NCBI GenBank assembly: GCA_050011565.1
Contig: JBEKIW010000001.1
Coordinates: 640,207-704,206 of the forward strand
DNA: 64,000 bases
Direction: 5' to 3'
DNA from: Dehalococcoidia bacterium
Lineage (GTDB): Bacteria > Chloroflexota > Dehalococcoidia > GIF9 > UBA5629
This document shows, piece after piece, positions 1 through 64,000 of the stretch (positions within the stretch are counted from its first letter, which is position 1; every line of letters starts with the position of its first letter). The position numbers and the translations under genes are program-made. The notes beneath the pieces were generated by a model that saw only the letters and a program-made list of their open reading frames with translations, was not told the origin of the DNA and made no database searches.

Positions 1-666
1 GGCAGTGTCGCTGCCTCTCAGGAAATTGTTAACCTGCTTGAGCAGGTAAAGAAGCCCGTCGTGGTCAGCATGGGCGATCTGGCCGCTTCAGGCGGATATT
101 ACATCTCAGCAGGGGCCGACAAAATCGTGGCTTTGCCCGGTACTCTGACCGGCAGTATCGGTGTTATCTCCGAAATGCCCAATCTCAAGGGGCTGTTTGA
201 TAAGCTCGGAATAGACATGCAGGTTTTCATAGCCGGCAAACATAAAGATATGTACGCCGGATTTAGAGACCTGACTCCGGAAGAAAAAGTGATTATGCAG
301 GATATGACCGACCAGCTCTATGACCAGTTCGTACAGGTTGTTGCCAAGGGCAGGAATTTAAGCGAGGACAAGGTCAGAGAATTAGCCACCGGACAGCTTT
401 ATACCGGGATACAGGCCAAGGAACTAGGACTGGTGGATGAGCTGGGCGGACTTCAGACGGCCCTAGATTCAGCGGCCAGTCTGGCCGGCATTTCGAAGCC
501 GGAAGTGGAGTACTATAAACCGCAAGCTCCATCTCTGCTGAATAGTTTGCTGGGTATGGGCTGGCAGAAGCTAAGCAGCCTCATTCAGCCGACATCATTA
601 AGTGCCGAAGATATTATCCTGCTGGAAACATTGACTAATCCTTACCCGCAGCCGGAATATCGATAA
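1..666 (+). CDS. sppA: Signal peptide peptidase SppA (36K type), C-terminal part. The gene begins upstream of the window.
   Basis: The frame-1 translation from nt 1 is continuous with ORF 61..666 ([56 protein letters not shown]), a typical SppA/ClpP-fold serine peptidase motif. Confidence 0.8.
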
Positions 667-687
667 TTGGTTTAGGAAGCAGAAATA

Positions 688-1878
688 ATGGGACAGTTTC
701 GTTTTCTTACCGCCGGTGAGTCACATGGCAGGGGGCTGGTAGCGGTTATCGAGGGGATGGTCGCCGGCTTGCCGATTAGTGAAGATGACATAGCTCAAGA
801 CCTTAAGCGGCGGCAGGCGGGCTACGGCCGAAGCGCCCGCATGAAAATCGAGCATGACAAAGCCGAGATTATCTCGGGAGTACGCCACGGCCTTACCATC
901 GGCAGCCCCATAAGCCTGCTCATTTGGAATCGCGTCTGGGAAGACTGGCGGGAGATAATGAGCATTGCTCCGGTGGGCAAGAAAATACAGCCCATAACTA
1001 CACCTCGACCGGGACATGCCGACCTAGCCGGAGTGACTAAATACGGCGTTGAGGATATTCGGCTCATTTTGGAGCGTGCCAGCGCCCGGGAGACAGCAGC
1101 CAGAGTCGCTGTCGGCGCTGTAGCCAGAAGATTTCTCGATGAATTCGGCGTCTCTATACATAGCCATACCATAAGCATCGGTAAACACCGGGCCAAACAG
1201 CTCAAGTCGATAAATTGGCAGCGGGTAGAGAAATCACCTGTCCGCTGTGCCGATGGCGGAGCCGAAAAGGCGATGATGGCGGCTATCGATGAAGCCAGGG
1301 CCGAGGGGGATACTCTCGGCGGTGTCTTCGAGGTAATTGCTGCCGGCGTACCTGTCGGATTGGGCAGCCACGTCCAGTGGGACCGCCGACTTACGGGCCA
1401 AATCGCTCAAGCCATAATGAGCATACCCGCGGTGAAAGGCGTCGAGATAGGCGACGGCTTTTCGGTGGCCGGTGCCAAGGGTTCTCAGGCACAGGACGTA
1501 ATCGAAGCCAGCCCGAAAGGAGCCACTTTAACCTGGCGTCGAGTCACCAATAATGCCGGCGGTATCGAAGGCGGCATGAGCAATGGAGAACCGATTGTGG
1601 TCCGCGCCGCGATAAAACCCATCGCCACCCTGGGCAAGCCGCTGCCCACCGTTGACTTGAAGACCGGAAAGAGTGCTGAGGCTCATTATGAGCGCAGCGA
1701 TATCTGTGTCGTCCCCGCCGCCGGAGTCATCGGCGAAGCCATGCTGGCCATCGTCCTGGCCAATGCTATGCTGGAGAAGTTCGGCGGCGACCACTTGAAA
1801 GAGACTCTGGCCAACTATAAAAACTACATTAGCTCTGCTTACTCACACAACCGTTATGCGGCGTCGAAGAGAAAATAA
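688..1878 (+). CDS. aroC: Chorismate synthase
   Basis: The N-terminus MGQFRFLTAGESHGRGLVAVIEGMVAGLPI and 396 aa length are characteristic of AroC. The ATG at 688 is preceded by ggaagc. Confidence 0.9.
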   Translation: MGQFRFLTAGESHGRGLVAVIEGMVAGLPISEDDIAQDLKRRQAGYGRSARMKIEHDKAEIISGVRHGLTIGSPISLLIWNRVWEDWREIMSIAPVGKKIQPITTPRPGHADLAGVTKYGVEDIRLILERASARETAARVAVGAVARRFLDEFGVSIHSHTISIGKHRAKQLKSINWQRVEKSPVRCADGGAEKAMMAAIDEARAEGDTLGGVFEVIAAGVPVGLGSHVQWDRRLTGQIAQAIMSIPAVKGVEIGDGFSVAGAKGSQAQDVIEASPKGATLTWRRVTNNAGGIEGGMSNGEPIVVRAAIKPIATLGKPLPTVDLKTGKSAEAHYERSDICVVPAAGVIGEAMLAIVLANAMLEKFGGDHLKETLANYKNYISSAYSHNRYAASKRK

Positions 1879-3514
1879 GAATATCGCCCTCATCGGTTTC
1901 TCAGCTACCGGTAAAACAGTTGTTGCCCAAAAAGTAGCTGCGCACTTGAACTGGACGTTCATTGACGCCGATGATGAAATAGTCAAGCTAAGCGGCAAGG
2001 CTATTCCCGAAATCTTCAAGCAGGACGGCGAGGAGAAGTTCCGGCGGCTGGAGAGCCAGGTATTAAAGCAGGCCTGTCACAAAGAGCACGCGGTCATAGC
2101 CACCGGCGGCGGCGCTATAATCGACCCCACAAACCAGAGCCTGCTTCTTGAAACCGGCACAGTTGTTTGTCTGGAAGCCAGGTCGGAGACTGTGTATCAG
2201 CGCTTGCTCCATGACACTCTTTACTCGGAAAACCCCGTAGTCCGCCCTCTGCTTGCCGGCGATAATCCGCTGGAGCGCATTAAGCAGCTTAAAACCAGGC
2301 GCCAGCCTTACTATGCTATGGCCGACTGGACGGTTCACACCGATAACCTGACCGTTGAGGAAGTCAGCCGGGAGGTAATAAAAGGCTGGCAGTATATAAA
2401 TCGTGGTAAACGATCCATTGAAGCCGATTTGGCCTGCAGGGTCCAGACCACAACTGCCGAATACCCCGTATTTGCCGGCTGGGGGATACTGGACAAGCTG
2501 GCAGAAAAAATGAAAGCGGCCGGCTTATCGGGCACGGCTAACATTGTCAGTGATGAAACAGTCTTCTCCATTTACGGTGCTAAGGTCAAGAAAGCGCTGC
2601 AAAAAGCCGGCTTTGACGTCAATTCCTGTGTAGTGCCGCCCGGCGAAGCCTCAAAGAACATTTCTCAGGCTGTTAAAATTTATGATTATCTCATCGAGCG
2701 CCGGGTAGAGAGAAACGACGTGATAGTGGCTCTGGGTGGCGGCATGATTGGCGACTTGGCCGGCTTCGTCGCGGCCACCTTTTTAAGAGGCTTGCCCTGG
2801 CTGCAGGTGCCCACCAGCCTGATAGCCATGACCGACGCCAGCATTGGCGGTAAGGTAGCTGTCGACCACCCAAAGGGGAAAAACCTGATAGGTGCTTTTT
2901 ATCAGCCGTGTCTTGTCCTGGCCGACATTAATACCTTGACCACCTTACCTCATCGTGAGCTTACCTCAGGATGGGCCGAGGTTATAAAGCACGGGTTGAT
3001 TCTCGATGCTGATTTCCTCAAGCTCCTTGAGGACAATGCCAAAGACCTGATTAAGCTAAAGCGGGACATTACTGTCAAAGTCATCGCTCGCAGCGCAGCC
3101 ATTAAATGCCGGGTTGTCTCTGAAGATGAGCGAGAAACCGAAAAACGCACCATTCTAAACTACGGGCACACAGTAGCCCACGGACTGGAAGCGGCTACTG
3201 ACTACGGCCGTTTTCTCCACGGTGAAGCCGTGGCCATTGGCATGATGGCTGCTGCCAGACTGAGCCATCGGTTGAAGCTCCTATCCGAAAAGGCTGTCGA
3301 CCGCCACGAAGCAATCTTACAGAAGTTCGGTTTACCTACCGATTGCTCCGGTGTGGCTGTGAATGATGTGCTGGCGGCTATGGAGCTGGATAAAAAAGTG
3401 CGGGGTAAAGCTATCAGATGGGTACTGCTTGAAGATATCGGCCGGGTCGTAATACGCAGCGACGTGCCGACGAAAGATGTATTGACTGTCATTCGACAGG
3501 TGATAAGACCTTGA
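1856..3514 (+). CDS. aroKB: Bifunctional shikimate kinase / 3-dehydroquinate synthase (AroK-AroB fusion)
   Basis: The N-terminal ~180 aa carry a P-loop (IALIGFSATGKT) typical of shikimate kinase. The C-terminal ~360 aa carry the DHQ synthase motifs GGGMIGDLAGF...PTSLIAMTDASIGGKVAVDH. It overlaps the aroC stop by 23 nt. Confidence 0.85.
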   Translation: MRRRRENKNIALIGFSATGKTVVAQKVAAHLNWTFIDADDEIVKLSGKAIPEIFKQDGEEKFRRLESQVLKQACHKEHAVIATGGGAIIDPTNQSLLLETGTVVCLEARSETVYQRLLHDTLYSENPVVRPLLAGDNPLERIKQLKTRRQPYYAMADWTVHTDNLTVEEVSREVIKGWQYINRGKRSIEADLACRVQTTTAEYPVFAGWGILDKLAEKMKAAGLSGTANIVSDETVFSIYGAKVKKALQKAGFDVNSCVVPPGEASKNISQAVKIYDYLIERRVERNDVIVALGGGMIGDLAGFVAATFLRGLPWLQVPTSLIAMTDASIGGKVAVDHPKGKNLIGAFYQPCLVLADINTLTTLPHRELTSGWAEVIKHGLILDADFLKLLEDNAKDLIKLKRDITVKVIARSAAIKCRVVSEDERETEKRTILNYGHTVAHGLEAATDYGRFLHGEAVAIGMMAAARLSHRLKLLSEKAVDRHEAILQKFGLPTDCSGVAVNDVLAAMELDKKVRGKAIRWVLLEDIGRVVIRSDVPTKDVLTVIRQVIRP

Positions 3515-4377
3515 CCATAGCCCTGAGCAAGCGGGCCACATTCCTGGACTATATTAGTGTCCTGAAACCCGTAGAGACCAGCCTGCTTACCTTTATCGGT
3601 ATTGTCTCCGCCACTATTGCCTCCGGTGGCTACCCGCCGGCCAAAGCCTTTTTTCTCGTTCTGGTTGCCGTACTTTTGGGCAGCGCCGGCTCCAACGGGC
3701 TGACCAACTATCTCGACCGTGAAGTCGACGCTCAAATGACCAGGACATACAATCGTGCTCTACCCTCGAGGCGAATCAACCCTCCACAGAAAGCTCTACC
3801 GCTTATTATCGGGCTTATAGTTGCTGGACTAGCCTTAGCCTGGGTGCTGAATCCGCTCTGTTTCGTAATCGGAGCTGTCGGCGTCATAGCTTCGTCGGTA
3901 TGGCGCAAGACAATCTCATGTACTTTTCTAGGCATAGTTGCCGGCTGCAGCCCCGTGCTTATCGGATGGCTGGCCATAAGTCCAGCATTCGATACCAGAA
4001 TCCTCTTGTTGTGCGCTCTGGTGGCTATCTGGACGCCGATTCACGTCTGGACTTTAATGATTGCCAACCGGGAAGATTATTTAGGTGCCGGTTTGCATTA
4101 CTTTCCATTGAGCTGGCAGGTAAAAGATGTGGTCAAAATACTTTTCGGCCTATCGATAATGCTCTATACGGTTTCTATGCTCATTTACGTAGCCGGCGGA
4201 TTTCATTTGCTGTATCTGATTTTAGCCAATATACTCGGCGCCTTGATGATTTACGCCAATGCCCGCCTGCTGTTTTCCATGACATCGACGGCTGCCTGGC
4301 GTGTCTATAAACTATCTGCCTTTCCCTATCTAGGCATTATTTTCCTGACCATGGCCCTGGATATCTGGTTAATGTAA
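3511..4377 (+). CDS. UbiA-family aromatic/polyprenyl prenyltransferase (integral membrane)
   Basis: It has multiple TM helices and the motif NYLDREVDAQMTR, which fits the UbiA NxxxDxxxD signature. A TTG start overlaps the aroKB stop. Confidence 0.65.
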   Translation: MTIALSKRATFLDYISVLKPVETSLLTFIGIVSATIASGGYPPAKAFFLVLVAVLLGSAGSNGLTNYLDREVDAQMTRTYNRALPSRRINPPQKALPLIIGLIVAGLALAWVLNPLCFVIGAVGVIASSVWRKTISCTFLGIVAGCSPVLIGWLAISPAFDTRILLLCALVAIWTPIHVWTLMIANREDYLGAGLHYFPLSWQVKDVVKILFGLSIMLYTVSMLIYVAGGFHLLYLILANILGALMIYANARLLFSMTSTAAWRVYKLSAFPYLGIIFLTMALDIWLM

Positions 4378-4379
4378 AT

Positions 4380-5837
4380 ATGGATGCCAGTCTTAGAGAC
4401 ATACTGGAAACTGCCTTTCATCCTGAATCTATTGCCGTAGCCGGAGCCTCGGAAGACCCTTTATCTTTCGGCCACCAGTTTTTCCGGCATCTGCTGGACT
4501 ACGGCTACACAGGCCAAATTTATCCGGTGAACCCCAATAAAGAGTCTATATTCGGTCTTAAAGCTTATCCAAACCTGACTAGCATACCGGGAAAGGTTGA
4601 CTACGTTATCTGCTGCCTGCCGGCATCTATGGTCCTGGACATGCTTAACGAATGTCCGGCCAAAGGAGTGAAGATCGTTCACCTGGTCACGGCTCGCCTG
4701 AGCGAAACCGGTCGCCGGGAAGCCGTAGAGCTTGAAGCCGAGATGCTTAAGGCGGCCCGAAGGTTAAACATACGTCTTATCGGCCCCAACTGTATGGGCA
4801 TTTATTATCCCCGTGGCAGAATTGCCAACGGATATAATTTACCCCGGGAAGCTGGAAATATCGGCGCCGTGTTTCAAAGCGGCGGCTCCTCCACCATGCT
4901 CATCCGTTACGCAGAACTGCGCGGCCTTCGTTTCAGCAAGGTTATCAGCTACGGTAACGCACTGGATATAGATGAGAGCGATTTCCTGAACTACCTGGCT
5001 CAGGATGATGAGACCGATATAATCGCCGCCTACTTTGAAGGTGTCAAAGACGGCAGGAAGTTCCTCAATGCTCTGAGTGACACTGCACGTATCAAACCCG
5101 TCATTGCCATAAAGGGCGGGCGGGGATTGGCCGGCTCCAGAGCCGTTACCTCGCACACAGCAGCTATCGCTGGCTCTATGTCTGTCTGGGAGACAGTTTT
5201 CAAAAAGGCTGGAGTGATACCGGCTCAGGACTTAAGTGAGCTCGTCGACCTCCTGGTTGCCTTCTCCTTCCTGCCACCGATTACGGGATACAGGGTCGGC
5301 ATAATGAGCGCCGGTGGCGGGCTATCGGTAATATCCGCCGATGTCTGTGAAGAGGCTGGCCTTAAGGTGCCGCCGATGCCCGCTAAAATCAGGGAGGAAC
5401 TGAAGATAAAGGCGCCTGAGATATGGGACTGGATAGGAAACCCTATCGACATCTCCATAATGGGTGCGGTGTCTGTCGGTTTTGCTGAGATACTGAAGGA
5501 GCTGCCGAGATTAATTGCCGGAAGTCCTGACTTCGATTTCCTTATCGGTGAATTCAGCGACGATAATCCCTTTTTAACAGAGCTGTGGAGCGGTCTGGCT
5601 GCCGGTCAAACCGAAATGTTCATCAATTTGTACAATGAGAAATTAAAACCCATGATTGCCATAGTACACAGTGAGGCAGCCACTTCAGATTTGCCGTCAT
5701 ATGAACGCTGGAAGATACTAGCTGAGCAGCGAGCCAGGTATGCCGGTGCCCGGATTCCGACCTATTCAACAGTGGCTGAAGCGGCTAGAGCCGTTCGGAA
5801 ATTCATTGACTATTGTCGAGCCAAAGCGGAGAGGTAG
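4380..5837 (+). CDS. CoA-binding domain protein, acyl-CoA synthetase (NDP-forming) alpha-like
   Basis: The N-terminal CoA-binding fold (SIAVAGASEDP...YPVNPN..ICCLPA) is followed by a succinyl-CoA-ligase-like flavodoxin domain. Length is 485 aa. Confidence 0.7.
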   Translation: MDASLRDILETAFHPESIAVAGASEDPLSFGHQFFRHLLDYGYTGQIYPVNPNKESIFGLKAYPNLTSIPGKVDYVICCLPASMVLDMLNECPAKGVKIVHLVTARLSETGRREAVELEAEMLKAARRLNIRLIGPNCMGIYYPRGRIANGYNLPREAGNIGAVFQSGGSSTMLIRYAELRGLRFSKVISYGNALDIDESDFLNYLAQDDETDIIAAYFEGVKDGRKFLNALSDTARIKPVIAIKGGRGLAGSRAVTSHTAAIAGSMSVWETVFKKAGVIPAQDLSELVDLLVAFSFLPPITGYRVGIMSAGGGLSVISADVCEEAGLKVPPMPAKIREELKIKAPEIWDWIGNPIDISIMGAVSVGFAEILKELPRLIAGSPDFDFLIGEFSDDNPFLTELWSGLAAGQTEMFINLYNEKLKPMIAIVHSEAATSDLPSYERWKILAEQRARYAGARIPTYSTVAEAARAVRKFIDYCRAKAER

Positions 5838-5883
5838 CTTCACAGCTTCGGCCGGTAGCCTTCTAAAAAACTAAGGAGCTTAA

Positions 5884-7059
<1,176 letters not shown>

Positions 7060-7123
7060 TGACATACCTTGGTCTATCCGCCCATTCCCGGGTGATATTT
7101 CCTCAAAACATTTGAAAAACCCA

Positions 7124-7152
7124 TTGACAATAAGAATAATTAGGGGTAAATT
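7124..7152 (+). promoter_or_regulatory. Candidate sigma70-type promoter (TTGACA-N17-TAAATT) for the carboxylesterase gene. An AGGAGG RBS sits at 7191-7196.
   Basis: The -35 and -10 hexamers have 17 nt spacing and lie ~50 nt upstream of the ATG at 7203. Confidence 0.35.
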
Positions 7153-7202
7153 ATGCACAGCGCCTGGGAACTTAAGAAATTTATACCACAAGGAGGTATG
7201 TA

Positions 7203-8813
7203 ATGAAAAGGTTCAGTAGCTTTCTGCTCATCGCCCTGGTTCTCCTGTCTACCATCGCTGTCTCCTGTGCCCCCTCGTCAGTCGAGCTTAAAGACCCTAT
7301 AAAAATAGATACAGGACTGATATCGGGCACAACTGCTGGAGATATCCACATTTACAAAGGAATTCCTTTTGCCGCTCCGCCGGTAGGTGATTTGCGATGG
7401 AAACCACCGCAACCAGCGGCACCCTGGCAGGGGGTTAAGGATTGCACAAAGTTTGGCCCGGCACCAATGGGATATTATATCCCCGGTAGTTTTCCGTCAT
7501 TTTCCAATCCTCCCAGCGAAGATTGCCTGTATCTCAATGTCTGGACTCCGGCTAAGATGACGGGTGACAAACTGCCGGTCATGGTCTGGCTGTATGGCGG
7601 AGCCTTTTGGTTTGGTGAAGGCTCAAACCCAACATACGACGGTGTAAACCTGGCCAATCACGGTGCGGTCGTGGTCACCTTGAATTACCGGGTTGGCCCG
7701 CTCGGATGGCTGGCACATCCACTGCTCTCCAAGGAAGACCCACACAATTCCTCCGGCAACTACGGGCTGCTTGACCAGATAGCCGCGCTGCAGTGGGTGC
7801 AGAAAAATATCGCTGCCTTCGGCGGCGACTCCAGCCGGGTTACCATATTCGGTGAATCGGCAGGCGCTACTAGCGTGATTTGTCTGATGGCGTCGCCTCT
7901 AACCACGGGACTATTTCAGCGGGCTATATCGGAGAGTATGGCTGAGATGTCTTTTGCTGATATCCGTCAAGACAAATATGGTCAACCGGCCAAAGAAAAG
8001 ATGGGCTTGCAGCTGGCCAAGGACCTCGGCTGCGACACTGCAGCCGACCCTATAGCTTGCATGCGTGCCAAGAGCGCACAGGAAGTCATGGACACGGGGA
8101 AACCGGGTGGTGACCTTTTCGGTCCGTCTGTCTACAGATATGAGCCTTGTGTGGATGGCTGGATAATACCGGATCTTCCGCTAAACATATTTGAGGTGGG
8201 TAAACAACATAATGTTCCGCTATTGATTGGTTCCAATGCGGATGAAGGTAAATTATTTTCCAATTACAGTGTCGCGGACATGAAATCTTACACTGATTTC
8301 GTAAATGTGCTCTGCGGTGACAAGGTACAGCAGGTTTTGACTATGTTTCCTGGGACAACCGATGCGGAGGCTAAGTCATCCCTAAATCGGGTGTTAACGC
8401 TGCTGACATTTACCTGCCCCGCCAAAGCTTATGCCGGCGACATGAGCAAGGTTAATTCCAAAGCATATTTTTATCAGTTCAGCCGTGTAGCGCCTGGAAA
8501 TAAGACCGGTGCCTTTCATTCACGGGAAATAGGTTATGTCTTCGGTAATCTAAGCCCCATGTTATCAGGTCTAAAGGCTGAGCAGTACTTTAACGATGCC
8601 GATAGGGCACTATCTGAAGCTATGATGAAGTACTGGACTAATTTTGCCGCTGCCGGTGACCCCAACCAGGTAGGATTGACAAACTGGCCGGTCTATGATG
8701 CTGCCGCAGGGCAGTACATGGACTTGGGTGACACGACACAGGTCAAATCAGGCCTTTATAATGAAGCCTGCGACCTGTTTATGAGCATAATCAAGGGGAA
8801 ACGAGGCCAGTAG
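7203..8813 (+). CDS. Type-B carboxylesterase (para-nitrobenzyl esterase family), predicted secreted lipoprotein
   Basis: It has a signal peptide with a lipobox (LLSTIAVSC), the catalytic GESAGA serine motif and the carboxylesterase B N-terminal region (EDCLYLNVWTP). Length is 536 aa. Confidence 0.85.
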   Translation: MKRFSSFLLIALVLLSTIAVSCAPSSVELKDPIKIDTGLISGTTAGDIHIYKGIPFAAPPVGDLRWKPPQPAAPWQGVKDCTKFGPAPMGYYIPGSFPSFSNPPSEDCLYLNVWTPAKMTGDKLPVMVWLYGGAFWFGEGSNPTYDGVNLANHGAVVVTLNYRVGPLGWLAHPLLSKEDPHNSSGNYGLLDQIAALQWVQKNIAAFGGDSSRVTIFGESAGATSVICLMASPLTTGLFQRAISESMAEMSFADIRQDKYGQPAKEKMGLQLAKDLGCDTAADPIACMRAKSAQEVMDTGKPGGDLFGPSVYRYEPCVDGWIIPDLPLNIFEVGKQHNVPLLIGSNADEGKLFSNYSVADMKSYTDFVNVLCGDKVQQVLTMFPGTTDAEAKSSLNRVLTLLTFTCPAKAYAGDMSKVNSKAYFYQFSRVAPGNKTGAFHSREIGYVFGNLSPMLSGLKAEQYFNDADRALSEAMMKYWTNFAAAGDPNQVGLTNWPVYDAAAGQYMDLGDTTQVKSGLYNEACDLFMSIIKGKRGQ

Positions 8814-8966
8814 AACTTAGCCGAGCACAAGCTACTTCTCTGTGAGCACACCTCCCTCAGTTCATCATTCTGAGGGAGGTTTTGTTTTGTGCCACTCTGA
8901 GAGAGCACTTAGCCTTTCCTGTCATTCTGAGCGCAGCGAAGAATCTCATACGGCTCAGGATAAATT

Positions 8967-8994
8967 CGGCGAAGAGTCTATAGATTCTTCGCCG
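8967..8994 (+). terminator. Long perfect hairpin (12-bp stem, TATA loop) downstream of the esterase gene. It has a possible terminator or structural role.
   Basis: cggcgaagagtc-tata-gattcttcgccg, read directly. The following tract is only moderately T-rich. Confidence 0.3.
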
Positions 8995-9423
8995 AAGCTT
9001 TCTTCTTGCAGCTTTCCCACCCAGGATGACCTGGAGCAAATGAAGACCGAGGCGGCGGACTCCAACGTGCTGCGTTAGCTATGGTTGCCTGTACAAGAGC
9101 TACCGTTTCCTATGATGGGTAAACTCGGGGTATTAAAAGCCACCAAGCCTCTCGGCGTGGGATTATTAATTGGGATGAGCACTCTCACCAGATTCAAATT
9201 TTTGGGAGCAACCCAAGTTTCAGGTAGATTTATTTACAGAGCACTAATGGGCTGATATGCTGAGGTGTGTATTTGGGTTTGATATATTCGAACCTCATCT
9301 AGTTGATCAGATGTCCACCAAATACTAATCCGAGGCAAAGAATAAAGTTGTCTTGGAGACGATAGTGCTCTGCAACTGCAAAGAATTCCAATTTTTGAAG
9401 TGAAGGCGCTTTACTCCTATCAC

Positions 9424-10071
9424 CTAGGTCTCTCGCGATCTAACAGCAATTTTATGTAATTCAAAATCTCTAATATCTCTTAATCCACCTTGGTGTGCGA
9501 TTTCACGTGCATTTTCCGTGAGATTAGCTAAGAAGTTTTTTTGCGCCAAGTTTAGCTGATTTAGAAGTTCCCTTTCCAGACGATCTATTCTCTTTAGCCA
9601 CGGATTTTTCGATAGATTTGGTAATCCATAGTATGGAACTATTATATAATCAATCAGTTTGTCCCAACCTGCTCTAATTCTGAAAATAGCGTTTAGAAGA
9701 TGGTGTTCAAACTGCATGTCATGCCAGCCTATGAGTTTAGTCACCCTGGGGTCCTTTTCTTGTTTAGTTGACTCTTGAGCCTCTTTATCTCTCGTAATAC
9801 TTAATATTGATGCTAAACGTAATTCCTCAAGTATTGACCAAGAATTGACTAGAAAATCAGCCAGTCCTCCCCAAAATAGATTGATGTTAGCTTTATCTGG
9901 TATATCTATGCCCTCAAGCAATCGTGCATAATCTAGTTGCATCAGGTCATCGATTTGCTGTCCTTGCGTCGGGATTATTTGTGCTCTTCGAAAGAAGATC
10001 CAAACGGACTCATTTTGTTCAAGGCTTCCCCACTCGGTCTGTTTTTCTTGAGCCTCTATTACTTTCAACAT
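9424..10071 (-). CDS. Hypothetical alpha-helical protein (215 aa) with a C-terminal Rx4H (HEPN-like) motif, encoded in a low-GC islet
   Basis: It is a long ORF in a low-GC region with an ATG start. I recognise no family. The motif RDIRDFELH lies near the C-terminus. It is coupled to an upstream 65-aa ORF by a TAATG overlap. Confidence 0.5.
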   Translation of the reverse strand: MLKVIEAQEKQTEWGSLEQNESVWIFFRRAQIIPTQGQQIDDLMQLDYARLLEGIDIPDKANINLFWGGLADFLVNSWSILEELRLASILSITRDKEAQESTKQEKDPRVTKLIGWHDMQFEHHLLNAIFRIRAGWDKLIDYIIVPYYGLPNLSKNPWLKRIDRLERELLNQLNLAQKNFLANLTENAREIAHQGGLRDIRDFELHKIAVRSRET

Positions 10072-10268
10072 TATTGCACGGTTATTCTCTCAGAGATAAA
10101 TGGCACAACCAACTTAGCGACAGGGATTCTATTATATTCTTTAATAAACCTCATTTTAGTACACAGTAAGGACGGTGAAAGCCCCTGATAAGTAAAAAGT
10201 GCTTTTCTAGCAGCTACCAATATCAGCAGGTTTTTATAAAGGCGTCCTGACAGAGGTAATGATTTCAT
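10071..10268 (-). CDS. Small basic hypothetical protein (65 aa), translationally coupled to the 215-aa ORF
   Basis: Its stop overlaps the downstream start (TAATG). It has no recognisable domain. Confidence 0.3.
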   Translation of the reverse strand: MKSLPLSGRLYKNLLILVAARKALFTYQGLSPSLLCTKMRFIKEYNRIPVAKLVVPFISERITVQ

Positions 10269-10558
10269 CTAATCCCTACACATGTTTACCAGAGTTATCA
10301 AGATTATTATACCGCCATATCTCATCACAGACTAGAATTATACTCAAACTACGGATAAAGCAGCCAAAGACTCATAGTCATAAGCTTCTTGGCAAGTCGC
10401 AGCATTACGTCACTATTGAAGCTCCCAAATTAGTAAGAATGTGCCATAATGAAATACAGACATAAAGGCGTGTTGGCAAGATATAACGCTCAATGCGTAG
10501 TTAAATTGAACAAGAAGCTACTATCAGCTATAATTTCGTGACACGTTAGGAGGTCTAC

Positions 10559-12370
10559 TTGCTCAAAAGCCACAGCTGCGGAGAACTAACAGAAAAACAC
10601 ATCGGACACGAGGTAACTTTAGCCGGATGGGTGCACCGGCGGCGCGACCACGGCGGGCTGATATTCATTGATTTAAGAGACAAAGAGGGCATAGCCCAGG
10701 TGGTCTTTAACCCGGAAACATCGAAAAAGGCACATAAAACAGCCAACGAGCTACGCAACGAGTATGTGGCTAAGATAACGGGTAAAGTAGAGAAACGTCC
10801 AGCCGGCACCGAGAACCTGAAGCTGCCCACCGGCAAAATCGAAGTAATCGCCAGCGATATACAAATTCTCAATACAGCCAAAACACCGCCGTTCTATATA
10901 AATGAGGACGTAGAAGTCGACGAAAACCTGAGTCTGAAGTACCGCTATCTCTACCTCAGGCGCCCTAGAATGAAGGACAACATTATACTGCGCCATAAGG
11001 TGGAGAAATTTATGCGCGACTTTCTCGATGCCAAGGGCTTTATCGAGATTGAGACGCCTATATTATTCAAGAGCACGCCGGAAGGCGCTCGCGACTATCT
11101 GGTGCCCAGCCGCATACACCCGGGCAAGTTCTACGCGTTACCTCAGTCGCCGCAGCAGCTAAAGCAGCTATTGATGGTGGCCGGCTTCGAGAAATACTAC
11201 CAGATAGCCCGCTGCTTCCGCGACGAGGACTTGCGCGCCGACCGGCAGCCCGAGTTTGCGCAGCTCGATATGGAGATGAGCTTTATCGATGAAGAGGATA
11301 TACTTAGCCTGCTGGAAGAGATGTTTACCTTGCTGGTGGAAACGGTTAAGCCAGAAATGAAAATACTGAAACCGTTCCCCCGGCTTTCCTATGCCGAAAC
11401 GATGGAGCGGTACGGCACGGATAAGCCGGATATACGCTTCGGGCTGGAGTTGAGAGACCTATCTAAGATTGTTGCCGAATCCGAGTTCGCCGTTTTCCGT
11501 TCGGCTATACAGGGCGGCGGCAAAGTGAAGGGTATATGCCTGCCGGGCTGTGCCGATTACTCTCACAAGCAGACGGAGGAGTTGACCGAGCTGGCAAAGT
11601 CCTCCGGCGCCAAAGGCCTGATAACTCTAGCCCTACCCGCCGGCAGTTTTGACAGCCTGGAGAAACTGATGCCTGATAAGGTCAAATCGGTGGCCGCCAA
11701 GTACCTGACCGCGGAGCAGCTAAAGGAGATAGTCAGCAGGTTTGAAGCTAAAGCGGGCGACCTGATACTAATAGTAGCCGGCGAGGCCAAGATGGTGGAT
11801 AAGGTGCTGGACGAGCTGCGCCGGGAGATGGGACGCCGTCTGGGACTAATCGACCCGAACCTGCTAGTTTTCTTCTTCGTCGTCGACTTCCCGCTGCTGG
11901 ACTGGAATGCGGAAACGAAGCTGTGGGAGCCGATGCACCATCCGTTTACTTCGCCTCGTGAAGAGGATATGCCGCTGCTGGATAAGGACCCGGCCAGGGT
12001 GCGGGCACGCCACTACGACATCGTATGCAATGGCTACGAGCTGTCCAGCGGCAGCATCAGGATTCACACGCGCGAGTTGCAGCAGAAGATATTCCGCCTG
12101 TTGGGCTACACAGACGAGGAGATAGAAGCCCGGTTCGGGCATATGCTGGAAGCTTTCGATTATGGAGCGCCACCCCACGGCGGCATTGCACCGGGCATCG
12201 ACCGCGTGGTGATGCTGCTGGCAGGCGCTGACAACATAAGGGAGGTAATTGCCTTTCCCAAGAATCAAAGCGCCATTGACGTGATGAGCGATTCACCGTC
12301 TGTGGTCTCCAAGGCCCAGCTTGACGAGTTACATTTGAAGCTGGCGGATGAGGAGACCAAGAAGGCTTGA
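10559..12370 (+). CDS. aspS: Aspartyl-tRNA synthetase
   Basis: It has the class II aaRS motifs and an anticodon-binding N-terminus (GWVHRRRDHGGLIFIDLRD). A TTG start follows a strong RBS (aggagg) 7 nt upstream. Confidence 0.9.
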   Translation: MLKSHSCGELTEKHIGHEVTLAGWVHRRRDHGGLIFIDLRDKEGIAQVVFNPETSKKAHKTANELRNEYVAKITGKVEKRPAGTENLKLPTGKIEVIASDIQILNTAKTPPFYINEDVEVDENLSLKYRYLYLRRPRMKDNIILRHKVEKFMRDFLDAKGFIEIETPILFKSTPEGARDYLVPSRIHPGKFYALPQSPQQLKQLLMVAGFEKYYQIARCFRDEDLRADRQPEFAQLDMEMSFIDEEDILSLLEEMFTLLVETVKPEMKILKPFPRLSYAETMERYGTDKPDIRFGLELRDLSKIVAESEFAVFRSAIQGGGKVKGICLPGCADYSHKQTEELTELAKSSGAKGLITLALPAGSFDSLEKLMPDKVKSVAAKYLTAEQLKEIVSRFEAKAGDLILIVAGEAKMVDKVLDELRREMGRRLGLIDPNLLVFFFVVDFPLLDWNAETKLWEPMHHPFTSPREEDMPLLDKDPARVRARHYDIVCNGYELSSGSIRIHTRELQQKIFRLLGYTDEEIEARFGHMLEAFDYGAPPHGGIAPGIDRVVMLLAGADNIREVIAFPKNQSAIDVMSDSPSVVSKAQLDELHLKLADEETKKA

Positions 12371-12395
12371 GCTGTAATATTTCCCCCTCCCTCTA

Positions 12396-12430
12396 GCTCC
12401 CTCCCGCCAGGGGAGGGAGCAACTATTTTT
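12396..12430 (+). terminator. Rho-independent terminator after aspS
   Basis: A perfect 10-bp GC-rich stem (gctccctccc / gggagggagc) with loop gccag is followed by a T5 run. Confidence 0.7.
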
Positions 12431-12473
12431 CGCAGAAGAGGAATATCGTAAGGTATAATATAGGCAGGTAAAC

Positions 12474-13784
12474 ATGAAAGTTTCCACAGAACCGGTTGAG
12501 AACAGCCAGGTAGCACTCAATATCGAGATGGAGCCAATCGAGATAGATAAATATCTCGATAGAGCTTACAATCGACTGGTTAAAAGGGTCTCCGTACCCG
12601 GCTTCCGCAAAGGCAAAGCGCCGAGAGATATACTGGAACGTCACATCGGCAAGGATGCCTTATTCCAGGAAGCTCTGGAAGACCTGATTCCAAGGGCCTA
12701 CAAGGAAGCACTGGATGAGCAAAAGATAGACCCTATTGCTCAACCTCAGTTCGAACTTATAAAAACCGAGCCGTTGATTTTTAAAGCTGTGGTGCCGCTC
12801 AAGCCGACAGTCAAGCTTGGGGACTATACAAAGATAAGAGTTGAATCCAAGCCGGTTAAAATCAGCAAGAAGGATACCGATGCCACCATGGAACAACTGC
12901 GTGAGCAACAGGCTGTACTGCTGCCGGTTGACCGGACGGTACAGTTCGGCGACGTAGTCACTATCGACGTCGAGGGCCAGAGAGAAGGGGGGCCATTCCC
13001 AATCCGAAAGGATGTTGTTTATGAAGTCACCAAAGAAGCGCGGTTACCTCTGCCCGGATTCGCTGAGAATCTGGAGGGAATGACCAAAGGCGAGGAGAAG
13101 AGCTTTACCCTGTCTTATCCCGAGGACTATGAAATGAAGGAACTGGCGGGAAAAGACCATGCCTTCAAGGTTACCGTCAAGGAGATAAAAGAGAAAAAGC
13201 TGGCCGAGATTGACGACGAATTCGCCAAGAGCCTGGGCAAAGACGACGTGGATTCGTTACGAGAACAAATAGAGTCCAATTTGAAAACCAGGGCTGAAGA
13301 GAGAGCGCGGGTGGAGCTGGAGCAGACGGCGGTGGATAAGCTTGTCGAGCTCGGCGAAGTCGAATATCCGCCGGTACTGGTGGAGAAAGAAATTGACCGG
13401 TTACTCAACGAGGAGGCTAGGCATTTTGCCGAAGGCGTCGCCGGGCTGGAGAATTATTTGAAAACGCTTAATAAGACTATGGACAATCACCGGGAAGAAT
13501 TGCGGCCGATGGCCAGCAAGCGTGTCGTCCGGTCTCTGGCTCTGGGACAGCTGGCTGAATCCGAAAAGATAGAAGTGGCTGATTCAGATATAGACGCCGA
13601 GGTAGAAAAGATGGCGCAAGATGCCGACAAGCAGGCTGAGGATGTAAGAAAGTTGTTCAGCCTGCCGCAAGCCCGCGAGTCAATTAAACAATTTCTAATA
13701 GGTCGGAAGTCTGTAGAGCGGCTGGTGGAGATAGCTACAGAGAAAAAGCGAGTTACTCATTCTAGAAAGGGGAAGGCAAAATGA
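12474..13784 (+). CDS. tig: Trigger factor
   Basis: It has the N-terminal ribosome-binding region with GFRKGKAP and a PPIase middle domain. Length is 436 aa. Confidence 0.9.
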
Positions 13785-14401
13785 AAAATTTACCACAAAA
13801 CATTATTCCTACGGTTATCGAAAGTGGTGCACGAGGAGAGCGAGCCTTTGACATTTACTCTCTGCTCTTAAGAGAACGCATTATCTTTTTGGGGATGCCT
13901 ATTAACGACCAGATAGCCAGCCTGATTATCGCCCAACTTCTTTATCTGGAGCACGAGGACCCGGAAAAGGATATAAATCTTTACATACATTCGCCGGGCG
14001 GTATCATCGCTGCCGGACTGGCCATTTATGACACTATACAGCTCGTGAGGCCGGAAGTATCCACCATCTGTGTAGGGCTGGCTGCTAGCATGGCCACGGT
14101 TATACTTGCTGCTGGAACTAAAGGTAAACGCTACGCTCTGCCTCACTCCACGATTCACATGCACCAGGCAGCTGGCGGCGCCCAGGGGCAGGCAGCCGAT
14201 ATCGAGATCGCGGCTAGAGAGATTATGAGGCTGCAGGACCTGATTCGCAGTATTTTAGTTAAGCATACCGGCCAGACGTTGGATAAAATTGTACATGATA
14301 CCGACCGCGATTTTTATCTGAACGCCGACCAGGCTGTGGAGTACGGCATAGTTGACCAGATTTTAAGCGGGCCGCAGACTAAGGGGCAGAAAAAGGCCTA
14401 A
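13781..14401 (+). CDS. clpP: ATP-dependent Clp protease proteolytic subunit
   Basis: It has the ClpP signature [13 protein letters not shown]...IHSPGG...GLAASMA. It overlaps the tig stop by 4 nt. Confidence 0.9.
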
Positions 14402-14405
14402 ATGT

Positions 14406-15371
14406 CTACAGGCGGTGGCCTGAACGCTTTAGGTATTCCTGAGATAGCTGAGATAAGGTCGGCAGACCGGTTCTGGCTCCGACTTTCTTTATGGCGAAGC
14501 CAGCCGCTATATTGCCCAGCAAGCCACATTCTTCAATCCTTTTGCCTTTGAGTAAACCGAAGAGAAGGCCGGCAGCGAAGGCATCGCCGGCACCGGTCGT
14601 CTCCAGCGGGGATTTTCGGCCTGCTTTTTCGGACACAACCTCGTATTCCTTTTCCCCATCGCGTATATAGGCCGTAACCATCCCGGCCTTGCCCTTAGCC
14701 AGACCTTTGCCCAGAGTGACGACGACAATGCGGCAGCCTGATTTCACAAGCTCCCTGGCTCCGGCGTTGAAATCTATGCCGGTCAGCCTTTCAATCTCCT
14801 CACGGTTCATAAAGACGACTTGGGTTCTTTTGAACAAGGGGGCCAAAGCTTTCAATCCCTTAGTGACATAGATCATACCTGGAGCCAGGCTGACTCTGAC
14901 TGAGTCCTTCAGCTTTTTTACTGAGGCGACTTGAAGTTTGAGTTGCCTGTCATCGGCGAAGGAAGACAGATGAACCATCTGAGCCTGGTTCAAATAAGCC
15001 AGGTCTATGTCACTGGAGCTCAGCAAATTGTTAGCCCCGGGGGAGACATATATAGCTCGCCTTCCCAGCTTGTCGCTGATGCATATCGTTGAGCCTGTTT
15101 CCGCTTTCTTAATCCTGATTTGACTGGTATCAACGGCAGCAGTTTTTAAATCATCAATCAATGCCTTCCCATACTTATCTGCGCCTATAGCTCCGACGAA
15201 GCCTGTCTTAAGGCCCAGCCTGGCTAAGCCGTAAATCGTGTTTGCTGCCGAACCTCCAGGGATGGATTCAAAATCTTTCACCGAGTGCTCGCCGTCAACG
15301 ACAAGCTCATCGACCTGACACAGGTGGTCGATGTTCATGGCTCCGAAACCTACTACGTTAATTTTAACCAT
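14406..15371 (-). CDS. PfkB-family carbohydrate/nucleoside kinase (ribokinase-like)
   Basis: It has the ribokinase fold motifs (GGSAANTIYGLARLG, GAGDAFAAG). I chose the MVKINVVGFG start, because the longer ORF-track start would overlap the upstream HAD gene. Confidence 0.75.
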   Translation of the reverse strand: MVKINVVGFGAMNIDHLCQVDELVVDGEHSVKDFESIPGGSAANTIYGLARLGLKTGFVGAIGADKYGKALIDDLKTAAVDTSQIRIKKAETGSTICISDKLGRRAIYVSPGANNLLSSSDIDLAYLNQAQMVHLSSFADDRQLKLQVASVKKLKDSVRVSLAPGMIYVTKGLKALAPLFKRTQVVFMNREEIERLTGIDFNAGARELVKSGCRIVVVTLGKGLAKGKAGMVTAYIRDGEKEYEVVSEKAGRKSPLETTGAGDAFAAGLLFGLLKGKRIEECGLLGNIAAGFAIKKVGARTGLPTLSQLSQEYLKRSGHRL

Positions 15372-15378
15372 GTTGAAT

Positions 15379-16365
15379 TCAGCCCAGCTTAGCTGCCTCT
15401 TCCCGAACAACACAGCGGATTCGCTTGTGGACTTCAAGAGGAACGGCTATACTTTTAATCCCGGAGAGCCAGTGGAAATAGCCCCTGTCGTCGTTGCCAC
15501 CAGCTTTCTCCTCTTCCCTGACCAGTTTTTCCACGGCCGAACGTTTGCCTTTCTTCCACACCTCCAGCACCGGCCTCAGGTCGTCGAGATGTGTAGAGGC
15601 CAGGCCTATAGTGGCGTAGGGTAGGGCATACTCGTTAGCATTGAAGGCAACGGCCAGGCCGCCGGCCTGGTCAACAGCCTGGAGCATTTTGAAATCGGTA
15701 ATGCTGTCGCCGACCACCACCCAGCAGGGTAGAGGCTGCTTTTGAGCCTCGGCAAAATGCCGCAGGGCTTCCACCTTACGCTGACCGCCAACTGGCTGCA
15801 CTTGCTGTACAAGTCGACCCAGACCGGTCCTGGGCAATTCCTTCCAATAAAAGCGGTCCAGCCTTTTCTTTATCCAATTATCATCTATAGGATATCGATT
15901 CAGAATGTCCTTCTCCAGCGTCTCTAAGAAACGGAAGTCCTCTTCAGATAACTCTTTGGAAAATTTTTCCAACGGGAACGACGTGGAGGCGACATGCTGG
16001 GAGAAAATTCCGAGCCGATGGGCCACGCGCTTAGCGTACTGCTCATAGCTGGTGCTGATGCAGAATATCTTCCAGCCCTGAGCGCTAAGTCTGGAGATTA
16101 GACTGACAGCTCCGGGGGTCAAGGTCGCCTTTCTGGCCAATGCGGAAATGTCGTGTTCCTTTATCCCGTGACAGACAAGGAAAGGTGCAATAAGAGCCAG
16201 CGTATCGCCGGGTTCGTAATCAAACCTGGCTACCAGGGTCAGCAAGTCATCATAGCGGCTGATAACCTCAAAAATCCGGCCTCCATCGGGGAAGAGCTTC
16301 ATCAGTTCATAGGCATTATCCTGAGTGGCTAACGGACCTTCGAGGTCAAAACAGATTACGCTCAT
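15379..16365 (-). CDS. HAD-superfamily hydrolase (phosphatase-like)
   Basis: The N-terminal FDLEGPL (DxDG-like motif I) and the later VVGDSITDFKML fit HAD motifs. It is operon-linked to the flanking genes. Confidence 0.55.
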   Translation of the reverse strand: MSVICFDLEGPLATQDNAYELMKLFPDGGRIFEVISRYDDLLTLVARFDYEPGDTLALIAPFLVCHGIKEHDISALARKATLTPGAVSLISRLSAQGWKIFCISTSYEQYAKRVAHRLGIFSQHVASTSFPLEKFSKELSEEDFRFLETLEKDILNRYPIDDNWIKKRLDRFYWKELPRTGLGRLVQQVQPVGGQRKVEALRHFAEAQKQPLPCWVVVGDSITDFKMLQAVDQAGGLAVAFNANEYALPYATIGLASTHLDDLRPVLEVWKKGKRSAVEKLVREEEKAGGNDDRGYFHWLSGIKSIAVPLEVHKRIRCVVREEAAKLG

Positions 16366-17180
16366 TGGGTTCCTACGGCTCTATTTACTTCATCGCTCAG
16401 GTTGTACCCTGATATCGACCTTCCCTCACGGTTAAGCAGTCTGCCGGCTTCTATCTTAACCTCACCTTTACTGAAGGCTTTCAAGGTCGACACGATAAGC
16501 GGGAACTCTCTGGCCAGTCCATGCCGGCGGATAAGCTGAAACAGCGCGTTTTTTTCGCCCTCGTCTTTTTTTATTTCAGCTATTGAGCGGCCATTTAGTT
16601 CGCGCCAGAAGTTATCAAAAGGTTTGCCTCTAATGGGATAAGTGCAGTAAGTTATTACCGGCCCGCTGTCCAGTTCAGGAGTTACCAGATGCATCATTAC
16701 ACCTGATTCGGTGGCCTTGTTCTCAATCAAGGTCCAGATTACTTCCTGCCAGCTGCCTTTAGGCCCGCCGGGAACTGCCGGATGCAGGTTAATCATGTCA
16801 TATCGGTGGCACACCTCTTCCCCGACGATAAGCATATAGCCGGCAAGCACACACAGGTCCGGATGAAAATCATCCAGCCTTTTCATAACCTGCCGGTCAT
16901 ATTCAAGGCGCCAGCCGCGTAATTTTTCGCCCTCCGCCTTGCCTGTTATACCCGATGAGTCTTTAAATTTCTGGGAAGAAAAGCAAATCAGCGGAATTTC
17001 ATAGCTTCGAACTAGCTCAAAAAATAAGTCGCTATCTCTGTCCTCGCCGGGCTCCCGGTTACTAAATGTAAAAACAATCCTGCCTTTTATATCACCGCTT
17101 TGAATTTTCTGGTATACGACTTGTAGAAGCTGTCTTGCTGCCTCGTCTCTGCCAGTGGAAAACCAACCGATGGTCAACAA
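16362..17180 (-). CDS. Formyltransferase-domain protein (PurN/Fmt N-terminal domain-like)
   Basis: It has a formyl_trans_N-like core (HPAVPGGPKGSWQEVIWT, LHLVTPELDSGPVI). It overlaps the HAD gene start by 4 nt. Confidence 0.55.
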   Translation of the reverse strand: MLTIGWFSTGRDEAARQLLQVVYQKIQSGDIKGRIVFTFSNREPGEDRDSDLFFELVRSYEIPLICFSSQKFKDSSGITGKAEGEKLRGWRLEYDRQVMKRLDDFHPDLCVLAGYMLIVGEEVCHRYDMINLHPAVPGGPKGSWQEVIWTLIENKATESGVMMHLVTPELDSGPVITYCTYPIRGKPFDNFWRELNGRSIAEIKKDEGEKNALFQLIRRHGLAREFPLIVSTLKAFSKGEVKIEAGRLLNREGRSISGYNLSDEVNRAVGTQ

Positions 17181-17191
17181 GTGAACCTCTC

Positions 17192-17839
17192 CTAGGACCA
17201 GCGTTTCTTCAATCTATTCCAGGTGCTGACAAAACGAGCTGTTGGGTTTGACTTATTGCCGGAAATCTTTCCCTTAGCCAGAGAAGCCATGAATTCGTCT
17301 TTGCCGTTGAAATCCGGCATTTCGACATAAGCATTACCTATTTCAGGAAGCGTATGCGCATCGCTGCCGGCGCTGGTGGGCTTGTTATATTTCCGCGCCA
17401 GCTCTAAGGCCCTGGTGGAACTGCCTCGCGAAAGGCTGCGGGCATTAAAAGCCTCGATAATATCAACTTGAGGCATCATATCGTCGAATACCTGGTCCCT
17501 AAACACCGAATAACGTAACCTGTCATAGGGGTGGGGAATACATACCAGCCCATCCTGGGCTTTTATCCGGGCTACGGTTTCTTTCATGGACAGCTTACCG
17601 GGTATCTCCCGGCTGAGGAAAAATCCGATGACCTCGCCGTCTGAAGTCAGGATTTCCTCGCCGGCGATAATGGAAAAGGGAGCTATCTCTTTCATCTTCA
17701 GGGCACCGGCCAGTGTGTTATGGTCAGCTATGCCGAGACAGTTGATGCCGACTTCGAGGCAGCGTGCAATTATCTCCTCGAGCGACATGGTACAATCCAC
17801 AGAATATTCAGTATGAATATGAAGGTCAGCTTTTATCAA
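17192..17839 (-). CDS. PHP-domain metal-dependent phosphoesterase
   Basis: The PHP signature is present: DLHIHTEYSVDCTMSLEEII...GIADHN. Confidence 0.75.
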   Translation of the reverse strand: MIKADLHIHTEYSVDCTMSLEEIIARCLEVGINCLGIADHNTLAGALKMKEIAPFSIIAGEEILTSDGEVIGFFLSREIPGKLSMKETVARIKAQDGLVCIPHPYDRLRYSVFRDQVFDDMMPQVDIIEAFNARSLSRGSSTRALELARKYNKPTSAGSDAHTLPEIGNAYVEMPDFNGKDEFMASLAKGKISGNKSNPTARFVSTWNRLKKRWS

Positions 17840-17843
17840 AGAT

Positions 17844-18404
17844 TCAGCTTACCCTTTCCAGATATTCCCCGGTGCGGGTATCAACCTTAATGGTATCGCC
17901 TGTATTTATGAAAAAGGGGACTTTAATCGTAATTCCGGTCTCCAGTTCGGCCGGTTTGCTGCCAGCCGAGGCGGTATCACCTTTGAAGCCGGGGCCTGTC
18001 TCCGTTACCTTGAGCTCCACTGAAACGGGTAATTGTATTCCCACCGGTTTACCTTTATGCGTCTCCATTTCCAGGTTTGCCTCGTCTTTCAAATAGTTCA
18101 GAGTATCGCCGAGCATCGATTTATCCAGCGGTACCTGTTCGAAGGTCTTAGTATCCATGAAGTAGTAAAGGCCGCCTTCATTATAAAGGTATTGTACCGG
18201 GCGGCGCTCGAGGAAGGCTCTGGTGAAAGTTTCACTGGCCTGGAAGGAACGCTCAGTGGTATGGCCGGCACGGACATCGCGAAGCTTTAGACGAACCTGC
18301 GCTGAGCCTCGTCCCATCTTAATATGCTGGTAATCAAGCACCTGATATAGCTGTCCGTCCAGCTCAATGGTTATACCTCTTTTCAATTCTCCGGCGTCAA
18401 TCAT
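17844..18404 (-). CDS. efp: Elongation factor P (arginine-type loop KMGRGSA)
   Basis: The 186-aa protein is EF-P end to end. The loop tip residue is R32. Confidence 0.9.
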   Translation of the reverse strand: MIDAGELKRGITIELDGQLYQVLDYQHIKMGRGSAQVRLKLRDVRAGHTTERSFQASETFTRAFLERRPVQYLYNEGGLYYFMDTKTFEQVPLDKSMLGDTLNYLKDEANLEMETHKGKPVGIQLPVSVELKVTETGPGFKGDTASAGSKPAELETGITIKVPFFINTGDTIKVDTRTGEYLERVS

Positions 18405-18419
18405 AGGATAATCAACCTC

Positions 18420-19496
18420 CTAAGAAATGTTTGCCTTTTTATCGGCTCGAGTCAGGCTTTTCACCTTGCCGTTCTCTATGACAACCGTATCTTCAATTCT
18501 GACTCCACCCCAGCCGGCGACATATATTCCGGGCTCTATGGTAAAAACCATGCCGTCAACCAGCAGGTCCGCAGAATTTGGTCCAAGCCTCGGCGATTCA
18601 TGAGTTTCCAAACCAACGCCGTGTCCTAGGCCGTGACCAAAATCATCGCCATACTTTGCCTGCTCAATAACTGTCCGGGCTAACCTGTCAGCCTGGTCTC
18701 CATTCATGCCGGCTCCAATGGTGGCCAGAGCCGTTAATTGCGCACCCAAAACAATATCATAAATTTTAAAAAAAGTCTTGTCTCCATCACCTATTATAAA
18801 GGTGCGGGTCAGGTCGGAGCAGTAGCCGTTCACCCGGGCTCCCAAATCAATTACCACCGGCATATTTTTGAGAAGTAGTTTTTCCGAGGGCTTGGCGTGT
18901 GGCAAAGCCGCATTGGGGCCGGAAGCCACAATGATGTCAAAAGGCACGGTTTGACTGCCCTTCTCGCGGAGAAATTTCTCCAGTCCCCAGGCAACTTCCT
19001 TTTCAGTCATCCCAGGGCGGAGTATCGATTTAGCGTGGTCGAAGGCGGCGTCGGCAAGCTCAACTGCTTCCGTTATGAATTTTAGCTCCTCAGGTTCTTT
19101 TACGGCGCGAATCGATTCCACCAGACCGGAAACCGGAATAAGCTCAAGCTTGTAGCCGTCATCGTTTATGTTTTTAAAAAGCTTCTCATAGGTGGCAAAT
19201 GGAACCTGGTCAGCTTCAAAGCCTGCCTTTTTGAATCCCAAATCTAAGAGGAACCTGGGCAGCCAGCCGACCATGTCGCCTTTTACATGAATAACATCGA
19301 AGTCGGGCGCTTCCTTTTTGGCCTGCTCAATGTACCTGAAGTCGACGGCCAGGTAAGCGATATTGTTTGAAATAATCAGCCAGCCTGCGGAACCCGTAAA
19401 GCCAGAGAGATATCGTCGGTTTTCCGGCTGGGAGACTACAAGTACACCCAATTCCTTTTGGGCTAAACCGTGACGAAGTTTTTGCAGCCGGCTCAC
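18420..19496 (-). CDS. pepP: Xaa-Pro aminopeptidase / M24 family peptidase
   Basis: It has the creatinase/prolidase N-domain plus the M24 metal ligands (HGLGHGVGLETHE). The aroQ-pepP-efp gene order is conserved. Confidence 0.85.
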   Translation of the reverse strand: MSRLQKLRHGLAQKELGVLVVSQPENRRYLSGFTGSAGWLIISNNIAYLAVDFRYIEQAKKEAPDFDVIHVKGDMVGWLPRFLLDLGFKKAGFEADQVPFATYEKLFKNINDDGYKLELIPVSGLVESIRAVKEPEELKFITEAVELADAAFDHAKSILRPGMTEKEVAWGLEKFLREKGSQTVPFDIIVASGPNAALPHAKPSEKLLLKNMPVVIDLGARVNGYCSDLTRTFIIGDGDKTFFKIYDIVLGAQLTALATIGAGMNGDQADRLARTVIEQAKYGDDFGHGLGHGVGLETHESPRLGPNSADLLVDGMVFTIEPGIYVAGWGGVRIEDTVVIENGKVKSLTRADKKANIS

Positions 19497-19498
19497 TC

Positions 19499-19939
19499 TT
19501 ATTTTTCTACTTTCAGTTCACCGACTAAGATTTGTAATGCAGCGGTATATCCCCGCCAACCAAATCCGCTGATTTGCCCTCTGGCAATTGGAGCAATTAC
19601 CGATTTTGCCCGCCACTCTTCGCGAGCATGGATATTGGATAGATGGACCTCGACAAGCGGCAGTCCGCTGTCAACAAGAGCGTCCCGCAGGGATAGACCA
19701 TAGTGAGTCAGTGCCCCGGGGTTTATGATTATGCCGGCGGCTTGAGAGGCATTTTTCTGGATAAAGTCGATAAGTTCACCCTCGCTATTGGACTGAAAGC
19801 TAACTATATCGGCACCCAGGCTTTTACCCTCCTTTTTTAGAAGGGTATCAATCTGTAGCAATGTTTTATCACCATAGTAGGCTTTATTTCGCTTGCCTAA
19901 CATATTGAGGTTCGGTCCGTTGACAACTAAAATTTTCAT
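19499..19939 (-). CDS. aroQ: 3-dehydroquinate dehydratase, type II
   Basis: MKILVVNGPNLNMLGKR...INPGALTHYG...EVHLSNIHAREEWR. Confidence 0.9.
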   Translation of the reverse strand: MKILVVNGPNLNMLGKRNKAYYGDKTLLQIDTLLKKEGKSLGADIVSFQSNSEGELIDFIQKNASQAAGIIINPGALTHYGLSLRDALVDSGLPLVEVHLSNIHAREEWRAKSVIAPIARGQISGFGWRGYTAALQILVGELKVEK

Positions 19940-22068
19940 GCTGCCGCTCCTATCTTTTCAACTTCATCCAGTTTATCTTTATATTCACAGGCGGTACATT
20001 TGACCCAACCGTCCCGGTACATAATGAGCAGCTTGCCGCACTGTGGGCAGGGCTTTGGAACCGGCCGGCGATTAACTGCAAACTGGCATTGTGGGTAGCC
20101 ACTACAACCATAGAAAATACGCCTTTTCTTGGTTGTTCTCTCTACAATCTCCTTCCCGCATTTCGGGCAGAGTACGCCGGTTTTTATCACGTAAGGCATA
20201 GTCTTCTTGCATTCCGGATAACCGCTGCAAGCTAAGAATTTGCCAAAACGACCCGTCTTCAATACCATGGGTTTACCGCACTCAGGGCAGACTTCCTCTG
20301 TGGGCTTGGCAATATTTACCTTTTCTATCTTGGTAGATGCCTGGTTAAGCATTTCTTCAAAGGGGGTATAGAAATCCTGGAGAACTGAAACCCAGCCTCT
20401 CTCGCCACGCGCAATTTCATCCAGTTCTTCTTCAAGCTGAGCAGTGAAATCCAGGTCGACTATTTCAGGGAAGTGCTGGGTTAAGAGGTCGCTGACGATA
20501 AAGCCTATCTCATCTGGGCAAAGCTTGCCATTTTCTTTGTATACGTAGCCTCTTCCCTGGATAGTGGATAGAATGGGGGCATAGGTGCTGGGGCGTCCGA
20601 TTCCCTTTTGTTCCAGCGCTTTTATTAAAGTAGCCTCATTATAACGAAGCGGCGGCTGAGTAAAACGCTGCTGGGGAAATATGTCCAACAAGACTAAGTT
20701 GTCACCGGCTTTTAATGCTGGAAGGACAACCGCCTTTTCTTCCTCTCCCTCCTCGTCTTTGCCCTCGCTGTAAACCGTTATAAAGCCGGGGAACTTCACT
20801 ACGGAACTGCTGGCCTTTAGCAGATAGCTCTTGTACGGTTCTGAACATTTGGCATCTATTTCGACTGTGGTGGCATCCATCAAGGCTGCTGCCATCTGGC
20901 TGGCTACCATTCGTTTCCAGATAAGGTCATATAATTTGAGCTGTTCTGGTTTCAGGTAAGAGCGAAGCTGGCCAGGCTCTCGATGAACTCTGGTCGGCCG
21001 AATGGCTTCATGCGCTTCCTGTGCCCATTTGCTCTTTTTAGCGAAATGACGTGGATTCTGGGGCACAAAGCGGTCACCGTATTTGCCGGCAATAAAATCC
21101 CGAGTCTCAGCTATGGCACTGGCAGCTACGTGCGTCGAATCGGTACGGATATAGGTAATCAATCCCACCGAGCCCTCCTCACCCAAAGGCACGCCTTCGT
21201 AAAGCTGCTGAGCGATAAACATAGTACGTTGAGCAGTGAACCGCAGCTTGCGCCAGGCTTCTTGCTGCAGAGTGCTGGTAATGAATGGCGGCGCCGGTTG
21301 GCGAGCCACTTCTTTTACTGTTACCTTTTTGACGACATAGTCGGCTTTCTTCAGCTCGTTTTGGATACTCTCGGCTTCCTGCTGGTTGGATATGCTAATC
21401 TTTGTGCTGTCGGCCAGGCTTATCAGCAATGCTCTGAAGCGATTCTTTGGAGTAGCCGGCAAGCTCGTGGCCAGTTCAGCCTCGATAGTCCAGTACTCCA
21501 CAGCAACGAAATTTTGAATCTCTCGCTCGCGGTCGACAATTATTCTCAAGGCTGCCGACTGGACCCTGCCGGCAGACAGTCCTCTCTGAACCTTACGCCA
21601 CAGCAACGGGCTCAGCTTGTAACCAACCAGTCTATCCAGCAGACGGCGCGCTTGTTGGGCGTCAACCAGGTTCATATCAATAGAGCGTGGATGGCGAAAC
21701 GCTTTTTCCACGGCTTCTTTTGTTATCTCATGAAAGACGACGCGGTGGATGGGTATCTTGCCGTTATCCAATTTGGTGGCTGCAATTAGATGCCAGGAAA
21801 TAGCCTCTCCCTCACGGTCGGGGTCAGTTGCCAGATAGACCTCGGCGGCGCCGGCAGCCGACTTCTTCAGTTCGTTAATCACGGCTCTTCTCTGTCTGAT
21901 GATGATATATCTGGGAGTAAAGTCATTCGCAACATCTATGCCTAATTCGCTTTTAGGCAGGTCGCGCACGTGCCCCAGAGTCGCCTTAATATCGTAACCT
22001 TTGCCCAGTATGCGGCTTATAGTCCTGGCCTTTGCCGGCGATTCGACAACAACAAGCTTCGTTCCCAT
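19936..22068 (-). CDS. topA: DNA topoisomerase I
   Basis: It has the Toprim N-terminus (LVVVESPAKARTISRILG), the active-site Tyr region and C-terminal Zn-ribbon repeats. Length is 710 aa. Confidence 0.9.
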   Translation of the reverse strand: MGTKLVVVESPAKARTISRILGKGYDIKATLGHVRDLPKSELGIDVANDFTPRYIIIRQRRAVINELKKSAAGAAEVYLATDPDREGEAISWHLIAATKLDNGKIPIHRVVFHEITKEAVEKAFRHPRSIDMNLVDAQQARRLLDRLVGYKLSPLLWRKVQRGLSAGRVQSAALRIIVDREREIQNFVAVEYWTIEAELATSLPATPKNRFRALLISLADSTKISISNQQEAESIQNELKKADYVVKKVTVKEVARQPAPPFITSTLQQEAWRKLRFTAQRTMFIAQQLYEGVPLGEEGSVGLITYIRTDSTHVAASAIAETRDFIAGKYGDRFVPQNPRHFAKKSKWAQEAHEAIRPTRVHREPGQLRSYLKPEQLKLYDLIWKRMVASQMAAALMDATTVEIDAKCSEPYKSYLLKASSSVVKFPGFITVYSEGKDEEGEEEKAVVLPALKAGDNLVLLDIFPQQRFTQPPLRYNEATLIKALEQKGIGRPSTYAPILSTIQGRGYVYKENGKLCPDEIGFIVSDLLTQHFPEIVDLDFTAQLEEELDEIARGERGWVSVLQDFYTPFEEMLNQASTKIEKVNIAKPTEEVCPECGKPMVLKTGRFGKFLACSGYPECKKTMPYVIKTGVLCPKCGKEIVERTTKKRRIFYGCSGYPQCQFAVNRRPVPKPCPQCGKLLIMYRDGWVKCTACEYKDKLDEVEKIGAAA

Positions 22069-22070
22069 AA

Positions 22071-23192
22071 TTATCCTGCCGTTTGGTATTCCTCTTTCAT
22101 CTCTCTGGCCAGCACATAGTTCATGCCGCCAACCTGTTTTACCATCCCCTTGAGTTCCATCATGGTTAGCACACTGCCAACCGAAGCCGCCGCCAAGCCG
22201 CTATGGCGACAAATATCGTCTATATGAGTCGGCTCTCGTCCCAACTGCTTTAACAATAACGATTCAGTCTCATCGACGGGCAGAAGCTCCTTCATCTCCA
22301 GTTGCTGTGCCATGATGGTCAAATTAAGCTCTTCCAAAATATCGACATAATTCCTGACCAGTTTCGCGCCTTCCTGAATGAGATGATTCGTACCCCTGCT
22401 GGCAGGTGATAAAATGCTGCCCGGGACGGCAAAGACTTCGCGGTTTTGCTCCAATGCCTGATTGGCGGTGATCAAAGCTCCGCTGCTTTCACCGGCCTCA
22501 ATAACCAGCACACCGAGGCTGAGACCGCTCATAATTCGATTGCGCCTCGGGAAATTATCAGCTTTCGGTTTTGTGCCCAGAGGATATTCGCTAATCAAGG
22601 CGCCGTGCTCCATAATCTCCCGTGCCAGCTTGGCGTTCTCCGCCGGGTAGACGATGTCAAGACCGCAGGCGAAGACAGCCATAGTTCGAGCGCCAGCTTC
22701 CAACGCGGCACGGTGAGCTACAGAGTCAATTCCTCTAGCCAGGCCGCTAACGATGGTAATTCCGTTTCTGGCCAGGTCAGTGACAATCTCTTCGGTCACT
22801 TGACGTCCGTAGACTGTAGCTCGACGGGTGCCGACTACGGCCAGGCAACATTCATCTTCTGTCAGCAAGTCGCCTCGGATATAAAGTACCGGTGGATAAT
22901 CGTATATCTCCTTAAGTCTTTGTGGATAGGCGGGAGAATCACAGGCAAGTACCTTTATTTTATATTTCTTGAGGCTGTCCATTTCTTCGTCGGGAGCGAT
23001 TCTCGTCCGCAGGTTGACGATATTCTCAGCAGCTTTGGAATCAAGGCCAGATTTTTTCAGTTCTCCGATTGAGGCTTTCCAGGCATGCTCCAGTGTGTTG
23101 AAATGGTCCAGTAGCTGTGATATTTTCACCCGGCCGATGCCCGGCATCTTGGAGAAGCCTACCCAGTATTTCAGCTCGTTCTCATTCATCAT
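22071..23192 (-). CDS. dprA: DNA processing protein DprA (Smf)
   Basis: It has a SAM-like N-domain plus a Rossmann DprA core (GLARGIDSVAHRAAL). The dprA-topA pairing is conserved. Confidence 0.85.
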   Translation of the reverse strand: MMNENELKYWVGFSKMPGIGRVKISQLLDHFNTLEHAWKASIGELKKSGLDSKAAENIVNLRTRIAPDEEMDSLKKYKIKVLACDSPAYPQRLKEIYDYPPVLYIRGDLLTEDECCLAVVGTRRATVYGRQVTEEIVTDLARNGITIVSGLARGIDSVAHRAALEAGARTMAVFACGLDIVYPAENAKLAREIMEHGALISEYPLGTKPKADNFPRRNRIMSGLSLGVLVIEAGESSGALITANQALEQNREVFAVPGSILSPASRGTNHLIQEGAKLVRNYVDILEELNLTIMAQQLEMKELLPVDETESLLLKQLGREPTHIDDICRHSGLAAASVGSVLTMMELKGMVKQVGGMNYVLAREMKEEYQTAG

Positions 23193-23269
23193 CTGAGTTG
23201 AAACATTGTAGCATAGGCAAGAAGGTCAAACAAAAAAAGAGGTAGCCATGAGAAAGCAAATGATTAGAA

Positions 23270-23358
<89 letters not shown>

Positions 23359-23362
23359 AAGG

Positions 23363-23451
<89 letters not shown>

Positions 23452-23575
23452 GCGCCATAACATTATACAATGCCTGTGTCAGGAGGCAAAGGTTTACTAT
23501 ATAATCTAATGGCTACAGGTAGACGATATTTACAATAAAAAACAGGCTATGATATGATTTTGCTTTGCCCGTAAC

Positions 23576-26329
23576 ATGCACATGACAATAAAATTGAACG
23601 AGAATTGGCACAATTTAGAGATATCGGAAGTCTTTGCCTCTTTGGACTCAAGCCGTGAAGGCTTAAGTCAGGGAGAAGCCCAACGCCGCCTGGCTCAATT
23701 TGGACCTAACGAGCTGGCTGAAAAGAAAAAAATATCCCCCTGGGTAATCTTCCTTGAGCAATTTAAGAATTTTCTCATAATTATCCTGCTTGTTGCGGTG
23801 GCTTTATCAGCCGTTATGGGTGAAGTAGCTGATGCCATTGTCATTTTTGCTATCGTCCTGTTTGCCGCTGGCCTGAGCTTTATGCAGGAATACAGGGCTG
23901 AACGGGCTATGGAAGCCCTGAAGAGAATGGCAGCACCAACGGCGTCGGTACTGAGAGACGGAATGGAAATAGAAGTCTCCGCCACGGAGCTGGTTCCCGG
24001 AGACATAATTCTGCTCAGAACCGGCGATAAAATACCGGCAGATGCACGGCTCATCGAAGCTATCAACTTAAAAGCGGATGAGGCTTCACTGACGGGTGAA
24101 TCAGTCCCTGTGGAAAAGATGGGAAAGGCATTTGTGGGGGAGGCAAGCATCGGTGACATGAGGAACATGGTCTTTACGGGAACGGCAGCCGTTTATGGCA
24201 GGGGCCTGGCGGTAGTCACTGCCACCGGCATGGCTACCGAGTTCGGCAAGATTGCGACTATGCTGCAGGAAGTGGAGAAGGAGCGGACACCGCTGCAGGT
24301 TAGTCTCGACCAGCTGGGAAAGTGGATTGCCATCGGCGCCTTAGCCATGTGCTTCATTCTAGCTGGGATTGGTGTTATTACAGCACCTGTGATTGATAAA
24401 CAGCTGATTCTGACGATGCTCATCTGGGGGGTAAGTTTGGCCGTGGCGGCTGTGCCCGAAGCCTTGCCGGCCGTGGTCACTATCTCACTGGCTCTCGGCG
24501 TTCAGAGGATGGTACAACGCCATGCGCTGATTAGAAAGCTGCCGGTCGTAGAGACACTTGGTTGCACTACATATATTTGCTCAGATAAGACCGGTACGCT
24601 TACCGAAGACAAGATGACGATACGGCGCATTTTTGTGGACGGTAAGCTCATCGCTGTCACTGGCGTTGGTTATGAACCTAAAGGCGAGTTTCATGTTGGC
24701 GGCAAAGTACTAAATCCTCAAGACAGCGCGGCCTTACAAAAGCTGCTCAACATTGGAAGCATATGCAATGACACAACTCTTAATTCAGCCGCTGGTGTTT
24801 GGTTAATCAAAGGGGACCCGACCGAAGGCGCCCTGGTGGTGACGGCAGCTAAAGCGGGCTTGTGGCAAGAGGAACTTCAAATTCAATTTCCTCGCATCAG
24901 CGAAATCCCGTTTTCCTCCGAGACGAAGAGAATGACCACCACCCATCAAACAAGCCAAGGTAAAATTGCTTATTCCAAAGGAGCACCTGAGGTAATCCTG
25001 AGTTCTTGCAGCCGTATTTTCCGTAACGGGGAAGAAAAGGCACTAACTGTCGAAGATAGGGAAAGTATCATGGCTGTGGCTCAAGAAATGGCGGAAGATG
25101 CTCTCCGTGTTCTGGGGCTGGCGTATAAGCAGCTTGAGCATAATGCTGTCTCCACTAACGACGTGGAAAAGGGCATGGTGTTTGTAGGACTGGTTGGCAT
25201 GATTGACCCACCTCGGGAAGAAGTCAAGGCGGCAGTAAAGACATGTGACCGGGCCGGTATCAAATCAGTAATGATAACCGGCGACCATAAATTAACGGCC
25301 GTCGCCATTGCCAGAGAATTGGGCATACTCAAAAAGGGTATTGCCTCAACAGGGGCAGAAATCGATAACCTGAACGATGAAAAATTTGAAGCATTGGTGG
25401 AGAAAATAGAAGTTTATGCACGGGTTTCTCCAGCTCACAAACTGCGTGTCGTCGAGGCGCTAACTAAGAAGGGTCATGTAGTGGCCATGACAGGGGATGG
25501 AGTGAACGATGCACCGGCACTGAAGAAAGCTGATATCGGGGTGGCTATGGGGATTACGGGCACCGATGTTACCAAAGAAGCGGCTGACATGGTGCTGACC
25601 GATGACAATTTTGCCTCCATCGTAGCTGCAGTCGAGGAAGGAAGAGGCATTTTCAATAATATCAAGAAGTATCTGATTTATCTCCTCTCCTGTAATTTGG
25701 GAGAAATACTGCTCATGGCAGTCGTTATTTTGTTCGGCCCGCTTTTCGGTTTACCTGCCGGCACCATACCCTTAATTGCCATTCAACTCCTGTATGTTAA
25801 TTTGGCTACTGATGGCCTGCCAGCCATAGCTTTGTCTGTTGACCCACCGGACATCGATATCATGAGACAAAAGCCACGACCCCGCAAGCAGACTATTTTT
25901 ACGATGCCTGTCATGAGGTACCTGGCTGGCGCTGGAATCTGGACAGCCCTGGTAACATTGGCGGTCTTTCTTTGGGCGGTGGATTCGGGGAAGGACATAC
26001 TCGAAGCTCAAGGGGTATGCTTTCTGACTTTAATATTAATTGAGTTCTTCAATGCCTTTAACTGTCGCTCATTAGAATACTCACTTTTTAAAATCGGCCC
26101 CTTCGGCAATAAGTGGCTTATCTGGGCGATACTCGGTACCATTGCCATGACCATCCCCATATTCTATGTGCCCTTCCTAAAAGAAACGTTTCGCGTACAT
26201 GCCTTAACTACCATTGACTGGATTGTCGCCGTATTCTCAGCTTCAACCATCTTTATCGGCGCCGAAATCTACAAGCTAGTTATGTCTAGGATAAGACCAA
26301 AGGGCATATTTTCAAAGTCTATCGGATAA
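23576..26329 (+). CDS. Cation-transporting P-type ATPase (type IIA, Ca2+/Mg2+ pump-like)
   Basis: It has the DKTGTLTEDKMT phosphorylation motif, the TGDGVNDAPALKKADIGVAMG hinge and 10 TM helices. Length is 917 aa. Confidence 0.9.
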   Translation: MHMTIKLNENWHNLEISEVFASLDSSREGLSQGEAQRRLAQFGPNELAEKKKISPWVIFLEQFKNFLIIILLVAVALSAVMGEVADAIVIFAIVLFAAGLSFMQEYRAERAMEALKRMAAPTASVLRDGMEIEVSATELVPGDIILLRTGDKIPADARLIEAINLKADEASLTGESVPVEKMGKAFVGEASIGDMRNMVFTGTAAVYGRGLAVVTATGMATEFGKIATMLQEVEKERTPLQVSLDQLGKWIAIGALAMCFILAGIGVITAPVIDKQLILTMLIWGVSLAVAAVPEALPAVVTISLALGVQRMVQRHALIRKLPVVETLGCTTYICSDKTGTLTEDKMTIRRIFVDGKLIAVTGVGYEPKGEFHVGGKVLNPQDSAALQKLLNIGSICNDTTLNSAAGVWLIKGDPTEGALVVTAAKAGLWQEELQIQFPRISEIPFSSETKRMTTTHQTSQGKIAYSKGAPEVILSSCSRIFRNGEEKALTVEDRESIMAVAQEMAEDALRVLGLAYKQLEHNAVSTNDVEKGMVFVGLVGMIDPPREEVKAAVKTCDRAGIKSVMITGDHKLTAVAIARELGILKKGIASTGAEIDNLNDEKFEALVEKIEVYARVSPAHKLRVVEALTKKGHVVAMTGDGVNDAPALKKADIGVAMGITGTDVTKEAADMVLTDDNFASIVAAVEEGRGIFNNIKKYLIYLLSCNLGEILLMAVVILFGPLFGLPAGTIPLIAIQLLYVNLATDGLPAIALSVDPPDIDIMRQKPRPRKQTIFTMPVMRYLAGAGIWTALVTLAVFLWAVDSGKDILEAQGVCFLTLILIEFFNAFNCRSLEYSLFKIGPFGNKWLIWAILGTIAMTIPIFYVPFLKETFRVHALTTIDWIVAVFSASTIFIGAEIYKLVMSRIRPKGIFSKSIG

Positions 26330-26355
26330 TCGTAATAATCACACTCAGGACGAGT

Positions 26356-26384
26356 TTGCCAAATCGTGCAATAATGTATAAAAT
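26356..26384 (+). promoter_or_regulatory. Candidate promoter (TTGCCA-N17-TAAAAT) for tRNA-Arg and the downstream por-nuoEF operon
   Basis: The hexamers have ideal spacing and lie 8 nt upstream of the tRNA 5' end. The ORF-track 'start' at 26356 is in fact the -35 box. Confidence 0.4.
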
Positions 26385-26392
26385 TATCCGAA

Positions 26393-26464
<72 letters not shown>

Positions 26465-26484
26465 CTTCCAAGGAATTCAGTAAT

Positions 26485-27372
26485 TTGAAAGAAAGAGACA
26501 AGACAATTGAAATCCGTTGGCATGGGAGGGGTGGTCAAGGGGCTGTAACATCGGCTGAACTGCTGGCGCTGGCGGCCATAGAAGAAGGTAAATTTGCTCA
26601 GGCGTTTCCCAGCTTTGGCCCTGAAAGAAGGGGAGCCCCGGTGCTTGTTTTCAATCGCCTGAGCGATACCAACCCCATCCGGGCTCGCGTCTCAGTGACC
26701 AATCCTGATATCGTGGTAATACTGGACCCGGGCCTACTTTATATTACCGACGCTACTTCCGGACTAAAGGAAGACGGCACGCTGGTCATTAATACCCCGA
26801 AGACATTGGTTGACATAAAGTCAGAATTGGGTGGTCCGTGGAAGCTGGCAGTGGTCAATGCCAACGTTATTGCGCGAGAGTTACTCGGCGTTCCAATCGT
26901 AAATACAACCATGCTTGGAGCCTTGGTTAAAGCCACGGGGATAATAGAGTTAGAATCACTGGCGGAGCCGATAAAAGAACGCTTTGGGGCTAGAGCTAAG
27001 GCTAATATAGAGGCTTGCCGCAGGGCTTTTGAAGAGACTGAAATAGCTGAACCTGGCAGTGTTGTCCGGAAAGCACGTCAGGCAATACCGGCGGAAGTAC
27101 TGCCTTCGTGGCGGGAGTTGCTGCCGGGTTGTGTTATTACTGAGCCGGGCAACGCCAAAGCATATCGCACCGGCGATTGGAAATCTGCGCATCCAGTATG
27201 GAACAATGAGAAATGCATCAAGTGCGGAATTTGTTATCTGTTTTGTCCGGAAGGATGTATCGGAGAGAAAGAAGACGGTTACTTTGAAGCCAATTTATAT
27301 TATTGCAAGGGATGTGGAATTTGTGCACGCGAGTGCTGGACGGAGGCTATAAGGATGGTAGAGGAAGAATAG
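26485..27372 (+). CDS. porGD: Pyruvate:ferredoxin oxidoreductase gamma subunit fused to the delta (2x[4Fe-4S] ferredoxin) subunit
   Basis: The PorG core (IRWHGRGGQGAVTSAELLALAA) is followed by a C-terminal domain with CIKCGICYLFCP...CKGCGICAREC. The probable TTG start lies just after the tRNA. The ORF-track N-terminal extension runs through the tRNA and is rejected. Confidence 0.8.
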   Translation: MKERDKTIEIRWHGRGGQGAVTSAELLALAAIEEGKFAQAFPSFGPERRGAPVLVFNRLSDTNPIRARVSVTNPDIVVILDPGLLYITDATSGLKEDGTLVINTPKTLVDIKSELGGPWKLAVVNANVIARELLGVPIVNTTMLGALVKATGIIELESLAEPIKERFGARAKANIEACRRAFEETEIAEPGSVVRKARQAIPAEVLPSWRELLPGCVITEPGNAKAYRTGDWKSAHPVWNNEKCIKCGICYLFCPEGCIGEKEDGYFEANLYYCKGCGICARECWTEAIRMVEEE

Positions 27373-27374
27373 AC

Positions 27375-28550
27375 ATGGCGCTGAAACGTATAGGTATGGA
27401 GGGTTCCTTCGCTATGGCTGAAGCGGTTAAGCTGGCCCGCGTTGAAGCTGTAGCTGCCTATCCTATTACACCGCAAACTCATATTGTCGAGCGATTAGCT
27501 GAATTCGTGGCTAACGGCGAGATGGATGCCGAATATATACCCGTAGAATCAGAACACTCAGCGTTAAGCGCCTGCCTGGGGACTTCGGCCGTAGGCGCCA
27601 GAACGTTTACTGCTACTGCTAGCCAGGGATTAGAACTAATGCATGAGGTATTATTTGTTGCCTCAGGTCTAAGGCTGCCGATAGTCATGGCAGTAGCTAA
27701 CCGGGCACTTTCAGCGCCGTTGAGCATCTGGACAGACCATTCGGATGTAATGGCAGCCCGGGATTGCGGCTGGATTCAGATATTCGCAGAAAACGCTCAG
27801 CAAGCCTTTGATTTGACGTTATGTGCCTTTCGTATTGCTGAAGACCAGGCCGTCTTGCTGCCAACGATGGTCCACATTGACGGGTTTTACGTATCACACA
27901 CCATTGAACCCGTTCAATTCCTGGAGAAAGAGGCGGTGGATAAATTCCTGCCCGAATACCATTACCCTTATCCTCTTAACCCGGATAAACCCGTGACCAT
28001 AGGTGCCTTTGGGCCACCATTCATTTACACTGAAGCCAAAAAAGCGCACGAGGTCGCATTGGAAGGTTCTAAGAAGTTGATCCTCCAGGTTTGGAAGCAG
28101 TTCGGCAAGATTTCGGGACGTCATTATTTACCGGTGGAGAGTTACAAGACTGAAGACGCCGATGTTCTGCTGCTGTGTATGGGCAGTTTCAGTGAAACAG
28201 CCATGATGGCTATAGACAAAATGCAGGCGGAAGGCCACAAGGTGGGACTGGTAAGGTTGCGTCTGTGGCGGCCGTTCCCCTTTAACGAATTTCGCAAGGC
28301 CGTGAACAAGGCGAAGGTTCTTATCGTCCTTGACCGAGCTCTTTCGCTTGGTGCCATGCCACCAGTAGCTTCTGAAATCCAGGCAGCGCTTTATCCATTA
28401 AAGGCCAGACCCAAGGTTGTCAGCTATGTCGGCACCCTGGGCGGTAGGGAGATTTCAGCCCAGGGTTTCGAAGACCTTATCCGTCAGGGAGTGGACAAAG
28501 CAAAAGGCGGCAAAGTCGATGAGTTCGAGATGATAGGAGTTAGAGAATAG
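27375..28550 (+). CDS. porA: Pyruvate:ferredoxin oxidoreductase alpha subunit
   Basis: The start is MALKRIGMEGSFAMAEAVKLARVEAVAAYPITPQT. An internal ATG at 27375 was chosen over the longer ORF start that overlaps porGD. Confidence 0.85.
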   Translation: MALKRIGMEGSFAMAEAVKLARVEAVAAYPITPQTHIVERLAEFVANGEMDAEYIPVESEHSALSACLGTSAVGARTFTATASQGLELMHEVLFVASGLRLPIVMAVANRALSAPLSIWTDHSDVMAARDCGWIQIFAENAQQAFDLTLCAFRIAEDQAVLLPTMVHIDGFYVSHTIEPVQFLEKEAVDKFLPEYHYPYPLNPDKPVTIGAFGPPFIYTEAKKAHEVALEGSKKLILQVWKQFGKISGRHYLPVESYKTEDADVLLLCMGSFSETAMMAIDKMQAEGHKVGLVRLRLWRPFPFNEFRKAVNKAKVLIVLDRALSLGAMPPVASEIQAALYPLKARPKVVSYVGTLGGREISAQGFEDLIRQGVDKAKGGKVDEFEMIGVRE

Positions 28551-29479
28551 TGGAAAATCTAGCCATATATGTTCCACGACTTACCACTACCAAGGAATAT
28601 TTCGCTCCGGGACACCGGGCGTGTATGGGTTGCGGCGAAGCCTTAGCTGTAAGGCTGGTATGTAAAGCCTTGGGCAGGAATGTCATCATCGCCAACGCTA
28701 CCGGGTGCATGGAAATCGTTTCCTCGCCACTGCCTTATACCTCCTGGGAGGTACCGTGGATTCATACTTTGTTTGAGAACACGGCTGCCGTGGCCTCCGG
28801 AATAGAGGCCGGAATAAAAGTCCTGAGCCGCAAAGGAAAATATACCAGGAAAACAAAGGTGGTGGCTATGGGTGGAGACGGCGGTACCGCCGATATAGGG
28901 CTCCAGGCGCTTTCAGGTGCCCTGGAAAGGGGTCACAACTTTATGTACGTCTGTTTCGATAACGAGGCTTATATGAACACCGGCATCCAGCGCTCGAGCG
29001 CCACTCCATTTGGTGCTTCCACCACTACCTCGCCGGCAGGCAAGCACAGCATCGGACAGACAACCTGGAAGAAAAACATGCCGGCTATCGCTGCCGCTCA
29101 CGACATTCCTTATGTAGCTACGGCGTGTCATAGTTATCCCTTTGACCTTATGACCAAAATCACCAAGGCTATGGCAGTCGAAGGCCCGTCTTATATTCAT
29201 GTATTGTCGGTGTGCCCCACCGGTTGGCGACTCGCCCCGGAATTAACTATCAGGGCTGGTCGACTGGCCGTGCAAACCGGCATTTTCCCTCTCTACGAAA
29301 TAGAAAAGGGCGAATACACGCTGAATTTTGATTTTCCACAGCTAAGGCCGATAGAGGACTACTTCAAGCTGCAGGGCAGATTCCGGCACCTTTCAAAAGA
29401 AACAATTGCCCAAATCCAGGAAAGGGTAACTGCTAAATATGCCAAACTTAAAGAGAAGACTACGGGAAATAAGTATTGA
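28550..29479 (+). CDS. porB: Pyruvate:ferredoxin oxidoreductase beta subunit (TPP-binding)
   Basis: It has the CxxC cluster ligands and the TPP motif GGDGGTADIGLQALSGALERGHNFMYVCFDNEAYMNTG. Confidence 0.85.
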   Translation: MENLAIYVPRLTTTKEYFAPGHRACMGCGEALAVRLVCKALGRNVIIANATGCMEIVSSPLPYTSWEVPWIHTLFENTAAVASGIEAGIKVLSRKGKYTRKTKVVAMGGDGGTADIGLQALSGALERGHNFMYVCFDNEAYMNTGIQRSSATPFGASTTTSPAGKHSIGQTTWKKNMPAIAAAHDIPYVATACHSYPFDLMTKITKAMAVEGPSYIHVLSVCPTGWRLAPELTIRAGRLAVQTGIFPLYEIEKGEYTLNFDFPQLRPIEDYFKLQGRFRHLSKETIAQIQERVTAKYAKLKEKTTGNKY

Positions 29480-29931
29480 CTATGAATGAAAAAGTTACCG
29501 CTATCGTCAACAAATACAATGGTGACAGGGGACAGCTAGTTTCCATACTTCAAGATATCCAGACTGAATGCTATTACCTTCCCGAAGAAGCTTTGATTGA
29601 AGTAAGTGATACCATGGGCATTCCTGCCAGCCGTGTTTACGATGTGGCCACTTTTTTCAAAGCATTCAGTCTTGAACCTAGAGGTAAGCATTTAATCAAC
29701 GTTTGTCTGGGCACGGCCTGCCATGTCCGTGGTGGTAGCAGGGTGTTGGAAACTGTGGAACGATGTTTGTCCGTCAAGCGCGGGGAAACCACTAAAGACC
29801 GCAAATTCACACTGGAGACAGTTAATTGCATGGGCTGTTGTGCCGTGGGGCCGGCGGTGAAAATTGACGGCGATTATTATGGACATATGAGCACTGATAA
29901 AGTGGACGGTATATTAGCCAAATTTGAATAA
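29476..29931 (+). CDS. NuoE-like [2Fe-2S] thioredoxin-fold subunit (NADH dehydrogenase 24 kDa / HymA family)
   Basis: It has the NuoE fold with Cys ligands (CLGTACHVRGG...CMGCCAVGP). Its ATG overlaps the porB stop. Confidence 0.8.
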   Translation: MTMNEKVTAIVNKYNGDRGQLVSILQDIQTECYYLPEEALIEVSDTMGIPASRVYDVATFFKAFSLEPRGKHLINVCLGTACHVRGGSRVLETVERCLSVKRGETTKDRKFTLETVNCMGCCAVGPAVKIDGDYYGHMSTDKVDGILAKFE

Positions 29932-31806
29932 TTGCTAAAAGATGAAATGCCAAACCAGCTAAGTTCAAAACAAGATTTAGAGGCTCTACGAAAAGAGCTG
30001 ATAAAAGAAAGAAGGCCGGACAAGCCGCTAATTGCCATATGCAATGGTACTGCTTGCCGTCCTTACGGTTGTATCCACTTAACCGAGGCCATTAAACAGG
30101 AACTGGCAAAACAAGGCCTGGAGAATAAGATAGGACTGAGAATCACTGGTTGTCACGGGCTATGCGAGAAAGGCCCGATTGTAGTAATTCAACCGGGTGA
30201 CATTTTCTACCAGCAGGTAAAATTAGAGGACGTGCCTGAGATATTAAGTGAAACGGCTATTAAAGGCACTGTCATTGACCGGCTGCTTCACGCCGACCCG
30301 ATTACGGGCAACAAAGTTGTGCATAGGGATGAAATTCCGTTCTATCGGAAGCAAGTACGGAATATTCTGGGAAACAACGTCGAAATAAATCCTACGAAGA
30401 TAGAGGATTATATCGCTATAGGGGGCTATACAGCTCTAGCCAAAGCCTTGCTCGAAATGACTCCTGAGCAGATAATAGACGAAATAAAACACTCGGGATT
30501 AAGGGGGCGAGGCGGTGCTGGTTTCCCCACGGGATCAAAATGGGAATCATGCCGTCATGCCCCCGGGGATATAAAATACGTTATAGTAAATGCTGACGAA
30601 GGTGACCCGGGAGCCTATGCTAATGAAGGTTTGCTTTCAGGTAATCCGCACAGCGTACTCGAAGGTCTAATCATCGGTGCTTATGCCATCGGAGCCAAGC
30701 AGGGATATGTTTACGTCCGTAATGAATATCCTTTAGCATTGGCTAACGTGACGCTGGCTCTAAATCAGGCCGAACAGTCGGGGCTGCTCGGGGACAATAT
30801 CCTGGGCTCAGGGTTCGATTTTAATGTCCGTATCAACAGAGGCGGTGGAGCCTTCGTGTGTGGTGAGTCCACGGCCTTGATGGCATCGCTCGAAGGCAAA
30901 GTTGGAGAACCGAGAGCTAAATACGTTCATACGGTAGAGAAGGGGCTGTGGAATCGGCCGAGTGACCTAAACAACGTCGAAACCTGGGCCAATGTGCCAT
31001 TGATAATCAATAAAGGTGCCGATTGGTATCGAACTCTGGGCACTGAACACAGCAAAGGGACAAAGATATTCTCTTTAGTGGGCAAGATTAATAACACGGG
31101 CCTGGTTGAAGTTCCTATGGGGATAACACTCAGGGAAATCATCTATGACATAGGTGGCGGCATATGGGGAGGAAAGAGATTCAAGGCGGTTCAGACCGGC
31201 GGTCCATCAGGCGGATGTCTGCCAGAGAGCCTGCTTGACCTACCGGTAGATTTCGATGAGTTGTCTAAAGCAGGTTCCATGATGGGCTCGGGCGGCATGA
31301 TTGTCATGGATGAAACAACCTGTATGGTTGACATCGCCAAGTATTTTCTCACCTTCCTGGAAGAAGAATCTTGTGGTAAGTGTCTGCCCTGTCGCGAGGG
31401 GATAAAGAGAATGCGGCAGGTATTTGATGAAATAACGGAAGGCCGAGGCAGTGAAAAAGATATCGAGTTTCTGGAGCAGCTTTCAGCTACTTTAGTTGAT
31501 AGTTCACTCTGCGGGCTAGGCCAGACAGCGCCAAACCCTGTTCTGACCACAATGCGTTACTTCAGGGACGAGTACGAAGCTCATATAAAAGAGAAGAGGT
31601 GCCCCGCCGGCGTCTGCAAGGCTTTAATCCACTACTACATAATAGAAGAAAAATGCCCGGGATGTGGACTTTGTGTCAAAGAGTGTCCACAAGAGGCCAT
31701 AACCTTCATGGGCAAGAAAAAGCCGGTGGTTATGGATGAATCGAAATGTATAAAGTGCGGTGTTTGCGGCGACGTCTGTAAGCTGGATGCCGTAGGTAAG
31801 AGATAA
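29932..31806 (+). CDS. NuoF-like NAD(P)H-binding FMN/[4Fe-4S] subunit (51 kDa / HymB family) with N-terminal 2Fe-2S and C-terminal 2x[4Fe-4S] domains
   Basis: It has the GRGGAGFPTGSKWE NADH/FMN motif and a SLBB domain. C-terminal CPGCGLCVKECP and CIKCGVCGDVC ferredoxin motifs are present. Length is 624 aa. Confidence 0.8.
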   Translation: MLKDEMPNQLSSKQDLEALRKELIKERRPDKPLIAICNGTACRPYGCIHLTEAIKQELAKQGLENKIGLRITGCHGLCEKGPIVVIQPGDIFYQQVKLEDVPEILSETAIKGTVIDRLLHADPITGNKVVHRDEIPFYRKQVRNILGNNVEINPTKIEDYIAIGGYTALAKALLEMTPEQIIDEIKHSGLRGRGGAGFPTGSKWESCRHAPGDIKYVIVNADEGDPGAYANEGLLSGNPHSVLEGLIIGAYAIGAKQGYVYVRNEYPLALANVTLALNQAEQSGLLGDNILGSGFDFNVRINRGGGAFVCGESTALMASLEGKVGEPRAKYVHTVEKGLWNRPSDLNNVETWANVPLIINKGADWYRTLGTEHSKGTKIFSLVGKINNTGLVEVPMGITLREIIYDIGGGIWGGKRFKAVQTGGPSGGCLPESLLDLPVDFDELSKAGSMMGSGGMIVMDETTCMVDIAKYFLTFLEEESCGKCLPCREGIKRMRQVFDEITEGRGSEKDIEFLEQLSATLVDSSLCGLGQTAPNPVLTTMRYFRDEYEAHIKEKRCPAGVCKALIHYYIIEEKCPGCGLCVKECPQEAITFMGKKKPVVMDESKCIKCGVCGDVCKLDAVGKR

Positions 31807-31807
31807 G

Positions 31808-32527
31808 ATGGTAACTTTCAATATCGACGGCCGTGAATTTAAGGCTGAGGAAGGCCAGACGATACTCCGGGTGGCGAGAGAAAACGGCATTGATATACCT
31901 ACCTTATGCCATCACGAAGCCATTGAGCCCTACGGTGCCTGCAGGCTGTGTATTGTAGAAGTCTCCAAGGGGCGCCGCTCCAGAATTGTGACATCCTGCC
32001 TTTATCTGGTTGAAGAGGGACTGGAGGTAAAAACAAACTCGCCCAGGGTGATAAGTAATCGCAAAATGCTGGTGGAGCTGCTTCTAGCACGATGCTCGAA
32101 AAACAAGGTAATAAAGGAATTGGCTGCGCAGATGGGCATTGAGCAATCAATAATTAGACCGGAGTACCTGGAGGACAATGATTGTATGGTTTGCGGATTA
32201 TGCGTCAGGACCTGTGAACAAGTCGTTGGCGTTAGCGCCATCAGTCTGGTCAACCGAGGTATAACCAAAGAGCCGGCGTCGCCTTTCTTGGAACCGGCTA
32301 GAGATTGTATAGGTTGCGGCTCATGTTACTATGTATGCCCAACCGGCGCCATAAAGATGGAAGATAGAAACGGCACCAGAATAATATATAACTGGAAAGT
32401 GGAATTCAAGCTCAAGAAATGTAAAGTCTGCGGCAACTACTGGGCGCCGGAAAAGCAGTTAGAATACATCAGAAAAAAGTGGAATTTACCCGACGATTTC
32501 TTCGATATTTGCCCCACCTGCAAATAG
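31808..32527 (+). CDS. NuoG N-terminal-like iron-sulfur protein ([2Fe-2S] plus [4Fe-4S] only, 239 aa). It has no hydrogenase or formate dehydrogenase catalytic domain.
   Basis: It has a 2Fe-2S ferredoxin fold (CHHEAIEPYGACRLC) and 4Fe-4S motifs (CMVCGLCVRTCE, CIGCGSCYYVCPTGA). It stops at 32527, so no H-cluster domain follows. Confidence 0.7.
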   Translation: MVTFNIDGREFKAEEGQTILRVARENGIDIPTLCHHEAIEPYGACRLCIVEVSKGRRSRIVTSCLYLVEEGLEVKTNSPRVISNRKMLVELLLARCSKNKVIKELAAQMGIEQSIIRPEYLEDNDCMVCGLCVRTCEQVVGVSAISLVNRGITKEPASPFLEPARDCIGCGSCYYVCPTGAIKMEDRNGTRIIYNWKVEFKLKKCKVCGNYWAPEKQLEYIRKKWNLPDDFFDICPTCK

Positions 32528-32558
32528 CCATCCCATCTACAAACAGTCTTACAACTCC

Positions 32559-32587
32559 TTGACTCTATCGAACTAGTTAACTATACT
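32559..32587 (+). promoter_or_regulatory. Candidate promoter (TTGACT-N17-TATACT) of tRNA-Pro
   Basis: The hexamers lie 9 nt upstream of the tRNA 5' end. Confidence 0.4.
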
Positions 32588-32596
32588 CTTTGGCAA

Positions 32597-32672
32597 CGGG
32601 GTGTAGCGCAGAGGCTAGCGCGCATGGTTTGGGACCATGAGGTCGGAGGTTCAAATCCTCTCACCCCGACCA
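32597..32672 (+). tRNA. tRNA-Pro (anticodon TGG), CCA encoded
   Basis: The cloverleaf is CGGGGTG acceptor, anticodon loop UUUGGGA and T-loop TTCAAAT. Its 3' half (32628-32672) recurs twice downstream. Confidence 0.85.
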
Positions 32673-32871
32673 TAGATATCGAATTAGAGGCACCCCCGGT
32701 ACTTATACACTGAAGCTAAGTTTCACATCTCAGCAGACAGAGGCTGAGGCTCGGCAATTCACTTTAATCATTCAGCCGGAATCACTACCACAGTTGACAA
32801 CCACTTGAAGACCTACGGCACGGACCTTCGGGTTCTGTGAGCAACAATCTGGCTCATTGTACAACGGCCTG

Positions 32872-34827
32872 TTATTGATTCTGGCTCATTATCTCATCTA
32901 TCTTCGTCATAAGCGCATTAGGTTCGAAGGGTTTCTCGATGTACAGCACTCCTGTCATGTTAAGAAAAGTTCTGGTTGGCTTCCCAAGGATATCTCCGGT
33001 CATAATTAACAACCGGCTATCTATTGATTTGTCCATTCGCTGCAATTTCTCGTAGAGCTCGATGCCACTTACATCCGGCATCAGTATATCCATCAGGATG
33101 AGATCATACTTCTTATTCGTGAATACTTTTAGGGCATCATTGGCATTATTCACAGCGTCTACATCGTGTCCTTTAGTGGTCAGGAATTGCTCTAAAAATT
33201 TTAATAGTAACAGATCGTCATCAACTATGAGTACGCTACCTCGACGAGTGCAGACCTGCTGTATCTCCTTATCGGTAGCGCCTGGTATTTCAGCTGAGGC
33301 GAATTCCGACACTATTGGCAGTTCAACGATAAAGGTAGCTCCTTTGTCTGGCTTGCTTTGAGCGTATATTCGGCCATTGTGCTCCGAAATGATTCCATGA
33401 CATACACTCAAGCCTAGCCCCGTTCCCTCACCTATCCTTCTGGTCGTGAAAAATGGGTCGAAAATATTGCTAAGGTTCTCTGCGGATATCCCCGGCCCAT
33501 CGTCTTTAAACGATATCCTGATGGCATCATCAATGCACTCTGTCTTGACCAGAAGTGTCCCCTTACCGTGTGCTAGTTTCATTTCTGCCTCAGCATTCAA
33601 AATTATGTTTAAGAATACCTGTTGTAGCTGTCCCGGATCGGCAAGAATGTAGGGTAAGTTCGGAGCGAGTTCGGTTAGGACATTTATATTGGCAAGCCGT
33701 AGTTGATATTCACGCAATCTAAGCGTCCCGCTCACGATGTAATTGATATCAATCATCGTTCTCGTTGGCTGCATATTCCGGGCGAAGACAAGGAGTTGTC
33801 TAACGATATCAGCTACCCGATGACCCGCCTCACGAATATATCCCATTTGTTGCTTTATGTCCTCAGGTAAATCTTTATTACTCAGCAAATCCGAATAACC
33901 TACTATTGTGGTCAGAGGATTGTTAATTTCATGGCAAATACCAGCTGCCATCTGGCCTACGGTAGATAGTCGGCTAGCTAGCTGGGCTTTTCTTTCCATA
34001 TCACGTCTCTCATCTTCAACTTTCTTGCGCTCGGTGATGTCACGGCCGATTCCCCGAAAGCCGATGTTTTCGCCTTTCTCGTTCCTCATGAGGAAGACAG
34101 AGGTCTCAATGAATCCTCGACTGCCATCTTTTCGAATAACCTCGTGGTGCAAGTCTAGCACTGGCTCCCCTGTCCGGTGCACGCGACTGTACGCCTCAGA
34201 TATAGTCTTAGTATGCTCTTCAGGTGTGCACTCTCTATACTTCGTCCCCATCAACTCTTCCTTGGAATAACCCAAAAGGAAACACATTGCAGCATTAACC
34301 AGGGTAAAATTGCCAGCAAGGTCGATCTCGTAGTAGCCCTCTCTCATCTCTTCCAGAACAGTTCGGTATTTCTCCTCTGATTGCCTCAGTGCCTTCTCTG
34401 CCTGCTTGCGCTCACGCAGTATCTCGAAATCTCGAAGTTCACGTTCCACCGCCGGAGCCAGACGCGTCAGGTTACCCTTAATCACGTAATCCTGTGCGCC
34501 GGCCTTCATTATCATTACGGCGGTTTCTTCGCCAATGGCGCCGGACACCACAATTACTGGTATATCCTGGCCACTTTTCTTCAGTAACTTCAAGGCTCTG
34601 AAGGAATCCATCTGAGGCAGGGAATGATCCACCATGACCACATCCCAAGCCTGCTTCTTAAGGGCTGCCTTAATTTGCTCGGCATCTTCTACCCGCTTAT
34701 GAGATACCTCATAGCCTGCTCGCTCCAGCGCTCGGACTTCCAGCGCAGCGTCGCTTTCAGAATCTTCCACGATAAGAACCCTGATGTGCTTCTTCACAAT
34801 ATCCTCACGACACCGGAGGAGGCTCAT
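32872..34827 (-). CDS. Hybrid sensor histidine kinase (REC - PAS - HisKA - HATPase_c - REC)
   Basis: The N-terminal receiver has VLIVEDSESD...VVMVDHSLPQMDS. A PAS domain follows, then the H-box (MAAGICHEINNPL) and N/G boxes. The C-terminal receiver has VLIVDDD...LILMDILMPDVSG. Confidence 0.85.
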   Translation of the reverse strand: MSLLRCREDIVKKHIRVLIVEDSESDAALEVRALERAGYEVSHKRVEDAEQIKAALKKQAWDVVMVDHSLPQMDSFRALKLLKKSGQDIPVIVVSGAIGEETAVMIMKAGAQDYVIKGNLTRLAPAVERELRDFEILRERKQAEKALRQSEEKYRTVLEEMREGYYEIDLAGNFTLVNAAMCFLLGYSKEELMGTKYRECTPEEHTKTISEAYSRVHRTGEPVLDLHHEVIRKDGSRGFIETSVFLMRNEKGENIGFRGIGRDITERKKVEDERRDMERKAQLASRLSTVGQMAAGICHEINNPLTTIVGYSDLLSNKDLPEDIKQQMGYIREAGHRVADIVRQLLVFARNMQPTRTMIDINYIVSGTLRLREYQLRLANINVLTELAPNLPYILADPGQLQQVFLNIILNAEAEMKLAHGKGTLLVKTECIDDAIRISFKDDGPGISAENLSNIFDPFFTTRRIGEGTGLGLSVCHGIISEHNGRIYAQSKPDKGATFIVELPIVSEFASAEIPGATDKEIQQVCTRRGSVLIVDDDLLLLKFLEQFLTTKGHDVDAVNNANDALKVFTNKKYDLILMDILMPDVSGIELYEKLQRMDKSIDSRLLIMTGDILGKPTRTFLNMTGVLYIEKPFEPNALMTKIDEIMSQNQ

Positions 34828-35245
34828 TCAGCACAAGCCAATACAGTCCCAGGGTCTTTATGGCCTCCGCAAAATTCCCGAAATCAACCGGTTTTCGGAT
34901 GTAGCTATTGGCGCCCAGGTCATAGCTCGCTGCCACGTCGTGCTCCTCCTTTGAAGAGGTTAGTATTACCACCGGAAGCCTTTTGGTCTTTGTGCTTGCA
35001 CGTATGCGCCGCAACACCTCCAGCCCGTCAATCTTCGGCAGCTTGAGGTCCAACAGGATTAAAGCGGGCAATTGCTCCATGTCCCGCGCGGCGTAGGTTC
35101 CCGTGCCGAAAAGGTAGCTCAGCGCTTCTTGGCCATCCTCGGCGACAACCAGTTTATTAGTAACATGGCTTTGCTGAAGTGCTCGTCTGGTCAGGTCAAC
35201 GTCACTGCCATTATCCTCAACTAAAAGAATGTTATTGGGATTCAT
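34805..35245 (-). CDS. Single-domain response regulator (CheY-like receiver)
   Basis: ILLVEDNGSDVDL...LILLDLKLPKIDGLEVLRRIR...VVILTSS. Length is 146 aa. Confidence 0.85.
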   Translation of the reverse strand: MNPNNILLVEDNGSDVDLTRRALQQSHVTNKLVVAEDGQEALSYLFGTGTYAARDMEQLPALILLDLKLPKIDGLEVLRRIRASTKTKRLPVVILTSSKEEHDVAASYDLGANSYIRKPVDFGNFAEAIKTLGLYWLVLNEPPPVS

Positions 35246-37344
35246 GCAGCCTCCTTAAGTGTAAAATAAAAAGTTGCTCCATTGTCCACCATAGCATCTG
35301 CCCACAGGCGACCACCGTGGCGGCGAACAACGCGTTGCACGGTAGCCAGGCCGATGCCTGTCCCCGGAAACTCGGATGGTTTGTGCAACCGCTGGAACGC
35401 CCCGAACAGCTTGTCTGCATAGGCCATATCGAATCCCACGCCGTTATCACGCACGAAAAAGACTTGGTTGCCTTTGTCTTTAGTTCTGCCGAATTGTATC
35501 CGCGCGCTTGAGCATAAGCCGGTGAATTTCCAGGCATTTTCCAGCAGGTTGTACAGTGCGATGTCCAGCAGGCCGGCATCACACTGTGCCTTCAGATCAG
35601 GTTGGATAATGAATTCTGCCCGGCGGTCTGGCTGCGTATCCTGTAGACGAGTGGCGATGGTTTGCGCTATGGCTGTCAAATCCACCGGCTTCAGTTGCAT
35701 ATGAGCAAGAGATACCCGGGATAGCTGTAGTAAGGCATCAATCAAATCGTCCATGCGCTGTGCCTCGGAGCGGACACGGTTAAGATACTGGCAGCCTTGC
35801 TGGTCGAGCTTGTCTTGGTAGTCTTCCAAAAGTGCCAGGCTCCAGCCATCGATGCCACGCAGTGGCGCCCGCAAATCGTGTGAGACGCTGTAGACGAATG
35901 CCTCCAGTTCGTTGTTAGCACTCTGTAATTCCACCGTGCGCAGGGTTAGCTCCTGCTCTCTCTTTCTAAGCTGTTCCTGCAGGAACTCTTTCTCCATGGT
36001 CACAGCCACTTGGCTCGTAATATTTTCCACCAGGTTGATGTCCTCAAGCGTATACCTGCCAGATTGTCTTTTCTCCAGCAACAATATGCCGATCAGGTTA
36101 CCCCTACTGATTAGCGGGAAAAAGACCTCTACGTTTAAAGCTCTTACCCCATCTCCCTCCTCCACTAGCATGCCCCGAAACTCAGGCATTATATCCAACT
36201 TGTCCCAAGCCAGATATCTATTCTTTTGCCTTAGCCAATCCGCAATAGGACTGTCCTGTCCTATTCTTAAGGCAGGTTTGGCCTCATCTCCAGGCTCGGC
36301 AAACTCGATAACAAAATCACCGCTGATCGTTTCGGGGAGCATCAAATATGCCCGCTGGCAACCCAAGCTCCCTACGATGAGTGGCAGTAATCCGCCACCT
36401 AGGTCCTTCAGGTTGGAAACTCCACTTATCCTGTTTCCTACAAAATCAACCAACTTCTGTCGATAATCATAGCTCTCTCTATAGAAAAGTCGATCAACAA
36501 GGCGAGCAAACACATCCCTCAGTTGATATATAGCTATACCTATGATCAATGCTCCCAAAGTGGCTAAAGCCGTTACAATGGCCCGCTGGGGTACACGAGT
36601 CGCCAGACTAACCACCAAGTACAAGAACAGGTATCCAACAATAGCCACAGCAATTACCGCTATCCATGACAGCCCACGGCGTGCGACAAATCTGACATCC
36701 ACAAGTTGATATTGCACCGTGGCGTAAGTCCAAAGGCAAGCGGCAGCCAGATTACCAAAATGGTCTACAGGAAACCTCCTGAGGAACTCAGTAGCATTGC
36801 TGAGGGAGAACACCGCCATGATACACACGCCAATCAATATGTATGTGACACGCGCGCGCTGTACCTGGTCAGTCAGCGTCCGTAACTTCCGCAACAGGGC
36901 AACCACATTATCAGCCATGAGAAAGATAAGTGGCACGAATAGCACAGGAAACCAGATACCGATTGAAAGATGAACACCATTGCTCACTGTCACACTTTCC
37001 GGTATGTAGCCCAGGGCAGCCAGAACAATCGAGACTAACAGAAGAGTATAACCGACTGCTACTCCAGCGACATAACTCCCGTAGCCAAAACGACGCGAGA
37101 ACACATAAAGCTGTACCGCCATCCATGTGAATGCGACCGTCATAAGCCTGGCTAAAAGCATCTTGTTCTCTGGCAGGAAACTGCTATGGAGCAAGAACGA
37201 GGTCGAACTCCACACCATGGCAGCAGCCAGATACAAAACAAAAAACAGGTGCTGTCTCTGCCACGGACGGCTAGAGAGTACAATGATAAACAGGGGGATG
37301 TAAGCGATTACAGCAATTAAAGGAATTAAAGAATACCCAACCAT
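35242..37344 (-). CDS. Membrane sensor histidine kinase (multi-TM N-terminal sensor, GAF, HisKA, HATPase_c)
   Basis: The N-terminal ~300 aa have multiple TM helices. A GAF-like region follows, then the H-box (VYSVSHDLRAPLRGI) and G-boxes (GTGIGLATV). Confidence 0.85.
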   Translation of the reverse strand: MVGYSLIPLIAVIAYIPLFIIVLSSRPWQRQHLFFVLYLAAAMVWSSTSFLLHSSFLPENKMLLARLMTVAFTWMAVQLYVFSRRFGYGSYVAGVAVGYTLLLVSIVLAALGYIPESVTVSNGVHLSIGIWFPVLFVPLIFLMADNVVALLRKLRTLTDQVQRARVTYILIGVCIMAVFSLSNATEFLRRFPVDHFGNLAAACLWTYATVQYQLVDVRFVARRGLSWIAVIAVAIVGYLFLYLVVSLATRVPQRAIVTALATLGALIIGIAIYQLRDVFARLVDRLFYRESYDYRQKLVDFVGNRISGVSNLKDLGGGLLPLIVGSLGCQRAYLMLPETISGDFVIEFAEPGDEAKPALRIGQDSPIADWLRQKNRYLAWDKLDIMPEFRGMLVEEGDGVRALNVEVFFPLISRGNLIGILLLEKRQSGRYTLEDINLVENITSQVAVTMEKEFLQEQLRKREQELTLRTVELQSANNELEAFVYSVSHDLRAPLRGIDGWSLALLEDYQDKLDQQGCQYLNRVRSEAQRMDDLIDALLQLSRVSLAHMQLKPVDLTAIAQTIATRLQDTQPDRRAEFIIQPDLKAQCDAGLLDIALYNLLENAWKFTGLCSSARIQFGRTKDKGNQVFFVRDNGVGFDMAYADKLFGAFQRLHKPSEFPGTGIGLATVQRVVRRHGGRLWADAMVDNGATFYFTLKEAA

Positions 37345-37467
37345 TTGAATTAACCTTCTATTACCCTAATTATCGTATTATGTTTACAACTTCGAGCTTT
37401 GTCAACAATCGTTTAAGGTTAGCTGGGTGAAACATTGATGGTACCGCAAACAGAAGAACCTAACTTC

Positions 37468-39084
37468 TCACGTAGACACACATCCTGTCTTAACGCCCAG
37501 CAACGAAAGCGTGTCATCCGAGGGGTTGATATGAGGTGGTTTTATGTGGGCCAGATCTGCACCCTCAGCCTGACGCGCCGACATATAAGCTTGAAAAGCA
37601 CCTTGCGGGAGAAGACTAACCTGGATAGGCCTCACGCCCAGTATAGATTCCAAATCAGCATAATCTTTATCCAGTTTCTTAAGCTGTTTATGTAACTTTG
37701 ACGCAACTCTCTTATTACTCGCAGCACAACCGTCCTTGACCTCAAGATAGACGTGCAGCACCGGCCTTTCCTTAATTATCTCTTTGCGTACTGTCCAATC
37801 TTGATAAGGTATGCCGCTACTCTCTATTGCCTGCCAGACTACTCGCTCAGTCAACCTGGTGAAACCGGCGATATCGATGAGATCATCAGCCCGCCTCTCG
37901 AAAATCATCTGTGGAATATCTATGCCCAGCTTGTTGTTCCTAAGCGCAGTAATCTTTACCATATCGCCGATTCTATACCTGACCATCGCACCACCATGAA
38001 AATTAGTGAGGACTATCTCATAATTCTTATCAACTGCTAGCTCATCTATCAATATAGTCTTTGGTATATAGGAATTATCCAACCTCCACTTGAGGTGCTC
38101 ATCTTCAGGGATAAACTCGAGGAAGTTGAGATTAGGTATGAAGGTCAGGCCACCATAATCCCAGGTCTGAGAGGCTATGAGACTACCTTCTGCACAAGCA
38201 TAGGTTTCTAATGGGTATCGCCCCCATAAATAGCGTAGCCTTTCCCTGAGCACAGTGCTATCAGCACCACCACTCATTATTCCGTTTACAGACCAAAGGT
38301 CTCTGGGCAGCATAGGCCTCCGTTCCATTCTGCTCTTGACTAGCCCCCTGAGCAACCGAAATAGCGCTGCCGGCTGGGACAGCAAAGGCATAACCGTCAA
38401 TCCCCTTGACCGTGCACTAAACTGTTCGCCGACAACTATCAGCACAGTGGACAAACCAAAGAAGTAGTCAAACCCTCTGGACAAAGCAAGCCGAAAGCCT
38501 TCCCTGGTCCTCTGCTCAAACGACATGTTTTGAGCTTTATCCAAAGGCGGTAGATACGCTGCACCAACTTCTTGCTGCATAATTTGGACAAAGACGCCAG
38601 AAGCATAGGGCGCAGGGGCCACGGCATAGACGATTTTCGCGTGCTCCTTAGCCTTAGACACATCTCCCCTGCCATTACAGCTGGCAAAAATTCCGGTCCC
38701 GTACATCAGTATCGCTAGCTCATGGGCGAATTTTTCACTGTAAGGCACCCACTTATAAGGATATTCGCCAGACTTGCCTGAAGTATGTAGCCAGTGGGCA
38801 GATTTTGATGGCAGTACATCTTCTCGTTGTTCCAGAAGCTCTGGACAGTAATCCGAATACGTCGTCAGCGGTACCGTTCTACGGAATTCTTCCAAACTAG
38901 TTGGCATAGCACCACGCATCACCTTTCTCCCCAGTTCACAATTTCTGAGCAGCTCTAATTGATCTAGCAACAATCGCCGCTGGATAACCATAAACTGCTT
39001 CATGCTAAGGTCAATGTAGCCACAGCACATCTGCCACAGCTCTTCATTTCTGCCCTGCCGCAGTAGCTTCGTAATACTAGCCAA
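37468..39084 (-). CDS. GH3-family (ANL superfamily) acyl-acid amido synthetase-like protein
   Basis: The N-terminal region matches the GH3 pattern (FRRTVPLTTYSDYCPELLEQREDVLPSKSAHWLHTSGKSGEYPYKWVP, compared with GH3 vPvvtYeDikPyIeRi...f..SSGTSgGkpKliP). Length is 538 aa, as expected for GH3. Confidence 0.55.
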   Translation of the reverse strand: MASITKLLRQGRNEELWQMCCGYIDLSMKQFMVIQRRLLLDQLELLRNCELGRKVMRGAMPTSLEEFRRTVPLTTYSDYCPELLEQREDVLPSKSAHWLHTSGKSGEYPYKWVPYSEKFAHELAILMYGTGIFASCNGRGDVSKAKEHAKIVYAVAPAPYASGVFVQIMQQEVGAAYLPPLDKAQNMSFEQRTREGFRLALSRGFDYFFGLSTVLIVVGEQFSARSRGLTVMPLLSQPAALFRLLRGLVKSRMERRPMLPRDLWSVNGIMSGGADSTVLRERLRYLWGRYPLETYACAEGSLIASQTWDYGGLTFIPNLNFLEFIPEDEHLKWRLDNSYIPKTILIDELAVDKNYEIVLTNFHGGAMVRYRIGDMVKITALRNNKLGIDIPQMIFERRADDLIDIAGFTRLTERVVWQAIESSGIPYQDWTVRKEIIKERPVLHVYLEVKDGCAASNKRVASKLHKQLKKLDKDYADLESILGVRPIQVSLLPQGAFQAYMSARQAEGADLAHIKPPHINPSDDTLSLLGVKTGCVST

Positions 39085-39333
39085 AGAATACCTCCTACAT
39101 GATAATCAATATTACTTATAGAATGCTCCTCATCATTTGAACGGTACCTCTACTTGAAAAGGCTGCATACTCAGGCTGGCTTTTTTACAAGCTAAATTGG
39201 GCACCTTTTGCGATCCGGTGGGCTTCTGCCTCGACTGCGTACTTCCTTTTCTGTGAACAACCTCCACCCTCGCCTTTCCCAATGTATTGGATCACTTACG
39301 ACTCTATCCTATAATAGCTTATGAATCACCAAA

Positions 39334-39415
39334 TAGTACCTTAATAAGGGGTACTTTGGTACGGGTACTTTGGTAATAGTACTTTTGTGGTATTGGTACC
39401 TTATTAGTGCACCAA
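39334..39415. repeat. Tandem GGTAC-containing short repeats (GGTACTTTGGTA x ~4) plus the palindrome CCTTAaTAAGG, in the divergent GH3/ICMT intergenic region
   Basis: Read directly: agtaccttaataaggggtactttggtacgggtactttggtaatagtacttttgtggtattggtaccttattag. Confidence 0.6.
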
Positions 39416-39647
39416 GGCTGAATTAAGCCACCCGGAAATGAGTCTAAAGTCTGACGAGAAACAAATTGATGGATGCACTAAATGCGAGAATTGAGCTGGT
39501 TGTTATGGGTATGGTAGTCCTCGTCTGGCAAGTCCCAGAGTAAGAAACGTCGCAGCTTTCTAACGGGACATCAGTGGACGTGACCAAACCAAAAAATTGG
39601 GCGCGTATAGCTTGCCTCGGTTGCAACCTTGCAATAGAATATGAACC

Positions 39648-40229
39648 ATGATATACATTCTAATTGGTATTTGTGGCTTCCTGGTAGCCTATGCCTTTGA
39701 TTGGGCGAGCCTGGGGAACTTACGAGTAATGAAACAGTTGATTGGCTTGTTGGCGATCTGTCTTTTGGTCTATGCCACCATCATGGTTTGTGTCATTCCC
39801 GTAAAGTTACATCTACCATTTTTTACGCTGCCTTTCGGGGTTGGTCTTCTAGTGTTTTCCTTATGTCTGCTCGTTTACTCGATGTTTATCGAGATTCCCT
39901 TTCACAATACTTATGCCGAGAATGGAGTAAGCAATAAGTTAATAACCACCGGAACATATGCCCTGGTTCGCCATCCGGGAGTAATCTGGCTGGCTCTAGT
40001 CTATCTCTCCCTGGCACTGCTTTTCCCATCCACCACGCTGTTCCTCGCTGTCATCGTCTGGTTAATCATGGACATCATCATTGTCACACTACAAGACAAG
40101 CTATCATTCCCAAAGATGTTTCCTGCTTACCGCCGGTACCAACTGAAAACACCTTTTCTTATTCCTACCAAGCAAAGCATATCAGCGTGCTTAAGAACAA
40201 TAGACCCCCGAATTAAAGTGAGAAAATGA
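39648..40229 (+). CDS. Isoprenylcysteine carboxyl methyltransferase (ICMT/PEMT)-family membrane methyltransferase
   Basis: It has 4-5 TM helices and the C-terminal motif LITTGTYALVRHPGVIWLALVY, typical of the ICMT / phospholipid methyltransferase family. Confidence 0.6.
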   Translation: MIYILIGICGFLVAYAFDWASLGNLRVMKQLIGLLAICLLVYATIMVCVIPVKLHLPFFTLPFGVGLLVFSLCLLVYSMFIEIPFHNTYAENGVSNKLITTGTYALVRHPGVIWLALVYLSLALLFPSTTLFLAVIVWLIMDIIIVTLQDKLSFPKMFPAYRRYQLKTPFLIPTKQSISACLRTIDPRIKVRK

Positions 40230-40636
40230 TAGAAAAGAAGCGTCTGTGTTCCCGTCTAAAAATCTACTGTACATGAGAAACGCTTGTGTCAGGTTGTACA
40301 TAAAGAACGTCAAACCAATTTGGAGTTTGAGCGGACGCCAGAAGTGGCAGCCATGAGCGAGTTCTCTCCTTACTTTACATAATACTTAGAAATAGGCTTG
40401 CACGACCATCCTTTTAAGGAGAAGGGGATACAGGGACGAGGAGGATTGGCTTTGGATCAGCACCATCTTCTGTTTGACTTCTCTCATAATCTCCATCGCA
40501 ATGACACTGGCACTCTTGACACCGTCTTCCTTTCACTAAATCATTACATCTCGTCTTGAATAATACAACAAATTCTCGTGTTATCTGGGTGAACAAACGC
40601 TTGGTTTGTAAAATACCAATAATCATATATGTACCA

Positions 40637-40665
40637 TTGACTTATATTCTAATTTTAGCTACGAT
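40637..40665 (+). promoter_or_regulatory. Promoter-like TTGACT-N17-TACGAT immediately upstream of the hairpin/att repeat, module A/B junction
   Basis: It has the same architecture as the tRNA-Pro promoter. It could drive usp and the DUF1646-like gene. Confidence 0.3.
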
Positions 40666-40677
40666 TTAAAGCTGAAA

Positions 40678-40701
40678 GGAGGCAAGCGGTCTCCGCCTTT
40701 T
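40678..40701 (+). terminator. Conserved hairpin (GGAGGC-aagcg-GTCTCC) plus T-tract element preceding att repeat copy 2
   Basis: The 6-bp stem with 5-nt loop is followed by gccTTTTg. A near-identical element lies at 43612-43637. Confidence 0.35.
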
Positions 40702-40712
40702 GCTTAGCCTGC

Positions 40713-40757
40713 TTTGGGGCCATGAGGTCGGAGGTTCAAATCCTCTCACCCCGACCA
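40713..40757 (+). repeat. Direct repeat of the tRNA-Pro 3' half (att-like, 44/45 identical), copy 2
   Basis: tttggggccatgaggtcggaggttcaaatcctctcaccccgacca matches tRNA-Pro 32628-32672 (tttgggaccatg...). Confidence 0.8.
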
Positions 40758-40794
40758 GGCAAGTCAGCAAGGGATTTCGCCTTCGAGTCTGCTT

Positions 40795-41280
40795 TTGAAA
40801 GGAGCGCAGGTGTATCGTAGAATTATGGTGCCTCTCGATGGCTCTAAACTGGCAGAATGTGTTCTTCCCCATATCGAGGCGATAGCGAAATTAAGCCAGG
40901 CAAGCATCGAGTTAGTTCACGTGATAGAACCTCTTGAATTACCTACTCGCGGGGGCATCGCTTTGAGTATCGACGACTTAAAGCAAATCGAGGTACATAC
41001 CAAAAATGACGCTGAAAGCTATCTCCGTGAAATTGTGGAACGACTAAAACTCGCTGGCATAAAGGCTCGTTCAAAAATACTTACTGGAAAAGCTGCTGAC
41101 AGCCTCATTGACTACATACATAAGAGCAATTTTGACCTTGTCATTATGGCTACTCACGGCCGCTCCGGGATATCCCGGTGGATCTGGGGAAGCGTAGCTG
41201 AAAAGATACTGCACTCTTCCTCGATTCCGGTATTAATAGTGCGGCCTCCGGAATGTATTCCCGGCTCTAAAACTCGTTAA
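40795..41280 (+). CDS. Universal stress protein (UspA family)
   Basis: MVPLDGSKLAECVLPHIEAIAK...VIMATHGRSGISRWIWGSVAEKILHSSSIPVLIV. An RBS (aaaggag) sits upstream, with an alternative GTG start at 40810. Confidence 0.8.
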   Translation: MKGAQVYRRIMVPLDGSKLAECVLPHIEAIAKLSQASIELVHVIEPLELPTRGGIALSIDDLKQIEVHTKNDAESYLREIVERLKLAGIKARSKILTGKAADSLIDYIHKSNFDLVIMATHGRSGISRWIWGSVAEKILHSSSIPVLIVRPPECIPGSKTR

Positions 41281-41397
41281 CCGCTCCCAAATACAACTAA
41301 GGAGACTTCCTGCATCATGGGAGAGGGATTATTTTTATTCATTTACCGATAAGAACTCATATAGTGAATCAACGTATTTAATACTGAGGGATACGAC

Positions 41398-42489
41398 ATG
41401 GAAATTGTTCCCAATGAGCCAGTACTGTATATGGTTATAGGGCTTTCTGTCGTTGTGCTATCTGTACTGGTCCTACCCTTCAGAGTCAAAAAGATCGAGC
41501 AAAACTTAGAGCCATTCTTTCTGGTAATGGGTGTAATTGCAGTAACCATTTCCGGGCTCTGGAACTGGGAACTGGCCAAAGAAGCCCTTAAAGCCCCCGT
41601 AATGATTGGTGCCATCCCTGTAGGAATCTTTCAGGTAGTATTGATATTCGGCCTTCTAGTTCACTACTTCAACAAGGCCTTCTGCAATGGGATTATGTCC
41701 CTGGCTAACAAACTCGGGCCAACCACATTTATTGCCTTATTAATAATTGCGTTAGGGCTTATCTCCAGCGTCGTCTCGGTTATTGTCACAGCTTGTATTC
41801 TGTCGGAAGTCATAGCCGCACTTCCATTTAAAAGAAGCGACAAGATAAAGATAGTGGTAGTTACCTGCTTTGCGATGGGTCTGGGTGCAGGCTTAACCCC
41901 TCTGGGTGAACCTCTTTCCACAATCCTGGTTCAAAAGTTAGCCGGGCCACCATATAATGCTGGCTTCCTATTCCCGTTTCAAAATCTCGGTATCTACATA
42001 ATTCCAGGCGTTATAGCTCTAGCTGTTTTCGGAGCCATACTTATTGGCCGAAAGGTAAATTTAAAGGCAGAGGATATTGAGTCTGAATACAATGAGACTC
42101 TTAAAACAGTCATCATCAGAGCAGTTAAAGTTTATATTTTCGTCGCTGCTCTAATACTGCTCGGTGAAGGTTTAAAGCCATTAATCGTGTGGTATTTCAC
42201 TAAGATTCCGGCCTGGGCACTGTTCTGGATTAATTCACTGTCAGCAATTCTCGATAATGCCACTTTGACCGCAGTGGAGATAGGCCCGACTATGGCTATG
42301 CCCCAAATTATCAGCGCTGTTATGGCTCTACTCATTGCCGGAGGCATGCTGATACCAGGCAATATTCCAAACATAGTAGCCGCTGGGAGACTTAAAATAA
42401 AGATGAAGGAATGGGCAATAATCGGAGTGCCTATCGGACTAGCTCTAATGATTATCTATTTCGCAGTACTGATACCACTTCTCTTTTGA
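41398..42489 (+). CDS. Polytopic membrane protein, putative cation transporter (DUF1646-like)
   Basis: It has ~10 TM helices. The N-terminal pattern KKIEQNLEPFFLVMGVIAVTISGLW resembles DUF1646. I assigned the family from memory. Confidence 0.45.
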   Translation: MEIVPNEPVLYMVIGLSVVVLSVLVLPFRVKKIEQNLEPFFLVMGVIAVTISGLWNWELAKEALKAPVMIGAIPVGIFQVVLIFGLLVHYFNKAFCNGIMSLANKLGPTTFIALLIIALGLISSVVSVIVTACILSEVIAALPFKRSDKIKIVVVTCFAMGLGAGLTPLGEPLSTILVQKLAGPPYNAGFLFPFQNLGIYIIPGVIALAVFGAILIGRKVNLKAEDIESEYNETLKTVIIRAVKVYIFVAALILLGEGLKPLIVWYFTKIPAWALFWINSLSAILDNATLTAVEIGPTMAMPQIISAVMALLIAGGMLIPGNIPNIVAAGRLKIKMKEWAIIGVPIGLALMIIYFAVLIPLLF

Positions 42490-42593
42490 AAAGGTATAGC
42501 GTAATGTTACATTCCGATCACTGTGAAGGAATATTGAAGGATAAATAAGATTGCGCTATACTCATCTTTGTAGGTGGCAGTAGCAGGGTTTAA

Positions 42594-43532
42594 ATGATGA
42601 CTAGAATATTTATGTTGTGTCTATTCGCCGTCTTACTAATAGTTGGTGCTTGTACTACTCCACCGGAGCAAAAGGCCGTGGACGGCGTGACAAGCGGTAC
42701 AAGCGGTACTAAATATTTCCTTTACGGCGTCTGGGGCAACTCTTCCTCAGACATCTTCGCCGGGGGATTTAATGGCACCATCCTTCACTACAACGGTAAG
42801 ACGTGGGGTGCCATGACAAGCGGCACCACAAACGCCATTTATGACATCTGGGGTAACTCCTCCTCGGACATCTTCGCCGTGGGGAGAGATGGTACCATAC
42901 TTTATTACGACGGCAAGGCCTGGGGTGCTATGATAAGTGGAACCATACAAAACCTTTATGGCACCTGGGGCAGTTCCTCCTCAGACATCTTTGCCGTTGG
43001 TAGTGGTGGCACCATCCTTCACTATGGCGGCGAGACTTGGGGCACTATGAAAAGCGGCACCGCAAACGCCCTTTATTATATCTGGGGCAGTTCCTCCTCA
43101 GATGTCTTCGCCGGGGGATTTAATGGCACCATACTGCATTACGATGGCAAGGCCTAGGGCACTATGATAAGTGGAACGGTAAATGACCTTTATGGCATCT
43201 GGGGTAGTTCCTCCTTAGACGTCTTTGCCGTTGGGAGTGGTGGCACCATCCTGCACTACGATGGCAAAGCCTGGTACGCCATGACAAGCGGAACCATAAA
43301 TGATCTTTGGTGCATCTGGGGTAGCTCCTCCTCAGATGTCTTCGCCGTGGGATTTAATGGCACCATTCTTGAGTGCGATGGCGACACTTGGAGCGCCATG
43401 ACAAGCGGCACCACAAACGCCCTTTATTACATCTGGGGTAGCTCCTCCTTAGATGTCTTCGCCGTGGGGTTTAAAGGCACCATCCTACACTACGACGGTA
43501 AGGCCTGGGGCACCATCACAGGCAACAATTAA
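42594..43532 (+). pseudogene. Repeat-containing predicted beta-propeller lipoprotein, interrupted by an in-frame TAG at 43155-43157
   Basis: It has a signal peptide with lipobox (LLIVGAC) and ~8 tandem ~41-aa repeats (IWGSSSSDVFAVG..GTILHYDGKAWGAMTSGT). ORF 42594..43157 and ORF 43164..43532 share a frame. The repeat consensus ...DGKAW... reads ...DGKA*... here, a TGG to TAG change. Confidence 0.6.
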
Positions 43533-43571
43533 CAATAGTCAAAAAGTGTAGGAGATGTAATCCAAACGATG

Positions 43572-43600
43572 TTGACTATTCCTTCCCACGTCCATATAAT
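43572..43600 (+). promoter_or_regulatory. Consensus sigma70-like promoter TTGACT-N17-TATAAT upstream of hairpin/att repeat copy 3. It points toward the convergent lexA cassette.
   Basis: Both hexamers and the 17-nt spacer are perfect. No plus-strand gene lies downstream. Confidence 0.35.
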
Positions 43601-43611
43601 TTGAAACGGAA

Positions 43612-43637
43612 GGAGGCAAGCGATCTCCGCCTTTTTT
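43612..43637 (+). terminator. Conserved hairpin plus T6 element (second copy). It is a possible terminator for the beta-propeller gene and/or an element-end motif.
   Basis: ggaggcaagcgatctccgccttttttg. It is homologous to 40678-40701. Confidence 0.4.
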
Positions 43638-43646
43638 GTAGCTTGC

Positions 43647-43692
43647 TTTGAGACCATGAGGTCGGAGGTTCAAATCATTTCACCCCGGACCA
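43647..43692 (+). repeat. Degenerate direct repeat of the tRNA-Pro 3' half (att-like), copy 3
   Basis: tttgagaccatgaggtcggaggttcaaatcatttcaccccggacca. It has ~4 differences plus a 1-nt insertion relative to the tRNA 3' half. Confidence 0.7.
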
Positions 43693-43726
43693 TAGATTGT
43701 AAGCCTTTCCGTTCATGAACCCACAT

Positions 43727-44014
43727 CTACTGGCAGAAAGGGCACTTCACAGAAGAGCCGATTACTGTAGCTTTAACATGTATCCTGCCGTGACGACTGC
43801 AGGTGAGCTGATAGTAAGCTCGAACTACTTTAGTGCTGGTATCTTCCAATACTGCCGGGGCCGGGAAATAACTCATATTGTAAAACGTCTCTTTTTTCCC
43901 ATTGCCGTTATATGAGGCGCCACATTTGGGACATTTGGTGGCATCGGGTAATGCAATGCAACCGCACCTCGAACATTGGATTGTGTCTTTTACTACCTGT
44001 ACCATTTTGAGCAA
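43727..44014 (-). CDS. Small zinc-ribbon protein (CxxC...CxxC N-terminal, CPFC C-terminal), 95 aa
   Basis: It carries CSRCGC...CPKCG and a C-terminal CPFCQ. A strong RBS (GGGAGGAGG) sits ~10 nt upstream. It lies downstream of lexA on the same strand. Confidence 0.5.
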   Translation of the reverse strand: MLKMVQVVKDTIQCSRCGCIALPDATKCPKCGASYNGNGKKETFYNMSYFPAPAVLEDTSTKVVRAYYQLTCSRHGRIHVKATVIGSSVKCPFCQ

Positions 44015-44087
44015 ACCTCCTCCCTTAAAGCAACGACATCAAATTACGTTCAACACTTGTCCTATCGATGATTTGCGGGCTTAAGCC

Positions 44088-44339
44088 CTACTCGCAAATC
44101 CGTCCTAGATACCAGGAATTGGACGCTGTGTCGCGATAAATATCATAAAGACCTTTGCTGGTCCTGACTCTAAAGTAGTTCTTTAAATTTTCCTGTTCAA
44201 AAAGCTGTTCTGATACCCGCCACTGCTGGTATATTCTGTTTACACGCTCAGCTTTGCCATTCCTGCTGATAGTCAGTGGCGTGCCCTCGATATTAGCGGT
44301 TACCCTTAACTCCTCCGGTTTTTCAAGCAGTTTAGCCAT
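44088..44339 (-). CDS. Stand-alone DUF4113-like protein (resembles the C-terminal domain of ImuB), 83 aa
   Basis: TISRNGKAERVNRIYQQWRVSEQ...NYFRVRTSKGLYDIYRDTASNSWYLGRI resembles the ImuB C-terminal pattern (F.WRG..H.V.......EWW...DYFRV....G...W..RD....WYLHG), recalled from memory. A GGAGG RBS sits 6 nt upstream. Confidence 0.45.
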   Translation of the reverse strand: MAKLLEKPEELRVTANIEGTPLTISRNGKAERVNRIYQQWRVSEQLFEQENLKNYFRVRTSKGLYDIYRDTASNSWYLGRICE

Positions 44340-44394
44340 TTCGAACCTCCGTAATTTATTTTAGTAAAGACAACTATGGCCTCTTATTCTCGAT

Positions 44395-45021
44395 TCATAG
44401 TTTTCTGATAACCCCAACGACCTTCCCCTGGACCTCAACATTTTGGGGATTGACATAGAGCGGCTTCATACTGGCATTAGACGGCTGAAGGCGAATCATC
44501 TCTTTCTCTCGAAAGAGCCTCTTGAGAGTAACTTCCTGCTTGTCTTTTAGCCAGACAGCAACCATATCGCCATCATCAGCTGTTTGTGCCGCTTCCATTA
44601 AGACAATATCACCGTCATCAATTAACGCGTCTACCATAGAAAGGCCTTTAACTTTCAAGGCATAGACTTCCTTCCCGGTAATCAGATCCTCGGTTAGATC
44701 TAATGCCTCTGCGGCATCTTTTTGCCATGTATCTGAATCGGGTACAGGTATGGGCTCGCCAGCGGCAATGTAGCCTAAAAGCGGCACTCTAACAATATGT
44801 TTCCTGTCAAGGAGTTGGATGCTTCTAAAAATCTCCGGGTCCCGATGTATGTGGCCTTCTCTTTCCAGTATGTTCAGATGATGTTGAACGACCGCGGTTG
44901 AGCTGATATTGCAGCCCTTCAATATATCTCTAACTGTGGGTGCGTAACCTATGTCTTCAATAAAAGCGCGGATAAACTTAAATATCCGCTGTCTGGTCTC
45001 ACTTACACCCGGCTTTCTCAC
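44395..45021 (-). CDS. lexA: LexA repressor (S24 peptidase)
   Basis: It has a winged-helix N-terminus, an Ala-Gly cleavage site (GYIAAGEPIPV), and the catalytic Ser (LKVKGLSMVD) and Lys (VTLKRL). It has a GTG start with an aagga RBS. Confidence 0.85.
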   Translation of the reverse strand: MRKPGVSETRQRIFKFIRAFIEDIGYAPTVRDILKGCNISSTAVVQHHLNILEREGHIHRDPEIFRSIQLLDRKHIVRVPLLGYIAAGEPIPVPDSDTWQKDAAEALDLTEDLITGKEVYALKVKGLSMVDALIDDGDIVLMEAAQTADDGDMVAVWLKDKQEVTLKRLFREKEMIRLQPSNASMKPLYVNPQNVEVQGKVVGVIRKL

Positions 45022-45040
45022 TTGATTTCCTTATTTAAAC

Positions 45041-45098
45041 ACATGTTTTACAAACTAGTGTGTTACAAACCATTGTTCTACAAACAAGTGTACACAAC
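45041..45098. repeat. Three to four tandem 15-bp direct repeats (nnnTGTTnTACAAAC) immediately upstream of lexA. They are a candidate operator array.
   Basis: acatgttttacaaac / tagtgtgttacaaac / cattgttctacaaac / aagtgtacacaac. Each unit contains short inverted arms (GTTT..AAAC-like). No canonical GAAC-N4-GTTC box was seen. Confidence 0.5.
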
Positions 45099-45248
45099 TT
45101 TTTGTCGGTTGTCAAGCCCTCTGAAGCAGATTTTGGTGTAAAATTGCGGAAATGAACAAAAAATGTGGTAGATGTTTACCGGAATTAGGCCTTCATGCCT
45201 AAATGGATGTCAGCAGGAGGGGAACAGTCATAAATCGACAAACGATTT

Positions 45249-45866
45249 TTACGTCTTTACCAGTTTAATGCCTTTATTGAAAGCTACTAAATTGGTTTCG
45301 ATTTCCTTAGGAAATGTCTCACGCAACACAGGTTCTACCGACTTTTTATCTAGCGGCAATACACCGGAGCCTATTAGGGCACCGATGAGAATCGCGTTGG
45401 CAAACATATGGCTTCCCATTTTCTGTGCTTCCTCGGTGGCATTTATAAGCCATGTTTGAGATGACAACTCCTTTACCGTCTCAATTAGCTTATCTAAATC
45501 TGGATATTGAGCGTGGCCGCCGGTGACATCAATGGAATATATGGGCCTCGGGTTAATTATGGTGATAACATTCGGATTACCATATTTCCCGAGCATCCGC
45601 AGTGTTTCCACAGGCTCCATACCGAGGATAATATCAGCACAACCCTCGGGAATAAACGGGCTGTACTGGGTTTCTTTAGAGATTCTCATATGGCTCATGA
45701 CCGGCCCGCCACGTTGGGATGCGCCATAGGTCTCGCCAACAGTCACGAAGAAGCCATCCCTCACAAATGCATTGCCGATAATTAAGGAAATCATCACGTT
45801 GCCTTGTCCCCCGACACCGGTAATAATCAGGTTTAATGGGTCTTTCGTCAACTGTTTTTTTGTCAT
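45249..45866 (-). CDS. iorB: Indolepyruvate:ferredoxin oxidoreductase beta subunit
   Basis: It starts MTKKQLTKDPLNLIITGVGGQGNVMISLIIG. Its start overlaps the iorA stop (ATGA). Confidence 0.8.
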   Translation of the reverse strand: MTKKQLTKDPLNLIITGVGGQGNVMISLIIGNAFVRDGFFVTVGETYGASQRGGPVMSHMRISKETQYSPFIPEGCADIILGMEPVETLRMLGKYGNPNVITIINPRPIYSIDVTGGHAQYPDLDKLIETVKELSSQTWLINATEEAQKMGSHMFANAILIGALIGSGVLPLDKKSVEPVLRETFPKEIETNLVAFNKGIKLVKT

Positions 45867-47800
45867 GCTGCCTCCCTTATGATAGCTCCTTGCGGGCAGA
45901 CGTCCGCGCAAACGCCACATCCGGAACAAATAACCTCGTCTATCCTGGATTTACCGGCTTTCTTATCCCATATAAGTCCCGGGCAGAGGAAAATTCTGGT
46001 ACATAGTCTGTCGCAGCCACAAGCTTCGCCGATGCACTTCTCGGCATCAATATGCACCTTGTAGGGTGTTTTTTCCTTTTTGGCTCTGACCAGTTCGCAA
46101 CTGCGGCGCATTATAGCCACTTTAGCGCCTCCGTCCTCAGCCATCATCTTCAATAATGTATTAGTAGTACCTTTCAAGTCGAAGGGGTCGCAGACCTCAA
46201 CATGCGCGCCCAAAGAGCGGCATAGAGCTTCCATGCTCACCACCTTGGTCGGCTCCCCCATAGCAGTCATTCCGGTGCCCGGATGAGGTTGAAAGCCGGT
46301 CATAGCCGTGGCACTGTTGTCCAGAATAACAAGTATAAACTTAGATTGATTATAAATACCGTTTATCAATGCCGGAATAGTAGCGTGATAGAAAGTGGAA
46401 TCCCCAACTACAGCAATCACCGGCTGGTCAAAGCCAAACTGTCCTAGCTTACCCAAACCGTTAGCCACACCGGCTCCACCGCCCATGCAGTGCATTGTCC
46501 TGACCTGAAAGAAGCCGGCAGGTCCCAATGCCAGGGAGTAACATCCTATATCGCCTGTAACGAAACCATCACGCCCATCTAGCTTAAGCGCGTTCTTAAT
46601 CGACCAGAACGTAGCACGATGTGGACAGCCAGCACAAAAGGTCATGCTCCTTTCCGGAACGCTGCTCTTAACCAGAGCTTCCGCTTTTTTGCTGTATTGG
46701 ATGTCACGAGGTTGGTATGTCAACCCTAATATCGTGGATATAGCCTTGATGACCATATCCGGATTTAGCTCCCCGTAGGCATTTATGTGCCCTGAACGCT
46801 TTCCATAAAAGGTAGGGCGTATAGCGTTTGGAGGTAAATTGCCGGCTAATTCCATAACGCTCCGCTCCAGGAAAGGATCAATTTCTTCTACAAATAAAAC
46901 TTTATCCGATTTATTCAGGTGCTCCGTAACAAACTTCTCCGGCAGCGGCCACAGCGTCCCCAGTTTGAGAATACCCACCCTGTCTCTCAGTTTTAGCGCC
47001 TCTATGGCATCCTGAGAGTAAAGCCAGCAACTACCGCTGGTTATAATCAGCAGATCCGACTTATCGGGCCCCGCATATCGATTAAACGGCGATGATTCGA
47101 ACTTCTCACGTGCCTTGTCTAGCTTCATGTGTAAGAAGAAATGGCGCAAGGAACTCGGCATCGGCATGAATGTGGTTGGCATTACGTTTTTCAAATCGTG
47201 TATCTGGTCGAAATGAGCCTTATGCTGTTTCGCCGGCAGTTCACCTAGCTTTACATTACCTCGGGCATGAGCAATACGAGTCACACTGCGTAATATACAA
47301 AGGGTACCCAATTCTTCAGCCAGGTCAAAGAGCCATTTTGTCATATCTTTGGCCTCTTGAAAGTCACCCGGTTCTACCAGCGGAATGTCCAACCATTTGG
47401 CTATCGGCCGTGTATCCTGCTCATTAGAGCTGGATATAGCCGACGGGTCATCGCAGCTCACTAAAACCAGGCCTCCTTTGCCCGTACCGCTCATAACCAG
47501 GTTTGCCAGAAAATCAGAAACCACATTTATCCCGTTCTGTTTCATAGCAGCCAGAGCTCTAATGCCGGCAAAGGAAGCACCGGCGGCAGCTTCCATGGCC
47601 ACCATCTCATTTATCGACCATTCTGCGTATATACCTATCTTCTTAGCTACCTGAGCTAAGCTGCCTAGAATTTCCGATGATGGCGTGCCCGGATAGGCAG
47701 CGGCAAATCCTATACCAGCCTCCAGTGCTCCCCGGGCAATAGCTTCGTTACCAATAAAGAGCTGGCTGGTGCCAGGTGCATCTATCTCGATATTCGCCAT
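45863..47800 (-). CDS. iorA: Indolepyruvate:ferredoxin oxidoreductase alpha subunit (TPP-binding, C-terminal 2x[4Fe-4S])
   Basis: It is 645 aa. The N-terminus is MANIEIDAPGTSQLFIGNEAIARGALEAG, a TPP motif GDSTFYH is present, and C-terminal CxxCxxCxxxCP motifs follow. Confidence 0.85.
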   Translation of the reverse strand: MANIEIDAPGTSQLFIGNEAIARGALEAGIGFAAAYPGTPSSEILGSLAQVAKKIGIYAEWSINEMVAMEAAAGASFAGIRALAAMKQNGINVVSDFLANLVMSGTGKGGLVLVSCDDPSAISSSNEQDTRPIAKWLDIPLVEPGDFQEAKDMTKWLFDLAEELGTLCILRSVTRIAHARGNVKLGELPAKQHKAHFDQIHDLKNVMPTTFMPMPSSLRHFFLHMKLDKAREKFESSPFNRYAGPDKSDLLIITSGSCWLYSQDAIEALKLRDRVGILKLGTLWPLPEKFVTEHLNKSDKVLFVEEIDPFLERSVMELAGNLPPNAIRPTFYGKRSGHINAYGELNPDMVIKAISTILGLTYQPRDIQYSKKAEALVKSSVPERSMTFCAGCPHRATFWSIKNALKLDGRDGFVTGDIGCYSLALGPAGFFQVRTMHCMGGGAGVANGLGKLGQFGFDQPVIAVVGDSTFYHATIPALINGIYNQSKFILVILDNSATAMTGFQPHPGTGMTAMGEPTKVVSMEALCRSLGAHVEVCDPFDLKGTTNTLLKMMAEDGGAKVAIMRRSCELVRAKKEKTPYKVHIDAEKCIGEACGCDRLCTRIFLCPGLIWDKKAGKSRIDEVICSGCGVCADVCPQGAIIREAA

Positions 47801-47829
47801 AACACTTACCTCCTTGTTTCCGACACCTG

Positions 47830-48945
47830 CTAGGCTAGTAGCTTTTCGGTCAATCTGGGCGATAAACCAAGATACAACAGGTTGTTTTTGTCACCGCTCT
47901 TTTTGACAATCTCATTCATAGCCCGCTTCTTTTTGAGCAGCGCCGCTTCTTTGATATGCTCCAGGTTTGACGCAGGCAACTTGTCTACTTGAAGCTTCCC
48001 TTTCTTTTTTGCTATCTCAATTAGGTCGGCACCACCATCGGTGCGAACTATGACGGTGTTCCATCCTTCGGTGCCCTCGACAGAGCCAACCGAAACGTCA
48101 GCAAACTCTGATGTCATATCCAAACAATAAGCGCAGGTAGGCATCGTGAACTTTCTGATTTGTTCCAGCGGAAACGAAGTTTTGCCCGATGCAGTATAAG
48201 CATCGAACCTGTTCGCCGGTGGTGGTGGGATATCGAATTTCTTAACTTTGGCCAGGTCGATATTTTCCTTCAAGAATCGATAGAATTTGTCGGGAGACAA
48301 AGCCCAGGTGCAGAACAGTCCGATAACCAATTCGACATTATCTATGCTAACTCTGTTCTCTGGTGGCTCTGCTTTCATCTTCGTCACAGATAAAACCTGA
48401 CAAGGCATGGCAACAATTCCCAGTTTGAGAATGTCTTCTTTGGGGATTTGGTTATATCTTCCCAATACGGGACAGGCCATATAGCTGGAGCCGGCACATT
48501 GAAGCACATCATCGACACTTCGAGCCAGAAATGGAGCCGGAGTTTTATCATCCGAAGTCTTAGTCAGGACGGCTCCATCGATAAGACCCTCAGCCAGTGC
48601 CAGTGATAATAGTGCAGTTACCACGCCGCCGTACTGTGCTTTTTTCTTAACGACAGCGTCCGTTGCTCTGGCCATGAATACTTCTTTTACGGTGCCTATC
48701 TCATTATCTCCATAAGGCGTGCCGAATATTTTTCGACTAATTGCATCCATATCTGTGTAAGTACGTGGACAGTATTCATAGCATTGCGCTTCATCCGTTC
48801 TGGTACAATTATCCAGAAGCGCTACTCTACCGTTATGATAAGCCAGGTAAGGGCAATTACCAGTACAGGCGCCACATAAAGCACATAATCTGGTCTCTAT
48901 GACTTCAGTGACAAGATCCTGGCAACCCTTGGCTTTTATAGCCAT
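47830..48945 (-). CDS. Coenzyme F420 hydrogenase/dehydrogenase beta-subunit family (FrhB/FdhB-like) iron-sulfur flavoprotein
   Basis: It has an N-terminal 2x[4Fe-4S]-like Cys motif (CALCGACTGNCPY...CYEYCPR) followed by an FrhB_FdhB-like region. A candidate promoter TTAAGA-N16-(TGc)TATAAT lies upstream on the minus strand (~49030-49060). Confidence 0.55.
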   Translation of the reverse strand: MAIKAKGCQDLVTEVIETRLCALCGACTGNCPYLAYHNGRVALLDNCTRTDEAQCYEYCPRTYTDMDAISRKIFGTPYGDNEIGTVKEVFMARATDAVVKKKAQYGGVVTALLSLALAEGLIDGAVLTKTSDDKTPAPFLARSVDDVLQCAGSSYMACPVLGRYNQIPKEDILKLGIVAMPCQVLSVTKMKAEPPENRVSIDNVELVIGLFCTWALSPDKFYRFLKENIDLAKVKKFDIPPPPANRFDAYTASGKTSFPLEQIRKFTMPTCAYCLDMTSEFADVSVGSVEGTEGWNTVIVRTDGGADLIEIAKKKGKLQVDKLPASNLEHIKEAALLKKKRAMNEIVKKSGDKNNLLYLGLSPRLTEKLLA

Positions 48946-49166
48946 AACGCTCTCCTTTCTGGATTACAGCCCTGTGTAAACTAGCTCTACCATCGGGCTC
49001 TTTAATCTAATGTTTTAAAGCTAAATTCACGGAATTATAGCACAACAGTTTATGTTCTTAATAAAGATACAGGGCACAAATTACGGCTCTTATTTTTAGT
49101 ATCGGATAGCTATCTAGCCAATCACATGCATTTTGCAGGTGTAAAGTTGTAGGTAGATAATATGTT

Positions 49167-50714
49167 CTACAAATCCTCGTTTGTTTTGAAAACGATATGT
49201 TTCTGCCAGTCCGGCGAAGGTTTCGGAAAGTCGGTACGGAAATGAGCACCCCGGCTTTCTTCACGAAGCAGTGCAGCCTCAGCCATCAAGCGAGCATTCA
49301 AAACCATGTTATTGAGCTCGTACGAAGGCCGGTCTGTAGGCTGGGGCAGTAAACCCTGCCATGTTGCCAGGATATCCGTGGCTTTGGACAGCCCCTCACC
49401 GGAACGGACGATACCCACTTTATCCCAGAGAAGAGATTGCAGGTTTGTTAAGTTGAGTTTTGGTGCCGTTCTCAGCTTCTTGCGCTGCTCAAGATGGTAA
49501 CAGTTGGTTTGGCTGGTTACCGGAGTTGAGATGGTCCCAGTAGCCTCCCTTGCTCTTTCAATAATCCGTTTACTGAAGACCACAACCTCGAGCAACGAGT
49601 TTGAAGCCAATCGGTTGGCACCGTGGACACCGGTACATGCAGTTTCACCGGCAGCAAATAACCCGGCGATATTAGTCTCACCCCATATATTTACCTTAAC
49701 CCCACCCATGAAATAATGGGCGGCTGGAGCTACCGGGATAAGGCCTTTGGTGATGTCCAGTCCATGGTCCAGACAGAAGCGATAGATATTTGGGAAACGC
49801 GTGGCGACACGGCGAGCCGGTATATGCGTCACATCCAGGAATACTCGATCGCTGCCGGTTTTTCTCATCTCATAAATGATACTTCTGGCTACCACGTCTC
49901 TTGGTGCCAGTTCAGCTTCAGGAGTATAGTCGGGCATAAAGCGATAGCCTTCCACGTTACGCAAAATGCCGCCTTCGCCCCGCACAGCCTCGCTGATAAG
50001 AAAGGGCGGAACACCCGGGAGCCGAAGCGCAGTCGGATGAAACTGGAAAAATTCCATGTCCGTGATTTCGGCACCGGCTTGAAAAGCCAGAGTAATACCA
50101 TCACCGGTGGCTACATCCGAGTTAGTAGTATATTTAAATAGTCGTCCGGCACCACCGGTAGCTATAATAACAAAACGGCAATCATAATCTTCAACTGAGC
50201 CAGTGCGGGCGTCAAGAGCTCGTACACCTTTGACTTTTCCGGATTCTATCAAAATTTGAGTGACTAAACAGTATTCCAGGACTTTTATCGAAGACATGTG
50301 CACTCGCCGGCTCAGAGTAACCTCGATATGCTCACCGGTGGCATCGCCGCCGGCATGAAGTATACGCGGAACGGTATGCGCAGCTTCCCTGGTGAGTGCA
50401 ATTTCTCCATCCTGTGTATCAAAAGGAACGCCGAATTTTATAAGGTCGGCAATGCGGTCAGGTGCCTCAGTGACCAGAATTCGTACTGCCTCGGGGTCAC
50501 ACAGCCCATCGCCGGCATTCATAGTGTCCTGGAAATGGAGCTCGGGAGAATCATTTTTGCCTATAGGGGCAGCAATGCCCCCTTGAGCATGCCTGGTATT
50601 ACAATCTTCGATACTACCTTTAGTCAGAATAAGGACACTGCCTGCTTCTTTAGCCAGCAGAGCCGTATAAAGTCCGGCAATACCACTGCCCACTATGATG
50701 TAATCGTAAATCAT
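49167..50714 (-). CDS. nadB: L-aspartate oxidase
   Basis: It has an FAD-binding N-terminus (YDYIIVGSGIAGLYTALLA) and a succinate dehydrogenase/fumarate reductase flavoprotein fold. Length is 515 aa. Confidence 0.85.
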   Translation of the reverse strand: MIYDYIIVGSGIAGLYTALLAKEAGSVLILTKGSIEDCNTRHAQGGIAAPIGKNDSPELHFQDTMNAGDGLCDPEAVRILVTEAPDRIADLIKFGVPFDTQDGEIALTREAAHTVPRILHAGGDATGEHIEVTLSRRVHMSSIKVLEYCLVTQILIESGKVKGVRALDARTGSVEDYDCRFVIIATGGAGRLFKYTTNSDVATGDGITLAFQAGAEITDMEFFQFHPTALRLPGVPPFLISEAVRGEGGILRNVEGYRFMPDYTPEAELAPRDVVARSIIYEMRKTGSDRVFLDVTHIPARRVATRFPNIYRFCLDHGLDITKGLIPVAPAAHYFMGGVKVNIWGETNIAGLFAAGETACTGVHGANRLASNSLLEVVVFSKRIIERAREATGTISTPVTSQTNCYHLEQRKKLRTAPKLNLTNLQSLLWDKVGIVRSGEGLSKATDILATWQGLLPQPTDRPSYELNNMVLNARLMAEAALLREESRGAHFRTDFPKPSPDWQKHIVFKTNEDL

Positions 50715-52015
50715 TATTTCAATCTCCTAGCTATGGCCGGCCCTGGCGACTGCGCTTGCAATGCCCAGGGGCTTGTCTTAACTATAGTAACATCTACTAA
50801 TCTTCCCAGGCAATCATCGGCGCTTTCAAAGAAGACCAGCTTGTTGCTCCGCGTGCGACCACACCATTTGCCGCCTTTTCTGCCGTCTACCAGCATCTCT
50901 ACTGTCTTGCCCGTAAGTCGAGAGTTGATTTCAGCCGCTATGTTAGCTTGAATTTCCTCTACTTTGTTTAGACGTTCCTTCTTAATCTCAGGCGGAATAT
51001 TGTCCTGATGCTCCTGTGAGGCAATGGTGCCAGGGCGGGGAGAATAGGCAGCAACATGAACAGTATCGAATCTGATTTCGTCGAGCATAGCCAGAGTTTG
51101 CTCAAATTGCTCATCGCTTTCATCAGGAAAGCCAACGATGACATCCGTGCTCAGTGCCACCTCGGGTATATATTTGCGGATGTTATTAACGAGCTGCCGG
51201 TACTGTTTTGCTGTATAACCCCGCCGCATGGCTTTGAGCACATCGTCATTTCCTGCCTGGAGCGGAAGGTTTATATGCTTGCAGACCTTGTCTAAAGAAG
51301 CGATAGTTTGTATGAGCTGTTGGCTCATATCCTTGGGGTGATTGGTTAGAAAACGAATCCTAGCCAATCCAACTACATTGTTTAATGCGGAGAGCAAGTA
51401 GCCGAGGTCAGATGGTGCTGGTAGGTCGTGCCCGTACGAATTCACATTCTGGCCTAATAAAGTAACTTCCTTCGCCCCGCGCCCTGCCAGCCCTGTCACT
51501 TCACGGACCACCTCATCGATAGGTCGACTCCTTTCCCTTCCCCGCCGGTATGGGACAATGCAATAGGAACAGAAATTGTTGCATCCCTGAATAATTGGAA
51601 TAAAAGCACTTACCTTTACGCTCTGGCTTGAAGGTAAGCATGCTATGTCTTCGGGTACAACAATAGCTTGCTTTTCAGCCCAGTTAAGCAATCCGGCATA
51701 ATCGGACGGCTTGAAGAACAGGTCGACATGCGGGAAGCTATTCTCAAGTTGCTTAATATCAGAATCGACGAAGCATCCGGTAACCAGAATAGATAAATCG
51801 GACTTTTGACTCTTCATGCCCTTCAGGTAACCAAGCATACCGAGAACTTTGCTTTCCGCACTTTGCCGGACTACACAGGTATTGAGCACTACCAGATCAG
51901 CTTTCTGCAGCATGTCAGTCGCTTGATAGCCAAACAATCCGAGATAGTTAGCCACGTGCTGCGATTCTGTTCTGTTCATCTGGCAACCTATCGTCCAAAT
52001 GTAATAGTCAGGCAT
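50714..52015 (-). CDS. miaB: tRNA-i6A37 methylthiotransferase
   Basis: It has the MTTase N-domain Cys triad, the radical-SAM CxxxCxxC (CNNFCSYCIVP) and a TRAM domain. Confidence 0.85.
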   Translation of the reverse strand: MPDYYIWTIGCQMNRTESQHVANYLGLFGYQATDMLQKADLVVLNTCVVRQSAESKVLGMLGYLKGMKSQKSDLSILVTGCFVDSDIKQLENSFPHVDLFFKPSDYAGLLNWAEKQAIVVPEDIACLPSSQSVKVSAFIPIIQGCNNFCSYCIVPYRRGRERSRPIDEVVREVTGLAGRGAKEVTLLGQNVNSYGHDLPAPSDLGYLLSALNNVVGLARIRFLTNHPKDMSQQLIQTIASLDKVCKHINLPLQAGNDDVLKAMRRGYTAKQYRQLVNNIRKYIPEVALSTDVIVGFPDESDEQFEQTLAMLDEIRFDTVHVAAYSPRPGTIASQEHQDNIPPEIKKERLNKVEEIQANIAAEINSRLTGKTVEMLVDGRKGGKWCGRTRSNKLVFFESADDCLGRLVDVTIVKTSPWALQAQSPGPAIARRLK

Positions 52016-52183
52016 ATCTATTCCTTACGTTTCGAGGTCTCTGCTTCAAAAATTAAAAATCATTCCCGTTTTCAACTATGCTAGCTCAAAGCCAGAAATT
52101 GTGTCAATTCAGAGGTCATTTCTAAAGAGCAAAAGATACTATCAGAGAAGCTCAGTGTCGACGATTGAGGTGAATGTTTAACA

Positions 52184-52275
52184 TGGCGGAGGGAATGGGA
52201 TTCGAACCCATGACCCCGATTTCTCGGAGCAACCGCTTAGCAGGCGGCCGCACTAGACCACTATGCGATCCCTCC
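52184..52275 (-). tRNA. tRNA-Ser (anticodon GCT), type II
   Basis: The ~92-nt tRNA has a long variable arm, anticodon loop CUGCUAA and an encoded CCA. Confidence 0.75.
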
Positions 52276-52391
52276 AGCTGGCAACTTGGTTCAATATAGC
52301 ACAGTTTTTTTATACCTTTCAACTAAATTAATGAGCACAGCCTTTATGGAGATACGCTATTTTGATATTATGCTCTTTACTAGGACAAATT

Positions 52392-52871
52392 ATGTTTGAT
52401 CCTGAGATTAATATCTCAATTAAACGGAATATGGACTTACCTGTAGATAAAAACTGGCTTGAAAGGATAGCCAGAAGAGTTCTTGAAGATGAGAGCATTG
52501 CCTCGTCAGCGGAGATGGGATTGCTCATTACCGATAGCAAGACGATTCAAAAGCTAAATAGAATTTATAGAGGTCAGGATAAACCAACAGACGTACTGGC
52601 TTTCCAAATGACGCCTAATATGAATCAGGAGCCTGAAGGGTCATTTGTAAGCCCTCCGGATGGCATTAGACATCTGGGTGAAGTAGTAATCTCATATCCG
52701 CAAGCAGTAAAACAAGCACAAGAGCAAGGCCACGGAGTGCCACGAGAGCTAGCACTGCTAATCGTCCATGGAATACTTCATCTCTTAGGCTATGACCATG
52801 AATTGCCGGAAGAAGAACAGAAGATGAGAGACAAGGAAAACGAAATTCTCTCGTTGCTGGAGTTAGTTTGA
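52392..52871 (+). CDS. ybeY: Endoribonuclease YbeY (rRNA maturation factor)
   Basis: It has the zinc motif HGILHLLGYDHE. The internal ATG start is preferred. Confidence 0.8.
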   Translation: MFDPEINISIKRNMDLPVDKNWLERIARRVLEDESIASSAEMGLLITDSKTIQKLNRIYRGQDKPTDVLAFQMTPNMNQEPEGSFVSPPDGIRHLGEVVISYPQAVKQAQEQGHGVPRELALLIVHGILHLLGYDHELPEEEQKMRDKENEILSLLELV

Positions 52872-52925
52872 GGCGGGCCACTCTATCGCTTGGGACGAAG
52901 AACCACTAATTAACGCCGGATTTTC

Positions 52926-53549
52926 CTATAAACTTACCACCCCTGGTTTTGTCCCGCATTTCGCGGCGGTAACTGCAGCATTTATATGGGCGGCTGTGAG
53001 ATCCAGATTGTCTGTATAACTTGTAATAACATAATCGAACATTAGCAAGCTTTCCATTTCTTCCTGAGCTTTGCCAAGTCGAACATCTAAATCGGCTGAC
53101 GATAATCCGTACCGCTGTTTCAATCGATTAGCCAACTCTTCTGACGATGGCGGCATCAGGAATATAAACAGGGCGTCGGGTAAAATTCGCTTGATGGTAG
53201 CCGCTCCCTGCACATCCACTTTCACCACAGCATCCAACCCCTGTTTTAGAGTCTCCTTAATTTGCCGTTCAGGCACGCCGTAGTAATTGCCGTAAACCTT
53301 TGCCCACTCCAAAAATTGATTCTTTTTAACCATTTGCTGGAATTTGTCTTCGGACAAAAACCAATAGTCAACGCCGTCTTTCTCTCCCGGGCGCTTCGGT
53401 CGGGTGGTGGCAGTCACAACGTAGTGGTAAGGTAGACCTGCTTTTTTCATTCTATCTAAAGTGGCGTCCTTGCCGACACCTGAAGGGCCAGAAATGACAA
53501 TAAGCAGCGGGTGTGCAGTTTTAGTGTTTTTCCCTTTGTTACGAGCCAC
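52926..53549 (-). CDS. gmk: Guanylate kinase
   Basis: It has a P-loop (ISGPSGVGKDA), TTRPKRPGEKDGVDYWF and LEWAKVYGNYYG. Confidence 0.9.
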   Translation of the reverse strand: MARNKGKNTKTAHPLLIVISGPSGVGKDATLDRMKKAGLPYHYVVTATTRPKRPGEKDGVDYWFLSEDKFQQMVKKNQFLEWAKVYGNYYGVPERQIKETLKQGLDAVVKVDVQGAATIKRILPDALFIFLMPPSSEELANRLKQRYGLSSADLDVRLGKAQEEMESLLMFDYVITSYTDNLDLTAAHINAAVTAAKCGTKPGVVSL

Positions 53550-53617
53550 TATTATTCCTCGACGGATATCGATTTAAATCAATACCCGTAGCCTGGTGAT
53601 TAACGGCGTGTATCAAG

Positions 53618-54910
53618 TTAATACTTGGCAAGACTACTCAGTTCTTCCCAAAAATCCGGATTTGATATTTCGGCAACACGAGCATTTTGAATTGAGGTGT
53701 TTCCTCCAGCAACCAGACCGGCTATTGCCAGACTCATCGCCAGCCGATGGTCACCATGACTTTGTACTTCCTTGCCGAGCAGTGCCTTTCCCCCATGTAT
53801 AACCATCCCGTCAGGTAATTCTTCAATCCTGGCACCAAGGCGGGATAGTTCCTGACTTGTTGACGCAATTCTATCAGATTCTTTGACCCGTAACTCGTTA
53901 GCGTCTCTGATTACAGTCTTGCCTTCGGCTACGCAGGCAGCCACAGTCAGCAGTGGTATCTCGTCGATTAATCGAGGAATTAAATCTCCACCGATTTCAA
54001 TGGCTTTTAGGCGGCTGGATTCAATATGCAGGTCGGCAACGGGCTCATTACCTTCTAATCGCTGGTTCTCTATTCTTAGTCTGGCGCCCATGGCTAAAAG
54101 TGCATCTATAATACCGGTCCGTGTCGGATTAACACCGCAATTCAGTATCTTAATCTCGGCATTGGGATGGATAGCCCCGGCAACAAGCCAGTAGGCTGCC
54201 GAGCTGATATCACCAGGTACATGGAGGTCAACCGCGGTTAACGGAGTATTTAAAGGTGTCAGGGAAATGTGTGCATTATCGCTTTCAAGTCTAGCCCCCA
54301 TGCGTTTGAGCAGTCGCTCTGTATGATCGCGAGATAGCTGAAGTTGCTCCACAGTGGTATCTCCACGAGCAAACAGGCCGGCTAACAAAATTGCTGATTT
54401 AATCTGGGCACTTGGCATCGGTAAGGTGTAGCTCATGCCGTGGAGTTTCTTACCTCTAATTACTAGGGGAGCCAGGGAATCGTCATCACGTCCATAGATT
54501 TCGGCACCCATTAACCGAAGTGGCTCAATTAAGCGTTTCATCGGCCTGGACCGAAGAGAAGTATCGCCAGTGAGAACAGAAAGGAAGGGCTGTGAAGAGA
54601 GAACGCCACTAAGTAGACGTATGGTAGTACCGCTGTTCCCGGCATTGAGGACATCTCGAGATTCGGTTAAGCCGGCGTTACCAGCTCCAGTAATGAGTAT
54701 AGCCGGTGGTTTTCCGTCCTGCTTTATCAGCTTAACCCCGAGAGCCCTTAAACAGTTTATAGTCGAAAGGCAATCTTTGCCTGGCGATAGATTAGTGATT
54801 TGACTGTTACCAAGGGCCAGGCTGTTAAGAATAAGAGCACGGTGCGAAATAGATTTATCACCAGGTACGGGGATTTCTCCGACCAATTGCCTGGGAGGTA
54901 AAATGTTCAT
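53618..54910 (-). CDS. aroA: 3-phosphoshikimate 1-carboxyvinyltransferase (EPSP synthase)
   Basis: It has GDKSISHRALILNSLALG and a two-domain EPSPS fold. The start is trimmed to the internal Met that overlaps the tyrA stop. Confidence 0.85.
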   Translation of the reverse strand: MNILPPRQLVGEIPVPGDKSISHRALILNSLALGNSQITNLSPGKDCLSTINCLRALGVKLIKQDGKPPAILITGAGNAGLTESRDVLNAGNSGTTIRLLSGVLSSQPFLSVLTGDTSLRSRPMKRLIEPLRLMGAEIYGRDDDSLAPLVIRGKKLHGMSYTLPMPSAQIKSAILLAGLFARGDTTVEQLQLSRDHTERLLKRMGARLESDNAHISLTPLNTPLTAVDLHVPGDISSAAYWLVAGAIHPNAEIKILNCGVNPTRTGIIDALLAMGARLRIENQRLEGNEPVADLHIESSRLKAIEIGGDLIPRLIDEIPLLTVAACVAEGKTVIRDANELRVKESDRIASTSQELSRLGARIEELPDGMVIHGGKALLGKEVQSHGDHRLAMSLAIAGLVAGGNTSIQNARVAEISNPDFWEELSSLAKY

Positions 54911-55767
54911 TAGTTGCGCTTTTCCAGCCATTTTTGCCTCGCCTCGTTAGCTATAGCCAGAGCTCGCTCTATTTCTTCGCTGCCGTCAGCCACCAGCTTA
55001 CGTAGTTTTTGCAGCTCCTCGATGAACATATCAATCCAGGAGACAATGGCAGCCTGGTTACTAAGGCAAATATGTGCGCCAAGTTCCGGATTTCCCGAAG
55101 CCAGACGCGTGAGGTCACGATATCCGCTAGCTGCTAGACGTGACATCTTTGGCCAGGAGGGATTTTCAGTGGTTGCCAAGACCAAAGCTACCGACAATAG
55201 TAATGGCAGATGACTGATACCAGCTACCAGTCTATCGTGTTCTTCAGCCTCTATGACAAGAGGAACTGCTCCCAGTGCTTTTACCATATCTTTCACTGTT
55301 CTCACAGCAGCTGGCTTGGCTTGCGACAGCGGTGTTAAGCAATAGGTGCATTTGCGGAACAGGTCGGCTGTAGCAGCTTTAATGGTCGAAATCTCTTTAC
55401 CCGCCATGGGATGGCCGCCAATAAAGCTTGTCCTAGACGGCAACAATTTTTGTGCCCATCGCATAACCTGCAGCTTGGTGCTTGCGGTGTCAGTAACAAT
55501 AGAGCCGTCTGACAACTCGGGAGCAATCTGCGCGAAAACATCTTTTATTACCAAGACCGGCGTGGCCACAATAATGATATCAGCGCTCTTGACTGCTTTA
55601 CGAAGGTCTAATTCGACCCTGTCGATGGCACCTGATTTCCGCGCCAGAGACGCTGTTTCCCGGCGACGGGCGTAACCGGTTACCTCTGCTCGTCGCCAAT
55701 TGGCTTGTTTCAAAGCCAATCCTATAGAGCCACCTATAAGACCCAGCCCGATAATAGCAATACGCAC
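54910..55767 (-). CDS. tyrA: Prephenate dehydrogenase
   Basis: It has a Rossmann N-terminus (MRIAIIGLGLIGGSIGLAL) and a PDH C-domain. Confidence 0.85.
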   Translation of the reverse strand: MRIAIIGLGLIGGSIGLALKQANWRRAEVTGYARRRETASLARKSGAIDRVELDLRKAVKSADIIIVATPVLVIKDVFAQIAPELSDGSIVTDTASTKLQVMRWAQKLLPSRTSFIGGHPMAGKEISTIKAATADLFRKCTYCLTPLSQAKPAAVRTVKDMVKALGAVPLVIEAEEHDRLVAGISHLPLLLSVALVLATTENPSWPKMSRLAASGYRDLTRLASGNPELGAHICLSNQAAIVSWIDMFIEELQKLRKLVADGSEEIERALAIANEARQKWLEKRN

Positions 55768-55939
55768 GGCACTATTATAGCATTGCTCGAATCAGCTTGA
55801 GAACCCATTTGCAAAAAACTATCTTGATTTTGTCTCCGCCATTAGATATACTCCAGTTAGATTGGCCAGGACAATAATTGTCCAATAGTCGGGTCAGCAT
55901 TTCGGAAAATATCTTTCGTTCAGTGCTCTGCGGCAGCTT

Positions 55940-56731
55940 ATGAAACTAGCTATTACCGGTAAGGGCGGCGTAGGTAAAACCACATTAACAAGCCTTCTAG
56001 CCCGGATATACTCAACTGAGGGCAATCGGGTTATAGCTATTGACGCCAATCCCGACGCTAATTTAGCTACAGCCCTGGGTATTAGCGCTGAAGAGGCACA
56101 GCAGATTACTCCAATTGCCGAACTCCAGGAGTTGATACAGGAACGCACTGGAGCTAAATCAAGCAGCTTCGGCATGTTCTTCAAGCTCAATCCTAAAGTC
56201 GACGACATCCCTGAGCGATTTTCAATTGAAAAAGACGGTATAAAGCTACTGGTCATGGGAACGGTCAAAAGGGGAGGCAGTGGGTGCCTGTGCCCGGAAG
56301 GAGCCATGCTGAAAAGCCTGGTGAGCCATCTGGTCTTAGGCAGGTCTGAGGTGGTTATTATGGACATGGATGCCGGTGTTGAGAACCTGGGACGTGGAAC
56401 GGCTAAAGCTGTAGATGCCTTCATCATAGTAGTTGAACCCGGGCAGCGTAGTTTTCAAACAGCTCGAGCCATTCAACGTTTAGCCAAAGACCTGGGCGTC
56501 AAAAAGTGCTACATTGTCGGCTCAAAAACTCATGATGACGATGAGCGCCGGTTTATTATTGACAACCTGTCCGATTTTGAGGTACTGGGTTTTATTAACT
56601 ATCACCCGGAAGTGGCTCAGGCTGACCGACTTGGAAAGAGCGTATTCGAAACAGCTCCGGCAGCAGTGGCTGAAGTCAAGGATATAAAGAAAAAACTGGA
56701 ACGAACCATATCAGGAAAACAGGTTGGCTAA
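55940..56731 (+). CDS. cooC: CooC/AcsF-like Ni-insertion accessory ATPase (MinD/ParA-family P-loop NTPase)
   Basis: It has a deviant Walker A (ITGKGGVGKTT) and a CxC metal motif (GSGCLCPEGA). Length is 263 aa. Confidence 0.7.
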   Translation: MKLAITGKGGVGKTTLTSLLARIYSTEGNRVIAIDANPDANLATALGISAEEAQQITPIAELQELIQERTGAKSSSFGMFFKLNPKVDDIPERFSIEKDGIKLLVMGTVKRGGSGCLCPEGAMLKSLVSHLVLGRSEVVIMDMDAGVENLGRGTAKAVDAFIIVVEPGQRSFQTARAIQRLAKDLGVKKCYIVGSKTHDDDERRFIIDNLSDFEVLGFINYHPEVAQADRLGKSVFETAPAAVAEVKDIKKKLERTISGKQVG

Positions 56732-57911
56732 AAAGACTATTAGAGACATAGAGGTTGACGGGAAGAAAGTTTTGGTGAGAGTGGATTTCAATGTCCCGTT
56801 GGACATAAAGACATGTGCCATTAGCGATGATAGTCGCATGCGGGCTGTTCTGCCTACCCTAAAATACCTTGTTGAGCATAAGGCGAAAGTTATTATATGT
56901 TCCCACCTGGGACGCCCGGATGGCAAGGTGGTCGAGGGACTGCGAATGGCTCCCATAGCCCAGCGACTTTCTCGACTCATAAACCTGCCGGTATCAACTG
57001 TCTCGGACTGTATAGGTTCCGATGTGGAAAAAGCAGCAGACAATCTTAAGCCGGGCGATATTCTGCTTCTGGAGAACTTGCGCTTTCATGCTGAGGAAGA
57101 AGCCAATGACCCTTCTTTCGCCCAGGCGTTAGCCAAGCTGGCTGATATCTATGTAGATGACGCCTTCGGCACCGCTCATCGCGCTCATGCTTCAACGGTA
57201 GGTGTGGCTAAATACCTGCCGGCTGTCGCGGGTTTTCTGATGGAAAAAGAGTTGCAGGCCCTCGGCAGCCTTCTAACAAGTCCTGAACATCCCTTTGTTG
57301 CTTTATTAGGAGGTGCCAAGGTCAGCGATAAAATCGGCTTGATTCAAAATATACTGAGCAAAGTCGATGTGCTGCTCATCGGCGGCGGCATGGCAGCCAC
57401 CTTCTTGAAAGCCCAGGGCTACGAAGTAGGGTTGTCTCTAGTCGAAGCTGACAAACAGAGTCTGGCTCAGGAATTGATAGAAAACGCCAGAAGAAACGGC
57501 GGAGCTTTGCTTCTGCCGGTAGATGTTATTGTAGCCAGTAACATAAGCCCGGAAGCTAAAGGTGAGGTAGTCCGGGTTAGCGATATACCGGCAAACAAAA
57601 ATATCGTCGATATTGGCCCCCAAACCGTTGAACTCTTTTCTCAAAAAATAAGGCAATGCCGAACGGTCTTTTGGAACGGTCCCATGGGGGTATATGAGAT
57701 AGAGCAATTTGCCGGAGGAACCAAGGCCATGGCTGAGTTGCTGGCCAGCTTGAAAGCAACGACTATTGTTGGCGGTGGCTCGACAGCGGAGATCGTTGAA
57801 AAGATGAACCTGGCCAATAAAATGACCCATGTCTCCACAGGCGGTGGTGCCAGCCTGAAATTTCTGGAAGGGAAGACCCTTCCGGGAGTGGCTGTGCTAC
57901 TGGATAAATGA
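56724..57911 (+). CDS. pgk: Phosphoglycerate kinase
   Basis: Full-length PGK motifs are present (RVDFNVP, GGGASLKFLEGK). Confidence 0.9.
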   Translation: MAKKTIRDIEVDGKKVLVRVDFNVPLDIKTCAISDDSRMRAVLPTLKYLVEHKAKVIICSHLGRPDGKVVEGLRMAPIAQRLSRLINLPVSTVSDCIGSDVEKAADNLKPGDILLLENLRFHAEEEANDPSFAQALAKLADIYVDDAFGTAHRAHASTVGVAKYLPAVAGFLMEKELQALGSLLTSPEHPFVALLGGAKVSDKIGLIQNILSKVDVLLIGGGMAATFLKAQGYEVGLSLVEADKQSLAQELIENARRNGGALLLPVDVIVASNISPEAKGEVVRVSDIPANKNIVDIGPQTVELFSQKIRQCRTVFWNGPMGVYEIEQFAGGTKAMAELLASLKATTIVGGGSTAEIVEKMNLANKMTHVSTGGGASLKFLEGKTLPGVAVLLDK

Positions 57912-59119
57912 AAATGGTCTCATTAGAAGAAATAAAAGAGATTAGCGTAGTCTCAGCATCTAAAATAGTGATGCTGGTTATCGATGGCCTCGGTGGGCTA
58001 CCGGATGCTAAGACCGGCCATACCGAATTAGAAACAGCCCACACCCCTTATCTTGACCAGCTGGCTAAGAAAAGCATATGCGGACTCATCGATCCGGTAA
58101 GTCCGGGAATCACACCGGGAAGTGGACCCGGGCATCTGGCATTATTTGGCTACGACCCATTAAAATTTAGCATTGGGCGGGGAGTTCTTGAAGCACTGGG
58201 TATCGATTTTGAACTGACCAAAAATGACGTAGCCGCTAGAGGCAATTTTTGCACCGTTGATGACGACGGATTAATCACCGACCGCAGAGCCGGCCGCATT
58301 GCAACGGAGAAATGCGCTGGACTGTGTAAGCTGCTGGGCCAAATCAAATTAGAAGGAGTTGAGCTTTTTGTCTTACCAGTCAAAGAACATCGATTTTCAT
58401 TTGTCTTACGCGGCAAAGATTTGCGTGCTGAACTCAACGATACCGACCCACAAAGGTCAGGATTAGCTCCCTATCCAGCTAAGTACCTGAAAATAATAGC
58501 CAAGCATACGGCTGACATTGTAAATGAGTTTATTAGCAAGTCTAAAGGAATCTTAGCAAAAAATCATCCAGCCAATATGATTTTGCTCCGCGGTTTTTCT
58601 AAATTACCGGATATCCCATCTATGGGTGAAATATACAAGCTGACACCGGCAGCTATAGCCGTCTACCCCATGTATAAGGGGCTGGCTAAATTGATAGGTA
58701 TGAAAGTATTCAGGGCCGACGGTGGCATCCAGGAAGAACTCAAGATTCTAGCTGATTACTTCGACAAGCACGATTTCTTCTATGTTCACGTCAAACATGC
58801 AGACAGTGCCGGTGAAGACGGGGACTTTTCAAGGAAGGTCAAGGTTATCGAAGAGGTTGATTCCGCTCTGCCACAATTATTAAATTTGAAACCGGACGTT
58901 ATCGTCGTTACCGGCGACCATTCGACCCCGGCTGTACTGAAAGGGCACAGCTGGCATCCGGTACCTGTTTTATTATATTCTCAGTGGTGCCGGTCCGATG
59001 ATGTCAAAGAATTCTCGGAATCGGCTTGTCTTTCCGGTGGGTTGGGCAGGCTCCACGCCACGGACATCATGCCTCTGGCGATGGCTAATGCCTTAAAACT
59101 TACCAAATTTGGAGCTTGA
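57908..59119 (+). CDS. apgM: 2,3-bisphosphoglycerate-independent phosphoglycerate mutase, archaeal type
   Basis: It has MVLVIDGLGGLPD and metalloenzyme-superfamily motifs. Length is 403 aa. Confidence 0.85.
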   Translation: MKMVSLEEIKEISVVSASKIVMLVIDGLGGLPDAKTGHTELETAHTPYLDQLAKKSICGLIDPVSPGITPGSGPGHLALFGYDPLKFSIGRGVLEALGIDFELTKNDVAARGNFCTVDDDGLITDRRAGRIATEKCAGLCKLLGQIKLEGVELFVLPVKEHRFSFVLRGKDLRAELNDTDPQRSGLAPYPAKYLKIIAKHTADIVNEFISKSKGILAKNHPANMILLRGFSKLPDIPSMGEIYKLTPAAIAVYPMYKGLAKLIGMKVFRADGGIQEELKILADYFDKHDFFYVHVKHADSAGEDGDFSRKVKVIEEVDSALPQLLNLKPDVIVVTGDHSTPAVLKGHSWHPVPVLLYSQWCRSDDVKEFSESACLSGGLGRLHATDIMPLAMANALKLTKFGA

Positions 59120-59886
59120 CTGTGCGGAAACCATTAATCGCCGGCAACTGGAAAATGAATACTGTACTGGAAGAGGCCAAAAGTCTTGTTCGGGCTATAC
59201 TTAATGAGCTGGATGGCACAGACGGTGTGGAAAAAGTGCTTTGCCCGCCATTTATCTCACTGGCTGCTGTCAAGGAACTTTTAAAAGGCACTCCTGTGAA
59301 GCTCGGTGCTCAGAATATGTATTTTGAGGAAAAAGGCGCCTACACTGGCGAAATATCACCCATTATGCTCACTGATTTATGCGATTTTGTCATCCTTGGC
59401 CATTCGGAGCGCAGACAGTACTTTTTTGAAACAGACGAGATAGTCAATAAAAAAGTGAAGAAAGCTTTCGAATCTGGACTGAAACCCATTGTATGTGTCG
59501 GAGAAAGCCTGAAAGACAATGAGACCGGCAAGGCCGAACAGGTAATTGCCGGTCAGGTAAAAGCAGGCCTGGCCGGTATAAGTCCTACGAACCAACTCGT
59601 TATCGCCTATGAGCCTATCTGGGCTATCGGCACCGGCAGAGCAGCTACAGGCAAACAAGCTAACACTACCATTGGTCTGATTCGCGGTATCGTGGCTGGT
59701 CTATGGAATAGAGAAACCGCCGAAGCAGTGCGCATACTATACGGCGGCAGCGTCACCGGCAACAACATTGCGGAATTCATCGCCGAACCTGATATCGATG
59801 GTGCCCTGGTCGGCGGCGCCAGCCTTAAATCTAATGAGTTCGTGAGCATCGTCAAACAGACAGCCAACCTCAAATCAACAAGATGA
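59116..59886 (+). CDS. tpiA: Triosephosphate isomerase
   Basis: IAGNWKMN, ILGHSERR, AYEPIWAIGTG. Confidence 0.9.
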   Translation: MTVRKPLIAGNWKMNTVLEEAKSLVRAILNELDGTDGVEKVLCPPFISLAAVKELLKGTPVKLGAQNMYFEEKGAYTGEISPIMLTDLCDFVILGHSERRQYFFETDEIVNKKVKKAFESGLKPIVCVGESLKDNETGKAEQVIAGQVKAGLAGISPTNQLVIAYEPIWAIGTGRAATGKQANTTIGLIRGIVAGLWNRETAEAVRILYGGSVTGNNIAEFIAEPDIDGALVGGASLKSNEFVSIVKQTANLKSTR

Positions 59887-60818
59887 AATGCCTGGTTGCT
59901 GTTATTGGCCCGACGGCAGCAGGTAAGAGCCAACTCGCTTTACACCTGGCCCAAAAATTCCAGGGCGAGATAGTAAATGCGGATAGCCGGCAAGTTTACC
60001 GATATATGGACATCGGCACAGCCAAGTCCAGCCGTGCTGAGCTATCACTGATTCGACATCACCTTGTTGACCTGATTGACCCTGACGAATCCTTCAACCT
60101 AGCCATATATCAGAAACTGGCTTTTGAGGCCATTGAAGATATTCAACGGCGAAATAAGCTTCCTCTTCTGGTTGGCGGCAGCGGCCTGTATGTTTGGTCT
60201 GTAGTGGAAGGCTGGAAGATACCGCCGGTGCCTCCGAATGCTGAATTCAGACACGGGCTTGAGAAAAGAGCTCAAGAAAAGGGTGGCTACGCCTTGTTTC
60301 AAGAACTGCAGAAAGTGGACCCGGTGGCTGCTACCAGGATTATGCCAGGCAACCTGCGGCGCATCATAAGGGCGTTGGAGATATGCCAGAAAACCGGACG
60401 GCCTGTTTCCGAGCTATGGCAAAAACAACCACCGCCGTACCCCATTTTAATTATCGGCTTAACCATGCAGCGGGACAACCTATATCGTAGAGTTGACTCG
60501 AGGGTAGACGAGATGATAAAACAGGGGCTGGTAGACGAAGTAAAAGATTTGATAGCTAAGGGCTACAGCCTGGATTTGCCTTCCATGTCCGGTATAGGCT
60601 ATAAACAGATAGCTATGTTCATTCAAGAAGAGATGGATTTGAACACAGCTATCGAGCAGATTAAAAAGGAGACACATCGTTTTGCCCGCCATCAATATGC
60701 CTGGTTCCGGCCAGGCGACGCCAGAATTCACTGGCTCAATGAATATGATGACACACCAAGAGAGGCAGCCAATCTGGTGTCATCATTTCTGGCTGGTGTT
60801 CAACAGGAAGAAGACTAA
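59883..60818 (+). CDS. miaA: tRNA dimethylallyltransferase
   Basis: It has a P-loop (GPTAAGKS) and ADSRQVYRYMDIGTAK. Confidence 0.9.
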   Translation: MKCLVAVIGPTAAGKSQLALHLAQKFQGEIVNADSRQVYRYMDIGTAKSSRAELSLIRHHLVDLIDPDESFNLAIYQKLAFEAIEDIQRRNKLPLLVGGSGLYVWSVVEGWKIPPVPPNAEFRHGLEKRAQEKGGYALFQELQKVDPVAATRIMPGNLRRIIRALEICQKTGRPVSELWQKQPPPYPILIIGLTMQRDNLYRRVDSRVDEMIKQGLVDEVKDLIAKGYSLDLPSMSGIGYKQIAMFIQEEMDLNTAIEQIKKETHRFARHQYAWFRPGDARIHWLNEYDDTPREAANLVSSFLAGVQQEED

Positions 60819-60820
60819 TC

Positions 60821-61681
60821 ATGAATTTCACTAAATTGCAGGGTACCGGAAACGATTTCATATTCATAGATGCCCGCAACATGGAACGCGATTGGTCCAA
60901 GTTAGCTCGGGAGCTGTGCCATCGCTATTTTGGCGCAGGTGCTGATGGCCTTATTCTGGTAGCAAATTCAAATACTGCCGGCTTGAAAATGCGGCTTTTT
61001 AATTCCGATGGTTCGGAGGCTGAGGTCAGCGGCAACGGTTTGAGATGCTTTGCCAAGTACGTAATCGATAGGCAAATGGTTGCCGGGCCGAATCTGACTG
61101 TGGAAACAATGTCGGGCATCCGAACTATCGAAGCCACCGCATCTGGAGGTAAAGTGACTCATGGCAGGGTGAACATGGGCATGCCTCGCTTCAAAGCGGA
61201 AGAAATACCAGTTTCACTAGACAAGCCACAAAAGGGCAGGGGAGAAGTTGACATAATACCAATTCTAGATTATCCTTTAACTATAGGACGAAGAGGTCTG
61301 AACCTTTCATTTGTGTCGATGGGCAATCCGCATGCCGTAGTTTTTCTATCCCAGCATGTTGCTGATTTTCCTCTTTGCGCAATAGGTCCAAAAGTAGAAA
61401 ACCATCATATATTCCCGGAACGGGTGAATTTCGAGATAGCCAGGGTGTTAAAGCGAAACAAGATAGAGGCCAGGGTATGGGAGCGAGGAGTCGGTGAAAC
61501 ACTATCTTGCGGCAGCGGCGCCTGCGCCACAGCTGTAATCGCCAGAATCAAAGGTTACATAGATGATGAAGTAGACATAATGTTAGAAGGAGGCGATTTG
61601 ACCGTATACTGGAATGGTGAGGGGGAGGTATATTTGAGTGGGCCTGTTGAAGAAGTTTTTAATGGAGAGTGGCCAAGATGA
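60821..61681 (+). CDS. dapF: Diaminopimelate epimerase
   Basis: It has LQGTGNDFIFID and the two catalytic Cys regions (GNGLRCF, SCGSGAC). Confidence 0.9.
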   Translation: MNFTKLQGTGNDFIFIDARNMERDWSKLARELCHRYFGAGADGLILVANSNTAGLKMRLFNSDGSEAEVSGNGLRCFAKYVIDRQMVAGPNLTVETMSGIRTIEATASGGKVTHGRVNMGMPRFKAEEIPVSLDKPQKGRGEVDIIPILDYPLTIGRRGLNLSFVSMGNPHAVVFLSQHVADFPLCAIGPKVENHHIFPERVNFEIARVLKRNKIEARVWERGVGETLSCGSGACATAVIARIKGYIDDEVDIMLEGGDLTVYWNGEGEVYLSGPVEEVFNGEWPR

Positions 61682-62844
61682 GACTTTCTCAGCGACTTGA
61701 TAAGCTGCCACCATATCTGTTCGTAGAAATCAATAGAAAGATCGCCGAGAAGAAAGCCAGGGGAGAGGATATAATCAGCTTTGCTATTGGCGACCCAGAT
61801 ATGGCAACACCACAGCATATCATCGACGAGCTATGTAAGGCAGCCCATGACCCGGCCAATCATCGCTATCCTGAGACTGCGGGACTGCCTGAACTTTGCA
61901 TCGCTATCGCACGGTGGTATCATGACCGCTTTGGAGTCACACTTGACCCGAATAAAGAAGTATTGCCCCTCATCGGCTCTAAAGAAGGCGTCGGCCATAT
62001 ATCATTCTGCCTCATCGACCCCGGCGATATAGCTCTGGTACCAAACCCGGGATACCCCGTCTATTCCATGAGCACTTTACTTGCCGGTGGTAAGCCTTAC
62101 TTCCTGCCTCTGACTGAGAAGAATGACTTTCTGCCTGACCTGGAAAGCATTCCTAAGAGAATAGCCGAGAAGGCTAAGCTATTATGGCTAAATTATCCCA
62201 ATAATCCCACCGGAGCAGTGGCTGATATCGCTTTTTTCCAGAAGGCGGTGCATTTTGCGAAGAAAAATAACCTGGCCATATGCCACGACGCGCCTTATAC
62301 TGAAGTCGCCTTCGATGGCTACCGGCCGCCAAGCCTTATGCAAATACCGGAGGCCAGAGACGTTAGCATCGAATTCCATTCTTTGTCCAAGACTTACAAT
62401 ATGACTGGCTGGAGAATTGGCATGGCTGTAGGCAACAGCAAGATGATAGACGCTCTGTTCAGGTTCAAGTCCAACCTCGATTCGGGCATACCACAGGCCA
62501 TACAGCAAGCGGCCATCAAAGCCTTAACCGGTGCCCAGGATTTTATTGCTGAACACAATGCTATCTATCAGCGACGTCGAGACAGACTGGTTAAAGCCCT
62601 CAATGATGTAGGCTTAAGGGCCAGGCTACCTAAAGCCAGCTTCTACATCTGGGCCAGGATACCCGATGGCTATACATCAGTAGAGTTCACGACCGAATTA
62701 CTGGATAAAGCCAATGTGGCAGTCACTCCCGGAACCGGCTACGGGAGCGCCGGTGAAGGCTACGTACGTTTATCATTGACCTTGCCAGACGACCGCCTTG
62801 ATGAAGGTATAAGCCGATTAATGAAATGGCACGAGGCCAAGTAA
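61669..62844 (+). CDS. dapL: LL-diaminopimelate aminotransferase (class I aminotransferase, DapL-type)
   Basis: It has the PLP-dependent fold I, with SLSKTYNMTGWRIG including the Lys. The dapF adjacency supports DapL. Confidence 0.75.
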   Translation: MAKMRLSQRLDKLPPYLFVEINRKIAEKKARGEDIISFAIGDPDMATPQHIIDELCKAAHDPANHRYPETAGLPELCIAIARWYHDRFGVTLDPNKEVLPLIGSKEGVGHISFCLIDPGDIALVPNPGYPVYSMSTLLAGGKPYFLPLTEKNDFLPDLESIPKRIAEKAKLLWLNYPNNPTGAVADIAFFQKAVHFAKKNNLAICHDAPYTEVAFDGYRPPSLMQIPEARDVSIEFHSLSKTYNMTGWRIGMAVGNSKMIDALFRFKSNLDSGIPQAIQQAAIKALTGAQDFIAEHNAIYQRRRDRLVKALNDVGLRARLPKASFYIWARIPDGYTSVEFTTELLDKANVAVTPGTGYGSAGEGYVRLSLTLPDDRLDEGISRLMKWHEAK

Positions 62845-62871
62845 AATCAGGATGCCATAATGTTATAAACA

Positions 62872-64000
62872 ATGCGACAAAACATGCTCAAGACTCGAAT
62901 TGAAACAGAGAAAGCTTTTTTGGTTGGTGTTGATAGTAAAGCTTCTGCTGATGGATGGTCGATAGGCAGTTCTCTTGAGGAATTATCCTATTTGGCCAAA
63001 ACTGCCGGCGCTGAAGTGGTTGGCAGGTTAGTCCAGAAACTGGAAAGACCGTCTCCGACTTATTATCTGGGCAAGGGAAAGCTAGACGAGCTTATTAAGG
63101 CCAGAGAGCATTGTTCTTACAGCGTGGTTATCTTTAACGACGAACTAAAGCCCAGACAGCAAAGAAATCTCGAAGAAACCCTGGAAGTCAAGGTTATTGA
63201 CCGTACAGCACTGATTCTGGATATTTTTGCCCGGCGAGCCCAAACCCGTGAAGGTCAGCTACAGGTAGAATTAGCTCAACACCAGTATCTTCTGCCGCGC
63301 CTGGCCGGGCAGTGGAGCCATCTGGAACGTCTGGGCGGCGGCATCGGGACTAGGGGGCCCGGTGAGTCACAGTTGGAGACGGACCGTCGCTTGATACGCA
63401 AGCGAATCCAACGTCTACAGAGTCAAATCGAGGCGGTGAGACGTCATCGGGCGCTCTATCGACAAAAACGCAGGCAGAATCGTATTCCTGTAATCGCCCT
63501 AGTCGGCTATACTAACGCCGGCAAAAGCACCTTGCTCAATGCCTTGAGCCGGGCCGATGTCCTGGTTGAAGACAGGCTTTTTTCCACTCTGGACCCGGTG
63601 ACGCGTCGACTGGCTTTGCCCGATGGTAAACAGGTTCTGCTAACCGATACTGTTGGTTTTATTCATAGGCTGCCACCATTAATAGTTGCTGCCTTCAGAG
63701 CCACGCTTGAGGAATTAACCGAAGCCGACTTGTTAATACATGTAGTTGACATAACGCATAGTGATGCTGCTGAGCAGTTTCAAACGGTACTGGACATCCT
63801 GGCCGAGCTCGGCCTAGCCGACAAGCCGCAGCTAACAGTCCTGAACAAGATGGACAAAGTTTCAGGGAACCAGGAGGAAATGAACGGACTAGCTCTGGCC
63901 ACGGTTGTAAAACCACCAGACGACAATACTTTAGCTATCTCAGCGTTAAAAGGCTGGGGACTGGACAAGCTTTTGGATAGGATTGCTATACAATTTAATA
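62872..64000 (+). CDS. hflX: GTPase HflX (3'-truncated by the window end)
   Basis: It has an HflX N-domain and G-domain (GYTNAGKSTL, DTVGF). The open frame starts at the ATG at 62872 and runs to the window edge. It is absent from the ORF track because it has no stop. Confidence 0.85.
   Translation, partial: MRQNMLKTRIETEKAFLVGVDSKASADGWSIGSSLEELSYLAKTAGAEVVGRLVQKLERPSPTYYLGKGKLDELIKAREHCSYSVVIFNDELKPRQQRNLEETLEVKVIDRTALILDIFARRAQTREGQLQVELAQHQYLLPRLAGQWSHLERLGGGIGTRGPGESQLETDRRLIRKRIQRLQSQIEAVRRHRALYRQKRRQNRIPVIALVGYTNAGKSTLLNALSRADVLVEDRLFSTLDPVTRRLALPDGKQVLLTDTVGFIHRLPPLIVAAFRATLEELTEADLLIHVVDITHSDAAEQFQTVLDILAELGLADKPQLTVLNKMDKVSGNQEEMNGLALATVVKPPDDNTLAISALKGWGLDKLLDRIAIQFN

Follow-up and report, generated by a model that had tools for sequence, protein, structure and literature searches.

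CIMEs and their tandem accretion are known from ICESt1-related elements of Streptococcus and have been discussed for the ssrA islands of Dehalococcoides (PMC5704250, PMC3146451). Such elements keep both attL and attR but no longer carry genes for integration and transfer, and they form tandem arrays at the 3′ terminus of an RNA gene, the newer unit being added at the intact target. The two modules that we describe here beside a tRNA-Pro(TGG) gene are alike in all these respects. However, the window (the whole 64-kb stretch of Dehalococcoidia DNA that was analysed) is without a functional partner, the host phylum and the target (tRNA-Pro from the anticodon loop to the 3′ end) differ, mobilisation is putative, and the conserved promoter and hairpin at the right ends of our modules have not been described for CIMEs. 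The Dehalococcoides ssrA islands are of the same class, with tandem units that follow a small-RNA gene and are delimited by direct copies of the 3′ end of that gene, some of the units being without integration modules, but they target tmRNA, have a 20-bp repeat and carry the serine recombinase DsiB in a conserved module (PMC3146451); neither tmRNA nor resolvase-type genes were found in the island studied here.

Island growth next to tRNA genes has also been described for the tycheposons of Prochlorococcus (10.1101/2020.12.28.424599). Islands of this type resemble ours in repeated integration beside a tRNA, partial tRNA copies between units, niche-adaptive cargo, degenerated elements and a peak of population heterogeneity next to the tRNA. 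In contrast, the hallmark recombinase and primase/helicase replication modules are absent from modules 1 and 2, the host lineage is unrelated, and a hairpin-promoter signature has not been reported for tycheposons. In ICEclc (Pcirc), ICEKp1 and ICEEc1, state-dependent integrase promoters lie at the 3′ end (PMC5812530, PMC13023037). Shared features are an outward promoter beside att at the int-distal end and stem-loops in the leader. In those ICEs the int gene is placed right after the tRNA gene and can be served by the tRNA promoter when the element is integrated and by the 3′-end promoter when it is circular; int has a comparable position in related elements outside the window. While those ICEs are large, conjugative, proteobacterial and have experimentally verified promoters, the promoter here is predicted, the window holds no int, conjugative transfer genes were found neither in the window nor in the related loci inspected, and the leader is near-invariant across tRNA targets. 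Integron cassettes offer an analogy only: they too are small, mostly integrase-less units stacked at one site with a hairpin-forming recombination-site region at one end, but intI, attI and Pc are missing here, the repeats are tRNA segments and each unit has its own promoter. Moreover, attC sites are conserved in structure and not in sequence, whereas the hairpin described below is conserved in sequence.

Structure of the island

The tRNA-Pro(TGG) gene, called by ARAGORN and Rfam alike, is intact at 32597-32672 (+ strand), in the attL position, and follows a native promoter-like site (32559-32587, + strand; TTGACT-17-TATACT by consensus scan) that is kept in relatives. Its 45-nt 3′ part (32628-32672), from the anticodon loop through an encoded CCA, is copy 1 of a direct repeat. 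As the original prediction had stated, this part recurs twice, and blastn-short against the loci database recovered both matches. Copy 2 (40713-40757, + strand; E = 1e-17), at the junction of modules 1 and 2, agrees with copy 1 at 44 of 45 positions, the sole difference being A to G at the last anticodon-loop position, and copy 3 (43647-43692, + strand; E = 1e-10) is degenerate, with three substitutions and a 1-nt insertion, and is far better kept in the relative L091. The start-to-start spacings are 8085 and 2934 nt. Copy 3 has CCA and TAGAT, unlike the CCA-less end of more distant relatives. The adjoining segment TAGATTGTAAGCCTTTCCGTTCATG (43693-43717, + strand), also located 3′ of the intact tRNA in L088 and 3′ of a tRNA half in L184, either represents flanking DNA from before the insertion or is what remains (25 nt) of the left end of an additional element. 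Beyond it lies the conserved chromosomal flank (43727-45021, − strand), which consists of a Zn-ribbon gene (43727-44014), an 83-aa ORF (44088-44339) and a LexA gene (44395-45021), identified with Pfam.

Module 1 opens with a non-coding block (32673-32860, + strand) starting with TAGATATCGAATTAGAGGC. According to Pfam, its cargo (32872-40229, both strands) comprises a convergent hybrid histidine kinase as first gene (REC-PAS-HisKA-HATPase-REC; 32872-34827, −), a REC protein (34805-35245, −), a 7TM-GAF histidine kinase (35242-37344, −), a GH3-like protein (37468-39084, −) and a PEMT/ICMT-like protein (39648-40229, +). The conserved right end (40602-40712, + strand) contains a promoter-like site at 40637-40665 (TTGACT-17-TACGAT), the leader GAAAGGAGGCAAGCGGTCTCCGCCTTTT at 40674-40701 with a hairpin at 40678-40694, and an 11-nt linker.

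All genes of module 2 (cargo 40758-43532) are on the + strand: Usp, the first gene (ORF 40795-41280, likely start GTG 40810), DUF1646 (41398-42489) and a protein of 39-aa (117-nt) repeats (42594-43532), which is broken by an in-frame TGG to TAG change at 43155-43157 and is intact, at 312 aa, in L091. Pfam thus upheld the kinases, REC, GH3-like, PEMT/ICMT-like, Usp and DUF1646 assignments made earlier from the sequence, but matched no family to the repeat protein, whose label as a beta-propeller lipoprotein was not sustained. At the right end of the module (43572-43646, + strand), a promoter-like site (43572-43600; TTGACT-17-TATAAT) is followed by the leader AAGGAGGCAAGCGATCTCCGCCTTTT (43610-43635; hairpin 43612-43628) and a linker, a block that L091 shares at 98% identity and L114 at 89%. 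Copies 2 and 3 have about 85 nt more in common on their left side, a stretch that includes the promoter-like site and the hairpin with its T-run and is missing from the tRNA gene. This extension had been overlooked in the first reading of the locus.

The earlier statement that the modules hold no mobility gene stood up to Pfam, profile and translated searches. Pfam found no integrase in 28.5-49 kb, no integrase or remnant was found in the 64-kb window with a jackhmmer profile of related integrases or with tblastn using six tyrosine recombinases (all E > 0.1), and neither module contained integration or transfer genes.

Occupancy of the site in relatives

The suggested search for an empty site was successful in L008, L014 and L092, in which the Zn-ribbon, 83-aa and LexA genes follow within about 100 nt after tRNA-Pro. 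Module 1, cargo included, is confined to the population of the window itself. Three close relatives (L012, L088 and L091), whose flank protein is 95-98% identical, lack it, and the breakpoints lie within the repeat. The L012 sequence aligns in two segments, 1-10864 with window 21803-32672 and 10814-12613 with window 40707-42500. In L091, module 2 stands by itself between the tRNA and the right-hand half copy, while L012 and L088 retain only Usp and DUF1646, deletion having removed both the right repeat and the gene for the repeat protein. The modules thus vary independently among relatives, with breakpoints that fall inside the repeats, and both the interpretation of the repeats as att sites and that of two insertions, one per module, were corroborated by these comparisons. 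Strain differences of this kind could also be explained by homologous recombination between repeats or by exchange of flanking DNA.

Unoccupied tRNA-Pro genes, which lack an encoded CCA, end in CCCCGA followed by a non-CCA flank, and occupied ones, such as that of the window, end in CCA. In L137, an element whose right end is of the module 1 type borders on a tRNA half that still has the CCA-less end and the flank native to an L092-like genome. Judging from these termini, the encoded CCA is a mark of element-derived ends. The ends are also common to different cargo. The left block of module 1 stands ahead of wholly different cargo in L046 (94% identity over 188 nt) and resembles the start of a block in L009, and about 105-111 nt of its right end close different cargo in L137, L184, L140 and L171 (84-92% identity).

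The promoter-hairpin signature in metagenomes

Ahead of both copy 2 and copy 3 stand a sigma-70-type promoter and a GAAAGGAGGCAAGCGgyCTCCGCCTTTT hairpin, with 11 nt between the hairpin and the anticodon loop. When metagenomes were scanned, at least 131 copies of this signature were found on at least 120 sediment contigs, most of them short (1-5 kb), so that the absence of an integrase there is weakly informative. Among the matches listed, the hairpin adjoins 3′ parts of Pro(TGG), Pro(GGG), Val(TAC), Val(CAC), Ala(GGC) and Met(CAT) tRNAs, the linker between hairpin and tRNA part is constant at 11 nt, and the cargo around the hairpin and half is usually small and integrase-less. A sigma-70 match of at least 9/12, with the −10 element ending 11-12 nt before the hairpin, was present in 91 of the 119 copies listed, compared to 2/119 in the control. 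Hairpin arm variants in the listed matches were mostly of the G.U type (17 copies), with one compensated A-U pair. On 10 of the contigs listed, cargo without an integrase separates the hairpin and half from an intact tRNA of matching type, which is located 0.55-9.4 kb upstream and on the same strand, and some integrase-less modules stand in arrays of 2-4. Most halves listed carry the element-type CCA, which suggests that they represent internal junctions, and about 40% of the listed copies break off shortly past the anticodon loop or stem.

Genes downstream of the motif had no preferred co-orientation with it (26 on the same strand, 38 on the opposite), which weakens the idea of a promoter driving downstream genes in general, and the hairpin with its T-run also fits the pattern of a terminator. 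In L134 and L136, Val and Pro(GGG) halves are mixed within 200 nt to 3 kb, an arrangement not predicted by a simple one-tRNA array. The motif is not confined to the ends of elements, given that a related leader stands ahead of the intact native tRNA-Leu operon of L213 and L214.

Integrase-bearing relatives

The proposed search for the end motif together with an integrase was partly rewarded: 3 of the 120 motif contigs listed carry one, intact in L198 and as fragments in L196 and L143, the L196 fragment being divergent from the motif. No integrase was found beside any Pro(TGG) copy, and no integrase-bearing Pro(TGG) element was recovered. In L198, the order is cargo, promoter, hairpin, Val half, about 115 nt and a 309-aa tyrosine recombinase, whose homologues sit 105-140 nt past intact tRNA-Val or tRNA-Arg genes at syntenic positions. 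The int gene is directly downstream of the tRNA or att site in L198, L213, L214, L216 and L218-L227, and an element of 11 kb or more begins inside tRNA-Val in identical form in two different chromosomal backgrounds, which is indirect evidence for excision and re-integration. No hairpin and half occurred within 6-10 kb downstream at the integrase-bearing loci, and a complete element with both ends was thus never observed. Through the shared right-end motif, modules 1 and 2 are tentatively tied to L198, the integrase of which is Val-specific.

Origin of the island

We consider it likely that the island was built at tRNA-Pro(TGG) by two successive site-specific integrations of integrase-less, CIME-type modules that belong to an undescribed Dehalococcoidia family. 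Crossover would take place in or near the anticodon loop, where the incoming element would rebuild the gene by supplying its own tRNA 3′ part, which in this case includes an encoded CCA, with the earlier 3′ part displaced to the element's right end. Module 2 probably arrived first, as the older unit common to close relatives, and seems to be decaying in the window given its nonsense codon and degenerate right repeat. Module 1 would have been inserted later at the intact tRNA. In agreement with tRNA-associated islands, direct repeats of the 3′ segment are accompanied by an intact tRNA at one end, and the boundaries with respect to unoccupied relatives fall at the repeat; an integrase next to att is absent from the window and present in related elements elsewhere (L198, L213-L227). 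As in CIMEs, both modules lack integration and transfer genes, and att sites flank each of them, module 1 between copies 1 and 2 (44/45) and module 2 with a right site that is degenerate in the window and nearly intact in L091. The modules could therefore be cargo-only CIME-type derivatives that now move, if at all, only with an integrase supplied in trans.

Both modules appear to belong to a previously undescribed Dehalococcoidia element family. At the right end of its members, a conserved promoter of the sigma-70 type would face outward and be accompanied by a leader of 28 nt (GAAAGGAGG, a 6-bp hairpin and a T-run), with a constant 11 nt to the att core. By analogy to ICEclc and ICEKp1, the promoter may, once the element has excised and its ends have joined in a circle, read through into the element's first gene, which in complete members would be the integrase. 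In an array, it would instead read into the next module, and in the window from module 1 into the Usp operon. At the sequence level, an outward promoter beside att at the end opposite int is recognizable at both right ends (40637-40665 and 43572-43600).

Alternatively, the modules could be fixed, dead remnants that once had an integrase and no longer move, with the promoter and hairpin as a relic and with strain differences reflecting old events, homologous recombination between the 45-nt repeats and ordinary deletions. Several features of the locus are consistent with such decay: the degenerate copy 3 and the interrupted repeat-protein gene, the deleted right repeat and repeat-protein gene of L012 and L088, the difference between copies 1 and 2 inside the presumed overlap region, and the lack of an integrase in the window. 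We nevertheless regard this explanation as rather unlikely. The restriction of module 1 to the window's population and its absence from three relatives that are so similar in their flanks favour a recent gain, its ends are 84-94% conserved in elements with unrelated cargo, and the conservation of promoter and hairpin across the 131 copies listed, while the promoter spacers diverge, indicates selection and not a relic.

It is doubtful that the integrase-less state is instead the normal one, with a resident integrase, for example beside another tRNA, capturing and excising units of cargo, promoter, hairpin and tRNA half, and tRNAs acting as integron-like collection sites. Integrase-less modules of 0.55-8 kb do stand between an intact tRNA and a hairpin-half on 10 contigs and in the window, in some cases in arrays, and an integrase on only 3 of the 120 listed motif contigs, swapped cargo with conserved ends, internal junctions in most halves, and family integrases at syntenic positions beside tRNAs would all agree with cassettes mobilised in trans. 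However, most motif contigs are short and say little about integrase absence, and a single integrase would need to handle six tRNA cores. Circular cassettes were not observed, and no integrase for the Pro(TGG) site was found.

The hairpin and tRNA half could also form a small-RNA gene of about 85 nt with its own promoter, the spread of which would explain the repeats. The leader begins with the 9-mer GAAAGGAGG, which we take to be a STAB-SD 5′ stabiliser. STAB-SD as a 5′ stabiliser has been described (PMC4113751). The 9-mer, the strongly conserved promoter directly upstream, the G.U and compensated arm variants and the lack of co-orientation of downstream genes would suit an RNA gene. We find this origin improbable, given that the repeats sit exactly at the insertion and deletion boundaries of relatives and that so many of the listed copies stop shortly after the anticodon loop or stem; in addition, the hairpin and half had no Rfam match, their whole-transcript folds were not unusually stable (z-scores −0.2 to −2.5), and the acceptor 3′ strand of the half has no pairing partner.

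The similarly spaced TTGACT-17-TAnnnT promoter-like sites ahead of all three copies might suggest that the repeats are left over from a local duplication of the tRNA-Pro gene in which no mobile element took part. This origin can be dismissed, given that the DNA on the left side of copies 2 and 3 does not derive from a tRNA and includes no tRNA 5′ half, that the motif there accompanies halves of five other tRNA types as well, on at least 120 contigs, that among relatives the site can be empty and each module can be present or absent independently, and that CCA-bearing ends differ from the native CCA-less ends of unoccupied sites, one of which is kept in L137.

Implications

The island itself is ordinary, representing sensory and stress accessory genes that gather beside tRNA genes in an island of a well-known kind, and the wider signature pattern is the useful result. 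The combination of promoter, GAAAGGAGGCAAGCGGCCTCCGCCTTTT, 11-nt linker and tRNA 3′ part is a short, easily searchable signature by which the right ends of integrated modules can be located in uncultured Dehalococcoidia. A bolder interpretation, which we hold only tentatively and think unlikely to be correct as a whole, is that it marks an undescribed and abundant cassette system of sediment Dehalococcoidia, in which small modules of integrase-less cargo, each with an att core and a near-invariant 28-nt leader or recognition hairpin, would be captured, stacked and exchanged at several tRNAs by the tRNA-adjacent 309-aa tyrosine recombinases, with the hairpin recognised across tRNA specificities. 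The tRNA genes would then be the collection sites of an integron-like system.

Dehalococcoidia have streamlined genomes and poorly known routes of gene exchange. For these organisms, the signature provides a means to chart the pool of flexible genes in metagenomes and how it turns over, to match cargo modules to a specific integrase family, and to test whether a far-end promoter that drives the integrase of the circle, as in proteobacterial ICEs, is general. If the modules are mobilised in trans, they would represent cassette capture outside the integron paradigm.

The tRNA-Pro Island and Its Cargo

The tRNA-Pro(TGG) gene (32597-32672, forward strand; ARAGORN and Rfam) had been predicted to recur as 3' halves at 40713-40757 and, in degenerate form, at 43647-43692, and alignment and blastn-short confirmed both (E-values 1e-17 and 1e-10, respectively). 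Copy 1, the 45 nt from the anticodon loop to the encoded CCA within the gene itself (32628-32672, forward strand), differs from copy 2 by one A to G change at the last anticodon-loop position and from copy 3 by three substitutions and a one-base insertion, and start-to-start distances are 8085 nt between copies 1 and 2 and 2934 nt between copies 2 and 3. Module 1, between the first two copies, encodes a hybrid histidine kinase, a REC protein, a 7TM-GAF histidine kinase, and GH3-like and PEMT/ICMT-like proteins according to Pfam; module 2, between the last two, encodes Usp and DUF1646 proteins, also by Pfam, and a protein of 39-aa repeats. The cargo originally listed was recovered by Pfam, except that the claimed beta-propeller lipoprotein is this 39-aa-repeat protein, which matched no Pfam family. 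Its gene (42594-43532) contains at least six 117-nt tandem repeats and is broken by an in-frame TGG to TAG change at 43155-43157, and the intact counterpart in a relative (L091; L-numbers denote loci from other genomes, assemblies and metagenome contigs) encodes 312 aa. The same TAG was found in two independent assemblies of the same species (L005, L006).

Both modules had been described as lacking an integrase, and indeed no integrase or integrase remnant was detected across the whole 64-kb window, in which an Rfam scan at gathering thresholds returned five tRNAs and nothing else. In other Dehalococcoidia (L096, L113, L165), tRNA-Arg(CCG) and tRNA-Pro(TGG) lie ~25 nt apart; in the clade of the window (window positions 26393-32672), 6.1 kb of POR, NuoE/F-like and Fe-S genes separate them, with no repeat evident.

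Occupied and Empty Sites in Relatives

Relatives were gathered from GTDB genomes and assemblies via the 239-aa Fe-S protein encoded upstream of the tRNA; all were Dehalococcoidia, and all kept the order of Fe-S protein followed by tRNA-Pro. The empty site that the original prediction proposed seeking in related genomes was found in L008, L014, and L092 (flank protein 80-89%), with Zn-ribbon, 83-aa and LexA genes no more than about 100 nt past tRNA-Pro. L091 (95%) had module 2 alone, its repeat gene intact and its right copy well preserved, and L012 and L088 (97-98%) had only Usp-DUF1646, with the repeat gene and right copy lost. L046 (98%, partial gene) carried the 188-nt left end of module 1 followed by unrelated cargo, and L010 and L011 (82-84%) had different cargo after tRNA-Pro. 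The alignment of L012 to the window reaches 32672 and restarts at 40707, indicating that module 1 is missing with breakpoints within the repeat. Short-read Logan contigs of the same species (L002, L003, L006) terminate inside the tRNA or at copy 2, indicating that the 45-nt repeat breaks assemblies, so that the lack of the island in short contigs is not evidence of an empty site.

Unoccupied tRNA-Pro genes encode no CCA and end in ...CACCCCGA, followed by a T- or C-rich flank; every occupied gene has CCA, often followed by TAGAT. A metagenome locus, L137, contains a 111-nt right end of module 1 type (92% identical), and its half copy has the native CCA-less end and runs on into an L092-like flank, as predicted by site-specific integration. 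An integrating element would thereby provide a new tRNA 3' end on the tRNA side (attL), with the original end moved to the far side (attR). The alternative reading of the repeats as remnants of local tRNA gene duplication was not upheld and was set aside, given the CCA-bearing ends of occupied genes versus the native CCA-less attR of L137.

Module 2 is common to several close relatives and decaying in the window. Module 1 adjoins the intact tRNA and was found in no population other than that of the window (L001, L004, L005). This pattern fits the usual rule by which new units enter at the working gene and displace earlier ones outward (10.1101/2020.12.28.424599; PMC5704250). Module 2 would be the older arrival and module 1 the newer one, at the intact tRNA. 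One variant complicates this history: in L088 (10863-10920), TAGATTATAAACCTTTCCGTTCATG stands between the intact tRNA and the Usp leader (Usp after tRNA plus TAGATT...CATG). In the window, the same 25 nt follow copy 3 (43693-43717) and Usp has a different left end (40758-40810); in both L088 and L184, these 25 nt are found at the Usp module's left end. Nevertheless, empty sites, breakpoints within the repeat, and the CCA marker together support the predicted att sites and two successive insertions.

Integrase-less units that keep att sites have been described as cis-mobilizable elements (CIMEs) and accretion (PMC5704250), an idea also raised for Dehalococcoides ssrA islands (PMC3146451), and tRNA-adjacent island growth like that of the stacked island in the window is well described for tycheposons. 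Given these precedents, the island is one more case of a known kind, in which att-bearing units without an integrase accumulate in tandem at an RNA gene's 3' end.

A Promoter-Hairpin Signature at Module Right Ends

The ~85 nt to the left of copies 2 and 3 are common to both and missing from the tRNA gene. They include a promoter-like site, TTGACT-17-TAcgAT on the copy 2 side and TATAAT on the copy 3 side, with conserved hexamers and a diverged spacer, and 7-9 nt past it the sequence (G)AAAGGAGGCAAGCGrTCTCCGCCTTTT, which comprises a short hairpin and a T-run separated by an 11-nt linker from the start of the anticodon loop. An nhmmer search with the 30-nt core revealed no additional copies in the window, and an Rfam scan of 40500-43800 at E<=10 gave no match, indicating that this hairpin-half is not a described RNA family. 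Predicted transcripts, when folded, showed the 6-bp hairpin and the T arm but otherwise no unusually stable global structure. The lack of a 5' acceptor strand and the presence of intact tRNA-Pro led to rejection of a split-tRNA or tRNA-like reading.

Scanning metagenome contigs with GGAGGCAAGCGNNNTCCGCCTTTT yielded at least 131 copies on at least 120 contigs, with up to 5 copies per contig. Among the copies listed, the 28-nt core GAAAGGAGGCAAGCGGCCTCCGCCTTTT was near-invariant; it folds into a 6-bp stem with a 5-nt loop (-11.6 kcal/mol), and of the arm variants most were G.U (17 copies) and one was a compensated A-U pair. A sigma-70 match of at least 9/12, with 11-12 nt between the end of the -10 and the stem, was present in 91/119 copies compared to 2/119 for the control region, and promoter spacers were unconserved, suggesting that the promoter itself is under selection. 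The anticodon loop and remaining tRNA begin eleven nt past the T-run, and the listed copies carried halves of Pro(GGG) (52), Pro(TGG) (23), and Val(TAC) (22), and more rarely of Val(CAC) (7), Ala(GGC) (3), and Met(CAT) (2); ~60% extend through the T arm, and the remainder end soon after the anticodon stem.

Ten contigs also encode, 0.55-9.4 kb upstream of the motif and on the same strand, an intact tRNA matching the half in type, and the interval holds one to five genes, including an alcohol dehydrogenase, an LRR protein, a DNA methylase with a partner gene, a KaiC-like ATPase, a PHP-AAA protein, and unknowns; none of these ten intervals contained an integrase. ORF clustering within 4 kb of the motif revealed no recurrent neighbour protein family, and Pfam annotation of 150 neighbouring ORFs pointed to a wide variety of metabolic, transport, and defence functions, with a single integrase among them. 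Three scans of viral contigs in IMG/VR (hairpin plus half, attL junction, and bare tRNA half) gave zero matches, and when the hairpin plus Val half was compared with GenBank phages by BLAST, all matches were to phage tRNA genes and none covered the hairpin. These results give no support for a known phage origin.

L134 (1215-4407), L136, and L117 each carry several hairpin units whose tRNA halves differ in type (Val, Pro-GGG) and which lie within 0.2-3 kb of one another; L117 has at least 5 hairpin copies. Such interleaving of Val and Pro(GGG) halves (L134, L136) would not be expected from a simple array at a single tRNA gene. In a recurrent variant (L103, L111, L121, L130, L163, L175), the hairpin and Pro(TGG) core extend only as far as ..CCATGAGGTC, where the conserved non-tRNA sequence TTTGCCCAAAAGACGCCTTGCCTGAACATTTGGCC... 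takes over; this variant may represent an att form not carrying the tRNA 3' end.

Link to a Tyrosine Recombinase Family

In L198, cargo, promoter, hairpin, Val(TAC) half, and CCA are followed after ~115 nt by a 309-aa tyrosine recombinase and then by an IclR-type regulator and a Liv-type ABC transporter, all on one strand, and related integrase fragments are located near the motif in L196 and L143. This recombinase had more than 1000 relatives at E <= 0.001, of which the 120 listed were 65-97% identical to it and, where an organism was named, belonged to Dehalococcoidia/Chloroflexota. In the contexts examined, its gene is preceded by a conserved 5' untranslated region and begins 105-140 nt past an intact tRNA-Val(TAC) or tRNA-Arg(TCT). 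The motif of this region, ..GCAACTGCTTTnCC..GCACG..ATGTAGCnCAAAGTTGTAG.., falls in the gap that separates the start codon from the tRNA 3' end (in L218-L227 and L213-L216, 100-140 nt before the integrase start) and is kept for either target, Val or Arg.

Two of these loci, L214 and L216, differ in their upstream genes and have diverged in tRNA-Leu, tRNA-Arg, and the 5' part of tRNA-Val, with 24/24 differing alignment columns preceding the anticodon arm of tRNA-Val. Starting within tRNA-Val(TAC), they are 100% identical over 11,063 nt (L214:9615-20930; L216:267-11577), a stretch spanning the 309-aa integrase and a polysaccharide biosynthesis gene cluster. From this alignment, one element appears to have integrated very recently into two hosts, with the crossover probably between the D loop and the 3' end of tRNA-Val. 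Among the loci examined, we found no complete element with both ends and no integrase for the Pro(TGG) site.

In L213 (9540-9605) and L214 (9550-9614), a leader related to the element hairpin (GGAAGGAGACAAGCGGCTCCC and AAAAGGAGGCAAGTGACTCCC, respectively) sits between the native tRNA-Leu/Arg/Val operon promoter and the intact tRNA-Leu that it directly precedes; L216 has the operon promoter and lacks this leader. The presence of such a leader before a native tRNA operon is a weak point for reading the motif as an element end, and the element motif may itself be derived from a tRNA-operon leader.

Possible Mechanism and Significance

In integrated ICEclc, ICEKp1, and ICEEc1, the integrase gene is transcribed from the promoter of the tRNA that precedes it, while in the excised circle a promoter at the opposite end, outward-facing when integrated, drives the integrase (PMC5812530, PMC13023037). 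By analogy, a conserved, predicted outward promoter at the far end, abutting the att core, with int directly after the tRNA, would fit the ICE scheme. The leader starts with GAAAGGAGG, which we take to be the 9-mer of the Bacillus thuringiensis cry3A 5' stabiliser sequence. By binding the 16S 3' end, the cry3A stabiliser blocks RNase J1 at that point. A review (PMC4113751) describes this 5' stabiliser. The 5' hairpin could similarly stabilise the transcript or, together with the T-run, attenuate it.

Two other roles for the promoter were considered. In the window, the right-end promoter of module 1 aims across copy 2 at the co-oriented Usp operon, which starts 145 nt downstream; relatives without module 1 have this operon immediately after the tRNA promoter. 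However, a general role in driving the next gene was unsupported by orientation, as genes downstream of the motif were not preferentially co-oriented (26 on the same strand, 38 opposite). Restoration of downstream tRNA gene transcription was dropped, given that the targeted tRNAs are last in their operons (Pro in Arg-Pro, Val in Leu-Arg-Val).

An integron-like system of cassettes mobilised in trans seems an improbable description of these units. The conserved promoter-hairpin signature is the result that exceeds the original repeat observation: it defines a large, apparently undescribed family of elements or cassettes that targets at least six kinds of tRNA.
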